DNA of 62,878 nt, filler included, from Candidatus Rokuibacteriota bacterium (GTDB taxonomy: Bacteria; JAUVQV01; DATDCY01): NCBI GenBank assembly GCA_031406795.1. It is 7 parts of 7 records of this genome, joined end to end, with 100 filler letters (N's around TTAATTAATTAA, not from the genome) between each part and the next. Parts side by side here need not be neighbours in the genome. Positions count along the whole stretch, not along the records: positions 1 to 8,899 come from JANOHV010000202.1; 6 more parts are not named here. One strand, written 5' to 3'. The notes below the pieces were generated by a model, which worked only from the letters and a program-made list of their open reading frames with translations, did no database searches and was not told the origin of the DNA. Below, piece by piece: positions 1-62,878 of this stretch. Position 1 is the stretch's first letter; every line of letters starts with the position of its first letter. The position numbers and the translations under genes are program-made.

Positions 1-243
<243 letters not shown>

Positions 244-267
244 TCAGTGCTGAAGTGGGGCGGCGAA

Positions 268-564
268 CTACTTCTCGATTACGCCGAGGATGTCATCCTC
301 GCGCAGGATCAGGTACTCGTCTTCGTCGATCTTGACTTCGGTGCCGCTGTACTTGCCGAAGAGGATCTTGTCGCCCTTCTTGACATCGGGCGCCAGCACG
401 GTGCCGTCGTCCTTGATCTTGCCCTTGCCCGTCGCGATCACTTCACCCATGATCGGCTTCTCTTTTGCCGAGTCAGGGATGATGATGCCGCCCTTGGTCT
501 TTTCGGCCTCTTCGAGACGCTTCACCAGAATCCGGTCGTGCAGGGGACGAATCTTTGACGCCAT
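268..564 (-). CDS. groES: Co-chaperonin GroES
   Basis: [55 protein letters not shown] before ATG at 564. Confidence 0.98.
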
Positions 565-626
565 AGTCGTGTTGCTCCTTTCGTGCTTTTTGGTAGTGAC
601 TCTACCCTTCAACGGAGAGCCTGACG

Positions 627-653
627 TTAGCACTCCCCGTCACCGACTGCTAA
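627..653. promoter_or_regulatory. CIRCE element (HrcA operator)
   Basis: TTAGCACTC-N9-GACTGCTAA, one mismatch from TTAGCACTC-N9-GAGTGCTAA, in the groES leader. Confidence 0.93.
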
Positions 654-663
654 CAGGCCCACA

Positions 664-692
664 ATATAGGGGTTGATGGTGCATATATCAAG
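664..692 (-). promoter_or_regulatory. Probable sigma32-like heat-shock promoter of groESL
   Basis: Minus strand CTTGATA-N13-CCCCTATAT resembles CTTGAAA-N13/14-CCCCATNT; just upstream of CIRCE. Confidence 0.6.
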
Positions 693-927
693 AGAATAAT
701 TTGAATGATACGAAACCATGATGGTCGCCAACGGCCGATATCAGACAATTATGGCATTTGTTTTCCAAAATCTTACAATATCTTAATATTTCTCTATATT
801 TCAAACTTTTTGCCTCTGAGATCGGCGCTCAGCAGGGCGGCAGCCTCGTGCGCAAAAACCTGTCGTTGCGGACAGCCCCGGCCTTGAGAGCACGTTTTTC
901 CATGGCCCTCCGCTCAAAGCTCGTGGT

Positions 928-2301
928 ATGAATCATCCCATGATGCCACCGATTTCCTCACGAGAGCGCGCCACCCGCCTGATCGAGGCCTTGCTCGGGA
1001 ATCGCCGCGAGGGCGGCCCCCGTGCGGGAGAAACGGCGCGTCTCGATCCGCGCGACGAGCGATTCGCCGCCGAACTCGCCCACGGCGTGGTGCGCCACCT
1101 CTCGCGGGTCGACTGGATCATCGCCCACGCGGCCGGCAAGGAGATCGAGCGCATCGTCCCACCTGCCCTGGCGGCCGCCCGCATCGGCGTTTACCAGTTG
1201 CTGTTCACCCCTTCGGTCCCCGCCTATGCCGCGGTGTCGGCGAGCGTCGACCTGGCCCGCACGCTCGCGCCCCAGACCGCCGGCTTCGTGAACTGGCTGC
1301 TGCGGCGCATCGGGGAGGATGCCGTCAACCAGCCCCGGCGCGCGGACTTCAGCGACGAACTCTCCTGGCTCGCCGCCTTTCACTCCTTCCCGCACTGGAT
1401 GGTGCGACGCTGGGTGAAGCGGCTCGGTGCCGCCGAAGCCGCGCTGCTACTGCAGGCGATGAACACCCACCCCTCCCCGCACCTGCGGGTGAACCGTCTG
1501 CGCACCACGCCCGCGGAGGTCGCCGGCGCGCTCGCCGCGGCCGGCTTCGAAGTCGAGCCCGGACGCTACACGCCCGATGCGCTGCACGTGCGCGGCGCCG
1601 GCGCGCTCACCGGGACGGCGCCCTTTCGCGAGGGGGCGATCTACTTCCAGGACGAGTCGTCGCAGTTGGCCGCGCTGGTGCTGGACCCGCGACCCGGGGA
1701 GCGCGTCCTCGATGCGTGCACCGGCGTCGGCGGCAAGGCGACGCAGATCGCCGAGCTCTCCGGCAACAAGGCGCGGATCGTCGCCGTCGACCAGGACTCC
1801 AGCCGCCTGGCGCGTCTTGCGGAGAATACCCGCCGCCTGGGCGCCGAAGGGATCGAGCCGCGCCGCGGCGACCTGCTCGATCCGGGCACCTGCGGCGACG
1901 AGCGCTTCGATGCGGTCCTGCTGGACGCGCCCTGCAGTTCGCTCGGGACGATCCCGCGCCACCCCGAGATCAAGTGGGCCAAGAAGGCCTCCGACCCGAA
2001 ACGCCTCGCGGAGCTGCAGCTTCGTCTCCTCGAGCGTTCGGCGGCTCTGCTCGACCCCGGCGGCCGGATCGTGTTCAGCACCTGCTCCACGGAGCCCGAG
2101 GAGGGCGAGGACGTGATTACCCGGTTCCTCAAGACGCACCCGGGTTTCCAGGTCGCCAGGATCGGGGTTCAATCTTCACCGGCCGGGGGAATCGGGAACC
2201 TCGGTGATCTGCTGACCCCCCGGGGCTTTCTGCGCACCTGGCCGCACCGCCACGGCATCGGCGGCGCATTCGTCGCCATGCTGACGAGCGAAAGGCGCTA
2301 G
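928..2301 (+). CDS. rsmB: 16S rRNA m5C967 methyltransferase RsmB/Sun (NusB-like N-domain)
   Basis: FQDESSQ, VLDACTGVGGK SAM motif, DAPCSSLG and STCS catalytic Cys motifs. Start may be 940 or 943. Confidence 0.93.
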   Translation: MNHPMMPPISSRERATRLIEALLGNRREGGPRAGETARLDPRDERFAAELAHGVVRHLSRVDWIIAHAAGKEIERIVPPALAAARIGVYQLLFTPSVPAYAAVSASVDLARTLAPQTAGFVNWLLRRIGEDAVNQPRRADFSDELSWLAAFHSFPHWMVRRWVKRLGAAEAALLLQAMNTHPSPHLRVNRLRTTPAEVAGALAAAGFEVEPGRYTPDALHVRGAGALTGTAPFREGAIYFQDESSQLAALVLDPRPGERVLDACTGVGGKATQIAELSGNKARIVAVDQDSSRLARLAENTRRLGAEGIEPRRGDLLDPGTCGDERFDAVLLDAPCSSLGTIPRHPEIKWAKKASDPKRLAELQLRLLERSAALLDPGGRIVFSTCSTEPEEGEDVITRFLKTHPGFQVARIGVQSSPAGGIGNLGDLLTPRGFLRTWPHRHGIGGAFVAMLTSERR

Positions 2302-2448
2302 GCTCGAAGCCAGCCGACATTCGGGAGCATGCCGGGGAGGAACAGGAAACACCTCGCAGTACTGATGGCGGTTATATATTCACTAGCACCGCCATGGCGA
2401 TTGTAGTATATATGAGCACACACGGACCATCGTCACGGGAGGCAATCG

Positions 2449-3624
2449 ATGTCAGGTAAGCGGATTCACCTCGACCATGCGGCGACCACTCCGGTGGACC
2501 CGGCTGTGGTGGCGGCGATGCTGCCGTATTTCACCGAGCGCTTCGGCAACCCGGCGAGCCTCTACGAAGAGGGCCTGGTCGCCCGGATCGCCGTCGACCT
2601 CGCCCGCGGGCAGGTGGCGCGGCTGCTCGGCGCCGACCCGTCGGAGGTCGTCTTCACCAGCGGCGGGTCCGAGAGCGACAATCACGCGATCCGGGGCGTG
2701 GTGCTCGCCCGCGGGCGCGAGGGCGCCCACATCATCACGACCGCCGTCGAACACCACGCCGTCCTCGAAACCGCCCACGACCTCGCCGGCCAGGGTTGCG
2801 ATCTCACGATCCTGCCCGTCGACGGCCAGGGCCTCGTGGACCCCGAAGACGTGCGGCGCGCCATCACTCCGAAGACGGTGCTGGTCTCCGTGATGCACGC
2901 GAACAACGAGGTCGGCACCGTTCAGCCGATCGCGGAGATCGGCCGGATTGCGCGGGAAGCGGGCGTCGTCTTCCACACCGACGCGGTGCAGACGTACGGA
3001 CACCTCCCGACCCCGGTCGACGAACTGGGCGTGGACCTGCTCTCGCTCTCCGGGCACAAACTCTACGGCCCCAAGGGGATCGGGGCGTTGTATGTCCGCA
3101 AGGGGACCCCGCTCGCGAAGCTGCTGCACGGCGGGAGCCAGGAGTCCGGCCGCCGCGCCGGGACCTGCAACGTCCCGGGGATCGTCGGCCTCGGCAAGGC
3201 GGCCGCGATCGCCGCGCGCGCGATGGCTGATGACGCGGCGCACTGCGCAAGGCTGCGGGATCGGCTCATATCGGGCATCACCGGCGGCATCGAGCAGGTG
3301 CGGCTCAACGGCCACCCCGAGCGGCGACTGCCGAACAACGCCAGCTTCACCATCGCCGGCGTCGAGGGAGAGGCACTGCTGCTCCTGCTCGACCGGCAGG
3401 GATTCTCGGTCTCCTCGGGCTCCGCGTGCGCGTCCAGCTCGGCGGACCCCTCGCACGTGCTCGTCGCGATGGGGGTTCCGGCGCCCCTGGCCCACGGTTC
3501 AGTGCGGGTGACCGTCGGCCGGAGCACCAGCGTCGAGGACATCGATCGTTTTCGGGACGCGCTCGCCGACTGCGTCGCGGGGCTCAGGCGGATTTCCCCC
3601 CGCGGTGCCGAGTGCGGGTGGTGA
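2449..3624 (+). CDS. iscS: Cysteine desulfurase (IscS/NifS group I)
   Basis: LDHAATTP, FTSGGSES, HTDAVQ, SGHK (PLP Lys), SSGSACAS; GGAGG RBS. Confidence 0.93.
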   Translation: MSGKRIHLDHAATTPVDPAVVAAMLPYFTERFGNPASLYEEGLVARIAVDLARGQVARLLGADPSEVVFTSGGSESDNHAIRGVVLARGREGAHIITTAVEHHAVLETAHDLAGQGCDLTILPVDGQGLVDPEDVRRAITPKTVLVSVMHANNEVGTVQPIAEIGRIAREAGVVFHTDAVQTYGHLPTPVDELGVDLLSLSGHKLYGPKGIGALYVRKGTPLAKLLHGGSQESGRRAGTCNVPGIVGLGKAAAIAARAMADDAAHCARLRDRLISGITGGIEQVRLNGHPERRLPNNASFTIAGVEGEALLLLLDRQGFSVSSGSACASSSADPSHVLVAMGVPAPLAHGSVRVTVGRSTSVEDIDRFRDALADCVAGLRRISPRGAECGW

Positions 3625-3732
3625 CCGGTCCGACGGCGTTCACCGGCGGCGTCGGCGGCCCCCGTCGATCGTCCGGGATCAGGTTCGGCAATCATGCCGT
3701 GCGCGGCCCGGCGTCCGGCCGCTGAAGGAGGA

Positions 3733-4884
3733 ATGATGGAGATCGCAACGCAAGCCGTGCGCATCGGGTTGGATTGGGACAGCCGCACCGGAGCGGTGAC
3801 GATCCCCGTCTACCAGACCGCGACATTCCGCCACCCCGGGTTGGGGCAGAGCACCGGCTACGACTACAGCCGCTCGGGGAACCCGACCCGGCAGGCGCTC
3901 GAGGAAGGGATGGCCCGGCTCGACGGCGGCGCGCGAGGTTTCGCCTACTCGTCGGGGATGGCCGCCATCACCAGCCTGATGCTGCTCTTCAAGCCGGGCG
4001 ACCACATCGTCGTCACCGAGGACCTCTACGGCGGCACCTACCGGCTCTTCGAGCAGGTCTTCAGGCGCTACGGCCTGGAGTTCAGCTACGCCGACACCAG
4101 CGACGAGGAAAGCGTCCGCGCGGCGTTCCGGCACGAGACGCGGGCGCTCTTCGTCGAGTCGCTCACCAACCCGCTGCTCAAGTTCGCCGACATCCCGGCG
4201 CTCGCCGGGCTCTGCCGGGAGCGGGGCATCCTCTGCATCGTCGACAACACCTTCCTCACGCCGTATCTGCTGCGGCCCCTCGAGCTGGGCGCCGATATGA
4301 CCATCTACAGCGGCAGCAAGTACCTCTCGGGCCACAACGACACGATCTGCGGCATCGCCGTCGTCAAGGAGCCGGAACTGGCCGAGCGGGTCTACTTCCA
4401 CCAGAACGCCGCCGGTGCCGTGCTCGGCCCGCAGGACAGCTGGCTCGTAATCCGCGGACTCAAGACGCTCGGCATCCGTCTCGACCGGCAACAGCAGAAC
4501 GCTCGAGCGATCGCCGATTGGCTCGGCGCCCACCCGCTCGTCGCGAAAGTCCGCTATCCCGGACTCCCCGGACATCCCGACCACGAGCTCATGCAGCGGC
4601 AGGCCGGGGGGTTCGGCGCCATGGTGTCCTTCGAGGTCGCCGCCCCGGAGCTGGTGGAACGCATCCTGGGCGCAACGCGCCTGATCTCGTTCGCCGAGAG
4701 CCTCGGCGGCGTCGAATCGCTGATCACCTATCCCTGGCTGCAGACGCACGCCGACATCGAGCCGGAGTTGCGCGCGCGGCTCGGCATCTCCGAGACGCTG
4801 CTGCGGCTCTCCGTCGGCATCGAGGATGCGCGCGATCTGATCGCCGACCTGGCGCAAGCGTTCGACGGGGGGGAACCGCGATGA
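3733..4884 (+). CDS. Cys/Met metabolism PLP enzyme, cystathionine gamma-synthase-like
   Basis: YDYSRSGNPT, DLYGGTY, VDNTF, SGSKYLSGH, AESLGG, LRLSVGIE; AAGGAGG RBS before ATG at 3733/3736. Confidence 0.9.
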   Translation: MMEIATQAVRIGLDWDSRTGAVTIPVYQTATFRHPGLGQSTGYDYSRSGNPTRQALEEGMARLDGGARGFAYSSGMAAITSLMLLFKPGDHIVVTEDLYGGTYRLFEQVFRRYGLEFSYADTSDEESVRAAFRHETRALFVESLTNPLLKFADIPALAGLCRERGILCIVDNTFLTPYLLRPLELGADMTIYSGSKYLSGHNDTICGIAVVKEPELAERVYFHQNAAGAVLGPQDSWLVIRGLKTLGIRLDRQQQNARAIADWLGAHPLVAKVRYPGLPGHPDHELMQRQAGGFGAMVSFEVAAPELVERILGATRLISFAESLGGVESLITYPWLQTHADIEPELRARLGISETLLRLSVGIEDARDLIADLAQAFDGGEPR

Positions 4885-6023
4885 AATTCGCCACGCGCAT
4901 CGTTCATGGCCCGCATGCGCTCGATCCGTCGACCGGCGCGCTCTCGGTCCCGGTGCACCACGCCTCGACGTTCGCGCAAAGCTCGGTCGACCACTTCGGG
5001 AAATACGACTACGGCCGTTCGGGCAACCCGACGCGCGAGGCGCTCGAAGACACCGTTGCCGCCCTCGAAGGCGGCGCGATCGCCTGCGCCTTCGGCTCCG
5101 GGATGGCGGCCATCTCCTCGACGCTGCTGCTCTTCGCTCCCGGCGACCATCTCGTGGTCTGCGAGGACGTCTACGGCGGGGCCTTCAGGATACTCACCGG
5201 CGTCTTCGCCCGGTGGGGGTTGGCCGTCACGTTCGTCGACGCCACCGACCTCGCGGCCGTCGAGGCGGCAATCGGCCCGCGCACGAAAGCGATCTACCTC
5301 GAGACGCCGTCGAATCCCCTGCTGAAGATCACGGATCTGCGCGGTGCAGCGGCGCTGGCGCGCGAGCGCGGGCTGCTCTCGCTCGTGGACAACACCTTCA
5401 TGACGCCGTACCTGCAGCGGCCGCTGGAACTCGGCTGCGATCTCGTGCTGCACAGCGGCACCAAGTTCCTCAACGGACACAGCGACGTGGTCTGCGGGTT
5501 CGCCGTGGCCGCCGACCCCGCTCTCGGGAAGCGGCTGCGCGCCGTCCAGAATGCATTCGGCGCCATCCTCGGCCCCCAGGACTGCTGGCTGACGATGCGC
5601 GGACTCAAGACACTCAAGGTCCGGATGGACGCCAGCCAGCGCGGCGCCGAGCGGATCGCCGCCTGGCTCGCGGGGCAGCGCAACGTCGCGCGCGTCCACT
5701 ACCCGGGACTTTCCGGGCACCCCGGCGCCGAGGTCCACCGAACTCAGGCCGACGGCCCCGGCGCGGTCCTCTCGTTCGAACTGGCGTCTGCGGCGCTGAC
5801 CCGGCGGCTCCTCGAAGGCGTGGAGTTGGCCGCCTTCGCGGTGAGCCTCGGGGGCGTGGAGAGCATCCTCTCCTGGCCGTCCAGGATGTCCCACGCGGCG
5901 ATGCCGCCCGCGGAGCGTGCGGCGCGCGGGATCAGCGACAATCTGGTGAGGCTCTCGGTGGGTCTGGAAGATCCCGACGATCTTATCGCCGATCTCGATC
6001 GGTTGCTCGGCGATTCCCGTTAG
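4881..6023 (+). CDS. Cys/Met metabolism PLP enzyme, cystathionine beta-lyase-like
   Basis: Starts MKFATRIVHG with ATGA overlap of the upstream paralog; YGRSGNPT, ETPSNP, HSGTKFLNGH, VSLGG. Confidence 0.9.
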   Translation: MKFATRIVHGPHALDPSTGALSVPVHHASTFAQSSVDHFGKYDYGRSGNPTREALEDTVAALEGGAIACAFGSGMAAISSTLLLFAPGDHLVVCEDVYGGAFRILTGVFARWGLAVTFVDATDLAAVEAAIGPRTKAIYLETPSNPLLKITDLRGAAALARERGLLSLVDNTFMTPYLQRPLELGCDLVLHSGTKFLNGHSDVVCGFAVAADPALGKRLRAVQNAFGAILGPQDCWLTMRGLKTLKVRMDASQRGAERIAAWLAGQRNVARVHYPGLSGHPGAEVHRTQADGPGAVLSFELASAALTRRLLEGVELAAFAVSLGGVESILSWPSRMSHAAMPPAERAARGISDNLVRLSVGLEDPDDLIADLDRLLGDSR

Positions 6024-6026
6024 CCG

Positions 6027-6221
6027 TCAGATCCCTTCGCCGTCAAGGCAGGCGATACCAACCGAGAGGCGTACCTTCTCATGGCGGTCGATCTGTACGA
6101 CGCGTCCATCCTGGATAACAAGCGTCACCGTGCCAAAACGCAGCGCGGCGAGCGCTTCACTGATGCGCCGCTCGAGTTCTGGAGGCAGCGGGGCTGACGT
6201 ATTACTGGGCTGTTGCGGCAT
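6027..6221 (-). CDS. YezD/DUF2292 family small protein
   Basis: LRFGTVTLVIQDGRVVQIDRHEKVRL signature; GAGGAGG RBS before ATG at 6221. Confidence 0.85.
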   Translation of the reverse strand: MPQQPSNTSAPLPPELERRISEALAALRFGTVTLVIQDGRVVQIDRHEKVRLSVGIACLDGEGI

Positions 6222-6257
6222 CTCGGCCCTCCTCACGTGGTCCGCACTTATTTCTTA

Positions 6258-6285
6258 TTGACATCCTGTTGGCATAGTATATCAT
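6258..6285 (+). promoter_or_regulatory. sigma70-type promoter of the rhodanese gene
   Basis: TTGACA-N16-TATCAT in an AT-rich divergent spacer. Confidence 0.65.
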
Positions 6286-6385
6286 AGAGATAGTTATTGT
6301 CGTGTATGTTTTGTGTCACTGGTCGCATCAGGTGTCACGGACGGAATAGGCTATCGAGGTAAGCTGAGGCTGACCAGGCAACTGG

Positions 6386-6436
6386 AGGCCAGGCAGGATC
6401 GACCGAGAACCGGTCGTCCTGCCTGGCCTTTTTTTT
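6386..6436 (+). terminator. Intrinsic terminator inside a 5' leader (attenuator-like)
   Basis: AGGCCAGGCAGGA(T)CGACCG pairs with CGGTCG-TCCTGCCTGGCCT, then a T-run; lies between the promoter and the RBS of the gene at 6455. Confidence 0.85.
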
Positions 6437-6454
6437 ACCCGAAAGGAGAGCGGC

Positions 6455-7417
6455 ATGAAAAAGGTCTTCATTGGTTTTGTTACAGCAGTGGTACTGACGG
6501 CATCGTTCGCCGCGGCGGAAACGGGCACAGGATACAAGGGCTACCCTCGCGGCGATGCACTGGTCAGCGTGCACGAACTCAAGGACTTGATCGAAAGCGG
6601 CACCCCGAACCTCGTCATTATCGAGACCGCGAGCGCAGTGGAGTATTATCTGGGCCACATCCCGGGCGCGCGGCTCGTCGAGCGGGCGGATTTCGAGGCA
6701 CCCCCCGAGACGCAGGACGGTGTCACCGGCAATCTGATCGATGCAACCGGCTTTTCGAAACTCGCGCGAAGGCTCGGCGTCAACCGCGACTCCAAGATCG
6801 TGATCTACGACCGGCGCTGCGATGCGACTCGTCTCTGGTGGGCCTTCTTCTACTTCGGCAAGCTCGACGTGCGCGTTCTCGATGGCGGGATCGTGGCCTG
6901 GAAGAGCGAGGGCAACCCGACCGACCTGCTCGCGGGTGCAGCCCCGATGTCCGGTTCCTTCACCGCGGCCGTAAGCCTCCCGTCGCTTCGCGTGGAGACA
7001 GAAGCGATCGTCGCCCTGCGCTCCGACACCTCAGGACAGCTCTGGGATACCCGCGACCGGAAAGAATTCTGCGGCGAGGAGATGAAGCGTGGGGCGTACC
7101 GGGCGGGACGCATCCCCTGGGGCCGCCACAGCGAGTGGACCCTCTTCAAGAGCAAGGGAAACCCCACCGAATGGCTGCCGGCGGCCGACGTGCTCGCCGT
7201 GCTCGACCGGCTGGGTTTCGACCGCGGCAGCGACCAGTTCTTCTTCTGCCAGTCCGGCGTGCGGTCAACGCAGGCGCTTTTCACGCTGTACCTTGCGGGG
7301 TGGGACATCGAGAAGCTGCACAATTACGACAGTTCCTGGATCGGTTGGTCAAAGGACCCGCAGCTTCCGGTCAAGGTCGGCTGCGCACCGGAGGAGGTCG
7401 CGGCGATTGTTCGTTGA
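6455..7417 (+). CDS. Tandem-domain rhodanese/sulfurtransferase with N-terminal signal peptide
   Basis: GHIPGA, VLDGG, GRIP, active-site loop CQSGVRS, YDSSWIGW; MKK + hydrophobic core + Ala-rich cleavage region. Confidence 0.88.
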   Translation: MKKVFIGFVTAVVLTASFAAAETGTGYKGYPRGDALVSVHELKDLIESGTPNLVIIETASAVEYYLGHIPGARLVERADFEAPPETQDGVTGNLIDATGFSKLARRLGVNRDSKIVIYDRRCDATRLWWAFFYFGKLDVRVLDGGIVAWKSEGNPTDLLAGAAPMSGSFTAAVSLPSLRVETEAIVALRSDTSGQLWDTRDRKEFCGEEMKRGAYRAGRIPWGRHSEWTLFKSKGNPTEWLPAADVLAVLDRLGFDRGSDQFFFCQSGVRSTQALFTLYLAGWDIEKLHNYDSSWIGWSKDPQLPVKVGCAPEEVAAIVR

Positions 7418-8413
7418 TTATATCTGGTAGTCGACGAGATCCGAGCGCTTCTGGAGGACGATGATCCTCGCCTCCTCGTTGATGACGATCGAGTTGGCGG
7501 GGACGCTGCGGTTGAGAAACACTCCCGCCCCGATCGTGCTCCCGGCGCCGACGACCGTGTCGCCGCCCATGATCGTGGCACCGGCATACACCGTCACGCG
7601 GTCCTCGAGTGCCGGGTGGCGAATCTTGCCGTGCAGAGCGCGCCCGCCCGAGAGCGACCGCGCGATGAGCCCGACGCTCTGGTAGATCTTGACGTGGTCG
7701 CCGATGCGCGAGGTCTCGCCGATGACCGTACCCGTGCCGTGGTCGATGTAGAAGTGCGAGCCGATCTCGGCGCCCGGGTGGATGTCGATGCCGGTGCGCG
7801 AGTGCGCATACTCGGTCATGATCCGCGGCACGAGCGGGACGCCCTTGGCGTAGAGGATGTGCGCCATGCGCTGGATGGCGACCGCCTCGACGAAGGGATA
7901 GGCCAGGATGACCTCGTCGATGGCCACCGAGGCCGGGTCGCCCTGGAAGGCGGCCTCGACGTCGGTCTGCAGCACCTCGCGCACGGTGGGCAGGGCGCGC
8001 AGGAACTCGGCCGTGATGACGCCGGCGAGGCTCGGCACCTCCGGCAGCGCCGGGCAGGCGGGCGAACAGCGGAGGCTCTTGGTGATCTCGTCGCGCAGAC
8101 GCTGGCAGACCGAGTGCAACAGCACGGCGACCTGTCTTTCGAGTTCGTCGGCGTGAGGCAGGCGCTCGTCGAAGAAACCCGGGAAGAGCAGCCGCAGCAG
8201 GTCCCGCGCGATCATCCCCACTGCGCGTTTCGAGGGAAGGTTCTTCCCCTCGAGGTGGTTGATGCTCCCCACCCGCCGGTAGGAGTCGACGAGCAGCGCG
8301 GCCGGCTCCTCGCAGCGCGCGCACAACCGGGGATTGCCTGTTGCGGGATCGGGGCTGCCGCACGCCGGAATCCGACATCCCCGCCCATCTTGGCCCGACC
8401 GCTGCTCGCTCAT
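7418..8413 (-). CDS. cysE: Serine O-acetyltransferase (EpsC-type)
   Basis: GDPAS, AHSRTGIDIHPGA, IDHGTGTVIGET, RHP hexapeptide region; GGAGGAGG RBS before ATG at 8413. Confidence 0.92.
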   Translation of the reverse strand: MSEQRSGQDGRGCRIPACGSPDPATGNPRLCARCEEPAALLVDSYRRVGSINHLEGKNLPSKRAVGMIARDLLRLLFPGFFDERLPHADELERQVAVLLHSVCQRLRDEITKSLRCSPACPALPEVPSLAGVITAEFLRALPTVREVLQTDVEAAFQGDPASVAIDEVILAYPFVEAVAIQRMAHILYAKGVPLVPRIMTEYAHSRTGIDIHPGAEIGSHFYIDHGTGTVIGETSRIGDHVKIYQSVGLIARSLSGGRALHGKIRHPALEDRVTVYAGATIMGGDTVVGAGSTIGAGVFLNRSVPANSIVINEEARIIVLQKRSDLVDYQI

Positions 8414-8799
8414 GTCCAGGCGCTCCTCCTCCATGCTCCGGAAGATAGTACCCTTCCCGCGGCGCGGATGAAAGACCCTCGCGTACGCCGACGGTAAAAC
8501 CAGACGTCCGGTTGGCTGCAACGCTCTCGTCGGGCTGATCCGGGGCAGGCGCTTAGCCGACCACTTAATTCCGTAATCGAACAAACCAACTATTGCTATA
8601 TTCCGAGTAGTGTCATATAAACTCAACCCGAAAATATCAACAATGACAGATGAATAGACGGTATCGTGCGTGAAGTGAGACTCGCGCGGGCGACCTGCTA
8701 ATTGGGTAGCTCAGCGGTCATTATAACAAGACGGCTGGTGGGGGGAGTCGACAAGTCACGCTGTCGGCAGATGACAAGGGAACAGGGGAAGGGAGCGGT

Positions 8800-8899
8800 A
8801 TGAGCGAGATTGTGATGTTTGCACTGGGGTGCGGAGTGCTCGGGGTGGTGTACGCGCTGGTCACCGCCAGCTGGGTGATCAAGCAGGACGCCGGGAGTT
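8800..8899 (+). CDS. Probable N-terminus of a membrane H+/Na+-translocating pyrophosphatase (truncated by contig end)
   Basis: MSEIVMFALGCGVLGVVYALVTASWVIKQDAGS resembles the first TM helix and xxAG motif of HppA; only 33 codons visible. Confidence 0.6.
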
Positions 8900-8999
8900 N
8901 NNNNNNNNNNNNNNNNNNNNNNNNNNNNNNNNNNNNNNNNNNNTTAATTAATTAANNNNNNNNNNNNNNNNNNNNNNNNNNNNNNNNNNNNNNNNNNNN
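8900..8999. other. Artificial contig linker
   Basis: N-run with TTAATTAATTAA (stops in all six frames). Confidence 0.99.
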
Positions 9000-9272
9000 G
9001 TCGCGCACGCGGCGGCCGGCGAGGAGGACTGGCTGACGGAGATGCCGCCCGACGAGGTGCCCGCCCCCGTCGCGGAGTATGGTACGGACGAGGCGCCGCC
9101 CTGGGCCGTGGCGATGATGGAGGAGCTGCAGCAGCTTCGCGCCGAAAACGCCGCTCTACGCGCGGCGCTGCGGAGCATGACGACACTGCTGGACCGTCAG
9201 ATCGACGTGCTGCGCGAGGGCCGCGACGAGCTCCAGCGCCACGTCGGCGACAATACCGGGGAGAGCGCCTGA
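9000..9272 (+). CDS. Hypothetical protein, 3' part (coiled-coil-like)
   Basis: Open from contig start; stop overlaps purM start (TGATG). Confidence 0.6.
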   Translation, partial: VAHAAAGEEDWLTEMPPDEVPAPVAEYGTDEAPPWAVAMMEELQQLRAENAALRAALRSMTTLLDRQIDVLREGRDELQRHVGDNTGESA

Positions 9273-10348
9273 TGAGGAGCGAACGCTGGACGTATCGCAA
9301 GGCCGGAGTCGACATCGCCGCCGGCAACGAGGCGGTTCGACTGCTCGCGCCGCTGGCGGCCGCCACCCGCCGCGCCGGAGTGCTCGGCGGCATCGGCGGG
9401 TTCGGGGGACTGTTCGCGCTGCCGCCGCGCCTGAAGCGCCCCGTGCTGGTGGCCGCCACCGACGGGGTCGGCACCAAGCTCAAGATCGCCTTCGCGCTGG
9501 ACCGCCACGACACCGTCGGCATCGACCTGGTGGCGATGTCGGTGAACGACATCCTGGTCCAGGGGGCCGAACCGCTCTTCTTTCTCGACTACATCGCCTG
9601 CGGCAAGCTGCGCCCGGGGCGCATCGCCGAACTCGTCAAGGGAATCGCCGACGGCTGCCTGCAGGCCGGGTGCGCGCTGCTCGGCGGCGAGACGGCCGAA
9701 ATGCCCGGCTTCTACCAGCCCGGCGAGTACGATCTGGCGGGGTTCGCCGTCGGCGCGGCTGAGCGCAAGGATCTGATCGACGGCAGCGGCATCCGCCCCG
9801 GCGACGTGTTGCTCGGTCTGCCGTCGAGCGGCCTGCACAGCAACGGCTACAGCCTCGCGCGCGCCGTCGTCGAGGCCCGCTGGGGCGCGGGCGCCTGGCG
9901 GCGCAAGGTGCCCGGCGACGGTCGGAGCATCGGCGAGGCGTTTCTCGCGCCGACGCGCATCTACGTCAAGCCGGTGCTCGGGCTGCTCAAGCGCTTCGCG
10001 GTCGGCGGCATCGTGCACCTGACCGGCGGCGGCTGGACCGAGAACATCCCGCGCGTGCTGCCGGCCGGGTGCGCCGCGGCGGTCGAGTTGGGCTCCTGGC
10101 CCGTGCCGCCGCTGTTCGCGCTGCTCGAGAGCGAGGGGAGGATCGGCCGCGAGGAGATGCTGCGCACCTTCAACCTCGGCATCGGATTGATTCTCATCGT
10201 GCGTCCCCGGGTCGCCGAGGGGCTGCAGAGTGCCCTGCGCCGCCGGGGCGAGGCCTGCCACGTCGTCGGCGCGATCGTCAAGGGCCGCCGCCGGGTGCTC
10301 TATCGCGAGCGCCCGAGCGCGAAGGCCGCCACGCGGACTGCGCGGTGA
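9272..10348 (+). CDS. purM: Phosphoribosylformylglycinamidine cyclo-ligase
   Basis: YRKAGVDI, GGFGG, TDGVGTK, GGETAEMP, SSGLHSNGYS, TFNLGIG. Confidence 0.97.
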   Translation: MRSERWTYRKAGVDIAAGNEAVRLLAPLAAATRRAGVLGGIGGFGGLFALPPRLKRPVLVAATDGVGTKLKIAFALDRHDTVGIDLVAMSVNDILVQGAEPLFFLDYIACGKLRPGRIAELVKGIADGCLQAGCALLGGETAEMPGFYQPGEYDLAGFAVGAAERKDLIDGSGIRPGDVLLGLPSSGLHSNGYSLARAVVEARWGAGAWRRKVPGDGRSIGEAFLAPTRIYVKPVLGLLKRFAVGGIVHLTGGGWTENIPRVLPAGCAAAVELGSWPVPPLFALLESEGRIGREEMLRTFNLGIGLILIVRPRVAEGLQSALRRRGEACHVVGAIVKGRRRVLYRERPSAKAATRTAR

Positions 10349-11022
10349 CCGCGCGACTGCTCCCCCTCGGGGTGCTCGCCTCCGGCCGGGGATCGAATCT
10401 CCAGGCGATTCTCGACGAGGTCTCCTCCGGGCGACTGGCCGCCGCGGTGCGGGTGGTCGTCAGCGACGTCGAGGATGCGTTCGCGCTCGAACGCGCCCGC
10501 CGCGCCGGCGTGCCCGCGGTTTTCGTCGACCCGCGGGACCCCGGTGGAAAAGCGGTTTACGAACGCGCGCTCGTCGGCGTCCTGAACGGGCACGGCGTCG
10601 AGCTGGTGGCCCTCGCCGGCTACATGCGCATCTGCGGACCGACCCTCCTCGCGGCCTTCCCGGGGCACATTCTCAACATCCATCCTTCGCTGCTGCCCGC
10701 GTTCCCGGGCTTGCACGTGCAGCGCGCGGCCCTCGAGCACGGGGCGCGCTTTTCGGGGTGCACCGTTCATTTCGTCGACGCAGGCGTGGACACCGGCCCG
10801 ATCATCGCGCAGGCGGTGGTCCCGGTGCTCGACGCCGACACCGAGGAGACGCTCGCCGCGCGCATCCTGCGTCAGGAGCATCGGGTCTACCCGCACGCGA
10901 TCCGCCTGTTCGCCGAGGGGCGCCTGCGCCTCGCCGGCCGACGGGTGCTCGTGAACGCGCCGGCCCCCGGCGCCGGCGACGCCGCGCTCGTTCATCCGCC
11001 GCTGCCGGCAGAAATCCTTTGA
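10345..11022 (+). CDS. purN: Phosphoribosylglycinamide formyltransferase
   Basis: GTGA overlap with purM; LASGRGSNLQA, LAGYMRI, NIHPSLLP, GCTVHFV, DTGPII. Confidence 0.97.
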   Translation: MTARLLPLGVLASGRGSNLQAILDEVSSGRLAAAVRVVVSDVEDAFALERARRAGVPAVFVDPRDPGGKAVYERALVGVLNGHGVELVALAGYMRICGPTLLAAFPGHILNIHPSLLPAFPGLHVQRAALEHGARFSGCTVHFVDAGVDTGPIIAQAVVPVLDADTEETLAARILRQEHRVYPHAIRLFAEGRLRLAGRRVLVNAPAPGAGDAALVHPPLPAEIL

Positions 11023-11056
11023 TGGTTCCACGCTTACGCGCGGAACTGGGGCCAGC

Positions 11057-11764
11057 GTGATACCGCTTCGAGACACCATCCCGAGCCGGACCTTTCCGTG
11101 GGTGACGATTGCTCTGATCTGCGCGAACGTCCTGGTCTTCCTTCACCAGATCAGTCTCGGCTCGCGGCAGGGCGCGGCATTCGTCGCAGTCTTCGGCGCG
11201 GTGCCGGCGCAGTTCACCGGCGCGGCGGTGCACGCGGCTCCCGCGCTCGCGCCCGGCCTGACCATCGCGACCTCGATGTTCCTGCACGGCGGGGTGCTGC
11301 ACCTGCTCGGCAACATGGTGTTTCTGTGGATCTTCGGCAACAACGTCGAGGATGCGACCGGCCACCTGCGGTTCATCGCCTTCTATCTGGTCTGCGGCAC
11401 CGCTGCCGCGCTGGCGCACATCGCCACCAACCCCGCCTCGAACGTGCCGATGGTCGGCGCGAGCGGCGCGATCTCGGGCGTGCTCGGCGCCTATTTCCTG
11501 CTCTACCCCCACGCCAGGATCGTGACCCTGCTCTGGTTCGGCTTCTTCGCCCAGACCGTGCAGATACCGGCCTTCATCTTCCTCGGTTTCTGGTTTCTGG
11601 CGCAGTTTTTCTCCTGGACTTTCAGCGGCGGCAGCGGCGGGGGCGGCGGCGTCGCCTTCGCCGCGCACCTCGGGGGGTTCCTCGCGGGCCTGCTGCTGCT
11701 GGTCCCGTTCAAGCAGCGCCGGGTCCGCCTCTGGAGCCAGACGACCGGGGATGGCGCCTTATGA
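11057..11764 (+). CDS. Rhomboid family intramembrane serine protease
   Basis: SMFLHGG, HLLGNM, GASGAISG (Ser), AHLGG (His). Confidence 0.94.
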   Translation: MIPLRDTIPSRTFPWVTIALICANVLVFLHQISLGSRQGAAFVAVFGAVPAQFTGAAVHAAPALAPGLTIATSMFLHGGVLHLLGNMVFLWIFGNNVEDATGHLRFIAFYLVCGTAAALAHIATNPASNVPMVGASGAISGVLGAYFLLYPHARIVTLLWFGFFAQTVQIPAFIFLGFWFLAQFFSWTFSGGSGGGGGVAFAAHLGGFLAGLLLLVPFKQRRVRLWSQTTGDGAL

Positions 11765-11831
11765 ATTATTTCCCCAGCACTTTCATCAGCTGCACAAGCC
11801 GCTGTAGTCTTGCGGGCGAGGCGCCCGCGAT

Positions 11832-13226
11832 ATGAGCGGCACCTATCACCTCGCGGTGCTGGGGGACCACCTCGGCGGTCTGGCCGCCGCGGCCCTCGCG
11901 GCGCGCCGCGGGCAGCGGGTGCTGCTGCTCGAGACCGCGGCCGCCGACTCGGTGCGCCCGTTCGAACAGCTCAACGCGCTGTGCGGGGGGCCCGAGGCGG
12001 ACACGGGGCTCGGCCGTCTCTTTCAGCAGCTGGGGCTCGCCCCCTTCGGGCCGCAGGGGGACGACCGGATCCACTTCCACGCGCTGGTCACCCCGCTGCA
12101 GATCTGCCTGCCGGACCACCGCTTCAGTCTGCACGCCGACCGCACTGCCCGGACCTGGGAGCTGCAGCGCGAGTTCGGCGACGCCCAGCGCGCGCTGCCG
12201 CCGATCTGGCAGCGCGAGGAGGATCTGCGCGAAAAACTCGACCGTATCGGTCCCCAGGCGGGCGACGCCAACGCGGCGCTGATCGGGCGGGCGCTGGCGA
12301 GCGTCTCGGGGTTCGTGCGGCTGCAGGCGCTCGAGCGCGAAACACTCCGGCCGGGATTCGGCGAATTTCTCGACGAGCAGGGGCTGACCCCGGCGTTGCG
12401 CGCTACGCTCCTCGCGCAGGCGCAGGCGGTCGTGCGCCGCCCCCCCGACGATCTGAGCTGGGCCGAGGGGGTGCGCGCGCTGCGCGCGGCCAACGGGGGC
12501 CTTTACCGCAATGCGGCGGGGCAGGGCGGCGTGCTGGTCGGCCTGCGCGCTTCGCTGGTTTCGACCGGCGGCGATCTGCGGCCGCTCGTCGCGCTCGAGG
12601 GCATCGACGTCCCGCGCACCGGCGGCGCGCGGCTGCACCTGGCCGCCGGCGGCACAGTCAAGGCCGATCGCGTGATCGTCGACCTGCCGCTCGCCGAGGG
12701 GCAGCGCCTGATTCCCGCCGAGTCGCTGCGTACGCTCGCCCGCAAGGGGCTCGAGGAGCGCGAGGAACGGTCCTATGGGCTGCTGGAGCTGACGCTGGCG
12801 CCCGGCCGGCGGCCGATCGGCATGGGCACCTATCTCGTGATCGCCGCGGGCGGCGAGGATCCGGGCGGCCCCTCCGTGCTGGTTGCGGTCGCCGACGAGG
12901 CGGATGACGGCCGGTGCGCACTGGAAGCGCTCGGCTTCTTCACGCCGGCGGCGGCGGCCGGCGCCCGGGAGCAGCTGCTCGCGCGCGTGCGGACGATCAT
13001 GCCATTCCTCGACGAGAGCCTGGTCGGCGAACCGGTCCTGCGCACGGGTCCGGCGCCGCGTTTCTCGCAGGAGCGCCTCGACCGCGCGCAGCGCGAGGAG
13101 CGGCTCGCCACGGGGTGGCGCACTTCGATCTTCCACCAGCCGCCCTTCACGTTCCTGCGCAATGAAGACTACGCGTCCGTCGGCCTCGCCGAAGGCCTCA
13201 GCTCGGGCCTCATCGCTCTCGCCTGA
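11832..13226 (+). CDS. Putative FAD-dependent oxidoreductase (phytoene dehydrogenase-like, divergent)
   Basis: N-terminal Rossmann-like LAVLGDHLGGLAAAALAARRGQRVLLLE; host-like codon usage. Confidence 0.6.
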   Translation: MSGTYHLAVLGDHLGGLAAAALAARRGQRVLLLETAAADSVRPFEQLNALCGGPEADTGLGRLFQQLGLAPFGPQGDDRIHFHALVTPLQICLPDHRFSLHADRTARTWELQREFGDAQRALPPIWQREEDLREKLDRIGPQAGDANAALIGRALASVSGFVRLQALERETLRPGFGEFLDEQGLTPALRATLLAQAQAVVRRPPDDLSWAEGVRALRAANGGLYRNAAGQGGVLVGLRASLVSTGGDLRPLVALEGIDVPRTGGARLHLAAGGTVKADRVIVDLPLAEGQRLIPAESLRTLARKGLEEREERSYGLLELTLAPGRRPIGMGTYLVIAAGGEDPGGPSVLVAVADEADDGRCALEALGFFTPAAAAGAREQLLARVRTIMPFLDESLVGEPVLRTGPAPRFSQERLDRAQREERLATGWRTSIFHQPPFTFLRNEDYASVGLAEGLSSGLIALA

Positions 13227-13323
13227 CAGCACCGCTTCTGCTTCGCCTCGCCTGAATCGGCGGGGTTGATCCGCTCGACCCGGCTTCGAACCCCGCGCAT
13301 GTAGATTAGAAAAAAATTAATAA

Positions 13324-13341
13324 ACGTGACCCCGGTCACGT
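13324..13341. promoter_or_regulatory. CRP/FNR-family-like operator upstream of the cytochrome c gene
   Basis: Inverted repeat ACGTGAC-CCCG-GTCACGT (CGTGA-N6-TCACG), AT-rich upstream, candidate -10 TATGTT at 13362. Confidence 0.55.
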
Positions 13342-13531
13342 CGCGACTCGTCGAGTGTCGATATGTTTAGCACGCAAGAAGACGAGGAAAGAAGGAGAGC
13401 GGGAGAGAGCGATGATTGAATCGAAGAAACGAAAAGGAGGGTCTATAGAGTTGCTCAAGACAAGGAGTTTCGCAGATGCCGAGTTCGCCAGAAGCGAGAT
13501 TGGCAACAACACGAAAAAAGGAGACCGCAGG

Positions 13532-14002
13532 ATGATGAACAAAGCCAGGAAGATCGTTGCAGTTTGCTGTTTCAGCAGCTTGATGGTCGCGGGGCTCGCT
13601 ACCTCGGGTCTTGCCGATTCCCGGGAGCGGGAGAACAACCGGAGCCGCAGTCGCGACAGCTCGGATCGGGATCGCCCCGGCCGTGGTGGTTCGGACCGTG
13701 ATCGTTCGGATCGGGATCGTTCGGATCGGGATCATTCGGACCGGGATGATCAGACTCAGAATCCGAACCCGAATCCCCCGCCTCCGCCCCCGCCTCCGCC
13801 GCCGCCACCGCCCCCGCCCCCGCCTCCGCCCGTGGTCAAGACGTGGGCGCTGTATAACCAGTACTGCTCCAGTTGCCACGGTTCATCGAAGCAGGGAAGC
13901 TCCGCTTCCGCGACCCAGTCCGCCATCAGCAGCAACCGCGGCGGTATGGGCTCCCTGAGTCTGACTTCCGCGCAGCTCTCCGCGCTGGCGGCCGGTCAGT
14001 AA
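13532..14002 (+). CDS. Exported monoheme cytochrome c with SDRDR repeats and poly-Pro linker
   Basis: AAGGAG RBS; signal-peptide-like N-terminus; CSSCH heme motif and distal GGM; 18-Pro run. Confidence 0.85.
   Translation: MMNKARKIVAVCCFSSLMVAGLATSGLADSRERENNRSRSRDSSDRDRPGRGGSDRDRSDRDRSDRDHSDRDDQTQNPNPNPPPPPPPPPPPPPPPPPPPVVKTWALYNQYCSSCHGSSKQGSSASATQSAISSNRGGMGSLSLTSAQLSALAAGQ
13691..13750 (+). repeat. 15-bp coding tandem repeat x4 (SDRD[R/H/D])
   Basis: TCGGAYCGKGATSRT units at 13691, 13706, 13721, 13736; a further copy at 13662. Confidence 0.9.
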
Positions 14003-14017
14003 GAATCAATTCTCACC

Positions 14018-14057
14018 GGGCCCTCCTCCTTGATCGGGGGAGGGCCCTTCTTTTTTT
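14018..14057 (+). terminator. Intrinsic terminator
   Basis: GGGCCCTCCTCC / GGGGGAGGGCCC hairpin then TTCTTTTTTT, between convergent genes. Confidence 0.85.
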
Positions 14058-14066
14058 CCACGGTTG

Positions 14067-15626
14067 TTACTTGCCCGGGTCCTCCATCTTCCCCATCAGT
14101 TTGCCCGGGCTGGAGGTGTCGAGATGCACCCCCATCCGGTCGAGAAGCTCACCCGTGTCGCGCCAGAGCCTTGCAACACCATTTGCAAATCCCTCCAGCG
14201 CGTCCAGCTGGGCATTGCGGGCGGCAGTCGCGTCGTTTTCCGCGGTGATGACCTCCTGAACGGTGGCGGTTCCCGCGCTGTTGCTCTTGCGGTATTCCTC
14301 GAGGCGCTGCTCCGCGAATTGCGCGGAGGTGTCGGCCGTCCGTATTTGTAACCGCGCCGAGATCAGCGCCCGCAGGTCCGCCTCGACATCGTTCTGAATC
14401 AGCCATGACAGTGCCTGGATCTGGTTCTGCAACTGCTCGGTCCGGAGCTTGTTCTTTCGGTAATCGTTCTCCGCGAAGGTGTTGCCCAGCGGCACATTGA
14501 GTTCCACGCCGGCGGACCAGAAGGTTCCCGGGTCTTCTCCAACCTGCTGATAACTGCCCTCGAAGTTCTTTCCGCTGCCGGTCAGTCCGCCGCTGACAAA
14601 TACGAAAAGGTCGGGCAGCACCTGGTGCTTTGCAACCCGCTCCTGCAGCTGGCTCATCTTCAACGCGCGGCGGAGCCGATTCAGGTCCGGACGAAATTCG
14701 AGCGCCGCCTGCACCGCCTGCTCCTGCGTTCCCGACGGCTCCTCCCGGGAAGGAGGATCGACGGGGACGATCTGCGTCTTTGTTTCGAGGCCGATCAGGT
14801 AACGAAAACCCGCCATCTGGTCGCTGACACTGCGCTCCGCGTCCACCAGGTCTTTGCGCCGTTGGGTCAGCGCAAATTCCGCGTTGGCAATTTCCAGCCT
14901 CTGGAGCGGCCCCGATTTCTTCGCTCGAATCCTGTCCAGGAGGCTCTGCGCCGACTCCAGGGCCGCCACCCGCGAATCCAGGACTCTTCGCAGCACATAA
15001 AGCCGATGGTACGAGGTGATGACGGCGAAAACCGTGTCGGTCGCTGTGGAACGGAAGCGTTCGAGGGAATCCTGCAGCGCGCTGCCGGCCAGCGTAATGT
15101 TGACCTCCGTCGTCTCCTTGCCGGCAAATTTCAGGAGCGGTTGAGAAAGCGTGATGCCCACCGAGGACCCCCAATTCGTGGTGGCCCCGGCGTCGCCTCC
15201 GGGATCGGAGGTCGTGTAGCCGGCACGGATATCGACGGCGGCGTCTCCGCCCGTCGAGAACAACCGCGACACGCCGAGGGAGGCGGATGGGCTGCTGGTG
15301 CGGAAGGTCGAGCTTCCCGAATCCCTGGTCTCTCCGCCGCGGACGGAGGCGTTGACGAGGGTGTCGTAGATCCCGCGGCTCCTCGCCACGTCCGTCTCGC
15401 TCATCGCGGAATTGAGGACCTCGATCCGCAGGTCGGGGTTCTTGCCGAGCGCCATCGCTACGGCGAACCCCCGCGACATGGCGATCCTGTCGGGCATGTT
15501 CTCGCAGAGGCCTTCGCCGGCGGCGAGCAGAGTGACGCCGAAGACGAGCGCCCGCAGCGCCGGCATCATCACGTTCGCGTTCGAGCACCTGCTGCGGTCG
15601 CTCAAGAAGAAATCACGCGCTTTCAT
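14067..15626 (-). CDS. TolC-family outer membrane protein
   Basis: Two OEP-like repeats (ALGKNPDL..LSQPLL; ALEFRPDL..LNVPLG); GAGGAGG RBS before ATG at 15626. Confidence 0.88.
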   Translation of the reverse strand: MKARDFFLSDRSRCSNANVMMPALRALVFGVTLLAAGEGLCENMPDRIAMSRGFAVAMALGKNPDLRIEVLNSAMSETDVARSRGIYDTLVNASVRGGETRDSGSSTFRTSSPSASLGVSRLFSTGGDAAVDIRAGYTTSDPGGDAGATTNWGSSVGITLSQPLLKFAGKETTEVNITLAGSALQDSLERFRSTATDTVFAVITSYHRLYVLRRVLDSRVAALESAQSLLDRIRAKKSGPLQRLEIANAEFALTQRRKDLVDAERSVSDQMAGFRYLIGLETKTQIVPVDPPSREEPSGTQEQAVQAALEFRPDLNRLRRALKMSQLQERVAKHQVLPDLFVFVSGGLTGSGKNFEGSYQQVGEDPGTFWSAGVELNVPLGNTFAENDYRKNKLRTEQLQNQIQALSWLIQNDVEADLRALISARLQIRTADTSAQFAEQRLEEYRKSNSAGTATVQEVITAENDATAARNAQLDALEGFANGVARLWRDTGELLDRMGVHLDTSSPGKLMGKMEDPGK

Positions 15627-15752
15627 CGGCCACCTCCTCGAATGGGCCAGCAAACTCACCTGCAAGCGTCAGTGGGGATATCCTGAGTGATACCTCCAAT
15701 TTCGGGCGAAGGCAAGAGGGGTCGGCGCGGCCGGGCCCGTCTTGACTCCGGC

Positions 15753-15852
15753 NNNNNNNNNNNNNNNNNNNNNNNNNNNNNNNNNNNNNNNNNNNNTTAA
15801 TTAATTAANNNNNNNNNNNNNNNNNNNNNNNNNNNNNNNNNNNNNNNNNNNN
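15753..15852. other. Artificial contig linker
   Basis: N-run with TTAATTAATTAA. Confidence 0.99.
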
Positions 15853-15921
15853 CTGGGCCTTTGGGAGAAGAAAACCATCGAAGCCGTCTTTCCAGGGGAA
15901 AATGACGAAGACTCGTAACGA

Positions 15922-16248
15922 TTGATTCTTACGCGCTTATCTGCCCATGGAAATTGCCAAGATATCGAGCCCGAGATGTGCGGAATGAGAGTCAAGAGTG
16001 CGCCGAAAAAGGCTGAATATGACGTGGCTGACGACGAACTGTACGTGGACGTCGAGTGGCTTACACCCATCCCGCAAAGCGTCGGCGAGGAGATTCCACA
16101 CATCTCGTTCGGCTCCGTTCAAGAGATCACGAACAAGTCGTTCTACTGGGCGAGAATCGACAAGCGGCCCTTCCTCACAAAGGACGAATCAGAGCGGCTG
16201 GTCCAACACATGAGGGAGAAGTTGACGTCGAACCAGATGAATACCTGA
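15922..16248 (+). CDS. Hypothetical protein or gene remnant at island edge
   Basis: 108-codon lower-GC ORF with a weak TTG start; no family recognised. Confidence 0.35.
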   Translation: MILTRLSAHGNCQDIEPEMCGMRVKSAPKKAEYDVADDELYVDVEWLTPIPQSVGEEIPHISFGSVQEITNKSFYWARIDKRPFLTKDESERLVQHMREKLTSNQMNT

Positions 16249-16409
16249 TCGCGGCAAATCGAAAGATAATCTTTACCTTCCGCAATCGACTTCTGGACAA
16301 CTCTTCACGAGAGGAGATCCATCTTGGCTTTCGATGCATCCTGGTTCGACGAACTGCGAGGCCAGTCTGAGGAAAAATGTCGTTTGACGATGATGCGTGG
16401 GATAGACGG

Positions 16410-16712
16410 CTACGTGCCGAACGTGGGGGAGTTCCCAGCGGGCGTGCGTTTGACTTTGCGCCAGGTTTCCTCGTAGATCGTTTGCCGCGGGCCGACGGCG
16501 ACGACTTCGATGACGGCGCCGGCGAGCCGGTAGATGATCCGGAATCGGGCGATGCGGCAGCTGCGCAGACCGGCCAGTTCCTCGCGCAGCGCTTTGCCGA
16601 CGGTCGGATCAGCGAGGATGTCGTCGAGCGCCGAGCGGACCTTGCGCTTGAGGTCCGGGTGGAGGCCCCGGATCAGCTCGGCCACGTCGTCGGGGATTCG
16701 CAGGCGGCGCAT
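16410..16712 (-). CDS. RelE/ParE family toxin
   Basis: DPTVGKALREELAGLRSCRIARFRIIY..VAVGPRQTIY; downstream of a Phd antitoxin. Confidence 0.9.
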   Translation of the reverse strand: MRRLRIPDDVAELIRGLHPDLKRKVRSALDDILADPTVGKALREELAGLRSCRIARFRIIYRLAGAVIEVVAVGPRQTIYEETWRKVKRTPAGNSPTFGT

Positions 16713-16724
16713 CGGCGGCGCCGG

Positions 16725-16988
16725 TCAGACGGAGAACAGCTCGTCCAGGGTGTAGAGCTTCGCCTTGCCGCGCTCTAGGGCGGCGAGCCCGCGGCGCACC
16801 TCGGCGACGAGCTCGGCGCTGGCGCGGACGGCGGCGGTCTCTTTCCAGCTCTCGAATTCCTCGGGGCTCACGAGAACCGCCGCCGCGCGGCCATTGCGGG
16901 TGATCACGATCTCCTCGTCGTGCCCCGCGACGGCGTCGAGCAGACTGCTGAGTTTCGCCTTGGCCTCGGAGAGCGGTACCGTCTTCAT
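16725..16988 (-). CDS. Phd/YefM family antitoxin
   Basis: MKTVPLSEAKAKLSSLL..IVITRNGRAAAVLVS; GAGG RBS. Confidence 0.92.
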   Translation of the reverse strand: MKTVPLSEAKAKLSSLLDAVAGHDEEIVITRNGRAAAVLVSPEEFESWKETAAVRASAELVAEVRRGLAALERGKAKLYTLDELFSV

Positions 16989-17002
16989 CGCGTGCACCTC
17001 AT

Positions 17003-17050
17003 ATTGGTCAGAATTGTGACCAATGTAGGCGCGTACGCCGGGCTTGTCAA
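17003..17050 (-). promoter_or_regulatory. Promoter and operator of phd-relE
   Basis: TTGACA-N17-TACATT on the minus strand; IR ATTGGTCA-N6-TGACCAAT (17003-17024) overlaps the -10. Confidence 0.8.
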
Positions 17051-17059
17051 ACGGGGGTC

Positions 17060-17079
17060 GGCGACTCATCTTGACGGCA
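17060..17079 (+). repeat. 20-bp direct repeat, left copy
   Basis: GGCGACTCATCTTGACGGCA, identical to 20584-20603. Confidence 0.9.
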
Positions 17080-17153
17080 TCCAGCGAGTAACGCCGACAA
17101 TCGCAGATCAGCGCCCCCGGTACTTGCCGGTTGATAATCGAGTCGCTCGAGAC

Positions 17154-17177
17154 TATAGTCAGTCTAGTCAGACTATA
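17154..17177. promoter_or_regulatory. Probable autoregulatory operator of phd-vapC
   Basis: TATAGTC-N10-GACTATA inverted repeat just before the RBS. Confidence 0.6.
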
Positions 17178-17188
17178 CGGAGGATGCT

Positions 17189-17440
17189 ATGAAACGGAGC
17201 TGGCAGCTGCAGGAAGCGAAAGCTCGCTTGAGCGAGGTCGTCAAGACTGCCGCCAGGGAAGGGCCCCAGGTGATCACCGTCCGCGGCGAGACGGCGGCCG
17301 TTCTGATCTCGGGAAAGGACTTTGCGCGACTCACGAAGTCGAAACCTGATTTCGTGGCTTTCATGCGCCACTCGCCCCTCGCGGGAGTGGACATCAAGCT
17401 TGCGAGGGATCGATCCACGGACCGTCCGGTGGAGTTGTGA
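17189..17440 (+). CDS. Phd/YefM family antitoxin
   Basis: WQLQEAKARLSEVV..GPQVITVRGETAAV. Confidence 0.92.
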   Translation: MKRSWQLQEAKARLSEVVKTAAREGPQVITVRGETAAVLISGKDFARLTKSKPDFVAFMRHSPLAGVDIKLARDRSTDRPVEL

Positions 17441-17865
17441 GCTACCTCGTCGACACGAACGTCGTCGCCGAACTCGCGCGGCGCGAACCGAATCCACGGG
17501 TGACTGCCTGGTTCCGCGAAGTTCCGGATGCGACGCTTCACCTCAGCGTGCTGACGCTCGGCGAGTTGAGGAAAGGTGTCGAGTCTCTGTCCGATGGCAG
17601 GAGGAGGGAGCGTCTGAGGGTCTGGCTGGAGAACGACCTCGCGGAGTGGTTCGGTGATCGGCTGCTGCCGGTCTCGGCCGGCGTGGCGGATCGTTGGGGT
17701 CGATTGCTGGCCCAGGCCGGGCGCCCGATCCCGGCGATCGACAGCCTCCTTGCGGCAACCGCGCTGCATCACGGCCTGCGGGTGGTGACAAGGAACGAAA
17801 AGGATTTCGTCTTCCCGGGGCTGGATGTCGTCAATCCGTGGGCCAGCGCATCTCCTCTGCCGTGA
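17437..17865 (+). CDS. vapC: VapC PIN-domain toxin
   Basis: YLVDTNVVAE, GELRKG, DSLLAATA, VTRNEKDF; GTGA overlap with the antitoxin. Confidence 0.93.
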   Translation: MSYLVDTNVVAELARREPNPRVTAWFREVPDATLHLSVLTLGELRKGVESLSDGRRRERLRVWLENDLAEWFGDRLLPVSAGVADRWGRLLAQAGRPIPAIDSLLAATALHHGLRVVTRNEKDFVFPGLDVVNPWASASPLP

Positions 17866-18023
17866 CGAAAGCCAGCGGCGCCCGCGGAACGTGCAGTGGT
17901 GACGGCCATCGGCCACTTCGAGCGCACCGGCACCAGCCCGGTTTGCCATGAGGAGGTCAGCCTGGAGATGCTCCTCGCGCGGGTGACCGAGAGAACACCA
18001 TCGCCGCACGTTTAGCCTTTCGC

Positions 18024-18056
18024 GTGTCCAATTCTGTCACACCTTGCTGTTACCTT
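18024..18056 (+). promoter_or_regulatory. Putative WYL-regulator operator/promoter of the DUF262 gene
   Basis: GTGTCCAATTCTGTCACACCT-N6-TACCTT; 19/21 identical to the reverse complement of 28096-28116. Confidence 0.75.
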
Positions 18057-18144
18057 CCGCAATGCCAAGTGATCACCTGGAGCAGTGCGACCCGGCAGAT
18101 AATGGACCCGGCTGCCGGAATCAGGTCAAACGGAGGGTCAGGAA

Positions 18145-20565
18145 ATGACAAAGGATCACAGAACTTCCCTAACTTCTACGTACTCATTCGATCTTCGGGA
18201 GATCGCGGCATGGCAACTGGAGATGAAAGCACCTGAGTATCGGCAGCATTACCGCCGAGCATCGCTCCCCCTCCTTCAACGGGGTGCTGTATGGAAGGCA
18301 TACCAAGTCGAGGCACTTTGGGATTCTCTTCTCCGCGGCTTTCCGCTAGGTTCCTTCATTCTCTCCCGCTTCGACCGGCAGATGGGGGAGCAATCTGCCA
18401 AGTACTGCGCTGTGGTTGGCAAAGTCGACAAGGATCCCGAATTTCACATTCTTGATGGTCAGCAACGGGCGAATGCAATTGCCGTCGGGTTCATCGACCC
18501 GACGCTGTCCGCAGGCCTCTATTGCGTGGTCTCCGATTCGGAGGGCTGGCCTCCAGACGCTCTTTGGATCGACCTGGCTCCGGATACGAAGTACTTAAAG
18601 GATCGCTCTTTTCTCTTTCGGATGGTCACCAGATCCCATCCTTGGGGATACCGGGCAAGCAATCCGCGTCAAATACTCCAGACAAAGGACATGCGCGATT
18701 GGATCAAGGAGTTGAAAGGACCGCATTCTAGCCCATCGTTGCAAGTCCGCGTTGGAAAGATTCCGTTGAGCGTTGCCTGGCCGTGGGACGCGAACGCACC
18801 CGTGCCGTTTGCCTTTGTCCTGGAGGCCCTTCTTGAAGGAAGCACCAACCCATGGGAACGAATCCGAGAGCGCCTGGAGTCGATTCCTCACGCGAAGAAG
18901 ATGCTCGACGAGCACCTCACATGGAAGGGGGAGGTTCTTCGACTTCTCAGGACTCCAACGAAGGACATGGAAGTCATTCTCGAAGCGACTTCAAGCGCAC
19001 TTGAGAAAACGACTATCCCGGGCATTGTTGTTGAACCTGGGCGTCTCAAGGGGACTGAAGACTTTCAGATCCTGTTTGCCCGCCTCAACTCGGCCGGCAC
19101 GGATCTTGGCTCAGAAGAGCTTCTCTACTCGATGCTCAAAGCTCAGTGGCCGGAGGCCTATTCTGTTGTCGAAAATGCTGCTGAAGGTCTTATGAGTCCA
19201 TCTCGGCTCGTGCTATTCGCATCTCGGTTAGCCATTGATGAAACCATGGAGAAGGACACACCTCCCCGCACCCCCGATTTTGCTCGGTTTCGCGGCCTCA
19301 TTCGGGGAACTGACCAGCAAGACAGTGACTTTCGGACGCGTATGGCTGGTTACGTCCGGGCAGAGGCAGGGTCACTATTCTTGAACGCACTCAAAGATGC
19401 CCAGAAACTCCTGTGCTACGACAACGATCGGGCAGATGCGAGTGACTTTCGTCTTCCGGGGATGTTGGTGGCGACTATAGCTCAGCAATCCCAAGACATT
19501 TTGTTCGCAGCCATTGTGTGGCTGGCAAGACTGCGGCAAACGGCCGTAGTGGATCCTTCGTCGGCGCCAATCGACAACCTTTCAGAAGCCGAGCGCAGGG
19601 CCTTCGTTGCTGGCATCAGTCTCCTGCATTGGTTCGGTATTGACCAGAGTGCGTGCTTGAGGATTCTGTGGCAGGAAATTCGAACCGCAGGCGATGCTGG
19701 GGAACTGCGCAATATTTGGAGCAGAGTGACAAGAAAGTGTTTTTCGGTTGAAGAAGACCAGAGCATCGTCGCCCTCCCTCCTCTTCCGCCTGACCTGCTT
19801 CTCGATCGCACTTGCCGATCGATGTCGAATTTCGAGAACTGGAACCCGTCTGATTGGAGAGATTGGAATTGGGAAGCAAAGGTCAACGCTCTCCCTGTAG
19901 ACGACCTGGAGAAGTGGATGCAGTCAAGCGTTACGCCACTTTCCCCGTCGCTTAAGGATCTGTCTGACAAGGACCGACTGTGGCCTGCAAATGCGTGGCG
20001 TGAATTTGTTGACCGGATCTTCGGCCAGCGGGAATTGCTGCTGTATGGTCAACGCCGATACATAGGAAGATGGTATCCTGAACACGACCCAGTTCAGGGA
20101 GGCCGACTTGAGGACACCAACCGGCCGTGGGATTACGACCACATCATGCCTTCCTACTACATCGCTGGAAGATGGTCCATTCCCCCAGTCATTAAGAAGT
20201 GGCATGGGACCATTGGAAACCTTCGCATCTGGCCGATGGAGGCAAATCGTTCTGATGGGGAGGAAGTCCCAGCGAAGAAACTCTGGTGCGGCGAGGCGGA
20301 CCTTGATCCCAGCTATGGTTTATCCACACCCGAGGACGTGCAGGCTGCGAGTCTTGTTGGTGATTCTTGGTCTCGCGATCTGCTTGGCGATCAACTCGAT
20401 TCGTGGAAGAGTGCTTCGCCAAGCACGGATGGCAATAACCCTGGTTTCCTGAGAGACGAAGCGAATATTGGCTGTCGTCTCGCTCTACTGAAAGCAATCG
20501 CCAGCCGGACCGTGGGCATCTACAAGAGGTGGTACGACGATCTCGAAATTGGGTCGTTGGTATAG
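18145..20565 (+). CDS. DUF262 + C-terminal HNH-like (DUF1524-type) protein, GmrSD-like modification-dependent restriction enzyme
   Basis: LQRGAVW, SLLRGFPLG, LDGQQR, FARLNSAG; C-terminal DHIMP..IGNL..N; lower GC than host. Confidence 0.82.
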   Translation: MTKDHRTSLTSTYSFDLREIAAWQLEMKAPEYRQHYRRASLPLLQRGAVWKAYQVEALWDSLLRGFPLGSFILSRFDRQMGEQSAKYCAVVGKVDKDPEFHILDGQQRANAIAVGFIDPTLSAGLYCVVSDSEGWPPDALWIDLAPDTKYLKDRSFLFRMVTRSHPWGYRASNPRQILQTKDMRDWIKELKGPHSSPSLQVRVGKIPLSVAWPWDANAPVPFAFVLEALLEGSTNPWERIRERLESIPHAKKMLDEHLTWKGEVLRLLRTPTKDMEVILEATSSALEKTTIPGIVVEPGRLKGTEDFQILFARLNSAGTDLGSEELLYSMLKAQWPEAYSVVENAAEGLMSPSRLVLFASRLAIDETMEKDTPPRTPDFARFRGLIRGTDQQDSDFRTRMAGYVRAEAGSLFLNALKDAQKLLCYDNDRADASDFRLPGMLVATIAQQSQDILFAAIVWLARLRQTAVVDPSSAPIDNLSEAERRAFVAGISLLHWFGIDQSACLRILWQEIRTAGDAGELRNIWSRVTRKCFSVEEDQSIVALPPLPPDLLLDRTCRSMSNFENWNPSDWRDWNWEAKVNALPVDDLEKWMQSSVTPLSPSLKDLSDKDRLWPANAWREFVDRIFGQRELLLYGQRRYIGRWYPEHDPVQGGRLEDTNRPWDYDHIMPSYYIAGRWSIPPVIKKWHGTIGNLRIWPMEANRSDGEEVPAKKLWCGEADLDPSYGLSTPEDVQAASLVGDSWSRDLLGDQLDSWKSASPSTDGNNPGFLRDEANIGCRLALLKAIASRTVGIYKRWYDDLEIGSLV

Positions 20566-20583
20566 CATGTCCAGTGTTGACCA

Positions 20584-20623
20584 GGCGACTCATCTTGACG
20601 GCAAGCCACGGAAGACTTACTAT
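20584..20623 (+). promoter_or_regulatory. Right copy of the 20-bp direct repeat, containing the -35 of the abrB-PIN promoter
   Basis: Repeat at 20584-20603; TTGACG(20595)-N17-TACTAT(20618). Confidence 0.75.
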
Positions 20624-20661
20624 TTCCACAAGTAAAGCAACACAGGAAAGTAGGTGATACG

Positions 20662-20910
20662 ATGGCAGTCAAGGTGATGAAGGTCTCCAGTAAGGGGCAG
20701 GTGACCCTTCCCCGGGAGGTCCGCAAGATCCTCGGGTCGGATGTGGTCACCTACGACCTCCGGGACGGACGGGTGTTGCTCCTCCCGGTGAAGGACGTGG
20801 GAGGCAGCCTCAAGGAGTACGCCGGGAGGCTGCCGATGCCGTTCAAGCGCGCTCGGGAGAAAGCCTGGGAGGACGTCGTCCGTGAAAAGGCCGGCCGGGC
20901 GGATACCTGA
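20662..20910 (+). CDS. AbrB/MazE/SpoVT family antitoxin
   Basis: KVSSKGQVTLPREVRKILG. Confidence 0.9.
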   Translation: MAVKVMKVSSKGQVTLPREVRKILGSDVVTYDLRDGRVLLLPVKDVGGSLKEYAGRLPMPFKRAREKAWEDVVREKAGRADT

Positions 20911-21283
20911 CACCAACGCGATCGTCCGCTATCTCCTGCGGGATCACCCCACCCTTTCTCCGAAGGCCGAAGAGTTCTTTGCCCGCGTTCGCACGGGAGA
21001 GCAGAAGGTCCTCATCCTGGAGAGCGTCATCGCCGAAGCTGTCTACGTCCTGACGAAGGCCTACGGCGTTCCCCGGGAAAAGGCCGTGGGCGGGCTGCTT
21101 GGGCTCCTCAACTACCGCGGGGTGGCCAACCATGACCGGGCCTCGCTCATCGATGCTTTGGCGCTCTTCGGTGCCGGCAAGCTCGACATCGTCGATTGCA
21201 TCGTCATCGCCCGGGCTCGGCGTGAGCACGGCGAGCCCTTCTCGTTCGATAAGGACCTCTTGAAGGAATCTGGTGGTGCCTGA
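20882..21283 (+). CDS. PIN-domain (VapC-like) toxin
   Basis: DTNAIVRYL, VIAEAVYVL, DIVDC, FSFDKDL. Confidence 0.88.
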   Translation: MKRPAGRIPDTNAIVRYLLRDHPTLSPKAEEFFARVRTGEQKVLILESVIAEAVYVLTKAYGVPREKAVGGLLGLLNYRGVANHDRASLIDALALFGAGKLDIVDCIVIARARREHGEPFSFDKDLLKESGGA

Positions 21284-24200
21284 CGTCGGGCAGCCTGAAC
21301 GCGCCACGCAGCAGCGCGTCGTCGCGCTCTTCCGCGACGAGCTCGGATACCGCTACCTCGGGGACTGGACCGACCGCGAGGGGAACAGCAACGTCGAGGA
21401 GGGGCTTCTCAGCGCGAACCTGAGCCGGCGGGGCTACTCGCCGGCGCAGATCGGCAGGGCGATCCACGCGCTGCGCACCGAAGCCGACAACCACGCTCGC
21501 AGCCTGTACGCGAACAACAAGGCGGTCTACGTACTGCTGCGCTACGGCGTCCCGGTGAGGCTGGCGGCGGGGGAGGCGACGGAGACCGTCCACCTCGTCG
21601 ACTGGCGGGATCCTGCGGCGAACGACTTCGCCATCGCCGAGGAGGTCACGCTGAGGGGGAACCTCGAGCGGCGCCCCGACCTCGTGCTCTACGTCAACGG
21701 TATCGCCGTCGGCGTGCTGGAGTTGAAGAACAGCCGCGTCAGCATCGGCGACGGCATCCGGCAGAGCCTGTCGAACCAGAAGCCGGAGTTCAATGCGTGG
21801 TTCTTCGGCACCGTGCAGTTCGTCTTCGCGGGGAACGACTCGGAGGGGCTGCGCTACGGCACCGTCGGGACGCCGGAGACCTACTTCCTGCGGTGGAAGG
21901 AGGACGAGGCGGACGACCGCCGCTTCACGCTGGACAAGTACCTGTTGAAGATCTGCGCAAAGGAGCGGCTGATCGAGCTGATGCGCGACTTCGTGCTCTA
22001 CGACGGCGGCGTGAAGAAGCTCCCCCGCGCGCACCAGTACTTCGGTATCAAGGCAGCACAGCGGCACGTGCGCGAGCTCCGCGGCGGCATCATCTGGCAC
22101 ACCCAAGGGAGCGGCAAGAGCATCGTCATGGTGCTGCTGGCCCGGTGGATTCTGGAGAACAACCCGAACGCCCGGGTGGCGATCGTCACCGACCGCGACG
22201 AGCTGGACAAGCAGATCGAGCGGGTCTTCGCCGAGGCGGGGGAGGCGATCCTGCGCTGCACCAGCGGCCGCGACCTGATGAGCCGGCTCGAGCAGGCCCG
22301 GCCGCGCCTGCTCTGCTCGCTGGTCCACAAGTTCGGGCGGCGTGACGTCGACGACTTCGACGCCTTCATCCGGGAGCTGGAGGCGCAGCCGGGCCGGGCG
22401 GTCGGCGAGATCTTCGTCTTCGTGGACGAGTGCCACCGGACCCAGAGCGGCAGGCTGCACCGGGCAATGAAGGCGCTCCTGCCGGAGGCGGTCTTCATCG
22501 GGTTCACCGGGACGCCGCTGCTGAAGCGGGACCGGCAGATGAGTCTCGAAGTCTTCGGCGGCTACATCCACACCTACAAGTTCAGCGAGGCGGTGCAGGA
22601 CGCGGTGGTGCTCGACCTGGTCTACGAGGCGCGGGACATCGACCAGCGCCTCGGCTCCCCGCAGAGGATCGACGCCTGGTTCGACGCCAAGACCCGCGGG
22701 CTGAACGACTGGCAGCGCGAGGAGTTGAAGCGGCAGTGGGGGACGATGCAGCGCGTGCTCAGCTCGCGCTCGCGGATGGAGCGGGTGGTCAGCGACGTGC
22801 TCTTCGACTTCAGCGTCAAGCCGCGCCTCTCCAGCGAGCACGGCAACGCCATCCTGGTCGCCTCGAGCATCCACGAGGCGTGCAAGTACTTCACGCTCTT
22901 CCAGAAGACGCCGCTCAAGGGGAAGTGCGCTGTCGTGACCTCCTACAACCCGCACGCGCAGGACGTGACCAGGGAGGAGATCGGGGCCAACACCGAGACC
23001 GAGAAGCAGTTCGTCTACAACACCTACACCGAGCTGCTCGCAAGCGTCGAGGCGCTGCCGGGGATGACCCGGACCGAGGGCTACGAGGAGCGCGCCAAGA
23101 GGCTCTTCGTCAAAGAGCCCGCGAGCATGAAGCTGCTCGTGGTGGTCGACAAGCTGCTGACCGGGTTCGACGCGCCGCCGTGCACCTACCTCTACATCGA
23201 CAAGTCGATGCAGGACCACGGCCTCTTCCAGGCGATCTGCCGCGTCAACCGGCTGGACGGCGACGACAAGGAGTTCGGCTACATCGTCGACTACAAGGAC
23301 CTCTTCCGGAAGGTCGAGAACGCCATCGCGGTCTACGCCTCGGAGCTGGATCACAGTGCGGGGGGCGCCGACCCGGAGGTGCTGCTGCAGGACCGCCTCG
23401 CGAAGGGGAAGGAGCGCCTCGACCAGGCGCTGGAGGCGATCGCGCTGCTCTGCGAGCCGGTGGCGCCGCCGAAGGGCGAGCTGGAGCACATCCGCTACTT
23501 CTGCGGCAACACCGAGATCCCGGAGGACCTCAAGGCGCGAGAGCCGCAGCGGGCCGCTCTCTACAAGGCGACGGTGGCGTTGCTCCGCGCCTACGCCGCC
23601 ATCGCCGACGAGCTGGAGGCCGCGGGGTACGGCAGCGCCGACGTCGCGCGGATCAAGCGGCAGGTCCAGCACTACCTGGACGTCCGCGAGATCGTGCGCA
23701 AGGCCAGCGGGGAAAGCCTCGACCTCAAGGCCTACGAGGCGGACATGCGCCACCTGATCGACACCTACATCGAGGCCGACGACCCGCGGAAGATCTCGCC
23801 GTTCGACGACATCGGGCTGCTCGATCTGATCGTGAAGACCGGCATCGCCAACGCCATCGCCGCGCAGCTCGGGAAGATGAAGGGGAACCGGGACGCCGTC
23901 GCCGAGACGATCGAGAACAACGTCCGCAGGCGGATCATCAAGGAGCATCTGAACGATCCGGCCTTCTTCGCGAGGATGTCGGCGCTGCTCGACGAGATCA
24001 TCCGTTTCCGCAAGGAGCGGGCCGACGCGTACGAGGAGTACCTGAAGCGCATCGCCGAGCTGGTGAAGCAGGTCGCCGCCGGCCACGGCGAGGAGATCCC
24101 CGAGCAGCTCAAGAGGAGCCCGGCCCTCCGGGCGCTCTACAACAACCTCAAGGCGGGCGGACGGCGACCCGACAGGGCGGATCGGGCGGCCGAGGGGTTC

Positions 24201-24401
24201 GGCGACGAGGCGTCGCCGCACGATCCCGAACTGCGCCTGGCGATGGCCATCGACGAGACCGTCAAGCGGGTCCGGCCCGACGGCTGGCGCGGCGTGCAGG
24301 CTCGCGAGCTGGTCGTCAAGCGGGCACTGTATGACCTGCTGCACGACGAATCCGAGGTCGAACGGATCTTCCTGATCGTCAAGGCGCAGAGCGAGTACTG
24401 A
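21276..24401 (+). CDS. hsdR: Type I restriction endonuclease subunit R
   Basis: RPDLVLYVNG..ELKN nuclease motif, HTQGSGKS Walker A, DECHR, FTGTP, LLTGFDAP, QAICRVNR. GTG start at 21273 or 21276. Confidence 0.96.
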   Translation: MPDVGQPERATQQRVVALFRDELGYRYLGDWTDREGNSNVEEGLLSANLSRRGYSPAQIGRAIHALRTEADNHARSLYANNKAVYVLLRYGVPVRLAAGEATETVHLVDWRDPAANDFAIAEEVTLRGNLERRPDLVLYVNGIAVGVLELKNSRVSIGDGIRQSLSNQKPEFNAWFFGTVQFVFAGNDSEGLRYGTVGTPETYFLRWKEDEADDRRFTLDKYLLKICAKERLIELMRDFVLYDGGVKKLPRAHQYFGIKAAQRHVRELRGGIIWHTQGSGKSIVMVLLARWILENNPNARVAIVTDRDELDKQIERVFAEAGEAILRCTSGRDLMSRLEQARPRLLCSLVHKFGRRDVDDFDAFIRELEAQPGRAVGEIFVFVDECHRTQSGRLHRAMKALLPEAVFIGFTGTPLLKRDRQMSLEVFGGYIHTYKFSEAVQDAVVLDLVYEARDIDQRLGSPQRIDAWFDAKTRGLNDWQREELKRQWGTMQRVLSSRSRMERVVSDVLFDFSVKPRLSSEHGNAILVASSIHEACKYFTLFQKTPLKGKCAVVTSYNPHAQDVTREEIGANTETEKQFVYNTYTELLASVEALPGMTRTEGYEERAKRLFVKEPASMKLLVVVDKLLTGFDAPPCTYLYIDKSMQDHGLFQAICRVNRLDGDDKEFGYIVDYKDLFRKVENAIAVYASELDHSAGGADPEVLLQDRLAKGKERLDQALEAIALLCEPVAPPKGELEHIRYFCGNTEIPEDLKAREPQRAALYKATVALLRAYAAIADELEAAGYGSADVARIKRQVQHYLDVREIVRKASGESLDLKAYEADMRHLIDTYIEADDPRKISPFDDIGLLDLIVKTGIANAIAAQLGKMKGNRDAVAETIENNVRRRIIKEHLNDPAFFARMSALLDEIIRFRKERADAYEEYLKRIAELVKQVAAGHGEEIPEQLKRSPALRALYNNLKAGGRRPDRADRAAEGFGDEASPHDPELRLAMAIDETVKRVRPDGWRGVQARELVVKRALYDLLHDESEVERIFLIVKAQSEY

Positions 24402-25117
24402 TGGCCCGGCAGCTGAGGCTGGGCGACGTCACGGCCGACGTCGTCTTGAAGGACATCAGGAACATCCATCTCAGCGTCTATCCCCCGACAGGTCGGGTGC
24501 GCATCTCCGCCCCCCTGCACATGAGCCTCGACACCATCCGCGTCTTCGCGATCGCCAAGCTCGGCTGGATCAGGAAGCAGCAGGCCAGGCTTCGGGCTCA
24601 GGTGCGCGAGACGCCGCACGAGTACGTGGACCGGGAGAGCCACCACCTCTGGGGGAGACGCTACCTGTTGAAGGTGGTCGAGGCCGACCGGACGCCATCG
24701 ATAGAGGTAAAGGGCGGATCTCTGCTCCTGCGGGCGCGAGCGGGGTCCGACCGGGCGAAGCGGCGGGATGTGATGGATGCCTGGTATCGCGATCAACTCA
24801 GGGAGGCTGTGCCGCCTTTGATCGCGGCGTGGGCGCCGGCCATCGGCGTGACCGTGGAGCGCTTCTTCGTGCAGCGGATGCGGACCCGATGGGGCAGCTG
24901 CTCACCCGGCCGGCGCACCATCCGCCTGAACACCGACCTGGCGCGCAAGCCGCGGGAGTGCCTGGAGTACATCGTCGTTCACGAACTCGCCCACCTGTCG
25001 GAGCCGACGCACAGTGCCCGCTTCGTCGCGCTGATGGACCGGCTCATCCCGGGCTGGCGCCACCGGCGGGACCAGCTGAACCAGCTCCCCGTCCGCCACG
25101 AGGAGTGGTCCTATTAA
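24401..25117 (+). CDS. M48/SprT-like (DUF45/YgjP) HExxH metal-dependent hydrolase
   Basis: MRTRWGSC, YIVVHELAH; usual position after hsdR; TGATG overlap. Confidence 0.92.
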   Translation: MARQLRLGDVTADVVLKDIRNIHLSVYPPTGRVRISAPLHMSLDTIRVFAIAKLGWIRKQQARLRAQVRETPHEYVDRESHHLWGRRYLLKVVEADRTPSIEVKGGSLLLRARAGSDRAKRRDVMDAWYRDQLREAVPPLIAAWAPAIGVTVERFFVQRMRTRWGSCSPGRRTIRLNTDLARKPRECLEYIVVHELAHLSEPTHSARFVALMDRLIPGWRHRRDQLNQLPVRHEEWSY

Positions 25118-25207
25118 TCCCGGCACGGTCCTGGGGTTGCGATCCCCGCGCAAACAGTTCACAGCTTGAGACAAGAGTTCGTCGACGTGGTCTGAGCAAG
25201 ATCAACC

Positions 25208-25675
25208 TTACCGCAACCCGTACAGATACAGCAGCGCCGCCCAGCCTGACGGGAGGTGAGCGGGCGAGGTCTCGAGCTCGTTCCCGTACCTGACCGCCAT
25301 CTCCAGGAAGAAGCGGGCGTGGAAGAACGCCTCGAGGATCGGCCGGGTTTGCCGGGTCCACTCCTGGTTGTGAGCCGACTCGAATTTTTTGCCGCTCGCC
25401 CCGTCCTGAAGGATCTCCTCGAACATCGGGTTGAAGGTGGTGATCCCTGCCGGCGCCAGGCTCTTCAGGACCTCGACGATGCTCCTGGTCAACTCCTGAC
25501 GCTCGTAGACCTTCCACGACTGGTGGTAGAACCGATACACGGTATCCTCGTACTCGTAGTCCGAACTCATCTCCTCGATGAGGTACTCCAACTCCGGCAA
25601 TCGCGCCTGGATGTTCGCGAGCAGCTCGTTGGACTTCGCCTCCAGTTCGCTCAGGTCCATGTATTTCCGTGTCAA
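25208..25675 (-). CDS. Hypothetical protein
   Basis: AGGAGG RBS + TTG (or ATG at 25660); protein-like motifs YRFYHQSWKVY, EAFFHARFFLEM, LPSGWAALLYLY. Confidence 0.8.
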   Translation of the reverse strand: MTRKYMDLSELEAKSNELLANIQARLPELEYLIEEMSSDYEYEDTVYRFYHQSWKVYERQELTRSIVEVLKSLAPAGITTFNPMFEEILQDGASGKKFESAHNQEWTRQTRPILEAFFHARFFLEMAVRYGNELETSPAHLPSGWAALLYLYGLR

Positions 25676-25720
25676 TTGAGCCTCCTGTCAACGCCTGGCG
25701 GGCAGGTCGCTCCGTCATGT

Positions 25721-26479
25721 TCATGCACTGACTTGGCGATTCTCTTGCATGGCCTCTTTGATTGTTTTTATCAGTTTCTTTCGCCATTCATTGGATTGCC
25801 GTCCGGGATGGGCGCATTCAATAATGATCTGCGAACCATGTCTTCTTGCAGAGAATTCTTCTCGATTGTAAAGAACCACATTCTCAGAATCGAACAACTT
25901 GTCGAGCACCTCATACCGCTTAGTGAACAGAACGGTGATTTTGGCATTGACTGTTAGGATTTCCTTTGCCAGATATTCATGCTTCAAGCAATTGGCGTGC
26001 AGATTCCTTTGGTAGGAAGAGTTACCCGACAAGCATTTGCATGCATTGGAGAATGCAACTTTCTCCAGCTTGTCATTCCAACTATATGCTTTGTCTGTGA
26101 AGAGGGAATCAATCACGTCCTTTATTATCGCCCAGTAGGTCCCCATCGATTCGATCGTGTTGAATGAGAACTGCAAGGGGCTGAAGCAGATACTGTCAAT
26201 GTCGTTTGGCCAGCCGGCATCGCCGTGCCATCCAAAATGATCTCTCCCAACGAAAAGAATTTCCGGGTCTTTTCCTATCCAGTAAATTCCTTGTGGACCA
26301 TCACGATCCGGTTTTTCTGAATATCCTGCTCTTGCTTCTGTGCACTCTTTAATACAGGCAGGCAAATGTTTATTGTAGTAATCCCATATCTCAATGTACT
26401 TATTTCTTGATCCCCGAAAGTGCTCGAGAAACTTTTCATTATTTCTGTTCAGGTGTTTCTTGAATTCTGTGTCCCACAA
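25721..26479 (-). CDS. Low-GC protein, probable uracil-DNA-glycosylase-like fold
   Basis: AAGGAG RBS + TTG at 26479; ordered ILFVGRD, VAFSNACKC, LAKEI..VLFT, CAHP match the UDG-superfamily motif layout. Confidence 0.6.
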   Translation of the reverse strand: MWDTEFKKHLNRNNEKFLEHFRGSRNKYIEIWDYYNKHLPACIKECTEARAGYSEKPDRDGPQGIYWIGKDPEILFVGRDHFGWHGDAGWPNDIDSICFSPLQFSFNTIESMGTYWAIIKDVIDSLFTDKAYSWNDKLEKVAFSNACKCLSGNSSYQRNLHANCLKHEYLAKEILTVNAKITVLFTKRYEVLDKLFDSENVVLYNREEFSARRHGSQIIIECAHPGRQSNEWRKKLIKTIKEAMQENRQVSA

Positions 26480-26558
26480 TTTACTTTCTCCTTTTGCGGC
26501 CCGACCAGAGTGCGTCTGACTGTGACGCACCAAGAAATGAAGCACCTCTTCCAGTGAG

Positions 26559-28043
26559 TCATTGGACCATCTCCCGCAGCTTCTCCACGATCCGCACCAT
26601 CGCCAGCGTGTCGAGACCGCAGTAATCGAGCAGGGCATTGCGGATGCGGGCCACCTCCTGCGGGTCCTGGGTGGCGCACATCTCGTAGTAGGCGGTCATC
26701 GCCATTCCACCGTTGGCGACATCCATCTCATCGTACGAGAGTTCGGGGACGAGGAGCGGCAACACGTCCTTGATCGAGGAGGACCCCTTCTGTTGCCAGA
26801 AGTAGACCGAGCGGGCCTGGAAGAGTTTGATCGGGTCGTGGAATGACTCCAGCAGGCGCCCGATCCGCGTAGCGTACGGCGGGAGGTGCTTGGCAAGTTC
26901 GCGGAGCCTGGTCTTCTCGAAAGACTCATACCAGGCGATGACACTCGCGCCCTCGGGGATCTGCCCGAGGAGCGTCGCGGTAAGCTCTTCCCTCGGGTCA
27001 ATACCGGGCTGTGCCAGGAACTCGTGGTGCACGAGAGCCGCGCCTTCGCTCGGCTGGACGTGCAATGAGTACTGGAAGGGGATCATTTTATAGGGGCGCG
27101 ATTCATCGAACAGCGGGATTGCCGGGTTCACCGTCTCGAAATCGAGATAGCAGATGGGATAGCGGAGTGCGTCGAGAAACCGGCGAACTTCCTTCGTCTT
27201 GAGGGTGTTGCACTGCTTGATGGTCGATTCGACCTGGTGTCGTTGCTTTTCGCTCAACAAGTTTGCCGGGATGTCGCTCTGGCGCACCATTCCCTGACGG
27301 TACAAATCGAATCGCTTCGAGACAGTGAGCCTGCCAACCGTGAACACCGAGTCCTCCGGGATGTGCTGCCAGCAGTGCTTGTGGAAGTCGCAGTCGTACG
27401 GATCGCTGCAATGCGATCCGATGTCGATCGTCGGCATCTTCTCCTGGAGCATTGCCCGCATTTCGGCGATCTCGGACCCAATGTCCGTCTGCATCTTCCT
27501 GACGTCGGCCGTGATGTCCACAATCTTGAAGAGTTTCTGGACGTCGATGTCGCCGCGGCGTGTGTAGCGATTGTCGACGTGGACTATGGCAACTTTCGCG
27601 ATCTTCAGCCCGGCGCCGGCGAGGACATACAACTGGATCGCCGCATCGAAATAATAGTGCTCCTTGACCTCGGCAGCCCCCTTCACCTCGAGGATCTCCC
27701 AGCCCGCGTCGCCGCGGTGCAGGATGTCGACCTTGACGAAGACGCCGTCATGCTCGAACGTTGCCTCGTAGATGGTCTCCTTGCCCTGATCGAGGAGATC
27801 TTGCGTCATCGCCAGCTGCTCGGGGTGTGTCATGCCCTCGTAGGGAACTTCGACGCCGCCCGGGAAGAGCTGCTGCGCCAGCTTCCCGATCTCGTGGCCG
27901 CTGCGGAACCGCGCCTGCAGACTCGCGTCGGCTTCCTCGCTCAGATCCGGCTGGTGCTTCCTCAGCCAGAGCCTCTTGTGGCACTGATGACCGGCCATGA
28001 ACAACGATTTACTGAGGTATCCCGACACCTTACGCTCTGCCAT
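26559..28043 (-). CDS. DUF2779-domain protein (Cas4-like PD-(D/E)xK N-domain + RNase H/exonuclease-like C-domain)
   Basis: LSKS..QCHKRLWL, YEATF, VDIL..ILEVK, CSDPYDCDFHKHC, YLDFET, PFQYSLH, SIKDVLP, YCGLDTLAMV; GGAGGAG RBS. Confidence 0.88.
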   Translation of the reverse strand: MAERKVSGYLSKSLFMAGHQCHKRLWLRKHQPDLSEEADASLQARFRSGHEIGKLAQQLFPGGVEVPYEGMTHPEQLAMTQDLLDQGKETIYEATFEHDGVFVKVDILHRGDAGWEILEVKGAAEVKEHYYFDAAIQLYVLAGAGLKIAKVAIVHVDNRYTRRGDIDVQKLFKIVDITADVRKMQTDIGSEIAEMRAMLQEKMPTIDIGSHCSDPYDCDFHKHCWQHIPEDSVFTVGRLTVSKRFDLYRQGMVRQSDIPANLLSEKQRHQVESTIKQCNTLKTKEVRRFLDALRYPICYLDFETVNPAIPLFDESRPYKMIPFQYSLHVQPSEGAALVHHEFLAQPGIDPREELTATLLGQIPEGASVIAWYESFEKTRLRELAKHLPPYATRIGRLLESFHDPIKLFQARSVYFWQQKGSSSIKDVLPLLVPELSYDEMDVANGGMAMTAYYEMCATQDPQEVARIRNALLDYCGLDTLAMVRIVEKLREMVQ

Positions 28044-28083
28044 GATCTTTTCCACTCCTCCCCGAGTGTATGATACTGTTGCC

Positions 28084-28116
28084 AAAATAAGCCTCAGGTG
28101 TGACAGAATCGGACGC
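28084..28116 (-). promoter_or_regulatory. Putative WYL-regulator operator/promoter of the DUF2779 operon
   Basis: Minus strand GCGTCCGATTCTGTCACACCT-N6-TATTTT in the divergent spacer; twin of 18024-18056. Confidence 0.75.
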
Positions 28117-28127
28117 AGCAGTAGTGA

Positions 28128-29165
28128 ATGTTTTCCTGGGGGATGACTATGTATTGGGCGCGGCACCTGGTCAAGCTGCTCAAAGCGGTCGAACTCATCG
28201 GCCGGCCGCAGGGCGCCACGATCGACGAACTGGTGGAGCGGCTCGAGATAAACAAGCGTACCGCCTACCGGATGATTGAAACGATGGACGAGATGAGCTT
28301 CCCGTTCTACGAGGACACTTCGTCACTGGACGGAAAAAAACACTATCAGTTCGAGCCGCACTTCTTGAAGAAACTCCCCAACCTGAGCGTGCCGGAGCTG
28401 CGGCTCTCGCTCTCCGAGATCATCGCGCTGTCGTTCATCCGGGGGAGCAGCGGCCCGTTCAAGGGAACCGACGTCGAGGAGGACATCGAGAGCGCGTTCA
28501 GGAAGATGGACGCCTTCATACCCGAGAAGTTCGTGACGCAGCTGGACAAGGTGCGGACCCTCTTCACCGCCCCAGGCCGTTTCACGAAGGACTACCGCGA
28601 CAAGGACGAGGTCATCGGCGCCCTCACCGACGCGATGTTCAAGCAACTGACCTGCCTCGTGGAGTACCACTCCTTCCACGACGACAAGGTGAAGCACTTC
28701 AAGATCGACCCGCTGCGGTTCGTCGAACGCGACGGCGGGCTGTACGTCTTCGTCAATACGACGAGCTACGGAGACATCCGGCTCCTTGCCGTGGAGCGGA
28801 TCCTGAAACTGACGCCAAGCGACAAACAATTCACGGTGCCCGAGGATTTCGACCCTGACACGTTGCTCGAGACCGCCTTCAACCTGACCATCGGTGATCC
28901 CGTCACGGTGAAGGTACGGTTCTCCGCGGACCAGGCCCGCTACGTGAAGGAGCGCCGCTGGGCGGCCACGCAGACCCTGACCGACCAGCCCGACGGCTCG
29001 GTGATCCTCGAACTCGAAACCTCCGGCCGCTGGGATGTGAAGCGCTGGGTGCTCGCGTTCGGCGCGGATGCGGAACTCCTGGAGCCCGAGGATCTGCGGC
29101 AGGAGATCGCCGCGGATCTCGGCAGCATGATTAAGGCATATTCTCGAAAAACCAAGCATCATTAG
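28128..29165 (+). CDS. wHTH-WYL-WCX transcriptional regulator (YafY/BrxR/DriD-like)
   Basis: N-terminal HTH (TIDELVERLEINKRTAYR), IDPLRF..GGLYV..LAVERI, WCX (WVLAFGADAELLEPEDLR). Start may be 28143 or 28149. Confidence 0.93.
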   Translation: MFSWGMTMYWARHLVKLLKAVELIGRPQGATIDELVERLEINKRTAYRMIETMDEMSFPFYEDTSSLDGKKHYQFEPHFLKKLPNLSVPELRLSLSEIIALSFIRGSSGPFKGTDVEEDIESAFRKMDAFIPEKFVTQLDKVRTLFTAPGRFTKDYRDKDEVIGALTDAMFKQLTCLVEYHSFHDDKVKHFKIDPLRFVERDGGLYVFVNTTSYGDIRLLAVERILKLTPSDKQFTVPEDFDPDTLLETAFNLTIGDPVTVKVRFSADQARYVKERRWAATQTLTDQPDGSVILELETSGRWDVKRWVLAFGADAELLEPEDLRQEIAADLGSMIKAYSRKTKHH

Positions 29166-29191
29166 ACAAATCGTTTATGGAGCACATGCCT

Positions 29192-29285
29192 GGCGGAGGG
29201 GTGGCGCGGAGGGGAGGACTCCATCGGCGGAACGGAGTGAGCACGATGGAGATCCGCAGCGTCGGGACCCCGCAGCCTGCACGGG
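29192..29285 (+). repeat. Dispersed structured element, short copy
   Basis: Shares a 5' block, a TCCGCAGCG core and a 21-nt 3' block with 53873-54107; CTCCATCG/CGATGGAG stem. Confidence 0.75.
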
Positions 29286-29292
29286 GAGGAAG

Positions 29293-32200
29293 ATGATGAG
29301 AAGAGTCACGCGTGCCTTGGCGTTCACTCTGGGTGCAGCACTGATAACTGCCGCCGTTGCAGCGACCGCACCGCCTCCCGCCCACAGCGCGACCCGCCCC
29401 GTCGCCGCCTCCGGCACCCTCATCGTCCCGGACCGCTTCCTCCGCAGCTGGGACCCGCTGACCATCTTCTTTGCCAGGGACACCGGCCCCGCCAAGGCCG
29501 GCCCCGAGGATGACCCCGAACGCCTCGTCACCCTCACTCCCGACCAGCCCGGCGCCTGGACTTGGCTCGACGCGCGCACGCTGCAGTTCCGGCCCGCCGA
29601 CCCCTGGCCGCCGCTGACGCGCTTCGCGGTGCGGGCGGGCGGCGCCAGCGCCTCGATCGACACCCTGGTCAACCCGCCGAGCGAAACTATTCCGCCCGCC
29701 GGGGAAACCGGCCTGCTGCCGCTCGCCGAAATCACGCTGGTCTTCCCCGAAGCGCTCGACGCCGAGGCCCTGGCCCGCATGCTCTCCGTCCAGATCCGCC
29801 CGTTGCCCGGCGTCGCAAGCGACGGGGCCGCAACGCTCTCCCGGGAGGACTACGCAGTGCGCGCACTCGAGCGCGCCGCGGCCGCCGACCCGGCCCGCTA
29901 CGTCGTGCGTTTTCGCGAACCGATCCCCTGGGGCCGCCAGGTGGTGCTGCGCCTGCGCCTCTCGCTCGCCGATGCCGGCGAGGGTGTCGCCGAACTGACC
30001 TTCGCGACCGCCGAGCCCTTCCGTGTCGTCTCGGTCAGCCCGAGCTACAGCCGCCGCCTGCCGGTGACGGCCGCCGGCAGCCGTTACGACCGCGACCAGG
30101 CGATCGCCGGCCCGCCCGAAGGCCGCCAGATCGAGATCGAGTTCTCCACGCCCCCGCGCGACCTCGGCCCGGTCGAGGCGCGCAATCTCGTGCGCCTCAC
30201 GCCACCCGTCGACGGCCTCGAATTCTCGGTCGAGGGCAGCGCGCTGCTCGTGCGCGGCGACTTCGCCCGCGAGACGCTCTACCGCCTCGACCTGGTGCCG
30301 GCGCACCTGGCCGACAAGCATGGCCGCGCACTCGCCATGTCCGGCGAGAGCACGGTCTGGTTTCACTTCCCCCAGCCCGCCCATTTCCTGCGCTGGGGCG
30401 CCAGCCAGGGGATCCTCGAGCGCTTCGGCCCGCAGATGGCCCCGCTCAAGGGGCGGGGTGAGGAGCGCGTCGATCTGCGCATCCACCGCGTGGACCCGCT
30501 CGACCGCTCCTTCTGGCCGTTCCCGCCGCTCGCCGTCGCCGTCGACGAGTCGCGGCGCCCACCCGGCCCCGGCGAAGAGCCGGGGGCCTTCACCGACCCG
30601 GGCCGGCCGATCACGCCGGAGGCGCTGACCGCGCGGATCGCCGCCCTCGGCTCCCCGGCCGTATCGGCGCTCGTCGATCTGCCGCTGCGCCGCGAGAAGG
30701 GGAGCGCGGCCTTCGGTCTCGACCTGGCGCCGCACCTGGCCTTCATCGCAGGTAAGGGCGAGCCGGGGCACTACCTGGTCGGCATCCGCGAACTCGGGCG
30801 CTCGACGATCAGGAACTGGATGCGCGTTCAGGTGACCGACCTCGCCGTCGCCACGCTGGAGGAGCCCGCGGCGGTCCGCTTCGCGGTGACTTCGCTCGCC
30901 ACCGGGGCGACGATCGCCGGGGCCCGCGTGCGCGTCGAAGGCTTGTATGCCTTCGAAGGCAAGCCGCTGGAATGGCGAACGCTCGCCGAGGGGACCACCG
31001 GCGCCGACGGCGCGTTTACCTGGGCTGCGCCGGGCTCCTCCTCGCGCGAGCGACGCCAGGTGCGGCGGATCGTCGTCGAGAACGGCAAGGATGTGCTCGC
31101 CCTCGACGCCGCGACGCCGCCCGACGGCTATGGCGACGGTCTCTGGGAACCGGCGCGCGGCACCTGGCTGCAGTGGGCGTTCGAGGCGCTCGACCAGCGA
31201 AAACCCGCGGCGGAAGCGCTCTGCCACATTTTCACCGAGCGCCCGCTCTACCGGCCGGAGGAGGAAGTCTTCATCGCGGGTTGGGTGCGCAAGCGCGAGA
31301 AGGGCACCCTCGCGATAGCCGGCGGCAAAGGCACGCTGGTCGTGCGCGGCCCCGGCGATCTGGAGTGGCGCTACCCGCTCGTCCTTAGCGCGACCGGCGG
31401 CTTCTTCCAGCGGTTCTCGCAGCAGAAACTGCCGACGGGCGAATACGCGGCGCGCTTCGAGGACGCCAAAGGCCGCTCCCTCGCCGAGGTCGCCTTCAGG
31501 ATGGAGGCCTACCGGCTGCCGTTGTTCGAGGTGCGGCTGCACGGCCCGGACACGACGGCGCTCGATCGCGACGTCACGATCAACCTCACGGCTTCGTTCT
31601 ACGCCGGCGGCAAGGTGGCCGGGCGGCCGCTGCAGTGGCGCGTGACCCAGTTCCCGTACACCTGGACCCCCGAGCGGCGCCCCGGGTTCTTCTACTCCTC
31701 GGACGGACGCTTTTCGAAGACCGGCCGTTTCGAATCGACCCCGGCGCTGGTGCGCCAGGATGCGACCGACGCCGACGGCGCCGCGGCGCTCTCGCTCAAT
31801 CCGGGCCTCGAGCCAACCGCCCAGCCGCGCCAGTACATCGTCGAGGCCACCGTCACCGGCGCCGACGACCAGACGGTGACCGCGACCAAGCGGGTGCTCG
31901 CCCTCCCCGCCTTCGTGCTCGGCCTCAAGGTGCCGCGCTACGTCGAGCGCGCCGAGCGGCTCGAACCCGAGGTGATCGCGGTGGGGCCGGACGGCAAGCC
32001 GCTGGCGGGTCTGCCGATCACGGTGCGCCTGCTGCGGCGCTCCTGGCACTCGGTGCTGCGCGCCGGCGATTTCTCGGAGGGTGCCGCCAAGTACCAGACC
32101 GACGTCGTCGACGAAAAGATCGTCGAGATCACCGTCAAGAGCGGCGATGCGCCGGTGAAAGTGCCACTGGCGCTGGCCGGCGCCGGCGTCTACGTAGTCG

Positions 32201-35118
32201 AACTGGAGGCGCGCGACCGCCTCGAGCGGGCGCAGACGGTGGCGGTCGACCTCTATGCCGGCGGCGCTGAGGCCCTCGCATGGTCCAAGCCCGTGGCGGG
32301 TGTGTTCACCGCGGCCTCGGACAAGAAGGAGTATGCGCCCGGCGAGACGGCGACCATCGTGCTCGCCAGCCCGTTCCAGACGGGCCGCGCGCTGGCGATC
32401 GTCGAAGCGCCCGAGGGCAATCGCTACACGTGGGTGGACGTGCGCGGCGGCGCCGCGACTTTCCCGGTGCCGATTCTGCCGACGTTCGTGCCCCGGCTGC
32501 CGGTGCACTTCGTGCTGATGCGCGGGCGGCCCGCGGGGACCGCGCCGCTGCCGGGCACCGTGACCGACCTCGGCCGCCCGACCACGGTCGCCGCAACCAC
32601 CTGGATCAACGTGAGCCCCGTCGAGAACAAGGTCGACGTAACGCTGAGCAGCCCGGAGAAGGCGCAGCCCGGGGACGAGATCACCGTGAAGATCCGCCTC
32701 GCCGACCCGCGCGGCGCGCCGCTGTCGGGCGAAGTCGCGCTCTGGCTCGTCGACCAGGCGGTGCTCTCGCTCGCGACGGAGCAGCGTCTCGACCCACTGC
32801 CGGATTTCATCTCGGAGGTCGTCTCGCGCCTGCTCGTGCGCGACACGCGCAATCTCGTCGTCGGCTTCCTGCCGTTCGCCGAGACCCCGGGCGGCGACAT
32901 GGCGAAGATGCGCGAGGCGCTCGACCTGTTCGACCGCACGACGGTGCGGCGCAATTTCAAGACAGTGCCCTACTTCAACCCGGCGATCGCCGTCGGCGCG
33001 GACGGCCTGGCCGAAGTGCGCGTCGCGCTTCCCGACAACCTGACGAATTTCAAGCTGCGCGCCAAAGCGGTCAGCGGCGCCGGGCGCTTCGGTTTCGCGA
33101 CCGGGCAGATCGCGGTGCGGCTGCCGGTGATCGTCCAGCCGGCGCTGCCGCGCTTCGTCCGCCCCGGCGACTCCTTCCAGGCGGGGTTCACCGGGCGCAT
33201 CGTCGAAGGCGAGGGCGGCGCCGGGCGGGGTCAGATGCAAGTCGAAGGGGCCACGATGCTGGCGGCCGGAACGTCGGAGTTCCTGATGAGGCCGAACGTC
33301 ACGGAGCGGGTGGAATTTCCGGTGAGCGTCCCGTCGCCACAGTTCACCGCCGCGGGAAGGCTTGCACAGGAGGAGATCGTCGTTCGCGCCGCCATCGAGC
33401 GAACAGCCGACGGCGCGCGCGACGCCTTCGAGATCCGGCTGCCGATCCGCGACGACCGCGAGCGGGTGCGTCTGCGCACCATCGAGGAGCTGGCCCCCGG
33501 CGTTGTCGCCCGACTCGAAGCGCTCCCCGAGCCGGCGCGCCCCGGTACGACGCGACGGCGCCTGCTCGTCTCGGACCAGCCGGCCCTCGTCAAGATGGCT
33601 GCCGGCCTCGATTTCCTGATGAGCTACCCGTACGGTTGCACCGAGCAGCGCATCAGCGAGGCGCGCGCGCATCTGGCGTTCGCGAAGTTCCGCGAGATCC
33701 TCGCGCTGGGTGACGTCGCAACGGCGAGCGAAAACGCGGTGCGCCAGGCGCTCGAGTGGCTGCCCGGCGTCGTGGACGAGGGCGGCCTCGCCTCCTACTG
33801 GCCGGGCGGACCCGGCTATGTCTCGCTGACCGCGTGGGCTGCGCGGTTCGCGGTCGAGGCGAAGGCCGCCGGCTACCCGGTCGACCAGCCGCTGCTCGAT
33901 CGGATGCTGCGCGCACTCGAACAGGCGCTGCGTTCGGACTACGGGCGTTTCGTCGACGGGGAATCCTTCTCCGAGCGCTGCCAGGCGCTCGGCGCGCTGG
34001 CGGCCGCGGGCAGGTTCAACGCCGCCTACGCGGCCGAACTGGCGCGCCAGGCGCAGTTCCTGAACATGGAGGGGACCGCGGAGGTGCTCCTCGCCTTCAC
34101 GGCGCCGGGCGGCGGCGCAAGCGCCGGCACGACGCGGGAACTGGCGAAGAAACTCGCCGACGGCGTGGCGACGCGCCTCTGGCAGGGGCGCGAGATCTAC
34201 GCCGGACTGCGCGAGGACTGGTCCGGGCGCAACCCGCTCGTGCTCCCCGACGAGACGGCGGCGGTCGCCGTCATGGCCCAGGCGCTCGCGCGGGCGAACG
34301 CCGAACCGGCGCGGCAGAAAATCCTCGTCGACGCCCTCGTCGCCCTCGGCCGCGGGGACGGCTGGGGCACCACGCGCGCCAATGCGGCGGCGCTGCTCGG
34401 GCTGGCGCAGTTTCTCGCGCCGCCCTTCGAGGGGAGCCGCCCGCGCACGGTGACGGTGCGCATCGGCGACACGCGGCAGACGCTGACCACCGATGCCGCG
34501 CACCCCGTCGGCGTGTACAACGCGCCGAGCGGCGCGGCCGGCGAAGTCCTGCTCGGCGGCAGCGAGCCCGGAACAGTCGTGCTGCGCACCGACACCGAAT
34601 ACGTCCCGCTCGCCGACGGCAGCACGGTGGCCCCGGCGGCGCAGGGTTTCGCGGTCTCGCGCGAACTGCTGCGCATCCACGCCGACGGGTCCCCGCCCGA
34701 GCGGGTCGCGCTGGATGCGGCGAGTCGCACCATCAGCCTGACAGTCGGCGAGGTCATCGAAGAGCGCGTGCGAATCGTCAACCCGTCCGACCGCCACTTC
34801 GTCGCCGTGGTCGTGCCGCTCGCCGCCGGCATGGAGCCGTTGAATCCCAAGCTCGCAACCGCGCCCCCGGAGGCCCAGCCCACCGGCGCGATCACGCTGG
34901 CGCCCACCTACGCCGCCTACCTCGACGACCAGGCGGCGTTCTACTACGACACGCTGCCCAAGGGCACCTACGAGTTCGCGTTCCGCACGCGGGCGACGGT
35001 GCCGGGGAGCTACGTGCAGCCGCCGGCCAAAGCCGAGCTGATGTACGACGGCGCGGTGCGCGGCAACGGCGCCGGGGCGCGGGTGGAGGTGTCAAGGGCC
35101 GCGGCGGCGGTGAAGTAG
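29293..35118 (+). CDS. Bacterial alpha-2-macroglobulin
   Basis: 1941 aa with signal peptide; TERPLYRP, LPDNLT, PRFVRPGD, thioester motif YPYGCTEQ, PPAKAELMY. Confidence 0.93.
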   Translation: MMRRVTRALAFTLGAALITAAVAATAPPPAHSATRPVAASGTLIVPDRFLRSWDPLTIFFARDTGPAKAGPEDDPERLVTLTPDQPGAWTWLDARTLQFRPADPWPPLTRFAVRAGGASASIDTLVNPPSETIPPAGETGLLPLAEITLVFPEALDAEALARMLSVQIRPLPGVASDGAATLSREDYAVRALERAAAADPARYVVRFREPIPWGRQVVLRLRLSLADAGEGVAELTFATAEPFRVVSVSPSYSRRLPVTAAGSRYDRDQAIAGPPEGRQIEIEFSTPPRDLGPVEARNLVRLTPPVDGLEFSVEGSALLVRGDFARETLYRLDLVPAHLADKHGRALAMSGESTVWFHFPQPAHFLRWGASQGILERFGPQMAPLKGRGEERVDLRIHRVDPLDRSFWPFPPLAVAVDESRRPPGPGEEPGAFTDPGRPITPEALTARIAALGSPAVSALVDLPLRREKGSAAFGLDLAPHLAFIAGKGEPGHYLVGIRELGRSTIRNWMRVQVTDLAVATLEEPAAVRFAVTSLATGATIAGARVRVEGLYAFEGKPLEWRTLAEGTTGADGAFTWAAPGSSSRERRQVRRIVVENGKDVLALDAATPPDGYGDGLWEPARGTWLQWAFEALDQRKPAAEALCHIFTERPLYRPEEEVFIAGWVRKREKGTLAIAGGKGTLVVRGPGDLEWRYPLVLSATGGFFQRFSQQKLPTGEYAARFEDAKGRSLAEVAFRMEAYRLPLFEVRLHGPDTTALDRDVTINLTASFYAGGKVAGRPLQWRVTQFPYTWTPERRPGFFYSSDGRFSKTGRFESTPALVRQDATDADGAAALSLNPGLEPTAQPRQYIVEATVTGADDQTVTATKRVLALPAFVLGLKVPRYVERAERLEPEVIAVGPDGKPLAGLPITVRLLRRSWHSVLRAGDFSEGAAKYQTDVVDEKIVEITVKSGDAPVKVPLALAGAGVYVVELEARDRLERAQTVAVDLYAGGAEALAWSKPVAGVFTAASDKKEYAPGETATIVLASPFQTGRALAIVEAPEGNRYTWVDVRGGAATFPVPILPTFVPRLPVHFVLMRGRPAGTAPLPGTVTDLGRPTTVAATTWINVSPVENKVDVTLSSPEKAQPGDEITVKIRLADPRGAPLSGEVALWLVDQAVLSLATEQRLDPLPDFISEVVSRLLVRDTRNLVVGFLPFAETPGGDMAKMREALDLFDRTTVRRNFKTVPYFNPAIAVGADGLAEVRVALPDNLTNFKLRAKAVSGAGRFGFATGQIAVRLPVIVQPALPRFVRPGDSFQAGFTGRIVEGEGGAGRGQMQVEGATMLAAGTSEFLMRPNVTERVEFPVSVPSPQFTAAGRLAQEEIVVRAAIERTADGARDAFEIRLPIRDDRERVRLRTIEELAPGVVARLEALPEPARPGTTRRRLLVSDQPALVKMAAGLDFLMSYPYGCTEQRISEARAHLAFAKFREILALGDVATASENAVRQALEWLPGVVDEGGLASYWPGGPGYVSLTAWAARFAVEAKAAGYPVDQPLLDRMLRALEQALRSDYGRFVDGESFSERCQALGALAAAGRFNAAYAAELARQAQFLNMEGTAEVLLAFTAPGGGASAGTTRELAKKLADGVATRLWQGREIYAGLREDWSGRNPLVLPDETAAVAVMAQALARANAEPARQKILVDALVALGRGDGWGTTRANAAALLGLAQFLAPPFEGSRPRTVTVRIGDTRQTLTTDAAHPVGVYNAPSGAAGEVLLGGSEPGTVVLRTDTEYVPLADGSTVAPAAQGFAVSRELLRIHADGSPPERVALDAASRTISLTVGEVIEERVRIVNPSDRHFVAVVVPLAAGMEPLNPKLATAPPEAQPTGAITLAPTYAAYLDDQAAFYYDTLPKGTYEFAFRTRATVPGSYVQPPAKAELMYDGAVRGNGAGARVEVSRAAAAVK

Positions 35119-35143
35119 GCTCTCGACGAACCGGGGGTAACCC

Positions 35144-36289
35144 ATGCGCCTCCTGCTGTTCCTCCTGATCGCCCTGCACGGGCTCATCCACCTGATGGGC
35201 TTTGCGAAGGCGTTCAGGTACGCCGAACTCAGCCAGCTGACGAAGGAGATCTCGCGGCCGGCAGGTCTGGCCTGGCTCCTCTGCGCGCTGCTGTTCACGG
35301 GCGCCGGTGCGCTGCTGATCTTCCGGCAGACGTCCTGGTGGTGGGCGGCTCTTCCGGCGCTGATCCTCTCGCAGGCGCTCATCTTCGCCTTCTGGCGCGA
35401 CGCAAAGTACGGCACGATCGTCAACCTGATCATCCTGCTGCCGGTGCTTGCGATGGCGGCGGAGGCCCGCCCCGGCAGCTTCGGCAACCGGTTCCGGGCC
35501 GCGGTCCGTGAAGGCCTGGCGCGCCAGGGGCAGGCGCCCCTCGTCAGCGACGCCGACTTGCACCACCTTCCCGCCCCGGTCCAGAAATACCTGCGCTTCG
35601 CCGGTGTGGTGGGCAGGCCCCGAATCCGCAATTTCCGGGCGACGTTCACCGGAGAATTCCGCAACGGACTGAAGAGTCCCTGGATGTCCTTCAGCTCGGA
35701 GCAGTACAACTTCTCCGACCCGCCGGCCCGGCTCTTCCTGATGAAGGCGACGATGTACGGCCTGCCCGTCGAAGGCCTGCATCTCTTCCGGGACGACGGC
35801 GCCACGATGCAGATCAAGGCGGCGTCCCTGTTGCAGGTGGTGGACGCCAGGGGCCCCAAGATGGACCAGGGCGAGACGGTGACGCTCTTCAACGACCTGT
35901 GCCTGATGGCGCCGGCCGCGCTGATCAACCGGGAGCGCATCCAGTGGGAGGAGGTCGGCCCCCTCCAGACGCGCGCCCGCTTCACCCACCGGGGCATCAC
36001 CATCAGCGCGCTGCTTTCCTTCAACGAGGCCGGCGAGTTGACCGATTTCGTCTCGAACGACCGCTTCCTCTCCTGCGACGGCAAGACCTACCTGAGCTAC
36101 CCGTGGTCGACGCCGGTGCACGGGTACCGGGATCTCGGCGGACGCAGGGTCGCGGAGAGCGCCGACGCCGTCTGGCACACGCCCGAGGGCGCGTTCGTCT
36201 ACGGCAAGTTCAAACTGGCCGGGATCGAATACAACCTCGAGCCCGCGGGGGAGCGTGCGGCGGCCGGCCCGCTCCGGCCAGTGCGATGA
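35144..36289 (+). CDS. Membrane-anchored conserved protein (DUF6544-like)
   Basis: Several N-terminal TM segments, then LPAPVQKYLRFAGVVG, QGETVT, PWSTP. Confidence 0.75.
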   Translation: MRLLLFLLIALHGLIHLMGFAKAFRYAELSQLTKEISRPAGLAWLLCALLFTGAGALLIFRQTSWWWAALPALILSQALIFAFWRDAKYGTIVNLIILLPVLAMAAEARPGSFGNRFRAAVREGLARQGQAPLVSDADLHHLPAPVQKYLRFAGVVGRPRIRNFRATFTGEFRNGLKSPWMSFSSEQYNFSDPPARLFLMKATMYGLPVEGLHLFRDDGATMQIKAASLLQVVDARGPKMDQGETVTLFNDLCLMAPAALINRERIQWEEVGPLQTRARFTHRGITISALLSFNEAGELTDFVSNDRFLSCDGKTYLSYPWSTPVHGYRDLGGRRVAESADAVWHTPEGAFVYGKFKLAGIEYNLEPAGERAAAGPLRPVR

Positions 36290-36865
36290 GCATTTCTCGC
36301 CCGCCGACGCCTCGCTTCCTCTGCGATGTGATGCTCGGAAGCCTGGCCCGCTGGTTGCGCGCGCTTGGGCACAACGCTGCCTACGATCGTCTGGCCGACG
36401 ACCCGGCGCTGCTGCGGCGAGCCGCACGCGAGCGGCGCATCCTGGTCACCCGTGACACGCAACTCGCCGCGGCAGGCCGGGGACGCCGCATCGTTCTGCT
36501 GCATGCGAACGACACACCCGGCCAGCTGCGCGAACTGGTCGGCGCGCTTGGAATCGCACGCCATCCGGGGCTGCTGACGCGCTGCATCGTCTGCAACCAC
36601 CGCTTGCACAAGGCGACCGCCGGGCAGATCGAGGAACGCGCGCCGGAATACGTTCGCTCGACGCAGCGGGATTTTCGCGCCTGCCCCGGCTGCGGGCGGG
36701 TGTACTGGCCGGGGACGCATCGGCCCGGGATTCTTGCCGCGCTCGAGTCGGCCCTGCCGGGCGTCGTGACTGACTGCTCGCGCCGGCGGCAGCACCGCCG
36801 CGGAGAATCGGTGTCCGGGGAGGACGAACGGGCGGGCGCGGGCGCAGTGGACGGCACCTGCCCCC
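36286..36865 (+). CDS. Mut7-C RNase-domain protein (PIN fold + zinc ribbon), no stop before contig end
   Basis: FLCDVMLGSLARWLR, LVTRD, RCIVCN, CPGCGRVYWPGTH; ATGA overlap. Confidence 0.88.
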
Positions 36866-36965
36866 NNNNNNNNNNNNNNNNNNNNNNNNNNNNNNNNNNN
36901 NNNNNNNNNTTAATTAATTAANNNNNNNNNNNNNNNNNNNNNNNNNNNNNNNNNNNNNNNNNNNN
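36866..36965. other. Artificial contig linker
   Basis: N-run with TTAATTAATTAA. Confidence 0.99.
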
Positions 36966-37475
36966 CCGAAACCGGCAAAGACCCCGGCGAAGGCTGCCGC
37001 CCCGCGGGGGCCGGCCAGTCGCACCGCGGCCGCCGCGGAACCGAAGGCTCAGACCGCGCCCCCGGCTCCCCCCCCGGCCGGGGGGGGGGGGGGCCCCCCC
37101 CCCCCCGCCCCGCGCCCCGCCCCCCCCCCCCGGGGGGGCGGCCGCCGCCGCCGGGGTCTTGGCCGGTTTGGGGGCTGGGGGGGCGGGGGGGTTGGGGGCC
37201 GGGGCAGGCGCCGCCTGCGCGGCCTTCGCCGCTTCGACGGCGGGGGCGGCGTCCTTCGCGGCCGGCTTCTTGGGCGCGGGCGCGGCCTTCTTCGCCGGAT
37301 CGCTCTTCTTCGGGGCCGGCGGCCGGACCGCGGCGGTGATCTTCGCCGCCGTTTCCTCGTCGACCGCGCTCATGTGGTTCTTGACCTCGATCCCGAGGCC
37401 AGCGATGACCTTGAGCAGATCCTTGTTCTCCACGCCGAGCTGTTTGGCCAGCTCATAGACTCGTACCTTGCTCAT
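36966..37475 (-). CDS. infB: Translation initiation factor IF-2, N-terminus (partial; low-quality end)
   Basis: [24 protein letters not shown]2_N domain; follows nusA-ylxR. Confidence 0.9.
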
Positions 37476-38137
37476 TGTTCCTCAGCCTCCTCCCGCCGCG
37501 GCACTGCCTCGCGCCGCTTGCGATGCCCCATCAGTTTTGACCCGTCATTATCGCACGAAACGGCGGAAAAAGCCCGCCATCTGTCTGTCGCCTCCTGGAT
37601 CGACGCCGCGAGTCCGTCGGAGGTGATCGCCACCACCTCCACGGGACCTCTGCCGAAGAGCGCTCCGAGCGCCGCCGCTCCGAGGGAGGCGCGCGCGGGA
37701 ACCGCGCCGGCGCGCGCCGTCCAGGAGGCGAGGGCGTCGGGGGCGGCATCGCCGGCGACCAGCACGAGCCTGCCCCGTCCCTCCGCGAGGGCGGCGCGGA
37801 CGCCCGTCGGGCCCATCTTCACGCCGCGCATTCTGCGCGCCATCGTCAGCAGGTTGGCCAGCCGGCGGCCGAACGCGTCGGCCAACTCCCGGCGGCGCTC
37901 GGCGGGAGGCGCCAGACAAACCGGCGCCCGCAGGACGTGGCTGAGCGCACCCGGGGCGACGGCGTCGAGGCAGGCGGTGTTCGGACAGACCCAGGCCCCG
38001 CGTCCGGGCAGGCGTCCCTCCAGGTCGAAGCAGCCGGCGCCCTCCGGGCTCCGGACGATCCGGATCAGCTCGGCGCGCGGGCGCTGGCGCCGACAGCCGA
38101 GGCAGGTGCGCCCGGGCTCACGCTCCCGCTGGCTCAC
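37472..38137 (-). CDS. YlxR/DUF448 + L7Ae (YlxQ-like) fusion protein
   Basis: RTCLGCR..ELIRIV..GRGAWVC, followed in frame by [21 protein letters not shown]. Confidence 0.82.
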
Positions 38138-39236
38138 CAGAAGCGTCCCCCTCCGTCGGATCGGGCGCGGCGCCGGCTTCGTCGGTGACCTCGGGCGGCG
38201 GTCCGTCGACCTCGGTCCGGCTCTTGATGTCGACCTCCCAGCCGACCAGTTTGGCGGCCAGCCGCACATTCTGCCCCCGCTTGCCGATCCCGAGGGAGAG
38301 CTGGTCGTCGGGGACGACGGCGAGCAGCGCATGACGCCCGGCGTCGATTTCGACGCGGTCGACCACGGCGGGAGCGAGCGCGTTCACGAGGAAGGTGCGC
38401 ACGTCCTCGGCATACGGCACGATATCAACCTTTTCGCCGCGCAGTTCGCGGACGACCGACTGCACGCGCGAGCCTTTCATCCCGACGCAGGCCCCGACCG
38501 GGTCGACGTCCTTGGCCGTCGAGAGGACCGCGATCTTGGCGCGCTCCCCGGGGTCGCGGGCCGCGCCCAGCACCTTGACGAGACCCTGGCGGATCTCGGG
38601 AACCTCGAGTTCGAAGAGCCGCACGAGGAACTCCGGCGCCGTGCGGCTGAGGATGACTTGCGGGCCGCGCAGCGTGCGGCGCACTTCAAGTACGTAGGCC
38701 CGCAGCTGATCGCCGCCGCGGTAGGATTCGCGCGGAATCTGCTCTTTCTTCGGGAGCAGGCCCTCGGTCTTGCCGAGGTCGATGTAGAGGTCCCCCTTCT
38801 CCTTGTGGTGGACCGTGCCGGTCAGGATTTCGCCTTCGCGCCCCTTGAAGTCGAGATGGATGTGGTCGCGCTCGGCCTCGCGCACCCGCTGCATGATGAC
38901 CTGTTTGGCCGTCTGCGCCGCGACGCGGCCGAAATCGGCGAGGTCGGTGAGCGCTTCGACGGTTCCCCCGAGCGCCGCGGCCGGGTCGATGGCCCGCGCC
39001 GCCGTGAGCGAGATCTCCGCGAGGACGTCCGACGGCCGCTCGACGATGGTCTTCAGCACCAGGATGTCCAGGTTCCCCGTGGTCTCGTTGAGCCGGGCCT
39101 TCAACTGGCCGTTCTCACCGAGGCGCTTGCGGGACGCCGAGATCAGCGCGGTCTCGAGGGCCTCGACGACTTCGTTCTGATCGATGCCGCGCTCGAAGCT
39201 GATCTGCTTGATGATGTGCATCAATTCCTGGTTCAT
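38118..39236 (-). CDS. nusA: Transcription factor NusA
   Basis: [48 protein letters not shown]. Confidence 0.97.
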
Positions 39237-39763
39237 GGTTGATCTCCTTGCGCGCCGCCGGGGGCGCGCTTGCGGCCGCGCAGCAACGCGGCCCAGTCGA
39301 TTTCCGGCCGCGCGCTGGCAATGTTCGGAAAGGCGACGACGACCGGGACTCCGGCGTCGGTCACGAAGTGAACGTTTTCCCCCTCGACGGCAGTGACGCG
39401 TCCGACGAAGTGGCGCCCCCCGTCCGCCAGAGGCGCGAACGTCTTGACGCCGGCGCGCTCTCCCGCGTGTCGGCGGAAATCGTCGAGGCGTTTCCAGGGC
39501 CGATCGATACCGGGGGAGGAGACCTCGAGGCGATAGCGGCCCGCAAGCACCTCGGCGACTTCGAGAGCGGTTTCGATCGCCGTGCTCCCCGCCTGGAGTT
39601 CGTCGACGGTCACCCCGCCGCCGGGGCGGTCGACGATCAGGCGCAGGGTGGGCTCGCGCCCGGGGCCGGTGAGCGAAACCTCGACGAGTTCCAGGCCGAG
39701 GGCGGCGAGGGACGGCGCTGCGGTGCTCTCGACCAGGGCTTCGACCTGCTGTCGCTTCGACAT
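39233..39763 (-). CDS. rimP: Ribosome maturation factor RimP
   Basis: YRLEVSSPGIDRP; first gene of the nusA operon. Confidence 0.94.
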   Translation of the reverse strand: MSKRQQVEALVESTAAPSLAALGLELVEVSLTGPGREPTLRLIVDRPGGGVTVDELQAGSTAIETALEVAEVLAGRYRLEVSSPGIDRPWKRLDDFRRHAGERAGVKTFAPLADGGRHFVGRVTAVEGENVHFVTDAGVPVVVAFPNIASARPEIDWAALLRGRKRAPGGAQGDQP

Positions 39764-39782
39764 CGACCGTCCCCCTTCCGCC

Positions 39783-39816
39783 AAAAAATAAAAAATGGGC
39801 TTCGAAAAAGCCCATT
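39783..39816 (-). terminator. rimP leader hairpin with U-tract
   Basis: AATGGGCTT/AAGCCCATT stem followed on the minus strand by TTTTTATTTTTT, just before the rimP RBS. Confidence 0.7.
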
Positions 39817-39963
39817 CGTCCGCCGTGACCAGGTGATCTGCACGATCTGTGGCGATAATACCTTCGAGATCGCCCGCGCGCAAGGGCAAACAGCCCGCGT
39901 GCGCGGAACCCTCTTGCGCCGCCCGCGGGAGAATGCCGCCGCTGGGCCGTCTCCGGCAGGCGG

Positions 39964-40773
39964 CTAGGAGGCTGCGGCTGCGGCTGCGGCTGGCGCCGCC
40001 CGCAGCGAGATCCGTTCGATGCCGAGCGCCTGCCCGCTTCCCGGATCGATCTCGATCACGACCCCCTGGAGCTGCGGGTGGAGCTTCGCCGTTTCGAACC
40101 GCTCGGGCATGCCGGTCAGAAACTTGCGGATCACGATCTCGGGTTCGACGCCGATGACCGACTCGGAAGGGCCGGTCATCCCGAGGTCGGTGATGTAGGC
40201 GGTGCCTCCGGGCAGGACGCGCTCGTCGGCGGTCTGGATGTGCGTGTGGGTGCCGACGACCGCGCTGACGCGCCCGTCGAGGAACCTGCCGAAGGCGACT
40301 TTTTCGCTGGTCGCCTCGGCGTGGATGTCCACGATCCGCACCCGGGCCTGACCGGCGATGGCCTCGATCTCGGCCGCCGTGGTCCGGAACGGACAGTCGA
40401 AATCGTTCATGAACACCCGGCCGGAGACGTTGAGCACGGCGACTTTCGTCCCGCCGCGCGCGGTGACCACGATCGAACCGTAGCCGGGCGCGCCGGGGGG
40501 ATAGTTGAGGGGCCGCAGCAGGCGGCTCTCCTTGGGGATGTAGCCGAGAACGTCTTTCTTGTCCCAGATGTGGTTGCCCGAGGTGATCACGTCGATGCCG
40601 AGGCGCAGCAGGTCCTGCGCGGTGTCCGGCGTGATGCCGAACCCGCCGGCGGCGTTCTCCCCGTTGGCGATCGTCAGGTCGATGTCGTGCGTCTCCTGGA
40701 CCTTGCGCAGAAAGAGCGCGAGCGCCTGGCGCCCCGGCTTGCCGACGATGTCCCCGATGCAGAGTATTTTCAC
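39964..40773 (-). CDS. ymdB: YmdB/TIGR00282 metallophosphoesterase
   Basis: IGDIVG, NGENAAGG, SGNH, HAEATSEK, GTHTH, TDLGMTGP. Confidence 0.95.
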   Translation of the reverse strand: MKILCIGDIVGKPGRQALALFLRKVQETHDIDLTIANGENAAGGFGITPDTAQDLLRLGIDVITSGNHIWDKKDVLGYIPKESRLLRPLNYPPGAPGYGSIVVTARGGTKVAVLNVSGRVFMNDFDCPFRTTAAEIEAIAGQARVRIVDIHAEATSEKVAFGRFLDGRVSAVVGTHTHIQTADERVLPGGTAYITDLGMTGPSESVIGVEPEIVIRKFLTGMPERFETAKLHPQLQGVVIEIDPGSGQALGIERISLRAAPAAAAAAAS

Positions 40774-42365
40774 TATTTTGCGTAGTCCACAGCCCGCTTC
40801 TCGCGGATGACGGTGACGCGGATCTGCCCGGGGTAGGTCAGCTGCTCCTCGATCTTGCGCGCGATGTCCCGCGCCAGAACGACCGTGTCGGCGTCGTTGA
40901 CCTGGCTCTCCTGGACCATGATGCGGATTTCCCGCCCGGCCTGGATGGCATAGGCCTTTTCGACGCCGCGGAACGAGTCGGCGATCTCCTCGAGCTTCTC
41001 CATGCGCTTGACGTAAGCCTCGAGGACCTCGCGGCGGGCGCCGGGCCGCGCCGCGGAGAGGGCGTCGGCGGCCTGGACGAGCACGGCCTCGAGCGTCGTC
41101 GGCTCGACTTCCGCGTGGTGAGCGGCGATCGCGTTCACCACCTCGTCGCTCTCCTCGTAGCGGCGCGCCACCTCTGCGCCGATCAGCGCGTGCGGCCCCT
41201 CGGTCTCGTGGTCCATGGCCTTGCCGATGTCGTGGAGCAGCCCGGCGCGTCGCGCCAGCTTGACGTTCAGGCCCAGTTCGGCGGCCATGATCCCGCAGAG
41301 GTACGCCACCTCGCGCGAGTGCTTGAGGATGTTCTGCGCGTAGCTGGTGCGGTATTTCAGGCGCCCGATGAGCCGCACGATCTCCTGGTGGGCGTTGTGC
41401 ACGCCCAGGTCGAAGGTCGCCTGCTCCCCGGCCTCCCGGATGGCCTGGTCGGTCTCCTTCTTGACTTTCTCGACGACCTCCTCGATGCGCGCCGGGTGGA
41501 TGCGGCCGTCGGCGATGAGGCGTTCGAGGGAGATCTTGGCGATCTGCCGGCGCACCGGGTCGAAAGCCGAGAGGATCACCGCCTCCGGGGTGTCGTCGAT
41601 GATCAGGTCGACGCCGGTGGCGGCCTCGAGCGTGCGGATGTTGCGCCCTTCGCGGCCGATGATCCGGCCCTTCATTTCCTCGCTCGGCAGCGGCACCACC
41701 GAAACAGTGGATTCGGCGACGTAGTCGCTCGCATAGCGCTGGATCGCGGTGCTGATGATCTCCTTGGCTTTCTTGTCCGAGATCAGCCGCGTTTCCTCCT
41801 CGGCCTTGCGGATCGTGCGCGCCGACTCCGACTTGACCTCGTCCTGGAGACTCTCGATGATCTGGCGGCGCGCCTGTTCCGCGGTCAGCCCGGCGTTTCT
41901 CTCGAGCGCGAGCCGCGCCTCCTCGGTGAGGCGGCCGATGTCCTTGTCCTTCTCGGCCAGGGATTTCTCGCGTTCGGAGAGGCGGCCGTCGCGTTGACTC
42001 AGCTCGGTCTCCTTGCGCTCGATCAGGCTGCCCTTGCGCTCGATGTTCTCGTCCTTCTGCTCCAGTCGCTTCTCCACTGCCGTGAATTCCTGGCGCTTCT
42101 CGCGCGTCTCCTTCTCGAAGTCGGCCTTGACCCGCAGCAGGTATTCTTTCGATTCGAGCGCGGCCTCCTTGGCGAGGGTCGCGGCCTCCTTGGCAAGTTC
42201 GGCCGCTTTTGCGGCGGCGGACTCGACGATCTGCCTGGCCTCCGCCTCGGCGCCGCCGAGTTTCCGTTCCGCGACCGAGCGCCGGGAGAGCCAGCCGGCG
42301 AACACACCTGCGGCGAGGGCCGCCAGAGCGATGATCAACACGATGGGGATCTGCACGGGGGACAC
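40773..42365 (-). CDS. rny: Ribonuclease Y
   Basis: TM + coiled coil, [14 protein letters not shown] domain, LLHDIGK HD domain. Confidence 0.98.
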
Positions 42366-42366
42366 G

Positions 42367-42993
42367 TCACCACCTCCTTGTCGGTGAGCCGGCGCCGGCG
42401 GCGGCGGGGATCACGCGGTCTTCGGTGACCACGAAGTCCATCGGGACATCGTGGGGGTCGGCCGGGACGCTTTCGAGCAGCTGCAGCTCGAAGGCGAGGC
42501 CGACCTTGAGGGCGCCGGGGGCGGCGTCGGCGAAGGCCCGGTCGTAACATCCGAGACCGTAGCCGAGCCGGCGTCCGGCAGGGTCGAAGCCCAGTCCGGG
42601 AACGAGAAACAGCGGAATGGTCGCGGTGGGCACCAGGCGCGCCGTCTCGCGGGGCGGCTGCAGGATGCCGAAGGAGTCGGGTGTCATCTCGGAGAGGTCG
42701 CGGATCTCGGCGAACACGAGCGGCTGCGCGGCGCCGTGCAGGTGAATCGGGACGGCGACACGGCGCCCCTCCCGCAGCAGCGCGGCGATGAAATCGACGG
42801 TCTCGACCTCTTCGCGGAAGTTGACATAGCTGCAGATGACCGTCGCGGACGAAAAACCGGCGAGGTTCCGGCACGCCGTGACGACCCGCCGGCTGCGCTG
42901 CTGCCGCTCGAGGGGAGAGAGGCTCCGGCGCGCCGCGGACAACGCGCGACGCAAGCCGGTTTTTGCCTGCTGTTGGTGGAGCGAACCGCTCAT
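42367..42993 (-). CDS. 5-formyltetrahydrofolate cyclo-ligase
   Basis: [30 protein letters not shown]; downstream of 6S RNA. Confidence 0.93.
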
Positions 42994-43392
42994 GAAGAAT
43001 CCGGGCTTGGAAGTTCGGGAGGCGGTGTCCGCTGACGGAATACGCGCGACCAAGCCGCGCTGTGCGCGCCGACGTCAATGAAGATGACGCAGCTGAAGAA
43101 CCGGGGTTGCGCTTTAAAGTGGATAAATCGCGAGCCGGGCACGGCCCGGCAGTCGCCGAGGCTTTCCCGCAAACTCCCGTTCAGCCGCTTTCGAGCGGAC
43201 AACCGCCCACCGCGCAGGCGCGGCAGTGCGAGATCCCCCGTCCATCACTGCACAACAACCAGCCATAATCAATATCTCGCGCACCCGAACTGCGTAAAAC
43301 CGCGGGGCCCGAATCCTTAGCCGTCCTTTCCTTTCGTTGGTCCGGTTAGAGCACTATGTCAACGGGCGACTCTTGCGCCCGATATCGGCGTG

Positions 43393-43586
43393 AAAAACCC
43401 CCGCGAAAATGCCGTGTGGGCAAAATGGTCTCGAACCAAAAGGTCCAAGGGGGGAGACAGCAGGGCGCTGAAGGCTTCCACTCCCGAAGAAGTGGCATGC
43501 ACAAGGCTCCCATCTTTGTCTCCCCGTTCCACTTCTGTTGGTTCGACAATTTTTCCGCCCATCACAAACACCGCAGGGGCACTCCC
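43393..43586 (-). ncRNA. ssrS: 6S RNA
   Basis: Between zapA and the cyclo-ligase; ends pair (CCCCTGCGGTG..GTG / CACACGGCA..GCGGGGG; TCGAACCAA / TTGGTTCGA); central GGGAGCC. Ends approximate. Confidence 0.88.
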
Positions 43587-43593
43587 TGGATTC

Positions 43594-43622
43594 AGTATAG
43601 TGCTCGTAGAAGCGAAAGGCAA
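43594..43622 (-). promoter_or_regulatory. sigma70 promoter of 6S RNA
   Basis: TTGCCT-N17-TATACT. Confidence 0.75.
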
Positions 43623-43640
43623 GTACCTGAACGGATCTGG

Positions 43641-43949
43641 CTATGCGCCGTCCGGCTGCGGCTCCAATGCGCGCTCGAGCGTCTCGACGAGGGCCGCGAG
43701 CCTCTGCTCCAGGTCGACGGATTCCGGCGCCGGCGGCTGCGCCAGCCGCAGGCGGAACAACTCGTCGGCGATGTGCAGGGCGGCGAGGACCGCTATCTTG
43801 CTGGTGACCACCACCTTGCCCGAGGCGGAGACCTCGCGCATGCGGGCGTCGACAAAGCTGGCGAGCTCCTCGAGACGGGCCGGCGGCTCGGTGGTCCTCA
43901 GCGGGTAATTTTCACCGTAGATTCTGACGGTGACGTGCCCGGTGTTCAC
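43641..43949 (-). CDS. zapA: Cell division protein ZapA
   Basis: VRIYGENYPL..LASFVDARMRE..AVLAALHIADE. Confidence 0.92.
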   Translation of the reverse strand: MNTGHVTVRIYGENYPLRTTEPPARLEELASFVDARMREVSASGKVVVTSKIAVLAALHIADELFRLRLAQPPAPESVDLEQRLAALVETLERALEPQPDGA

Positions 43950-44206
43950 CAGGAGACCCGGTCGATCTCGCGGAGAAGACCGCGAATGCTCTCCCGGACC
44001 AGGGCGCGTTCGGCGCGCAGCCGCTCGAGTTCCTCGACGAGCGCGGGGTCCGGCGGGTGAGGGGACGTCGGGCGGGACGGGGCCGGTTGTTCGAGGCGGA
44101 TCGTCTCGAGATCCCGCTCGAGTGACCTGACCTTGGCCCGCAGGCCAACGATGAGGTCGGCGGCCGCTGCGACGCGCTCGCCGAGAATGTCCACGGCACT
44201 TGACAT
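43946..44206 (-). CDS. ZapB-like coiled-coil protein
   Basis: Short heptad protein overlapping the zapA start (GTGA). Confidence 0.7.
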   Translation of the reverse strand: MSSAVDILGERVAAAADLIVGLRAKVRSLERDLETIRLEQPAPSRPTSPHPPDPALVEELERLRAERALVRESIRGLLREIDRVSW

Positions 44207-44420
44207 GCGCACAAACTACATGAAGTCGGCGCCATCGTCAAATCCGGATTGCATACGAATTCAAAGCGTTGTTTTTTGTTCACGAGAATGTGGTTGATGC
44301 TCTGCTCGTTTCGAGGTCGAGCTCGGCGGCCGCCGCATGACCAGATTTGGCCGGGCTGTGGAAACCGCCACGGACGCGGATCCTGGTGCCGAAACGGCCA
44401 TTTCCAGGGGGCAACAGGCA

Positions 44421-44456
44421 AGGAAAAGCCCGCGCGCCGACCGGGGCGCGCGGGCT
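44421..44456 (-). terminator. Intrinsic terminator after rplT
   Basis: 12-bp stem AGCCCGCGCGCC/GGCGCGCGGGCT with a short U-tract. Confidence 0.7.
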
Positions 44457-44463
44457 GCGGGCA

Positions 44464-44826
44464 TTACGCGCTGACGAGAGGTTCCTTCGCGACGGCGACC
44501 AGGCGCGAGAAGGCGCCCTGGTCGATGATCGCCAGGTCGGCCAGCACCTTGCGGTTGATCTCGATCCCGGCCTTCTTCAACCCGGCCATGAACTGGCTGT
44601 ACGAGATGTCGTTGGCCCGGGCCCCGGCGTTGATGCGCACCACCCAGAGGCCGCGGAAATCACGCTTCTTGGCCCGACGGTCGCGATAGGCGTACTTGCG
44701 GGCCTTGTCGACGGCCTCGGTGGCCGGCCGCAGCAGGCGGTGCTTGCCGCCCCAGAAACCCTTGGCGGCCTTGAGAATCCTTTTACGGCGCTGCGGGGTC
44801 TTGGGCCCGCCTTTGGTCCTCGGCAT
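44464..44826 (-). CDS. rplT: 50S ribosomal protein L20
   Basis: [33 protein letters not shown]. Confidence 0.98.
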
Positions 44827-44844
44827 CTCAGTATCTCCTTCGTC

Positions 44845-45045
44845 CTAGAATTTGTACGGGATCAGCTTCCGGATGTTCTTGTGATCGGCGACGTCGACCG
44901 TGCCCGCCGCGCGCAGGTGGCGCTTGCGCTTGCGCGTCTTGGTCGTCAGGATGTGGCTCATGAAAGCCTTTGAGCGCTTGATGATCCCGGACTTCGTGGT
45001 CCGGAAGCGCTTGGCCGCCGCCCGATTAGTCTTGATTTTCGGCAT
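44845..45045 (-). CDS. rpmI: 50S ribosomal protein L35
   Basis: [20 protein letters not shown]. Confidence 0.98.
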
Positions 45046-45622
45046 CGTGTGAGTCCTCCTCTGGAACCGCGATGTGAGCCACCGAGTCGGGGAACACCGC
45101 GCCCGGCTTGACCACGAGATAGACGTACATATTCCGGCCCTCGAGCCGGGGCGGATTTTCAGGAGCCGCGTACGGGGCCAGGTCGTTCGTCAGGCGATCG
45201 AGAATGTTCCGCCCGAGGTGGGTGTGGGCCATCTCGCGGCCCCGGAACATGATCGTCACCTTCACGCGGTGCCCCTCGGAGAGGAACCGCATCACGTGAC
45301 CCTTCTTGAAGTCGTAGTCGTGCACCTCGATCTTCGGCCTCATCTTGATCTCCTTGATCTTGATGATCCGCTGGTGCTTCTTCGACTCCTGGGTCTTCTT
45401 CGCCTGACTGTATTTAAACTTGCCGAAGTCCAGAATGCGGCAGACCGGAGGCACGGCGGTGGGGGCGACCTCCACCAGGTCGAGATCACGGTCCCACGCG
45501 GCCTGGATGGCGTCGTTGAGGCTCAGGACACCGAGTTGGTTGCCCTCGTTGTCGATCACCCGCACCTCCCGGGCGCGAATCTCCCGGTTGATCCGCTGTT
45601 GGGTCGTTGCAATCACGCTCAT
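45026..45622 (-). CDS. infC: Translation initiation factor IF-3
   Basis: [35 protein letters not shown]. Start is ATG 45622 or the in-frame ATT at 45613. Confidence 0.97.
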
Positions 45623-47550
45623 GCCACCGTCACCGTTCGTTGTCCCCCTTGTTCATTGAGGAGCCCGATAAACTCGTCGAGGCTCAGAGTGCCGACGTCG
45701 CCTTGCTCGCGCCGGCGCACCGCGACCCGGCCTTCGGCCTGTTCACGGGCGCCGAGTATAGCCATGAAGGGCACTTTCTGCAACTGCGCCTCCCGGATCT
45801 TGTAGCCGACCTTCTCGTTGCGCAGGTCCTCCTCGACCCGGTGGCCGGCGGCGCGCAGCCGGGCCGCGACCTCCCGGCCGTACTGCTCCTGGGCGCTCGT
45901 GATCGTCAGCACGGCGACCTGGACCGGGGCCAGCCAGTAGGGGAAGGCCCCGGCGAAATGTTCGATGAGCACGGCGATGAAGCGTTCGATCGAGCCCAGG
46001 ACCACCCGGTGGATCATGACCGGGCGCCGGGGCTGGCCGTCCGCCGCGATGTAGGTCAGCTCGAAGCGCTCGGGCAGCGTGAAGTCGCACTGCACGGTGG
46101 CGCACTGCCAGGAGCGCCCGATGGCGTCCTGGAGCTTGACGTCGATCTTGGGCCCGTAGAACGCGCCGTCGCCCTCGTTGAGGACATAGGCGAAGCCGCC
46201 GGCCTGCAGCGACTCGCGCAGGGCGCCGGTGGCCAGTTCCCAGTCCGCGTCGCTGCCGATCGACTTCTCGGGGCGGGTGCTCAACTCGAGCGTGAAGGGG
46301 AAGCCGAACATTCCCATGACGTCCTTGATGAAGCCGAGCACGCCACCGATCTCGCCCGGGAGCTGTTCGGGCGTACAGATGATGTGCGCGTCGTCCTGGG
46401 TGAACTCGCGGACCCGCGTCAGGCCGTGGAGCACGCCGGACTTCTCGTGCCGGTTCACGGTGCCCAGCTCGAAATAGCGCAGCGGCAGGTCGCGGTAGGA
46501 GCGCCTGTGCGACTTGTAGATCATCATGTGCGCGAGGCAGTTCATCGGCTTGATGCCGTAGCGCTGCTCGTCGATCTCGGTGAAGTACATGTTCTCGCGG
46601 TAGTTGTCGAAGTGCCCGGAGCGGCGCCAGAGCTCCTCGCGCAGGATCCGCGGCCCGAAGACCATCTGGTAGCCGCGGGCGAGGTGCTCGCGCCGCTCGA
46701 ACTCCTCGACGAGGTAGCGCAGCAGCGCGCCCTTCGGGTGCCAGAGCACGAGGCCCGGGCCGACCTCGTCGGCGAACGAGAACAGGTCGAGTTCCCTGCC
46801 GATCTTGCGGTGGTCGCGCTTCCTGGCCTCCTCGATCCGGTGCAGGTAGGTCTCGAGCGCGGCCTTGTCCGGGAAGCTCGTGCCGTAGATGCGCTGGAGC
46901 ATCCGGTTCTTCTCGTCCCCGCGCCAGTAGGCGCCGGCCACCGAGAGCAGCTTGAAGGCCTTGATCTTGCTGGTCGAGGTCAGGTGCGGCCCGCGGCACA
47001 GGTCGGTGAAGCCGCCCTGGCGGTAGATCGAAACGGTCGGGTCGTGGATCGCCTCGATGAGTTCGGCCTTGTAGATCTCGCCCTTGTCGCGGAACGCGCT
47101 CAGGGCCTCGTCGCGGGCCATCTCGCTGCGGACGAACGGGCTGTTGGCCTTGATGATCTCGGCCATGCGCTTCTCGATGCGTTCGAGATCCTCGGGCGTG
47201 AAGGGCTTCTCGACGTCGAAGTCGTAGTAGAAGCCCTCCTCGATGGCGGGGCCGATGGCGAACTTGGTCCCCGGGAAGAGGTCGGCCACCGCCTCGGCCA
47301 GGACGTGCGAGCTGGAGTGGCGGAAGACCTCGCGCCCCTCGGGGCTGTCGAAGCCCACGCCCTCGAGGCGGCAGTCGGCGCTCAGCGGCGTCGTGAGATC
47401 GGTGAGGCGGCCGTCGACGCGGGCGGCCACGAGGGCGCCCGGGGCCCCGGGCGCGCCGGCCAAGCGGCTCTGCAGAGCTTTCCCCGCGGCGGTTCCTGCA
47501 GGGAATTCGGCCGTGGCGCCGTCGGGGAAAGAAACGGTGATGGTCGACAT
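45619..47550 (-). CDS. thrS: Threonine--tRNA ligase
   Basis: TGS domain, [28 protein letters not shown]. Confidence 0.98.
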
Positions 47551-47689
47551 GTCGTCCTGTCTGGTGACGGGAGCGGCTAGAAGGCCACTGTCGGAGAGGA
47601 AACGGTGCCGCAGATCGAAGCGGGAGACTGTCGTGGCGCCCGAACGTTCACGCTGTCTTCCATTCCCCTCGTTGCAGCCGTTGTGATTC

Positions 47690-47764
47690 TGGTAGGGACG
47701 GGCGGTCTTGAACCGCCGACCTCTTGCGTGTCAAGCAAGCGCTCTCCCCCTGAGCTACGCCCCT
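47690..47764 (-). tRNA. tRNA-Val(GAC)
   Basis: AGGGGCGTAGCTCAGGGGGAGAGCGCTTGCTTGACACGCAAGAGGTCGGCGGTTCAAGACCGCCCGTCCCTACCA: full cloverleaf, anticodon GAC, encoded CCA. Confidence 0.96.
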
Positions 47765-47931
47765 ACATGCTCCGGTCTCGTTAAAGCCTGGATTCTTATA
47801 GTTTTGCGCCCGTTTGTCAAGCGTAATTGTTGTCGGTCGGTGATCAACAGCGCGATTGCCGGCGACTCCGCGCATCTTCCCTCAGGGACGCCCCCGCCGC
47901 CTCGCTTTCCAATTACTGCCGCACTATGTAG

Positions 47932-48594
47932 CTAGCTGGGGTAATCGACGCGGACGAGGAAGAGGCCTTGCGGCGGGGCTGTCTTTCCTGCTCTAGTTCG
48001 GTCGCGTGCGGCGAGTATGCTGGCGAATTCGACTGTTGAAAACCTTCCTTTTCCCACATCGACCAGCGTGCCGACCATGTTGCGCACCATGTGACGGAGG
48101 AAGCCGTCCGCCTCAAGTTCAAACGTGACGATTTCCCCAGAGCGGACGATGCTGCATCTGCGCATCGTTCTCACGGGATCGCGCGCGACGCACCCCGCTG
48201 CACGAAATGAAGAAAAATCATTGCTTCCCATAAGGATAGATGCGGCATATGACATCAATTCGACATCAAGTGGCGTGTAGACCTGCCATGACCACTGTCG
48301 CTCGAACGGGGACCGCGCCGAGCTGTTGAAAACTCTATAGCGATACAACTTGTTGACAGCGGAGAACTGCGCGTCGAACGCAGCGTCGACCTCATCGGCC
48401 GAGACAATGGCGATCGCGGGAGGAAGGACGCTGTTGAAAGCTCTGGCGAGAGCCTGTGGACTCATTGTTGAGCGTGTGTTGAAATTGGCGACCTGGCCCA
48501 AGGCGTGGACCCGGGCGTCGGTGCGTCCCGACCCCTTGATCGGGACCGCCTCGCCCGTGATGACCTCGAGCGCGTCCTGCAGGACCGACTGGAT
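47932..48594 (-). CDS. truA: tRNA pseudouridine(38-40) synthase, 5'-truncated
   Basis: GRTDARVHALGQVANF, DFSSFRA, GFLRHMVRNMVG, TAPPQGLFL. Confidence 0.93.
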   Translation of the reverse strand: MQSVLQDALEVITGEAVPIKGSGRTDARVHALGQVANFNTRSTMSPQALARAFNSVLPPAIAIVSADEVDAAFDAQFSAVNKLYRYRVFNSSARSPFERQWSWQVYTPLDVELMSYAASILMGSNDFSSFRAAGCVARDPVRTMRRCSIVRSGEIVTFELEADGFLRHMVRNMVGTLVDVGKGRFSTVEFASILAARDRTRAGKTAPPQGLFLVRVDYPS

Positions 48595-48694
48595 NNNNNN
48601 NNNNNNNNNNNNNNNNNNNNNNNNNNNNNNNNNNNNNNTTAATTAATTAANNNNNNNNNNNNNNNNNNNNNNNNNNNNNNNNNNNNNNNNNNNN
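48595..48694. other. Artificial contig linker
   Basis: N-run with TTAATTAATTAA. Confidence 0.99.
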
Positions 48695-50035
<1,341 letters not shown>

Positions 50036-50052
<17 letters not shown>

Positions 50053-51354
50053 CGGCCTCCCTCAGCAGCTGCAGCAACCCGTCGCCGGCCTTCCAGACGT
50101 CGCCAGCGCCGAGCGTGAGGACCAGATCGCCGGGTCGCACCGCGGCCGCAAGCGCCTCCGGGAGCCGCGCCTTGTCGGGGACGAAGCGCACCTCGGACTT
50201 CGCCCGTTCGCCGAGCAGTGCCGCAAGCCTCTCGCCGCTGACGCCGGCGATCGGCTCCTCGCCGGCCGCATAGATCCCCGTGACGACGACGAGATCCGCG
50301 TCGTCGAACGCTCCGAGGAATTCCGCCTCCAGATCCCGCGTCCGCGTGTAACGATGCGGCTGGAATGCGACGACGATGCGCCGCGCGAACCCGCGCTTGG
50401 CCGCCGCGAGGGTGGCGCGGATCTCGGTGGGATGGTGGGCATAATCGTCGAAGATGCTGATGCCATTCACGTCACCGCGCAATTCGAAGCGGCGGCCCGT
50501 GCCTGTGAATTCGGCAAGAGCCTTGGCTGCTTTTTCACGGGGCAGACCGAGCACATCGACGATCGCCAATACAGCGAGCGCATTGCGTACATTATGTTGG
50601 CCGGGAACCTGCAATGATACTTCCACCGATTCAGGGCCTGTGCTGCCGAGGTTCGACGTTGCAACAAAATTGAATCCACCGCGCTGGTTGGGCTTCACTT
50701 CACGTGCCATCACCCACAGCGGCGTGTTGATCGTGGATTCATTCTGCACACCATAACCGAGCACATTCCTTCCAGCCTGGCGCGCTCGCACGACCAACTC
50801 CATGGCACCTGTATCTTCCATACAGGCAATCAACGTCCCATCCGTGGGCAGCAGGTTCACAAATTTTTGGAACGACTCGAGCATCGCATTGAACGTCGGG
50901 AAGAAATCGGGATGATCATGCTCCAGACTGGTGACCACTTCAATCTGTGGCTTGAGCCCGAGGAACATGTTGTCGTATTCATCCGCTTCGATCACGAAGA
51001 CGTTGCCTTTGCCTGCGCGAGCGTTGACTCCCAGGTCATTCAGCACACCACCGACAATAAACGACGGGTCGCGTCCCAGTGCGGTCAGCACCCAGGCGGT
51101 CATGGCTGTCGTAGTCGTCTTGCCATGCGTACCGGCGATGGCGATGCCTGTTTTATCTTCCATCAATTGACCGAGGAAGTCTGCGCGTTTGTAAACGGGG
51201 ATGCCAGCACGCTTCGCCGCTTCGACCTCGGGGTTGTCCGCGCTTATCGCAGAGGACATCACCACTGAATCCGCTCCTGCAATGTTGCGCGGGTGATGCC
51301 CTACAAAGACTTTCGCGCCCGCCTTGCGGACTTCATCGGCAAACGGGGTCAGCG
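50036..51354 (-). CDS. murC: UDP-N-acetylmuramate--L-alanine ligase, 5'-truncated, possibly chimeric
   Basis: AGTHGKTTT, EADEYD, DDYAHHPTE, FQPHRYTRT, LGAGD. Confidence 0.93.
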
Positions 51355-51454
51355 NNNNNNNNNNNNNNNNNNNNNNNNNNNNNNNNNNNNNNNNNNNNTT
51401 AATTAATTAANNNNNNNNNNNNNNNNNNNNNNNNNNNNNNNNNNNNNNNNNNNN
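51355..51454. other. Artificial contig linker
   Basis: N-run with TTAATTAATTAA. Confidence 0.99.
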
Positions 51455-51561
51455 GGGGGCCCACCCCCCCCCCCCTGCGGGGGGGCGGGGGGCTCCACCC
51501 CCCCCCCCCTACCTAGCCCCCCGGGCGGCGGTGGGGGGGGCCCCCCCCCCCGCCCGTGCGG

Positions 51562-52383
51562 TTAACCGGCCCCTTCGATTTCGTTCTCAAGCTGGAACAA
51601 GTCGGTCAGCGCCGCGCGCACCTGCTCGTTCGAGTGGTAGCCGCCCAGTGTCCGCACGGTCTCGCCCCGCCAAGTGACCAGCAGCGTCGGGAACCCCGTG
51701 ACGCCGTGCCGGAGACAGGCCTCGCGGTTGCCCGGCGTGACCAGGCGCAGCTTCGCCGGGGCGTACCCGGCCACGAGTTCCCGCAAGCCGCGCACCATCT
51801 CGTCGCAGGCGAGCACCCGCTGCATCGCGAAGAGGGTGAAAGTGACCTCCTTGCTCAAGGGGACGCGCTCGCCCTCGAACTCGATCGCCACCCGCACTTG
51901 GTCCTCCGTGAGGCCGGGGAGCAGGCCGGCTCCTTTGCAGAGATCCGGGGGCGGCACCGAGGTCACCAGCATGACGCGTCCGAGTCGACCGTCGTCGGCG
52001 TTCGGGAAGAGCCGGAAGAAGCCGGCGACGGGACCGAGACCGGGGCGCCCGAACGCGCTGGAGCGCTGGCGCAGCAGCACGCAGGGTTTGCCCCCCGGGT
52101 CGGCGGCCAGCTCAGCGGTCGTGAGCGCGCCGGGACCGGCCGCGCGCAACGCTGCGAATTTTTCGCCCAGGTACTCCAAGACGTCGGCTCTGCCGCGCAG
52201 GCCCTCGATGGCCGATTGCGATTCGTAGATGCACTCATCCGCCAGTAGCGGCTCGAGGATCCCGGCGTCCAGAAGGTTGAAGGCGGCGGCGAGCGGCACG
52301 CAGAACTGCGCCTTGACCGGGTCGACCGAGGCCCTGACCCAGGACTCTTCGGCGGGGACGGAGCTGGGGATGCCGACGATCAC
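51562..52383 (-). CDS. Hypothetical protein: SnoaL/NTF2-like N-domain + thioredoxin-like C-domain
   Basis: AFNLLD..LLADECIYES..LRGRADVLEYL; HGVTGFPTLLV..GETVRTLGG. Confidence 0.55.
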   Translation of the reverse strand: MIVGIPSSVPAEESWVRASVDPVKAQFCVPLAAAFNLLDAGILEPLLADECIYESQSAIEGLRGRADVLEYLGEKFAALRAAGPGALTTAELAADPGGKPCVLLRQRSSAFGRPGLGPVAGFFRLFPNADDGRLGRVMLVTSVPPPDLCKGAGLLPGLTEDQVRVAIEFEGERVPLSKEVTFTLFAMQRVLACDEMVRGLRELVAGYAPAKLRLVTPGNREACLRHGVTGFPTLLVTWRGETVRTLGGYHSNEQVRAALTDLFQLENEIEGAG

Positions 52384-52384
52384 G

Positions 52385-53710
52385 TTAGCTTCCTCCCGAG
52401 GGTTGACTGCGGTTGTCAGGCCCGCCGCCGCGCCGGCGGCGGCGTCGCGCCGAGAACTCGGGCGCCTCGCGCATGCAGGTGCCGAGGATGCGGAGCGACT
52501 GGCGGAACAGGCGCAGGCCCTCGGGCCGCAATTCGGCCGGGTCGGGGCCGGGATCGGCCCAGCCGGCGGTGGTCAAGTCATCCGGCGGCAGCTGCTTCTC
52601 GCTCCAGTGGTGAAAGAGCCGCCCCCAGTTGCTGTGCAGGATCTCGTGGACGCGCTTCTGGTGCGTCGGGTACCAGAAGGAATCGTGGTAGAGCACGCTC
52701 GCGGCGTAGGCCCAGGGGGCGAGGAAGGTCTTCAGCGACCACTCGATCGGCTTCTTGAGCGGCCCCCAGTAGATCTTGTGCTGCATGCTGCTCGCGAAGG
52801 TCATCTTCTTGAACGGGCCGACGAAGTGCCAGTTCTCCCTCGCCGCCTCGAGGTCCCCGACGATCTCGATCTCGCGCGGGTCGCCGCACCCGAGGCCCAG
52901 CTCGTGGGCGAGGCGCACGAACTTCAGGTCGCGCAGCGGGTCGAACCCCATCAGTTTCGCGGCCACCGCGTCGATGGCGACCTGGTCGGAGGAGGCCAGC
53001 AGGACGTTCTTGACGTGCGGCACCATGCAGCGCGGGCCGGGGCCGTCGCCGGCGAAGGTGCCGTCCATCACGGCGAAGACGCCGCGGTGGATCTTCTTCT
53101 GGATCATCAGCAGGTCGACGAGCGTCTCGTGGATCACCGGGTGCGTCCAGTGGCGCCGCTCGTTGAGCAGCCCGCCGAACGCGTTCTTCATCGCGCCGGT
53201 GGTCGTCGTGAAGACGTGCGTCTTGACCGTGGGCAGGTGGATGATGTTCTCGCCGATGAAGCGCTTCGGGATCATGAAACCCTGCGGGTAGACCTGGTTC
53301 AGGCAGAGGAAGCGGTCGGCCAGGTCGCCGACCGCGTCGCGCACGTTGACCCAGGCCTCGTCGCCCTCGTAGAGGTGGACGTTGCGCAGGGCGTGGTTCT
53401 CGACCACCGGCAGGTGCTTGTTCTCGCGCTCGCCGAGGTGCGCGTCGATGACCACCGTGCGGTTGTGGCAGGCGTGGATCTTCGAAGGGTCGTACCCGTC
53501 GCGCTTGAGCGCGCGGATCACCCCGTCGAGCTGCCAGGGCGTGGTGGAACTGGCGGGGTAGAAGAAGTGCCAGCTGATGTTGACCTTCAGCGCCGTGTCG
53601 GCGTCCTTCGCGATGACGGCCTGGTAGCCGGCGAGGTTCATCAGCCGGTGGTAGTCCTCCAGGACGGTTGCCGGAGTGGTGCGCAGGATCGCGACCGTCG
53701 ATTTTTTCAT
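52385..53710 (-). CDS. DUF362 domain (putative Fe-S) protein
   Basis: LKVNI, LPTVKTH, TGAMKNAFG, MDGTFAGDGPGP, DQVAIDA. Confidence 0.88.
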   Translation of the reverse strand: MKKSTVAILRTTPATVLEDYHRLMNLAGYQAVIAKDADTALKVNISWHFFYPASSTTPWQLDGVIRALKRDGYDPSKIHACHNRTVVIDAHLGERENKHLPVVENHALRNVHLYEGDEAWVNVRDAVGDLADRFLCLNQVYPQGFMIPKRFIGENIIHLPTVKTHVFTTTTGAMKNAFGGLLNERRHWTHPVIHETLVDLLMIQKKIHRGVFAVMDGTFAGDGPGPRCMVPHVKNVLLASSDQVAIDAVAAKLMGFDPLRDLKFVRLAHELGLGCGDPREIEIVGDLEAARENWHFVGPFKKMTFASSMQHKIYWGPLKKPIEWSLKTFLAPWAYAASVLYHDSFWYPTHQKRVHEILHSNWGRLFHHWSEKQLPPDDLTTAGWADPGPDPAELRPEGLRLFRQSLRILGTCMREAPEFSARRRRRRGGGPDNRSQPSGGS

Positions 53711-53872
53711 GCCAGGGATGGTATTCCCGGCCTTGATGTGAGTCAATGCACACAGGGCGCCGATCGCCTATCCTCTCATCAGGTAGATGAAGTGGCAGGA
53801 TGGTTGCGGCGGCAGAGCCGCTCGGTAGCGGGAGACGGATGGGCGGGAAATTGCTCCAGGAGAGAATGAGCT

Positions 53873-54107
53873 GGGCGAAGGGGTGGCGCGGAGGGGAGGT
53901 CTCCATGGCGGAACGAAGTGAGGCCGATGAGGAGGTGCCAGCTTCGCTTCTCCGGCACGCGGTCCGATCGCATGCCGAACGAGACTGTGAGCTCCCCAAG
54001 CTGGGCGTGACCAGCCGACATGAGGGCGAATGGTCGAGTTGGATGGACGGTCCGCAGCGACCACCCCAGCGGCGGGGTGGCAGGCAGGACCCCGCAGCCC
54101 GCACGGG
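53873..54107 (+). repeat. Dispersed structured element, long copy
   Basis: 5' block ~53873-53933 and 3' block 54087-54107 match 29192-29285, with extra hairpins between. Confidence 0.75.
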
Positions 54108-54157
54108 AACGGCGGTTCATTGATTCATCAGCGCACACATCACAGAGGAGAGTTGCC

Positions 54158-55576
54158 ATGGTGCTCGGACCCGACACGAAACTGAAGGATTTTCTCGCCG
54201 CCTACCCGTTCATGAAGGAATTCCTGATCGGGTTCAATCCGCACTTCAAAGCGCTCGACAACCCGCTGCTCTGGAAGACGGTCGGACGCTTCGCGACGCT
54301 CTCGAAGGCCGCGGTGATGGGCGGGGCAAAGCTCCCGGAGCTGCTCGCGGCCCTGGCCGGCGAGATCGAACGGCGCACCGGCACCCGGCCCGGGGTGCAG
54401 GGGCTGGGACAGCCCGCCGAGTCGCGCGAGCAGCTGCTCAAGGGGATCATCCGCGACTTGCACGCCAACGAGGACGTGGGCGCGGCCAAGGAGCGCTTTC
54501 GCGAGCTGATCAAGGACGTCGCCCCGTGGGAGATCGGCAAGATGGAACAGACGCTGATCCAGGAGGGGCTCCCCGAATCGGAGGTCAAGCGGCTCTGTTC
54601 GGTCCACGTCGAGGTCTTCAAGGAGTCGCTTGACCAGAAGAGCGTCCCGGGGCTCCCGGCCGGCCACCCGGTGCACACCCTGATGCGGGAGAACCGCGAG
54701 GCCGAGCGGATCGTCGCCGAGATCGAGGGGATCGCGGACCCGAAGGCCGAGGCCGCGCGCGCCGCCGGGCTGCTCGAACGCCTCGCCGACATCAACACCC
54801 ACTATCTGCGCAAGGAGAACCAGCTCTTCCCGGTACTCGAGGTCAAGGGGGTCTCGGGGCCGAGCAAGGTGATGTGGGCGGTCCACGACGACATCCGGAT
54901 CCTGCTCAAGGATGCGCGCGCCGCCTTTGCCGAAGGCACGATCAGCGCCGACCGGCTGAAGTTCCTCGCGACCCAGGTGCGCGACATGGTCTACAAGGAG
55001 GAGCACATTCTCTTTCCGATGGCCCTCGAGCTGCTGACCGAGGAGGACTGGGGGAAGGTCGTGGCCGGGGAGGGCGAGATCGGCTTCGCGTGGGGCCTGG
55101 CGCCCGAACAGCCGTGGGGGCCGACGGGCACCGGGGCGCCGGCGGAGTACCTGGCGCGCCACGCGGGGAGCATCAGCCTCGACACCGGGTCGCTGACCGC
55201 CGACCAGGTCAACCTGATGCTCACGCATCTGCCAGTTGACCTCTCGTTCGTCAACGAGAACGACGAGGTGCTCTACTATTCGGCGACGCCCGAGCGGATC
55301 TTCCCGCGTTCGCCCGGCGTGATCGGGCGGCGCGTGCAGAACTGCCACCCGCCGAAGAGCGTGGGGACGGTCGAGCGGATTCTCTCGGAATTCAAGGCGG
55401 GCACGAAGGACACGGCGGAGTTCTGGATCCAGATGCGCGGGAAGTTCCTGCTCATCCGCTATTTCGCGATGCGCGACCCGGACGGCAAATACCGCGGTTG
55501 CCTCGAGGTCAGTCAGGACGTGACGGCGATCCGCGCGCTCGACGGCGAGCGCCGCCTCCTCGATTGGGGATCGTAG
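54158..55576 (+). CDS. DUF1858-DUF438-hemerythrin-PAS_10 protein
   Basis: RLCSVH, GHPVHTL..EN, HYLRKENQLFP, VMWAVHDDIR, KEEHILFP, IGRRVQNCHPPKS; GAGGAG RBS. Confidence 0.9.
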   Translation: MVLGPDTKLKDFLAAYPFMKEFLIGFNPHFKALDNPLLWKTVGRFATLSKAAVMGGAKLPELLAALAGEIERRTGTRPGVQGLGQPAESREQLLKGIIRDLHANEDVGAAKERFRELIKDVAPWEIGKMEQTLIQEGLPESEVKRLCSVHVEVFKESLDQKSVPGLPAGHPVHTLMRENREAERIVAEIEGIADPKAEAARAAGLLERLADINTHYLRKENQLFPVLEVKGVSGPSKVMWAVHDDIRILLKDARAAFAEGTISADRLKFLATQVRDMVYKEEHILFPMALELLTEEDWGKVVAGEGEIGFAWGLAPEQPWGPTGTGAPAEYLARHAGSISLDTGSLTADQVNLMLTHLPVDLSFVNENDEVLYYSATPERIFPRSPGVIGRRVQNCHPPKSVGTVERILSEFKAGTKDTAEFWIQMRGKFLLIRYFAMRDPDGKYRGCLEVSQDVTAIRALDGERRLLDWGS

Positions 55577-55849
55577 ACCCGGGCCGGCAGGGTGGGCTGG
55601 TCGGGCCCCACGGCGCTTGATTTCCGGGTCCCGGCGCGGAGAATAAGCCGCTCCAGAGAGCTCCTCCCCGTTTCTGCAGACCAGTACGCGCCAAAAAGGA
55701 GCAGGCCGATGAAAACGGGGGAAAAGCCGCAGAAGCCGGCCGGAGCTTCGGCGCAGCGCCGTCGGCATGGCGAAGGCGCTGAAGATGGATCGGAAAGCGG
55801 CCCGGTAACCTGAGCCGCCCGCGCGGCCATAACGTGGAGGAGGAGAATC

Positions 55850-56380
55850 ATGAAGACACATCGATTGCTGGCGCTGGCGGCAGCATTGCTGTTGGTCGGT
55901 GCGACAGGAGCCCCGGCCGCCGACCTCGCGATTCAAGTAAACGCCCTCGGGGAGGAGGAAGCGGGCAAAGCGATCGGGACGATCACCGTGTCGGAGAACA
56001 AGTTCGGCCTGCTGTTCACCCCCGAGGTTGCGGAGCTCGCGCCGGGCCTGCACGGGTTCCATGTCCACCAGAACGCGGACTGCGGCTCGGCTGAGAAGGA
56101 CGGCAAGAAGGTCCCCGGACTGGCGGCGGGCGGGCACTTCGACCCGGCCGGCACGGGCAAGCACCTCGGCCCGTACGCGGAGGGACACCTGGGGGACCTG
56201 CCGGGGCTCTTCGTCGGGTCGGATGGGAAGGCCGTGACGCCGGTGCTGGCTCCGCGTCTCAAGCTGAGCGACTTGTCGGGTCGTTCACTGATGATCCACG
56301 CCGGCGGAGACACCTACTCCGACGCTCCGGCCCCACTGGGCGGGGGCGGGGTGCGTGCGGCTTGTGGCGTGATCAAGTAA
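55850..56380 (+). CDS. sodC: Periplasmic Cu/Zn superoxide dismutase
   Basis: Signal peptide; HGFHVH, AGGHFDP, HLGP, GHLGDLP, MIHAGGD, RAACGVI. Confidence 0.96.
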
Positions 56381-56414
56381 GGACGGCGGGAGCCGGGCGC
56401 ACGCTGGCCCCATT

Positions 56415-57068
56415 TTAACGGCCGTACCAATTGCGGCGGCGGACGAGGCCGCGGGTCATCGGTTTCGACTCCGGCGACAGACCGAGCGACAGGCGCGCCG
56501 CCGACAGCAGCCAATCCAGGCGCGCGGCGACGGACCAGCGCGAGAACTTGCGGATCTGTTCGCGCCGGGTGTCCGTGTCGCTTCCGGATTCGCCGGCCCG
56601 GATCGAGGCGAGCACGCCGAGCGCTTCGGCAGCCTCCCGGTCAGTTCCGGCGCCGCTGCCTTCCCCGAGTGCTTCCAGATCCGCCGCGCCGACGACGGGA
56701 ATCCCGACATCGACGAGCGTGGCGACGTCGGCCCCGAGCTGCAGGCGCGCGAAGGCTTCTGAGGAGACCGGGGCCAGGTCGATCGCCCCCAGAGCCGACC
56801 GCGGGTGATGGAAGCGTCGCACCCCGGTGCCCGCCGGATCGCCGGCGTCACCGGCTGATTCCGCGTAGCCCCAGGCGGCCAGCAGCGGCTCGAGCCGGAC
56901 GCGGTTGCGGGGGTCGGGGTCGACCGCCAGTTCAACGGTGGGCGTCAATCGCGGAACGCCATGCAGGACAAGGGCGGTCGCGCCCGTGACCAGGTAGTCC
57001 ACCCCCGCGTCACGCAGCCCAGCGAACAGCTCGTAGTGCGTGATCGGGCCGGCGGCCGAGGCGTTCAT
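56415..57068 (-). CDS. Degenerate nucleotidyltransferase-like protein with C-terminal helical extension
   Basis: VDYLVTGATALVLHGVPRLTPTVEL resembles the GGxA..HGxPRxTxDxD motif with the acidic residues altered. Confidence 0.6.
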   Translation of the reverse strand: MNASAAGPITHYELFAGLRDAGVDYLVTGATALVLHGVPRLTPTVELAVDPDPRNRVRLEPLLAAWGYAESAGDAGDPAGTGVRRFHHPRSALGAIDLAPVSSEAFARLQLGADVATLVDVGIPVVGAADLEALGEGSGAGTDREAAEALGVLASIRAGESGSDTDTRREQIRKFSRWSVAARLDWLLSAARLSLGLSPESKPMTRGLVRRRNWYGR

Positions 57069-57101
57069 CGCCGCGCCTCCGCCCGCTCCTGCGGAAACCG
57101 G

Positions 57102-57662
57102 CTAAGCAGCCGTGCCTTCGTGGCGGGGAACCGTCGTAACGACCCGGACGGCAAGGTCGAGGAACGACGAAAGTTCCTCGCGCATCTGCTCGCGTTGCTC
57201 CTCGAACAGGTGGGTCTGCCCTTCATGTTCGACCCCGTAGCGCGCGGGGTAGCGGTTGAGCGCGAACGCCACCATGTCGCAGCGGCAGTGCCAGCAGTCG
57301 CAGGCCCGGTCGTGTCGGCGCAGGATCGCGTCGACGGCCCGGAACCCCTCCTCGAGCGGGAAGTTCACGACCCAGACCGGTGCGCCCGCCGCCACGGCGG
57401 CGCCCTTCGGGTGCTTGGGGAAGCGTGAAACCTGGTTGCGCGCGAGAACAAGGACGTCGTGAACCGCCGCCGACTGCGACTCGGCCTCGATGTCGCTCGC
57501 GCGCCGGGTCGCGTAGCGCGGCGGCAGGGAGGTGAGGGCGAGCGCCATCATGTCGGCGCGACAGAGCGGGCACCAGCAGGTCTCATCCCTCGCCGGCGAG
57601 TGGGCGCGGATCTGATTCAGGTGAATGCGCACCGCATGTTCCATCGAGTTCGATAATTTCAT
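57102..57662 (-). CDS. Tandem ComFB-domain protein
   Basis: Two repeats: NSME..CWCPLCRADMMALALTSLPPRY..PKH and NFPLE..CDCWHCRCDMVAFALNRYPARY..PRH. Confidence 0.85.
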   Translation of the reverse strand: MKLSNSMEHAVRIHLNQIRAHSPARDETCWCPLCRADMMALALTSLPPRYATRRASDIEAESQSAAVHDVLVLARNQVSRFPKHPKGAAVAAGAPVWVVNFPLEEGFRAVDAILRRHDRACDCWHCRCDMVAFALNRYPARYGVEHEGQTHLFEEQREQMREELSSFLDLAVRVVTTVPRHEGTAA

Positions 57663-57706
57663 CGGATTGTTTGCCGCCTCCGCGTATGGACCTGTTTATG
57701 GTGCGC

Positions 57707-57722
57707 TGGTATGCAATTTGCG
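57707..57722 (+). promoter_or_regulatory. Possible sigma54 (-24/-12) promoter
   Basis: TGGTAT-GCAAT-TTGC with GG-N10-GC spacing, facing the histidine kinase gene. Confidence 0.4.
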
Positions 57723-57984
57723 TGCTCAAGGGCAAGAACCGACGATTCGTCCGGATTATACCACTGAAGGGCTGGAGGAGCAGGTTGCCTCGTCGTGCCG
57801 GCGGGGGGACGTGCGGATAATTGCGCACCGGGGATCGTCAAAGGGGAAAATACCGCAGCCCAAATCCGCGCGTATGCGCGGATCCAGGCGCAGCGCTTCC
57901 GCTTGACGCCTCAGCGGCCCGGCGATAGAGTTGAGCGGCGAGCGGGGAGTGTGTCTGCCGCTTCGTCGAGTAAACAGGCGGGGG

Positions 57985-59112
57985 ATGGCGATGGCTCCTG
58001 ATCCGTCCGGGTTCGAACGCGCGGCGGCCGTGCGGCTGGAGCGGCTGATGCAGGGCGCCGTGCCGGAGCCGCTGCCCACGGACGGGATCGAGGGCGATGC
58101 GCTGCGCCTGGCGAATGCGGTGAACCGGCTGATTGAGTTCCAGGAGCAGGTGCTCGGCTTCATCGGGCCGCTTTCGCGCGGCGACCTGCAGGCGGAGGTC
58201 CCCGCCGCGCAGAACATCCTGGCCTCGCCTTTCAAGGAGCTGCGCTCCCGGCTCGCGCGCCTGACCTGGCAGGCGGAACAGGTGGCCCGTGGTGATTACA
58301 CCCAGCGCGTCGACTTCATGGGGGATTTCTCTCTCGCCTTCAACGCCATGGTCGAGTCGCTCGAGATCAAGGAGCGCGAGCTGCGCGAACGGATCGCGGA
58401 GCTGCAGGGGCTCAACCGCATCAAGGACGAGTTCGTCGGCATGGCCGCGCACGACCTGCGCAGCCCGCTGGCGGTCGTCGAGATGTACGCGTCGTTCGTC
58501 CTCGAGGACCCGAAGAGCTGCCTGACGGCGAAGGAGCGGGAGTTCCTGCTGGTCATCAAGAAGCAGGGACGTTTCATGCTCGATCTGATCAACGATCTGC
58601 TCGACGTCACGCGGATCGAGTCGGGTCACCTCGATTTGAGACTCCAGGCGCGCGACTGGGTCGAGTTCGTGCGCCGCAACGCCGACCTCAATGGCGCGCT
58701 GGCGGCCCGGCGGGGCGTTGCGATCGAGGTCGACGTTGCCGGCCCTGAGCCGTGGGTCATCCCGTTCGACCCGAACCGCATGGAGCAGGTCCTGAACAAC
58801 CTGTTGGGCAACGCCGTGAAGTTCTCGCCCGCGGGGAGCCGCATCGTGGTCGGCGTCCGCCCCGACGGGGAGTTCGTGCGCGTCAGCGTTGTCGACCGGG
58901 GACCGGGCATTCCGACCGAGGAGTTGCCGGCGCTCTTCAAGCCGTTCTACCGCGGCAGCACCCCGCTGCCGCCGGGGGAACGCGGCACGGGGTTGGGGCT
59001 GCCGATCGCCCGCAGGATCGTCGAGGCGCATGGGGGGAAGATCGGCGTCGAGAGCCAGCCGGGCCACGGCTCCACCTTCTGGTTCACGCTGCCGGTGAGT
59101 GACGGCAGCTGA
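57985..59112 (+). CDS. Cytoplasmic HAMP-HisKA-HATPase histidine kinase
   Basis: [10 protein letters not shown]-box, [25 protein letters not shown]-like VARGDY..AFNAM; no TM segment. Confidence 0.92.
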
Positions 59113-59263
59113 AAAGGGCCCATCTGCGGCGTTGCCCTCCTTGAGACTCCCTGCGGCGGCCACCAGGCCGCCGCAGTCGCCCCTTCGTCGGGCGCCTTGC
59201 ACCTGGACCCTTTTGAGCGGCCTCCCCGCTACCGTTCGGCCGCTGAAAAGGGCCCATCTGCGG
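59104..59263. repeat. REP/MITE-like palindromic element plus partial second copy
   Basis: Imperfect terminal IR (GCTGAAAAGGGCCCATCTGC / GCACCTGGACCCTTTTGAGC) over 59104-59222; internal 11-bp hairpin 59151-59176; left end repeated at 59238-59263. Confidence 0.75.
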
Positions 59264-59297
59264 AGCGATTGCGAGAACAGTCTACTGGACATATATT

Positions 59298-59807
59298 GTG
59301 ATGGGCTGTTGTGGAATCAGGAGGTGCGTCACGACGTGTCTCGGAGAATCCCGCCTCGTCTGCCAGCTGGCTTCGATCCTCATCTTATCGGCGCTGACCC
59401 CCGTCAACCCGGCCACCGCGGCGTTCAAGTATCTCAAGCCCGGCATGGAGGCCGCGGATTTCACGCTGCAGACGCTCGACGATCAGGAGTTGACACTGAC
59501 GCGCCTCAAAGAGGGCCCCGCCACGCTGCTGCAGGCGAACCGGCCCGAGGAGACCACGCCGTTTCTGGAGAAGGCACTCGCACTCGACGGAGCTTTCACC
59601 CCTGCGGTCACGGGCCGGGCGCGGGTCCTCGCCCGACAAGGCCGCTCAGCCGAGGCGTTGGCGCTCTTCGCTGCCGCCATCGAACTCAACCCGCGGGACG
59701 CGGCAGTCCTCGCGGGACGAGCGGAGTGCCGCGAGGCGGAGGGGAACCTGGCGGAGGCGACAAAGGATTACCGAAGTGCGCTCGAAGTACTCTTGAAAGT
59801 GAGGTAG
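59298..59807 (+). pseudogene. Redoxin N-terminal fragment joined to TPR repeats (probable internal deletion)
   Basis: LKPGMEAADFTLQTLDDQELTL..PATLL runs straight into TPR helices; the AGGAGG RBS has no in-frame start at normal spacing. Confidence 0.45.
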
Positions 59808-59857
59808 CGGGTGCTCGAGCGGCCGAGGCGGCAGCCGACCAACGCGGGAGACTCGCT

Positions 59858-60119
59858 TCAGGCGGCTTGACCGTGGAGCATCGTCTCCACGGCGGTGATG
59901 AATTCGGAAGGACCGAACCCCTTGCTCAGCACGGGTACGCCGAGTTGCTCGGGCGTGTAGCGATAGGCCGTCACGGCAAGAATCTTGGCAAGCGGGTCCA
60001 CTCCGAGTATCTCGCGAATGGCGGCATCGCCGCTCATGACGGGCATCTGAATGTCCATCAGCACCAGGTCGGGGCGGAACTCCTTCCACATCTGCACTGC
60101 TTCACGGCCGTTCTGGGCC
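59858..60119 (-). CDS. Response regulator receiver domain, 5'-truncated
   Basis: AQNGREAV..PDLVLMDIQMPVMSG..AVTA..LSKG. Confidence 0.85.
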
Positions 60120-60219
60120 NNNNNNNNNNNNNNNNNNNNNNNNNNNNNNNNNNNNNNNNNNNNTTAATTAATTAANNNNNNNNNNNNNNNNNNNNNNNNN
60201 NNNNNNNNNNNNNNNNNNN
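60120..60219. other. Artificial contig linker
   Basis: N-run with TTAATTAATTAA. Confidence 0.99.
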
Positions 60220-60220
60220 G

Positions 60221-61756
60221 GTGTCCCAATCGTTGGATAATGGGGAACCGCTGGTCCTGTCCGTGCCCAACAACGCCTTGAGCCGCCAGATATCCACGCT
60301 GGGTGCGCGATTCGCCGGTGAGGCCCAGGCGAAGCGCGGAAGGACAGCCGTCGCCCCGCCGCCTCCCTCTGGCGGCGATGATAGGACGCAGGTCTTCTCC
60401 CGCGCCCAGATGCTGCTGGAGCAACAGAAACAGCCGAGCGCCCCCCAGGCCGCACCCCAGGTCTCGCTGCACGACATCAAGCGCCGCGTGCACCGCCGCC
60501 TGCTGGAAGAACTCGACCTGCGCAAGCTGGACTTCGCGCGGCTTGACGGCAAAGACGACCAAGCAAAGGATACGCAGGAGAAGGTTCGCCAGGCCATCGT
60601 TTCAATCATCGACGACGAAGATCTCGGCATTGCATCGCGCAATGATCGCAAGGCACTCGCCGATGAGGTCTACGACGAGGCCATCGGGCTTGGCCCGCTC
60701 GAGAAGATCATGCGCGACCCCGACGTGACGGAGATCATGGTCAACGGCAAGGACGACATCTTCATCGAGAAGCACGGGAAGATCCAACAGTTGCCTGACG
60801 GGTTCATCAGCGACGCTCATCTCAGGGGGGTAATCGAGCGCATCGTGGCCCCCATCGGCAGACGCATCGACGAGCGCACTCCGATGGTGGACGCCCGGCT
60901 CTCCGATGGCTCGCGCGTGAACGCGATCATCCCGCCCCTATCGCTCGGCGGGCCGCTGCTGACGATCCGGCGCTTCTCGCGCAAACCATTCACTGCCGAC
61001 AATCTCGTGGCTTTCGGGTCGATCTCTCAGCCTATGGCGACTTTTCTTGAAGCCGCCGTGAAGGCCCGCCGGAACATCCTCGTATCAGGCGGCACGGGCA
61101 CCGGCAAAACAACGCTGCTGAACGTCCTGTCCTTCTTCATCCCCGAAGGCGAGCGCATTGTTACCATCGAGGACTCCGCCGAGTTGCGCCTCTCACAAAA
61201 ACACGTCCTGCGCCTCGAAGCCAGGCCGAAGAACATTGAGGGGGAGGGGGAGGTCGCCATCCGCGACCTCGTGCGCAATGCGCTGCGCATGCGGCCCGAC
61301 CGGATCGTCGTCGGCGAGTGTCGCAGCGGGGAAGCCATCGACATGCTGCAGGCCATGAACACCGGGCACGACGGTTCGCTGACGACGATTCACGCCAACA
61401 GCCCGAAGGAATCCATGTCCCGACTGGAAGTCCTCGTGCTCTTCGCCGGTTTTGACCTGCCGTCGCGTGCAATTCGCGAGCAGATCGCCAGCGCGATCAA
61501 CCTCGTGGTCCAGATCGGGAGGTTCCCGGATGGTACCCGCAAGATTGTGTCTGTCGCCGAAGTCACCGGCATGGATGGCGGCGAGATACTCCTCGAGGAG
61601 ATCTTCCGCTTCCGTCAGACCGGGGCGATGGCTGACGGCACCGTGCAGGGAACCTTCAGCGCCACCGGGTATCGGCCGCCGTTCGTCGAGCACCTGGCGC
61701 GCAAGGGGATTATCCTTGATCCGGGGATCTTCGCGCCGGCAGAGGTCGCGCCATGA
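60221..61756 (+). CDS. cpaF: Tad pilus ATPase CpaF/TadA (probably 5'-truncated)
   Basis: [52 protein letters not shown]. Confidence 0.95.
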
Positions 61757-62610
61757 TTCTCGCCTTCAAGGCAGCTCTCGCCATTGCGGTCGCCCTGATC
61801 GCCTACTTCACGACCCGCCGCGCGATCACCCAGGTGCTGGCCGGGGAAGGCAACCCCCTCCATAATTACGTCGCCTGGATCACCAAAGGCATGGATTCGA
61901 TGTATTTAGCCGCGAACGACCAGAGATCGGCGGCCATCATCACGTGGTGCGCCGGCGGCAGCGGCGTCGTGGGGCTTCTGGCAACCGGGAACATCCTTGT
62001 GGCAATCGTGGCAGCTCTTCTCGGCGCGCTGCTCCCCGTGCCGGCCATCAACGAAATGCAGCGCCGGCGGCGGTTGAAGTTCGATGCCCAGTTGGTGGAC
62101 ACCCTGACCCTGATGTCGAACTCCCTGCGAGCCGGATTGAGCTTTGTGCAGGCAATCGAGATGGTGGCCCGGGAGATGCCGGCACCGACGTCCCAGGAGT
62201 TTGAACTCGTGCTCAAGGAATTCAAGGTCGGTGTGCCCATCGACGCTGCCCTGGAACGGCTTTCTGCCCGCATGGAGAGCCCGAATCTTGACCTCATGGT
62301 CACTTCAGTGAACATCCTGCGCGAGGTGGGTGGACGTCTGACAGAGACGTTCGACGCCATCGCTTCGACGATCCGGGAGCGCGACAAGGCAGAGACAAAG
62401 ATCCGCACCTTCACCGCCCAGGGGAAGATGCAGGCGTATGTCATCGCGGCGATGCCGTTCGCGCTCGGCTTCTTCCTGCACTTGATCGACCCGGAGTACA
62501 TCAAGCCGATGTACTCGACCACACTCGGGTGGATTATGCTCGTCATCATGGTCACTCTCCAGGTCGTTGGACTGACGGTAATCAAGAAAATGGTACAGAT
62601 ACGGATATGA
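61753..62610 (+). CDS. tadB: TadB-like type II secretion F family protein
   Basis: SLRAGLSF, QEF, GGRLTE; TM pattern; ATGA overlap with cpaF. Confidence 0.9.
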   Translation: MILAFKAALAIAVALIAYFTTRRAITQVLAGEGNPLHNYVAWITKGMDSMYLAANDQRSAAIITWCAGGSGVVGLLATGNILVAIVAALLGALLPVPAINEMQRRRRLKFDAQLVDTLTLMSNSLRAGLSFVQAIEMVAREMPAPTSQEFELVLKEFKVGVPIDAALERLSARMESPNLDLMVTSVNILREVGGRLTETFDAIASTIRERDKAETKIRTFTAQGKMQAYVIAAMPFALGFFLHLIDPEYIKPMYSTTLGWIMLVIMVTLQVVGLTVIKKMVQIRI

Positions 62611-62878
62611 TGACATCACCGTTCCTCCTCCCCGGGCTTCGACTGGCTATAGCCTTTCTGACGGCTTTCAGCGTGTACCAGCTGATGATAGGGTTCTATC
62701 GTCGGCAGGCACTCCGCGACTTGGGTAACCGGCTGAAAGAGGGCGAGGCTGGAAACGAGGTACAGTCGCTCTTCTACCGGCTGCTGCAGCCGCTCTCCCT
62801 GATCCTGCGCCCGCTCTCGAAACTGATGACCTGGGCACCGTACCGCAAGGAGCTGGAGCGGCGTGTCGTGCAGGCCGG
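62607..62878 (+). CDS. TadC-like protein, 5' part
   Basis: Manual translation MMTSPFLLPGLRLAIAFLTAFSVYQLMIGF..RKELERRVVQAG, open to the window end; ATGA overlap with tadB. Confidence 0.7.
   Translation, partial: MMTSPFLLPGLRLAIAFLTAFSVYQLMIGFYRRQALRDLGNRLKEGEAGNEVQSLFYRLLQPLSLILRPLSKLMTWAPYRKELERRVVQA

Follow-up and report, generated by a model that had tools for sequence, protein, structure and literature searches.

BglG, SacY and LicT are antiterminators that act on a small RNA element, the RAT hairpin. For sulfur genes, sulfur-dependent termination in the ssu leader of Bacillus subtilis was reportedly observed in 2001, with no factor identified. In addition, the "ssuB-ABC-leader" was described as a candidate attenuator in three genomes of the Bacillus cereus group (Naville and Gautheret 2010; PMC2965389), for which the accessible part of the paper gives no mechanism. 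In Salmonella, CysE ends in ...YGDGI and CdiA in GYGI, and both insert into CysK, with the terminal isoleucine being essential (PMC12895370); a C-terminal isoleucine peptide sits in the CysK active site in CymR-CysK of B. subtilis and in CysE-CysK (PMC12895370, PMC4961446), and O-acetylserine dissociates CysE and CymR from CysK upon cysteine depletion (bioRxiv 10.1101/2024.09.19.614015; all three sources as far as their accessible text goes). CymR itself represses by binding to DNA, and it does so while in complex with CysK.

The DUF2292 protein family, to which YezD belongs, has a published link to sulfur as well: OscA of Pseudomonas corrugata is encoded by a small gene that shares a transcript with the gene for a sulfate-binding protein and has been linked to the response to sulfur starvation (Viti et al. 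2009, as cited in the accessible parts of PMC2996968 and PMC3596284). Deletion of yezD in B. subtilis gave no phenotype under deep starvation according to the available text of PMC6385201. A Geobacter genome was screened in PMC11109978, whose main text, in the part at hand, does not hold the motif described below and whose supplement may list the RNA; the part of PMC4342826 at hand has nothing on such a hairpin. Neither the hairpin family nor a YezD mechanism was found in the published literature that we searched, which covered few subscription papers. Going by these partial sources, prior publications amount to a single Bacillus example, listed as a candidate attenuator with no explanation, and to OscA, described as a small protein of sulfur starvation.

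A yezD gene and a rhodanese leader share one spacer

The stretch of DNA analyzed here (the window; 62,878 nucleotides from Candidatus Rokuibacteriota bacterium, assembly GCA_031406795.1, genome G000) contains N runs that link separate contigs (8900-8999, 15753-15852, 36866-36965, 48595-48694, 51355-51454, and 60120-60219), so that gene order across these spacers is not real. The locus of interest lies on the first part (window 1-8899, record JANOHV010000202.1, contig C145), where a DUF2292 gene on the minus strand and a rhodanese gene on the plus strand diverge from a 233-nt spacer. A plus-strand block (2449-6023) that encodes a cysteine desulfurase-like protein along with two Cys/Met PLP enzymes converges on this pair from the left, and a minus-strand block (7418-8626) with a cysE-like serine acetyltransferase converges from the right, leaving the rhodanese gene as the sole gene behind the leader. 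The features of the locus are the following.

6027..6221, minus strand: yezD/DUF2292 gene, 64 aa, candidate RNA-binding antiterminator (PF10055; helix and two strands in AlphaFold2)
6030..6044, minus strand: encodes the C-terminal tail DGEGI, a candidate peptide for docking to CysK (sequence)
6227..6234, minus strand: yezD Shine-Dalgarno GAGGAGGG (sequence)
6276..6303, minus strand: yezD promoter-like site ACGACA-16-TATACT with extended -10 (consensus scan 9/12; putative function)
6258..6285, plus strand: leader promoter, sigma70-type, TTGACA-16-TATCAT (consensus scan 11/12; start probably near 6292)
6306..6362, plus strand: ORF of 18 codons, two of them for Cys, lacking a Shine-Dalgarno and probably present by chance (sequence)
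6368..6390, plus strand: conserved hairpin (G)CUGA-CCAG-loop-CUGG-AGG(C), candidate protein-binding site (folding, covariation, family matches)
6386..6436, plus strand: intrinsic terminator, 19-bp stem and U8, its first five bases being the 3' arm of the hairpin (folding)
6443..6448, plus strand: Shine-Dalgarno AAGGAG of the rhodanese gene (sequence)
6455..7417, plus strand: two-domain rhodanese/sulfurtransferase with a signal-peptide-like N terminus (PF00581, two stretches)

The divergent YezD gene, named in the original prediction, was recovered with PF10055 at E 1.2e-18 (66.9 bits against a cut-off of 22). Its start is most likely the ATG at 6221, given the Shine-Dalgarno ahead of it and the match to a 64-aa homolog that is 91% identical. 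The promoter predicted at 6258 coincides with the 11/12 site; in total, the consensus scan found three promoter-like sites against 0.1 expected. The -10 boxes of the plus- and minus-strand sites overlap (6258-6303), so that the two transcription units, yezD and the leader of the rhodanese gene, may be rivals for RNA polymerase. The spacer has a GC content of 52% and yezD 61%, against 68 to 71% in the flanking genes. For expression, one of 17 sequencing runs was RNA (share 0.06, contigs only), and the four DNA runs compared with the locus gave no coverage over the hairpin. Elsewhere in the window, an ORF at 13355-14002 carries RDRSD repeats, a poly-proline run and a CxxCH heme motif close to its C terminus.

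Hairpin and terminator exclude each other

The hairpin GGCT-GA-CCAG-GCAA-CTGG-A-GGCC lies at 6368-6390, as had been predicted, and the predicted fold was reproduced at -17.1 kcal/mol, accounting for 97% of the ensemble (fold of 6360-6395; z -3.35, with none of 200 shuffles equally good). It comprises a 4-bp upper stem, an internal loop and a lower stem; what had been taken for a simple GA bulge is GA opposite a single A, that is, a 2x1 internal loop. The terminator stem (6386-6429) has 19 bp and -39.4 kcal/mol and is followed by U8 at 6429-6436 (z -8.06 for 6384-6440). Since AGGCC at 6386-6390 is common to the 3' arm of the hairpin and the base of the terminator, the folds are mutually exclusive, and the competition between them was confirmed by folding. 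In equilibrium folds of growing transcripts, the lower hairpin stem was 96 to 100% present up to position 6424 and gone once the last terminator bases emerged, and holding the hairpin against the terminator was computed to cost 5.4 kcal/mol. By this computation the unbound leader is OFF, with the terminator displacing the lower hairpin stem by default, and moderately tight binding to the hairpin would suffice to switch the leader over.

The hairpin matched no known riboswitch: within window positions 5000-8000, no Rfam 15 family, SAM-I and T-box included, reached the gathering score, as the original prediction had implied. The best match, int-alpA (E 3.4), was rejected because it rests on the terminator. 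Searching six related loci against Rfam returned only separate SAM, lysine, and cobalamin riboswitches, none over the hairpin.

Taken alone, the IUPAC pattern of the hairpin is no more frequent than expected by chance in a genome this rich in GC (152 relaxed matches; 7 strict against 5 in the reversed control) and was discarded as a detector; a terminator was present only at the window site among the 30 of 32 listed matches examined. The combination of hairpin and overlapping terminator does exceed chance, with one site in the genome when 150 of 312 candidates were scored; no further site was seen in this set, among the matches listed, including ahead of metY-cysK. The window site scores 50 bits, having been a seed of the model. 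Upstream of metY-cysK (contig C51, about 2690-2720; locus L099), a promoter region with the inverted repeat ATACTAT-N7-ATAGTAT and no hairpin is found, and one ATAGTAT half occurs in the window spacer at 6275-6281. This repeat is possibly a DNA operator for a separate sulfur regulator.

The hairpin belongs to a covarying family in several phyla

To sample related sites independently of their pairing, we selected for CTGA..AGG plus a terminator in 66 loci, with no requirement that the stem pair. This yielded 30 distinct sites, 26 of which form all four stem pairs; after dropping seven sites from loci that had been fetched by a pattern containing stem letters, the figure is 19 of 23. The terminator arm starts 0 to 5 nt before AGG in all 30, although up to +8 was allowed. 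In the resulting alignment (A1; 27 rows, after removal of two sites with 0 to 1 pairs and one near-duplicate), pairing is 93.9% and five pairs show two-sided changes, most of the covariation coming from an A-U/G-C exchange in the third pair; slid controls were 21 to 52% paired, and none of 500 shuffles scored as high in pairing and covariation. Another 48 distinct non-seed sequences from 55 further loci were 93.5% paired when aligned to the model, a procedure that biases the alignment in the model's favor. Near-invariant features are the unpaired GA/A and a U-G pair. Loops are 4 to 6 nt, variable and A-rich; the GNRA tetraloop of the original prediction holds for the window's own hairpin (GCAA) and was rejected as a family feature, since that is the only one among 61 distinct sites.

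Records named as Geobacter, Clostridia, Lachnospiraceae, and Methylotuvimicrobium also carry the core beside DUF2292 genes. In Bacillus mycoides the order is SAM riboswitch, yezD, hairpin-terminator, cysH-sat-cysC. The unit found in the window recurs in G006 (locus L053), where a promoter and the hairpin precede a terminator whose first bases are the same, and where the rhodanese is 63% identical. Scanning 36 of the 55 ORFs downstream gave 16 for sulfur uptake or assimilation or for Met/SAM, 8 that resemble nitrogenase or NifB/X, 2 corrinoid proteins, 4 others, and 6 with no match. Nitrogenase-like proteins can scavenge sulfur. Some members have non-sulfur targets (a sigma-factor-like gene, an RND transporter), and one lies behind a cobalamin riboswitch. 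Taken together, the sequence data indicate that CUGA-4bp-loop-4bp-AGG defines a hairpin family which covaries, spans several phyla, has no counterpart in Rfam and is located mostly ahead of sulfur genes.

Contig C155 of G006 (103574-180316) carries 13 hairpin-terminator sites and two DUF2292 genes within about 80 kb and is a sulfur-scavenging island with nitrogenase-like, NifB-like, and corrinoid genes. Hairpin-terminators stand behind cobalamin riboswitches at L136 (G253; riboswitch confirmed by Rfam) and L138 (G187; by eye only), both in genomes with a divergent YezD subtype.

The printed sequences of the ssuB-ABC-leader, as far as the accessible text goes, also carry CTGA-4bp-loop-4bp-AGG running into a terminator ahead of sulfonate transport genes (by eye). 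However, the consensus structure proposed there is another one, and the available part of PMC2965389 mentions neither a multi-phylum family nor a link to YezD.

The hairpin tracks DUF2292 across genomes

The original prediction had called for a covariance model and a co-occurrence analysis, and both agree with it: besides being conserved with covariation near DUF2292 and sulfur genes, the hairpin tracks DUF2292. We compared DUF2292-positive and -negative genomes in identical genome samples, using model R2 and matches at E<=0.01, with 34 to 51 candidates scored per genome. Hairpin-terminator matches were found in 6 of 8 positive against 0 of 143 negative genomes in the phylum of G006, in 17 of 27 against 2 of 124 in the phylum of G008, and in 41 of 46 against 11 of 55 in the order of G006, where the only seeds came from G006 and G145. 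Fisher P values range from 1e-9 to 1e-13 and are overstated, because related genomes do not count as independent and some genomes occur in both the first and the third sample. Part of the seeds came from two of the samples. DUF2292-positive genomes lacking a match number 2 of 8, 10 of 27, and 5 of 46, respectively. The two exceptions in the G008 phylum are G267, where the match lies in coding DNA, and G244, where a distant YezD-like ORF lies directly upstream of the site. The latter (L123; G244:C90:44685-44752, minus strand) is a strong hairpin-terminator behind a YezD-like ORF missed by Pfam and ahead of a sigma-70-region-like gene; it is a non-sulfur use of the YezD-hairpin pair, perhaps in a prophage.

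In the G006 order, strong matches (E<1e-4) occur in 6 of 55 DUF2292-negative genomes. Four of the five such loci retrieved were read: in one yezD is truncated, in two the hairpin immediately follows cysK and there is no yezD, and one shows two intact sites at a contig start. The cysK-hairpin loci in which yezD is truncated or absent (L208 in G315, L210 in G323, and L211 in G352) are natural cases that bear on whether the terminator goes constitutive without yezD.

Around 75 distinct DUF2292 genes, the hairpin lies downstream on the same strand in 31 cases (yezD ending at most 300 nt before it), upstream in 2 (L007, L051), and divergently in 3 (the window, L086, L183), with none nearby in 39. 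Hairpin-terminator sites reach 20 per genome, far more than there are yezD genes. At three gammaproteobacterial loci the hairpin stands behind the DUF2292 gene with no obvious terminator. In the class of G009, from which these three loci were read, DUF2292 is present in 4 of 121 genomes, a tally that counts one unpublished genome left aside in our analysis. The linkage between hairpin and DUF2292 is strong but imperfect.

The genome studied here has a single DUF2292 gene and, with 150 of 312 candidates scored, a single hairpin-terminator site, and the two are adjacent. Five sister genomes of the phylum (77 to 95% complete) showed no DUF2292, no hairpin-terminator, and no close rhodanese. The lower GC content of the module, together with a CysK that is 81 to 83% identical to three CysKs of the G006 phylum, makes it plausible that the module was gained by transfer.

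A subset of YezD proteins carries a CysE-like tail

The YezD protein of the window shares its protein family and, through it, the link to sulfur starvation with OscA; it is a homolog and not an equivalog, reaching 38.8 bits in NF033785 against a cut-off of 85 (E 6.8e-10), and the accounts of OscA, in their accessible parts, do not feature the RNA element. The AlphaFold2 monomer has one helix (14-26) and two strands (30-37 and 40-48) at pLDDT 74.7, with a low-confidence tail. A natural tandem two-domain DUF2292 protein is modeled more confidently (pLDDT 87.5, pTM 0.77), which suggests a dimeric unit. Foldseek searches of both models against PDB and BFVD gave no match at E<=0.001; the best VIA Z values in the fold searches were 2.7 for the monomer and 5.2 for the tandem, and a search of the ESM Atlas returned DUF2292 clusters only; neither model was assigned to a known RNA-binding fold. 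The core Q-x-[DEN]-x-x-E-K-x-R is present in 143 of 150 representatives, and this strand is a candidate for the RNA contact.

YezD of this genome ends in ...LDGEGI, which places a C-terminal isoleucine in a G-x-G-I motif within the low-confidence tail, as in the CysK-docking peptides of CysE and CymR described above. A G-x-G-I end occurs, after a variable linker, in 27 of 75 distinct DUF2292 locus proteins, most of the others stopping right past the core, and in 55 of the best 150 of 5,815 representatives, a top list that favors tandem proteins (48 of 58 tandem or long against 7 of 92 single proteins). Fifteen of the same 150 end in YGDGI, the ending of Salmonella CysE. For comparison, 3 of 11,440 long frames in G000 have a G-x-G-I end. 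About a third of the YezD proteins have a conserved CysE-like tail and roughly two thirds lack one. The tandem proteins at L085 to L089, one of which is the tandem modeled above, all have the G-x-G-I end. The gene directly upstream is cysK for 9 of 25 tailed against 0 of 46 tailless yezD genes, mostly at one orthologous locus. CysK of G000 (L099:1477-2436; TIGR01136, 431.8 bits) keeps T72, S73, T76, and Q146, matching the docking residues named in the accessible part of PMC12895370.

The convergent cysE-like protein of the window ends in ...DYQI (7418-7430, minus strand); this C-terminal isoleucine tail could compete with YezD for CysK. At L003, the gene just upstream of DUF2292 (upstream of 4001), which resembles that of a sulfate ABC ATPase, ends in ...GDYQI.

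A model for the switch and its alternatives

The leader is likely a protein-operated attenuator in which a hairpin overlaps a terminator. As had been proposed for this locus, YezD would bind the hairpin and block the terminator under sulfur limitation, a reading to which we assign a probability of about 0.55. In the unbound leader, the hairpin would form first during transcription and the terminator would then displace its lower stem, turning the rhodanese gene off. When sulfur is short, YezD, probably as a dimer and at this locus presumably in trans from the opposite strand, would hold the shared AGGCC so that polymerase reads into the rhodanese gene. For tailed proteins, one may further suppose that CysK, as long as sulfide is abundant, keeps the tail bound in its active site and that O-acetylserine, building up under sulfur limitation, frees YezD to bind RNA; tailless YezD would need other control, for instance of its own expression, as where the SAM riboswitch precedes yezD in B. 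mycoides.

This proposed switch would resemble BglG/RAT antitermination, in which the 5' arm of the terminator shares a few bases with a small hairpin that contains an internal loop, the default is OFF, and a dimeric protein stabilizes the hairpin; the RNA architecture is the same here, and the last property is what we propose for YezD. In contrast, YezD has neither a CAT nor a PRD domain, only PF10055 being found in its 69-aa frame, the RNA consensus differs, and the proposed input is CysK/O-acetylserine rather than PTS phosphorylation. YezD and its hairpin would therefore work like that system without being a member of it. Similarly, YezD would sense like CymR-CysK with opposite polarity and at the RNA level: CymR acts on DNA as a repressor when bound to CysK, whereas YezD would be an RNA-binding activator when free (CymR as in the accessible text of the sources above).

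Alternatively, the hairpin might be the antiterminator site of another protein, with YezD a co-regulated member or adaptor, for example a modulator of CysK only. The strong sites in DUF2292-negative genomes and the 39 DUF2292 genes with no hairpin nearby fit this view, and the tail would give YezD a plausible job free of RNA. Still, tailless yezD genes stand 8 to 110 nt before the hairpin in distant phyla, a YezD-like ORF accompanies the non-sulfur copy in G244, and the single gene and single site of the present genome are adjacent, so that we consider another binder unlikely. Somewhat less probable is that YezD binds the hairpin as a nut-like loading site and modifies RNA polymerase to pass this and later terminators. 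A short stem capped by an A-rich loop, together with a basic protein of small size, would suit such a role, as would four DUF2292 hairpin loci with no terminator (L059, L061, and L062 among them) and the gammaproteobacterial loci; against it, the overlap of AGG by the terminator arm at every one of the 30 sites is not needed for loading. A riboswitch for O-acetylserine or sulfide, with the aptamer embedded in the terminator and no protein required, could account for the near-invariant GA/A and U-G pair and for the sulfur gene context. We regard it as improbable, however, because the element has only about 23 nt, one stem and a variable loop, and because a tight tie to one protein family is not what one expects from a riboswitch.

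We give the least credence to ribosome-mediated attenuation through yezD or the 18-codon ORF as leader peptide. The original prediction saw no Cys-rich leader peptide; such an ORF does exist, with its two Cys codons and a stop 5 nt before the hairpin, and the 31 same-strand loci place the end of yezD suitably close. Yet the ORF lacks a Shine-Dalgarno, no conserved translated leader rich in the sensed amino acid was found, and the orthologous L053 leader, with some 30 nt from -10 box to hairpin, is too short for this ORF. Because yezD is divergent from the leader in this genome, it cannot be a cis leader peptide here, and the same geometry at L086 and L183, the position downstream of the hairpin at L007 and L051, and the excess of sites over yezD genes all argue in the same direction. 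It is also doubtful, about as much as for the riboswitch, that this locus is a relic of a transferred cassette with a leaky constitutive terminator. The failure to find the module in the five sister genomes, its GC content, and its single target gene are compatible with a relic, but the promoters, the two folds, the Shine-Dalgarno sites, and yezD with its tail have all stayed intact, and the site scores well (being a model seed).

Binding and antitermination by YezD thus remain our preferred reading. The whole chain, in which YezD/OscA would be a new class of RNA-binding antiterminator set by CysK and O-acetylserine and switching a multi-phylum sulfur-scavenging regulon through a 23-nt hairpin, is a more tentative proposal that we hold at well below even odds.

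Implications for sulfur control

This locus is a minimal case, with one gene and one site back-to-back, and as such separates action in trans from coupling to translation. The CysE-like tail, which the original prediction had missed, offers a route for sensing, and the proposed system has few parts, namely YezD (64 aa), the 23-nt hairpin, CysK, and O-acetylserine. The model suggests a molecular role for YezD/OscA, a protein with a sulfur-starvation phenotype since 2009 (according to the accessible citing text), and bears on how anaerobes and Bacillota sense sulfur shortage at operons that have no S-box, T-box, CysB, or CymR. If true, a moonlighting enzyme, CysK, would govern transcription termination; a whole regulon, including nitrogenase-like and corrinoid genes and up to 20 sites per genome, would become annotated; and YezD with its hairpin would join CysB and CymR as a third global logic by which bacteria control sulfur.

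Follow-up and report, generated by a model that had tools for sequence, protein, structure and literature searches.

The two near-identical 21-nt sequences of the window (the 62,878-nt stretch of Candidatus Rokuibacteriota bacterium, GCA_031406795.1, analyzed here, filler included) are, with a probability of roughly 65%, two of ten island-confined promoter boxes to which a DriD-like WYL protein likely binds as a homodimer and from which it would activate the genes behind them. Sequence comparison, within the genome and with orthologous metagenomic loci, points to this reading.

Promoter boxes in the window and in the genome

An earlier note on this DNA had described the two 21-mers as a convergent pair, identical at 19 of 21 positions, each having a TAnnnT hexamer 10 nt after TGTCAC and no good -35. 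Positions, match, hexamers and the neighboring gene calls were all confirmed (Table 1), and a sigma-70 consensus scan of 17800-29300 gave no -35/-10 promoter at either site. By itself, the 19/21 identity was not significant, being within chance for the window, where several such matches are expected; 21-mer pairs with at most two mismatches formed 48 clusters in the window vs 1, 7, 9, 9, and 11 in five first-order Markov randomizations. A pattern test on the window (expected 0.02) was circular, since the pattern was derived from those same two sites. The weight of evidence comes from the box family and not from the pair.

The earlier note had proposed scanning the whole bin and homologous WYL/DUF2779 loci with the motif, and these scans yielded ten boxes on one island as well as boxes beside WYL orthologues. 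With a matrix built from the sites, the ten boxes in the whole 4.1-Mb genome scored 25-48, compared with 16.8 for the next best match in 8.2 Mb (both strands), and one non-training match exceeded 14 under a uniform background. All ten were located on contigs C147 and C194, and the whole-genome matrix scan gave no box outside the island. The arrangement TGTCAC-N10-TAnnnT occurred nine times in the genome vs 0-2 times at each of the spacings N6-N9 and N11-N15.

The box consensus was TG(T/A)Cx-N5-TGTCA(C/T), equivalent to GWC-N7-GTC, followed by N10 and a -10-like hexamer, without a -35. The core G(T/A)C-N7-GTC was present in all ten genome sites and in five orthologous loci. Its most frequent form was a direct repeat, TGTC-N6-TGTC, with a 10-bp period, and the perfect inverted form GTGAC-N7-GTCAC was seen in one of the ten genome sites (C194 +12035) and at orthologous loci L048 and L049. 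The N10 spacing from box to hexamer was kept in 10/10 genome sites and 5/5 relatives. The final T of the hexamer was found in 7/10 and 1/5, respectively, which counts against the preferred reading. No usable -35 was found 16-18 nt from the hexamers of the box sites. Canonical TTGACA-N17-TAnnnT promoters are present in this genome (on C209). Boxes lay on both strands, with several arranged in tandem or back to back, each toward a gene: an ORF of at least 192 aa starts within 28-130 nt after eight of the ten, and the other two precede truncated ORFs.

Table 1. Boxes, hexamers and genes in the island part of the window.
Feature	Position	Strand	Remarks
Accessory island part	17843..29177	.	No DNA match in three same-genus genomes; G+C 0.55-0.56 at ends vs 0.63-0.72 outside
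Box 1 GTGTCCAATTCTGTCACACCT	18024-18044	+	TGTCC-N5-TGTCAC, core 18025-18040; pseudo-palindrome GTC-N7-GTC; matrix score 44.1
-10-like hexamer of box 1, TACCTT	18051-18056	+	Exactly 10 nt after TGTCAC (18035-18040); without -35
GmrSD_N (DUF262)-domain protein, 806 aa	18145-20565	+	PADLOC HEC-05-like; start codon 88 nt past hexamer
Type I restriction R subunit	21273-24401	+	No box upstream
YgjP-like metallopeptidase	24401-25117	+	In 21273..25117 unit; no box upstream
Two ORFs of unknown family	25721-26638, 25044-25787	-	Same strand, downstream of DUF2779; no family match
DUF2779/Cas4-like (RecB-like) nuclease, 494 aa	26559-28043	-	Start codon 40 nt past hexamer
-10-like hexamer of box 2, TATTTT	28089-28084	-	Exactly 10 nt after TGTCAC (28105-28100)
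Box 2 GCGTCCGATTCTGTCACACCT	28116-28096	-	CGTCC-N5-TGTCAC; matrix score 38.0; toward DUF2779
wHTH-WYL-WCX regulator, 338 aa	28149-29165	+	Recognition helix KRTAYRM; closest solved relative DriD

The two box-bearing contigs fill one insertion point, because in same-genus genome G002 the sequence of C194:2-1122 is immediately contiguous with the alpha-2-macroglobulin gene of C147. The two window sites had been taken for both ends of a defense island; this was refuted, as the island continues on the second contig. Same-genus genomes G001-G003 contained no box and no full-length orthologue of the WYL gene. Within the window, the ORF pair at 25044..26638 likely forms one operon with DUF2779. A sigma-70-like site at 20595-20623 lies before the R subunit/YgjP-like unit, and that unit is at most a candidate member of the regulon. 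Several island ORFs had no family assignment, and the gene calls between the two window sites included no transposase.

The WYL regulator and its orthologues

The conserved start of the WYL gene is the one in Table 1 and not 28128, as had been given before, and it lies 32 nt from the end of box 2. Pfam domains WYL (E 4.8e-10) and WCX (E 2.3e-22) were detected in the protein. Its best PDB match by sequence was DriD (E about 1e-8, residues 13-326), and BrxR and CapW gave no match at E<=1 in the same search. In fold comparison, based on a modest structure model (mean pLDDT 65.6, pTM 0.37, linker region <50), DriD was again best (E 2e-16), PafBC was next (E 1e-13 to 1e-14), and BrxR/CapW reached about 1e-7. 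Helices were predicted at 81-139 with pLDDT <50, where a three-helix-bundle linker contacting RNA polymerase would be expected in a DriD/DdaA-type activator, and the DriD sequence alignment spans this region. The recognition helix aligned to RRTAERM of DriD, with R41 invariant and R37 present in 9 of 10 aligned relatives. Among the residues with which DriD contacts single-stranded DNA (ssDNA), the Tyr and one Arg are kept in the alignment and the Trp and Lys are not. Alignment and modeled fold place the protein closer to DriD/PafBC than to BrxR/CapW. Its gene is the only recognizable regulator adjoining any of the ten boxes; the genome has two further WYL genes, and the window gene calls placed no second WYL gene beside it.

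Comparison of loci shows that the box co-travels with orthologues of the WYL gene across unrelated metagenomic contigs. In the 83 kb of orthologous loci searched, where about 0.02 matches above 14 were expected, box scores were 31.5 (L046), 32.4 (L047), 21.6 (L048), 16.6 (L049), and 14.3 (L050-52). Every match stands before the gene transcribed divergently to the WYL orthologue, with TA at N10 in all. The box occupies the same place beside the WYL orthologue in L045 (severed there by the contig end), L047, L048, and L049; the L046 box precedes the DUF2779 orthologue, with an extra ORF between box and WYL gene. In orthologues down to 49% identity, the box precedes the WYL gene by 30-37 nt and is directed toward the divergent gene. 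This conservation links boxes and WYL gene beyond mere adjacency.

The WYL orthologue was the sole gene common to all box-bearing metagenomic contigs, and the cargo varied. The divergent partner is DUF2779 (L046, L047) or a ClpP-like gene with an AAA/WHD gene (L048, L049, L053), and in L057 a GmrSD_N gene follows the WYL gene. All of these gene kinds, DUF2779, ClpP-like/AAA, and GmrSD_N, are box-preceded in the present genome. The proposal that one WYL protein controls two units, including a gene to which it is not adjacent, fits ten boxes on two contigs with one adjoining regulator, and had underestimated the scale. Those parts of the earlier interpretation that were accessible to computation held. 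Against the preferred reading, L008, an orthologue of 48% identity whose recognition helix is nearly the same, lacks the box and has another palindrome.

Proposed activation and the competing readings

The DriD site of Caulobacter crescentus is ATACGAC(X)7GTCGTAT, and DriD promoters have no -35; their box covers that position and keeps a fixed distance to the -10, as described in the available portion of PMC13004042. By count, the DriD promoter oligo given there, TGTCGC-N10-CAATCT, has the spacing of the present boxes; its 'optimised -35' falls in the box spacer, 17 nt from CAATCT. The didA site and box 2 with its flanks are identical at 15 of 20 positions by count. DriD is a homodimeric wHTH-3HB-WYL-WCX activator (PDB 8tp8, 9pfq, 9pfv), and here, too, a box lies near the regulator's own start codon, autoregulation having been suggested for DriD. 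The likeness to the DriD site had been put as GAC-N7-GTC: the pseudo-palindrome with an N7 core stands, but both sites in the window have GTC-N7-GTC, which on the complementary strand is GAC-N7-GAC. Further differences are a protein identity of only about 18-19%, outer half-site bases TGTG/TGTC instead of ATAC, an upstream triplet that is mostly GTC instead of GAC, and partial retention of the ssDNA-contact residues. Moreover, DriD serves a core-genome damage response (didA, bapE, recJ, dnaG), whereas all ten boxes here are on an accessory island.

DdaA of Moraxellaceae is, in the part of PMC12392091 available, a WYL activator acting on DNA-damage and anti-phage genes, and its motif CGWCA-N5-TGWCG (GWC-N7-GWC) is found in restriction-modification and CRISPR-Cas promoters, so that one WYL protein co-regulates several defense units. 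Compared by motif and by that description, DdaA differs in being a core regulator that replaced SOS and also drives recA, uvrA, and others, whereas no box of the present kind was found outside the island. The PafBC geometry invoked in the earlier note agrees with the sections consulted of PMC8635444, which give tGTCgg(N10)tA(N3)T, a -26 element but not a -35, and a GTC read by two arginines spaced R-x3-R in an actinobacterial sigma adaptation; the promoter-proximal geometry of the boxes (-26 element at -23 to -28) is identical, and PafBC was the second-best fold match. PafBC, as a heterodimer or a fusion, places one wHTH on DNA and is described as not binding promoters without RNA polymerase (PMC13004042, in part). 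A two-subunit or fusion arrangement of this type was rejected for the island, which has a single 338-aa gene and a box of two half-sites.

In the preferred activator reading, the GWC triplets, at about -38 and -27 in the usual place of a -35, would be recognized by the two wHTH domains through Arg37 and Arg41 of helix 3. Once bound, the dimer may recruit the housekeeping RNA polymerase to weak promoters that have only a -10, in the manner of DriD and PafBC. The signal is probably ssDNA or another nucleic-acid cue of infection or damage. Box 2 falls within the DNA upstream of the WYL gene, and its occupancy would therefore also damp WYL transcription.

The same protein acting on the same boxes as a repressor, over the -35 region until a ligand releases it, is an unlikely alternative with precedent. 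The WYL regulators so far known from defense islands, BrxR and CapW, are repressors in the passages available (PMC9122601, PMC13004042), BrxR has two boxes in a single defense island (PMC9122601), and the present box overlaps the core promoter region. BrxR/CapW also share the wHTH-WYL-WCX layout, defense islands with varied cargo, and more than one box per island. However, their operators are described as longer inverted repeats downstream of or over the promoter that act by steric block (PMC9122601, in part), and an operator of this type, blocking a complete -35/-10 promoter, was found at neither window site. There is no usable -35 for a repressor to cover, though TTGACA-N17-TAnnnT exists in the genome; the invariant N10 is unneeded by a repressor; and the protein is closer to DriD/PafBC by sequence and fold. 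Protein and promoter shape favor activation over BrxR/CapW-type repression of the cargo genes.

It is improbable that some other factor (an OmpR/PhoB-type regulator, an unrecognized island protein or a WYL paralogue) reads the TGTC direct repeats and that the WYL neighbor is incidental. TGTC-N6-TGTC, 10 nt from a -10 and without a -35, does recall Pho-box promoters, in which direct TGTCA-type repeats stand 10 nt before the -10 and substitute for the -35, and candidates exist in the family-less island ORFs and the two further WYL genes. The Pho-box period is 11 bp vs 10 bp in the present boxes, however, and the host pho locus (C230:12000-26747; phoB-like, phoR, pstSCAB, phoU) contains no such repeat. 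The WYL paralogue on C188 has its own palindrome, CTGACA-N6-TGTCAG, unique in the genome, paralogue loci L004 and L005 gave a best box-matrix score of 0.7, and only the WYL orthologue is common to all box-bearing contigs.

We consider it very improbable that the boxes are one promoter cassette spread across the island through duplication and recombination, alike by descent and without a common regulator. The box at C194 -6564, with its leader and first codons, duplicates the ClpP-like promoter region, the leader ACCAAACCAGGGAGG recurs in three sites, and two boxes stand before truncated ORFs; but the ten sites differ beyond box and hexamer, with low information content in N10 and flanks, and box and spacing are kept beside orthologues of 49-50% identity on AT-richer, unrelated contigs with unalignable flanks. 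It is hardly credible that the 21-mers bound a 10-kb mobile element as its terminal inverted repeats, or that they match by chance: they are mutually inverted, bracket low-G+C DNA and match no better than chance allows, but the N10 enrichment and ten-site matrix family contradict this genome-wide, eight more copies in both orientations each face a gene, no transposase lies between, and the island boundary set by the same-genus genomes is outside both sites and takes in the WYL gene.

A proposed island-borne activator and its cargo

A broader and tentative proposal, for which the odds are rather against, is a portable, self-regulated immune-and-arrest regulon in which ssDNA from infection or damage would be sensed and one WYL dimer would switch on at least eight operons, the ClpP-like/AAA/WYL trio of distant metagenomes being the ancestral core. 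The program would include three nuclease-type genes (GmrSD_N, DUF2779/Cas4-like, SbcCD-like), a pair of IetA-like AAA and ClpP-like protease, and a PDC-S11-like gene. It would also take in shortened copies of FtsZ and DnaA, which bear Tat-like leaders and could cause cell arrest.

In the usual view, most WYL regulators in defense islands are local repressors of a single neighboring system, and WYL activators controlling defense genes are already known in DdaA. Here, the DNA by itself yields a candidate wiring diagram of one activator-branch island regulator and ten precisely phased boxes, with a cargo of known defense-type genes and unstudied ones (DUF2779, the ClpP-like/AAA pair, and exported-looking FtsZ/DnaA copies). 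Should the boxes function in this way, they would pick out which unknown genes take part in one stress or infection response, and would show that activation of the DriD type may be carried along with an island. GWC-N7-GTC-N12-TAnnnT offers a practical key for finding further WYL activator regulons.

The box family and its specificity

Both 21-mers of the earlier note were found where it had placed them, with an identity of 19/21. In each, TGTCAC (18035-18040, +; 28105-28100, -) was followed after exactly 10 nt by a -10-like hexamer (TACCTT and TATTTT, respectively), and a consensus scan gave no -35/-10 promoter at either 21-mer, in agreement with the claimed absence of a good -35. The gene descriptions around them also held. 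The WYL start was placed at 28149 because the N-terminus MYWARHLVKLL is conserved. Both boxes and the WYL gene lie on one contig, C147, of a 4.1-Mb genome in 278 contigs, and no hsdM or hsdS adjoining the genes for the type I restriction R subunit and the YgjP-like metallopeptidase (21273-25117) was found on this contig. The N runs with TTAATTAATTAA (8900-9000, 15753-15852, 36866-36965, 48595-48694, 51355-51454 and 60119-60219) are contig linkers; hence, the window is a concatenated bin of MAG contigs. Long stretches rich in G/C homopolymers beside two contig ends (37054-37153 and 51453-51551) look like assembly artefacts.

A single 19/21 match is within chance, and its significance comes from the box family. 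Clusters of 21-mer pairs matching this well numbered 48 in the window versus 1-11 in Markov randomisations. TGTCAC-N10-TAnnnT occurred nine times in the genome, compared with 0-2 times for each of the remaining spacings between N6 and N15. Listing the relaxed pattern TG(T/A)Cx-N5-TGTCAC-N10-(T/A)Annn(T/G) across the genome yielded nine sites, and a matrix built from these recovered a tenth; the ten scored 25-48, and the genome's next best site 16.8. With a uniform-background matrix, only one non-training match exceeded 14 (8.2 Mb, both strands). Among 60 other genomes, two (G049 and G055) contained one match each to the pattern, and there was one further control match. The G049 match scored 11.9, and the G055 match (16.7) lay within a non-coding repeat that had no WYL gene; all three are treated as chance. 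A sigma-54 reading of box 1 (TGTCAC...TTGC) was rejected, as its spacing was two off and it was absent from the other boxes.

A probable single accessory island

Two of the ten boxes are in the window and eight lie outside it on contig C194 of the same genome. An ORF of at least 192 aa started 28-130 nt after the box in eight of the ten cases, with the start codon exactly 28 nt past the hexamer at four boxes; truncated ORFs stood behind two. Twin-arginine-like leaders of RRxF type (DRRKFL, DRRMFL, LRRTFI) were seen in the FtsZ paralogue, the DnaA-ATPase paralogue and the 200-aa ORF, all of them box-driven.

Boxes and genes of the proposed island (window coordinates for C147)
Feature	Location	Strand	Remarks
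Box 1	18024-18044	+	
GmrSD_N-domain protein	18145-20565	+	
Type I restriction R subunit and YgjP-like metallopeptidase	21273-25117	+	
Two ORFs without family			Downstream of DUF2779
DUF2779/Cas4-like	26559-28043	-	
Box 2	28096-28116	-	
WYL+WCX regulator	28149-29165	+	
ClpP-like/AAA pair	C194:1172-4005		Also at L048, L049, L053, L055, L009
Two boxes	C194:4055, 4230	-	Before ClpP-like gene and AAA/winged-helix ATPase with weak IetA likeness
Box	C194:5027	+	Before PDC-S11-like gene
Box	C194:6564	-	ClpP-like promoter duplicate, first codons only
Box	C194:7828	-	Before 200-aa ORF and Tpt1/KptA gene
Box	C194:7887	+	Before FtsZ paralogue
Box	C194:9432	+	Before DnaA-ATPase paralogue
Box	C194:12035	+	Before SbcD-like and SbcC-like genes
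ORFs with twin-arginine-like leaders	C194:7937-9010, 9482-10381, 7175-7777		Box-driven

In three same-genus genomes, no DNA match to window 17843-29177 was detected, the boxes numbered zero, and a full-length WYL orthologue was likewise absent; one of them, G002, retains a 37-residue remnant of the WYL protein elsewhere. On a single G002 contig, the first gene of C194 (C194:2-1122) lies beside the alpha-2-macroglobulin gene, which comes after the WYL gene on C147, at a distance of ~170-300 bp. Because G002 joins their flanking genes, C194 and C147 occupy the same insertion point, and the accessory DNA of at least 28 kb would form a single island, interrupted by a gap in the assembly. An element of ~100 bp at the right edge of the island (29178-29291, between the WYL and alpha-2-macroglobulin genes) had dozens of matches in each of the three same-genus genomes at 74-93% identity, and looks like a REP/MITE-like dispersed repeat.

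The regulator and the boxes of its orthologues

With the WYL protein, the DriD/PafBC-like branch gains another member. Its best solved relative by sequence was DriD (E ~1e-8, residues 13-326); matches to PafC/PafBC were confined to the WYL-WCX part, and among solved structures no BrxR or CapW chain was matched by sequence at E<=1. A structure model based on 12 relatives was of modest quality (pLDDT 65.6), with wHTH, WYL and WCX confident and the linker not; Foldseek with this model ranked DriD first (E 2e-16), followed by PafBC (1e-13 to 1e-14) and BrxR/CapW (~1e-7). Helix 3 reads KRTAYRM, compared with RRTAERM in DriD.

The motif scan proposed in the earlier note, covering the whole bin and orthologous loci, returned ten genome boxes, and it found more at WYL orthologues. 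Fifteen metagenomic and two genomic loci of relatives were compared. In L045, L047, L048 and L049 (84%, 74%, 50% and 49% identity to the WYL protein, respectively), a box was found, as in the window, 30-37 nt ahead of the WYL start and on the opposite strand. L046 (81%) has its box in front of a DUF2779 orthologue (82% identical), with an extra ORF between box and WYL gene, and in L050-52 (44%) TGCCG-N5-TGTCAC-N10-TATGGT precedes a divergent AAA gene. TA stood at N10 in 5/5 scored loci, and the chance expectation for matches above 14 in these 83 kb was ~0.02. The divergent cargo was DUF2779 in L046 and L047 and ClpP-like plus AAA/WHD in L048, L049 and L053, while L057 carries a GmrSD_N gene 3' of the WYL gene; all three kinds of cargo have boxes in the present genome. 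Since the cargo varies between box-bearing loci, the WYL gene is their common denominator. A -10 of the WYL gene's own in box register was discarded: the window has AATGTT, but L045 and L047 do not keep the register.

Some loci count against this association. L008 (48% identity, recognition helix almost identical) has another palindrome and no box, and L053, L055, L009 and L054 (42-43%) each have a single TGCCG-N5-GCGACA in the corresponding position, a sequence that may or may not be a diverged box. The box was absent from both WYL relatives found among genome contigs, the only two there, and no relatives were found among viral contigs. Nor was any RNA run found that contains the locus.

Further arrangements were seen at WYL loci. 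In L008 (3700-4000, a Desulfobacteraceae MAG), a ~150-bp block with the palindrome TGCCAAACT-N3-AGTTTGGCA is tandemly duplicated upstream of the WYL gene. A second WYL gene of the present genome has a perfect palindrome of its own (C188:3353-3400; L004 ~2146-2200), CTGACA-N6-TGTCAG, occurring once in the genome and followed after 10 nt by TAGGAT and an ATG 6 nt on, possibly giving a leaderless mRNA. On several unrelated metagenomic contigs, genes for a ClpP-like protease and for an AAA ATPase whose N-domain is a winged helix, weakly resembling IetA/IteA, are divergent from WYL orthologues. By analogy with ietAS, this trio may be an undescribed defence module with a different protease; among papers listed for WYL with ClpP, none dealt with it.

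Proposed regulon and alternatives

The proposed regulation resembles published promoters. The DriD site is reported as ATACGAC(X)7GTCGTAT, and by our own count the one promoter oligo given reads TGTCGC-N10-CAATCT, the same spacing as in the island boxes, and the authors' optimised -35 falls within the spacer of the box, at 17 nt from CAATCT (PMC13004042). The PafBC motif is tGTCgg(N10)tA(N3)T, its -26 element spans -23 to -28, and R46 and R50 contact both G:C pairs of the GTC triplet (PMC8635444). A similar G:C readout would explain the GTC/GAC interchange in the upstream half-site, and with this interchange the direct repeat TGTC-N6-TGTC and the pseudo-palindrome GWC-N7-GTC are one box. By analogy, a WYL dimer would likely sit on GWC-N7-GTC at about -39 to -23 and recruit or adapt the housekeeping polymerase at -10-only promoters, so that the island operons would be switched on together, presumably in response to a ligand. 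Transcription is predicted to start ~7 nt past each hexamer. The end of box 2 is 32 nt away from the WYL start codon, upstream of it, so this box would also affect WYL transcription; for DriD, autoregulation through a box close to its own gene has likewise been proposed (PMC9186387).

Binding of the boxes by the WYL protein as a repressor is a less likely mode; BrxR-family regulators neighbour varied defence systems and can have two boxes in an island (PMC9122601). It is improbable that a different factor reads the boxes, as such a site is absent from the host pho locus, by which a host Pho box was also rejected, and the palindrome at the C188 WYL paralogue is a separate one that occurs nowhere else in the genome. 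Still less credible is a promoter cassette spread in the island without common control. Two box-driven relics point to recombination between promoter cassettes: at C194:6411-6564, the ClpP-like promoter has been copied together with its leader and first codons and fused to an apparent PIN-toxin C-terminal fragment (by eye), and at C194:4060-4230 the box is followed by an ORF of only 18 codons that contains an RR motif. That the two 21-mers are transposon ends (terminal inverted repeats), or match merely by chance, can be dismissed, given the N10 enrichment and the ten-site genome family.

The first reading of the earlier note, a shared WYL regulon, is supported and enlarged. The WYL activator DdaA (motif CGWCA-N5-TGWCG) directly increases expression of restriction-modification, CRISPR-Cas and repair genes (PMC12392091), and the principle of WYL-activated defence is therefore in print. 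For DUF2779, titles and abstracts contained nothing on regulation or defence function. The proposal of a WYL-box regulon is directly testable. What is new is a DriD/PafBC-like member that is island-encoded, with every detectable box on its own island, and the ClpP-like/AAA pair or DUF2779 as recurrent partner of the WYL regulator.

Follow-up and report, generated by a model that had tools for sequence, protein, structure and literature searches.

An Operator Box Shared by a DUF2779 Nuclease Operon and a Restriction Gene Points to a Probable WYL-Controlled Island Regulon in a Candidatus Rokuibacteriota Bacterium

Introduction

On contig C147 of a Candidatus Rokuibacteriota bacterium (GCA_031406795.1), a gene for a WYL regulator stands back to back with genes for a DUF2779 nuclease, a UDG-fold protein and a small helical protein. 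A sequence-only reading had proposed that these four genes are an undescribed anti-phage module, with DNA repair as the alternative. Do they act as one system, or are they part of something larger? In this study, we found that the same operator box stands before the DUF2779 gene, before a restriction gene 10 kb away and at further sites of what is likely the same genomic island. The unit is thus likely a regulon and not a self-contained four-gene system.

Organization of the Locus

The window, which is the whole stretch of DNA analyzed (62,878 nucleotides), consists of separate contigs strung together by N spacers, and C147 occupies positions 15853-36865. The three minus-strand genes are indeed co-oriented, divergent from the regulator and converging on hsdR-M48. 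The wHTH-WYL-WCX regulator (Pfam HTH_11/WYL/WCX) is encoded on the plus strand at 28149..29165; its ORF opens at 28128, and 28149 is the likely start. Between it and the DUF2779 gene lies operator box 1 (CGTCC-N5-TGTCAC, 28096..28115, minus strand), with the -10-like element TATTTT 10 nt downstream (28089-28084). The DUF2779 protein (26559..28043, 494 aa, ATG start) is followed by the UDG-fold protein (25721..26479, 252 aa, TTG start with AGGAG 8 nt upstream) and by an all-helical protein of 150-155 aa (25208..25675, alternative start 25660) from an unnamed but widespread family. The close spacing and ribosome-binding sites that had been claimed were borne out, with gaps of 79 and 45 bp behind one boxed promoter. 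Extensions of 305 and 535 aa were rejected as over-long starts, the UDG-fold gene being the 252-aa and not the 305-aa ORF, and a 76-aa ORF at 26449-26679 was rejected as a spurious frame.

The defence-island setting also held, with restriction genes as neighbours. On the plus strand, operator box 2 (TGTCC-N5-TGTCAC-N10-TACCTT, 18025..18056), which shares 18/19 bases with box 1, precedes an 806-aa protein containing GmrSD_N (DUF262) that resembles type IV restriction enzymes (18145..20565). It is followed by an AbrB/MazE-PIN toxin-antitoxin pair (20662..21283) with its own sigma70-like promoter (20595-20623), and by type I hsdR with a YgjP/M48 peptidase (21273..25117). No hsdM was found on C147; a candidate lies on contig C30. 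An interspersed host repeat of about 110 bp (29178..29291) marks the right edge of the island, before an alpha-2-macroglobulin gene.

The combination had not been recognised as a named system. PADLOC (2.0) run on them returned partial Cas4 and WYL matches only, with no full-length component set. No description of the unit was found in the passages covered of the freely accessible literature on WYL, Cas4-like and DEDD proteins in defence islands, and no paper there was found to link WYL with cyclic phosphate, Tpt1, AAA+ and conflict together, or DdaA with WYL and genomic islands.

Operator Box and Island

The box, TGTC-N6-TGTCAC-N10-TAnnnT, occurs twice in the window against 0.01 matches expected. 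Two copies lie on C147 and eight on contig C194, and after every one a -10-like hexamer follows at a distance of 10 nt (AATGAT in two of the C194 boxes). Under a matrix built from the eight C194 sites alone, the pair in the window reached 33.7 and 26.2 bits, while the next best site in 4.1 Mb had 18.7; conversely, when the matrix was built from that pair alone, three C194 sites came next in rank. A pattern with the geometry of the DdaA box matched this genome eight times, on no contigs other than C147 and C194. Beyond this genome, the same pattern occurred seven times in 20 WYL-bearing DUF2779 loci (shuffled mean 1.05, maximum 3) and twice in 83 DUF2779 loci without WYL (shuffled mean 2.45), and the box was seen in 6/20 of the WYL-bearing loci. 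Its spacing equals that of the PafBC element, tGTCgg(N10)tA(N3)T, and no sigma70-type -35/-10 promoter was found at either window box. The fixed distance of 10 nt to the -10 element, together with the lack of such a promoter, suggests an activator design, as in PafBC.

C194 carries ClpP2-AAA+, KptA, SbcDC, a PDC-S11-like nuclease and Tat-tagged copies of FtsZ and DnaA. In the same-genus genome G002, one gene directly precedes alpha-2-macroglobulin; in our genome that gene opens C194, and the macroglobulin follows the WYL gene on C147. By this synteny C194 likely belongs to the same genomic island as C147. Our locus probably forms the right end of that island, which would span 28 kb or more. 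Among the pieces listed, none bridged the left end of C147, reads do not join C147 to C30 or C194, and C30 and C194 overlap at only 92.7%. The pieces examined showed neither an integrase nor a target-site duplication. Similar cargo was found elsewhere. For example, locus L044 of another organism holds the closest WYL protein (48%), the box, ClpP2 (73%), AAA+ (43%) and DUF2779 in one operon, and a Rhodoferax plasmid carries a twin-arginine FtsZ copy beside AAA-DUF2779-WYL.

WYL Regulator

The best solved-structure matches of the WYL protein were 9PFQ and 8TP8 (E 6.5e-9), which we take to be DriD; its sequence match to solved activators is weak. R44 and R48 of the recognition helix align with the Arg pair of these structures. 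Among 11 solved-structure matches at E<=1, no chain was named BrxR or CapW, the comparison being one of sequence and not of fold. Ala221 (LLAVERI) replaces the first ssDNA-binding Arg, as it does in homologues of the L003, L009, L044 and L073 type. According to PMC12392091, this replacement is a hallmark of DdaA. We believe that the protein is likely an activator of the DdaA/DriD type, as judged from its sequence. The genome encodes two other WYL genes, whose products could also read the boxes.

Because the box recurs at about ten promoter-like sites across what is likely one island, the regulator likely turns on a combined set of defence and repair genes. Our main reading, to which we give a probability of roughly 55%, is an island-restricted regulon, inducible by damage or infection, that would mix restriction, DNA-end processing and repair. 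DNA damage or infection would create a nucleic-acid signal, upon which the island's own WYL activator would fire the boxed promoters. By analogy with PafBC, DriD, SiwR and DdaA, a WYL dimer on the box may recruit RNA polymerase. The boxed cargo beyond the DUF2779 operon (GmrSD-like protein, SbcDC-hsdM, ClpP2-AAA+, KptA, PDC-S11-like nuclease and Tat-tagged FtsZ/DnaA) would give a mixed response of restriction, repair and possibly growth arrest.

DUF2779 Nuclease

The DUF2779 protein matched PF11074 at 126.6 bits (curated cut-off 23.3) and Cas_Cas4 at 24.5 bits. The sequence-only reading had described a Cas4-like nuclease motif, a 1+3 Cys pattern and a second exonuclease-like domain, and all three were supported by 40 aligned homologues. 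D106, E119, K121 and Q137 of the Cas4/RecB-like PD-(D/E)XK domain were invariant (40/40), as was E93; so were C21, C212, C218 and C224, and D301, E303, D403, Y474 and D478 of the DEDDy domain. A profile search of the PDB gave nothing useful. This architecture of two nucleases, Cas4 and DEDD, has already been published (PMC3985635, PMC13621843). The lack of cas1 that had been stated for the contig was extended: no Cas1 match was found in the whole 99.9%-complete assembly, by a search whose control was positive in 7/14 known genomes. A role of the Cas4-like domain in CRISPR adaptation was rejected on this ground.

A single-protein DUF2779 scan of the genome contigs gave only one locus, so the context counts draw on metagenome, viral, plasmid and genome loci at 22-51% identity. 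The co-occurrence that had been put forward as a check was partial: a WYL gene was present in 13/80 metagenome loci, within the available flank, and a restriction, defence or conflict gene adjoined DUF2779 in 29/91 loci by hand classification. The 551 kb flanking the 80 metagenome loci held 14 WYL genes, or 25 per Mb; the comparison set, 70 matches across 101 whole genomes, was obtained with a different profile. DUF2779 was single-copy in 27/30 genomes of one family, where its neighbours were non-defence genes, and the member MMSYN1_0389 is quasi-essential in JCVI-syn3.0 (PMC13621843). Together these indicate that the family also has housekeeping work, and some of its lineages look like housekeeping ones.

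These observations bear on the view that the island is purely an accessory module for DNA and RNA damage, in which WYL would induce a repair exonuclease, a glycosylase and RNA-end repair enzymes while the restriction genes are mere neighbours. In its favour, DriD, PafBC and SiwR are all regulators of damage responses, the nuclease nearest to the DEDD domain of a DUF2779 protein is MrfB, which serves repair, and recA, RecD2 or DprA adjoin DUF2779 at some loci. Its near-core status in one family, the boxes ahead of KptA and SbcDC, and a member of the 150-aa family fused to cREC in genome G180 point the same way; cREC domains have been described only from RNA-repair and cyclic ADP-ribose-processing contexts. 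However, a GmrSD-like restriction gene lies directly behind one box, the host has LexA with no box at its recA promoter, the cassette was not found in 3/3 same-genus genomes (78-95% complete), and DdaA activates RM and CRISPR genes as well (PMC12392091). We consider this view unlikely. Of the earlier choice between defence and repair, the defence setting stands and the either/or probably does not, both cargoes likely being under one control. Within the mixed regulon, the DUF2779 operon would be one output, its Cas4/RecB-like and 3'-5' DEDDy domains degrading or trimming DNA ends, and the protein may be a clean-up helper for the neighbouring restriction enzymes and no sensor itself.

UDG-Fold Protein

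The claimed UDG fold was supported by a model with pLDDT 87 that matched the Thermotoga maritima UDG 1L9G (Z 12.7, rmsd 3.6, 171 aligned). In 16 diverse homologues G78, N145, K148, H224 and P225 were invariant, which covers motif A, the conserved Asn and the HP motif B; C42 was invariant, and C46, C149 and C164 were present in at least 90%. These four Cys putatively correspond, at the level of sequence, to the Fe-S ligands of family 4 and suggest a family-4-like enzyme with an Fe-S cluster. The gene has a GC content of 0.44 and a GC3 of 0.50, whereas GC3 is 0.83-0.89 in its three neighbours. In a close relative (one contig), DUF2779 is joined directly to the 150-aa gene, with the UDG-fold gene skipped in run X5 and no cover of it in X5 or X6. 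Low GC and absence in the relative indicate that the gene is an insert. The family is rare: 28 proteins were found, and a set of 1.84 billion yielded 20 clusters at E<=1e-10. No relatives were found in viral contigs, a PDB profile search gave nothing useful, and no defence model matched in NCBIfam or PADLOC, libraries that may lack a Brig model. A UDG gene adjoining DUF2779 in locus L009 was rejected as the same family (hhalign probability 9%).

Could the glycosylase alone be the anti-phage effector, acting like Brig against a modified phage base with the other genes as carriers? Its best class of fold match is shared with Brig1 (family-4 UDG of Sulfolobus), its size is similar, its family is rare, its composition is foreign and its insertion site is a defence island. 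On the other hand, there was no Brig entry among the fold matches, and the four conserved Cys suggest an Fe-S enzyme akin to family 4, which may serve repair. We regard the idea as quite improbable. In the regulon, the inserted glycosylase would come under a borrowed inducible promoter, its predicted task being the removal of a modified or damaged base. By analogy with Brig1-3, its target may be phage DNA, a tentative assignment to which we give somewhat less than even odds.

150-aa Protein

The 150-aa protein had several HEPN chains among its top fold matches, the best reaching only Z 5.3 and rmsd 3.9 over 106 aligned residues. HEPN proteins carry the motif Rx4-6H; the spacing of the invariant R106-x7-H114 is off it. 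No Foldseek match at E<=0.001 and no usable Atlas match were found, nulls that do not show a new fold. There was no PHROG match and no match in INPHARED phages, and a PDB profile search gave nothing useful.

The sequence-only reading saw a dedicated four-gene anti-phage system, with nuclease, glycosylase and small protein acting jointly. The tight row of co-oriented genes with its ribosome-binding sites and single boxed promoter, the adjacency of DUF2779 and the 150-aa gene in the relative, and a plausible pathway from glycosylase to nuclease fit such a system, but the relative without the glycosylase largely refutes it, and the gene combination is not conserved. Neither small gene was found near 125 more distant DUF2779 genes (105 + 6 + 14 loci; many flanks short), and 16 loci that carry the 150-aa family contained neither DUF2779 nor WYL. 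A joint system is therefore very improbable. Least probable of all is a BrxR/CapW-type repressor that holds toxic island genes off until it is itself released by ssDNA: the WYL gene is divergent at a defence-island edge and the box reaches into positions -35 to -26, from which a repressor could work as well, but the fixed 10-nt spacing without a sigma70-type promoter, the DriD/PafBC-type structure matches and the DdaA-type Ala argue against it.

Implications

DUF2779, a widespread family with a quasi-essential member in a minimal cell, gains a candidate inducing signal and promoter. Here a defence island is likely run by a WYL protein that activates instead of repressing, with ten natural box variants, and the box offers a way to spot co-regulated defence cargo across broken assemblies. 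Through it, the Tat-tagged copies of FtsZ and DnaA, so far unexplained, can be linked to a regulator, and the inserted glycosylase is a candidate for a new enzyme specific to modified bases. As a bolder and rather doubtful extension, we speculate on a family of mobile islands with their own DdaA-type alarm, which would set off, all at the same time, restriction enzymes, a two-headed nuclease for DNA ends, a new family of Fe-S glycosylases directed at modified phage bases, RNA-end repair and export-tagged FtsZ/DnaA decoys that halt division and replication. If true, such islands would encode a second SOS system aimed at phage attack.

Comparison with Known Systems

The two-nuclease protein belongs to a known family (F.17 in PMC3985635, MMSYN1_0389 in PMC13621843), with which it shares a Cas4-like domain fused to a DEDDy exonuclease and both catalytic sets intact. 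By contrast, the C147 clade has all four Cys and is accessory and island-borne, whereas MMSYN1_0389 has two Cys and is quasi-essential (PMC13621843). Brig1-3 (PMC11078745; bioRxiv 10.64898/2026.02.25.707755) resemble the UDG-fold protein in superfamily, in having family-4 enzymes as best structural match, in length (about 250 aa), in lacking a Pfam label and in their defence-island location, a likeness seen in fold and description. The C147 protein differs by its four conserved Cys (putative Fe-S cluster) and its WYL-boxed operon.

BrxR and CapW likewise head defence cargo with a WYL gene, but they are repressors of a separate clade (PMC12392091), while the promoter design and sequence at C147 point to an activator. 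PafBC and SiwR of mycobacteria (PMC8635444, PMC10693628) also use promoters without a -35 in which exactly 10 nt separate a TGTC-type element from the TAnnnT downstream; PafBC, however, is a heterodimer with about 150 targets, and SiwR controls one adjacent dinB-like operon. The closest likeness is to DdaA of Moraxellaceae (PMC12392091) and DriD of Caulobacter (PMC10853764), which share the wHTH-WYL-WCX architecture and the Arg pair in the recognition helix. With DdaA, the Ala for the first ssDNA Arg and two half-sites 5 nt apart in the box are also shared, and its activation of repair as well as restriction genes resembles the mixed cargo here. The DdaA box, CGWCA-N5-TGWCG, has the same geometry as YGWCH-N5-TGTCAY, although the outer bases here are T...A, not C...G, and the upstream half-site is mostly degenerate. 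DdaA is (PMC12392091) a chromosomal replacement of SOS with recA in its regulon, whereas in our genome LexA is kept, recA is unboxed and the boxes all lie on what is likely one accessory island.

The locus and its operator-like box

The WYL-DUF2779 locus lies on one contig (C147, 15853-36865) of the window, in which contigs are joined via N spacers; the assembly has 4.1 Mb and 67% GC, and the locus stretch is present in freshwater-sediment metagenome runs. As the sequence-only reading had seen, a wHTH-WYL-WCX gene is divergent from three co-oriented minus-strand genes, which encode DUF2779 (26559-28043, 494 aa), a UDG-fold protein (25721-26479, 252 aa from a TTG start, also the length of the database protein) and a small protein (25208-25675, 150-155 aa). 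A ~110-bp interspersed repeat at 29178-29291 has 65 BLAST hits in the genome and dozens in each same-genus genome.

A 19-bp box lies ahead of DUF2779 (28114-28096, minus strand) and, with one mismatch, ahead of a GmrSD-like gene (18026-18044); these two matches in the window compare with 0.01 expected, and in both the gap from TGTCAC to TAnnnT is exactly 10 nt. Eight further sites were found, all on another contig of the same genome, C194. The matrix trained on the C194 sites only gave the window sites 33.7 and 26.2 bits (runner-up 18.7), and the matrix trained on the window sites only ranked three C194 sites next. Because each matrix recovered sites of the other contig, the test is not circular. 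The pattern with the geometry of the DdaA site had 8 hits in the genome, all within C147 and C194. The 20 DUF2779 loci with WYL contained it 7 times (shuffled mean 1.05, maximum 3), the 83 without WYL twice (shuffled mean 2.45). The genome has two other WYL genes; one of them (contig C188, L146 near 3364) has a palindrome of its own, TGACA-N6-TGTCA, located 10 nt ahead of a downstream -10-like hexamer.

The probable island and its cargo

In the same-genus genome G002, one gene stands directly ahead of alpha-2-macroglobulin. Its counterpart here ends at C194:1162, on C147 the macroglobulin gene comes after WYL, and the orientations match; we infer that the two contigs are probably one island. 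The boxed cargo on C194 comprises a ClpP paralogue with a coupled WHD-AAA+ ATPase of 752 aa (L144, 1172-4038), a PDC-S11-like nuclease, SbcDC-like genes, a twin-arginine protein with KptA, and copies of FtsZ and the DnaA ATPase that carry twin-arginine tags. The start of ClpP recurs 2.5 kb away as a truncated copy with a box ahead of it (L144, 6257-6547). Three twin-arginine-leader genes, including the FtsZ and DnaA-ATPase copies, each have a box ahead (L144 of C194, 7175-10381; L140, 3562-4671). The island also holds three toxin-antitoxin pairs (16460-17865 and 20662-21283), two of them with PIN hits in Pfam; the third, RelE/Phd-like and on the minus strand, was called by eye only.

Contig C30 (L156, 1-2827) starts with an SbcC tail that matches the end of C194 at 92.7% identity, and a type I hsdM comes next. 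This stretch, a strain variant or duplicate, probably broke the assembly. The window hsdR has no hsdM on C147, and the hsdM of C30 is its likely partner. Reads joined C147 neither to C30 nor to C194.

One metagenome locus (L044) carries, as one unit, the closest WYL (48%), a box, ClpP2 (73%), the AAA+ ATPase (43%) and DUF2779, and on a Rhodoferax antarcticus plasmid a twin-arginine FtsZ copy adjoins AAA-DUF2779-WYL. These like combinations independently support the grouping. We believe, with a probability of roughly 55%, that the locus belongs to an inducible regulon of the DdaA type, confined to the island and carrying exchangeable defence and repair genes, whose boxes the WYL protein would bind to activate transcription. 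Searches of the open literature found no published account of such a unit.

Defence or repair

The sequence-only reading had favoured defence and named DNA repair as the alternative; defence genes are indeed near, repair and housekeeping genes are too, and the proposed inducible regulon would have mixed cargo. WYL genes are strongly enriched around DUF2779: 14 genes at 13 of 80 metagenome loci, or 25 per Mb over 551 kb of flank, counted with a profile made from those same loci; for comparison, 101 whole genomes gave 70 PF13280 matches. By hand classification, a restriction, defence or conflict gene (McrBC, GmrSD, HsdR, type III Res, BrxL, OLD, PvuRts1I, SIR2, PD-(D/E)XK, PLD and others) is immediately beside DUF2779 at 29 of 91 loci; approximately 11 of the 91 have a housekeeping or repair neighbour such as topA, glnA, recA, RecD2 or DprA. 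Excluded from that scan beforehand were seven neighbours already recognised as WYL, a 1581-aa protein and, besides duplicates, the locus studied here and nine distant viral loci.

A pure defence role is weakened by the single-copy occurrence of DUF2779 in 27 of 30 genomes in one family (f291) and 28 of 61 in another, by its peptidase and sigma-factor neighbours at the loci inspected there, and by its quasi-essential status in JCVI-syn3.0 (PMC13621843). The f291 form is likely a housekeeping lineage; its loci L157-L162 show partly conserved non-defence surroundings.

All the DUF2779 motifs named earlier were unchanged in 40 of 40 aligned homologues, picked out of the best 120 of 3406 hits. The absence of cas1 extends to the whole assembly, and PADLOC returned only partial Cas4 and WYL hits. 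The two-nuclease architecture is in print as family F.17 (PMC3985635) and shared by MMSYN1_0389 (PMC13621843). DUF2779 is likely a helper that would degrade DNA ends. In another genome (L152, G099:C54:16227-17737) a DUF2779 gene is broken into two frames. At L009 (9164-9916), an unrelated WYL-AAA locus, a different UDG-superfamily gene is convergent to DUF2779.

The two small genes

The four-gene module proposed earlier did not hold as a fixed unit: the 252-aa gene is skipped in a close relative, and the small genes were not found at the other DUF2779 loci searched. The GC3 of the 252-aa gene is 0.50, against 0.83-0.89 in its neighbours. In run X5, from another study, a single ~89%-alike contig (short side 49 letters) fuses 25661 to 26567, with 905 bases missing and 15 other letters between. 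X5 and X6 cover WYL, DUF2779, the 150-aa gene and M48 and omit the 252-aa gene. Junction and coverage thus indicate that the relative's operon consists of DUF2779 and the 150-aa gene. The 252-aa gene, for a predicted glycosylase, is likely an inserted passenger.

Profiles of both small proteins had no match at any of 105 other DUF2779 loci (from 108, after removal of the own locus, a duplicate and a locus lacking the gene), 6 plasmid loci or 14 genome loci; flanks are often short, with identities of 22-51%. The 150-aa family was examined at 16 loci, none with DUF2779 or WYL, and neither DUF2779 nor the 150-aa gene was found in three of three same-genus genomes (78-95% complete). In G002 (L119, C154:2021-2131), a 37-codon remnant with 76% identity to the WYL C-terminus suggests that a copy of the cassette was lost.

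With 3207 hits, the family of the 150-aa protein is large and unnamed; the protein has a helical fold with only weak HEPN likeness (Z 5.3). The family is fused to cREC in one bacterial genome, and in a second its gene is flanked by a similar AAA+ ATPase on one side and a cREC gene on the other (the two cREC cases, L154 5512-6390 and L155 2750-3190). It occurs at 14 viral loci, some adjoining NUDIX, Thg1 or isochorismatase genes; these contigs (L121-L134) span 29-259 kb, with nucleotide and tRNA-repair genes around. Because cREC and KptA have been linked to RNA-end repair (PMC9503650), nucleotide or RNA repair is offered for the 150-aa protein as a lead only.

Comparison with known systems

The predicted UDG fold of the 252-aa protein was borne out (model pLDDT 87; Z 12.7 to the T. 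maritima family-4 UDG), and its top ten fold matches are all UDG-fold chains. It is a member of a rare family conserving G78, N145, H224-P225 and four Cys. Brig1 had been recognised in a like manner, from a family-4 UDG of Sulfolobus as best match and its place in a defence island (PMC11078745). For the 252-aa protein, we hold an antiviral role to be somewhat less likely than not.

The best solved-structure matches of the WYL protein are 9PFQ and 8TP8 (E ~1e-8, full length), which we take to be DriD, followed by PafBC. The protein retains the Arg pair of the recognition helix, and Ala replaces the first ssDNA-binding Arg, a hallmark of DdaA (PMC12392091). DdaA binds CGWCA-N5-TGWCG and activates repair and restriction genes alike (PMC12392091). 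The activator/repressor split of WYL proteins and the -26 position have been described (PMC10853764, PMC10693628). Unlike DdaA, the WYL protein studied here would be local in reach: the host has LexA, and recA has no box. The likeness to PafBC lies in a TGTC-type element 10 nt ahead of TAnnnT, the same spacing as in the PafBC element tGTCgg(N10)tA(N3)T (PMC8635444).
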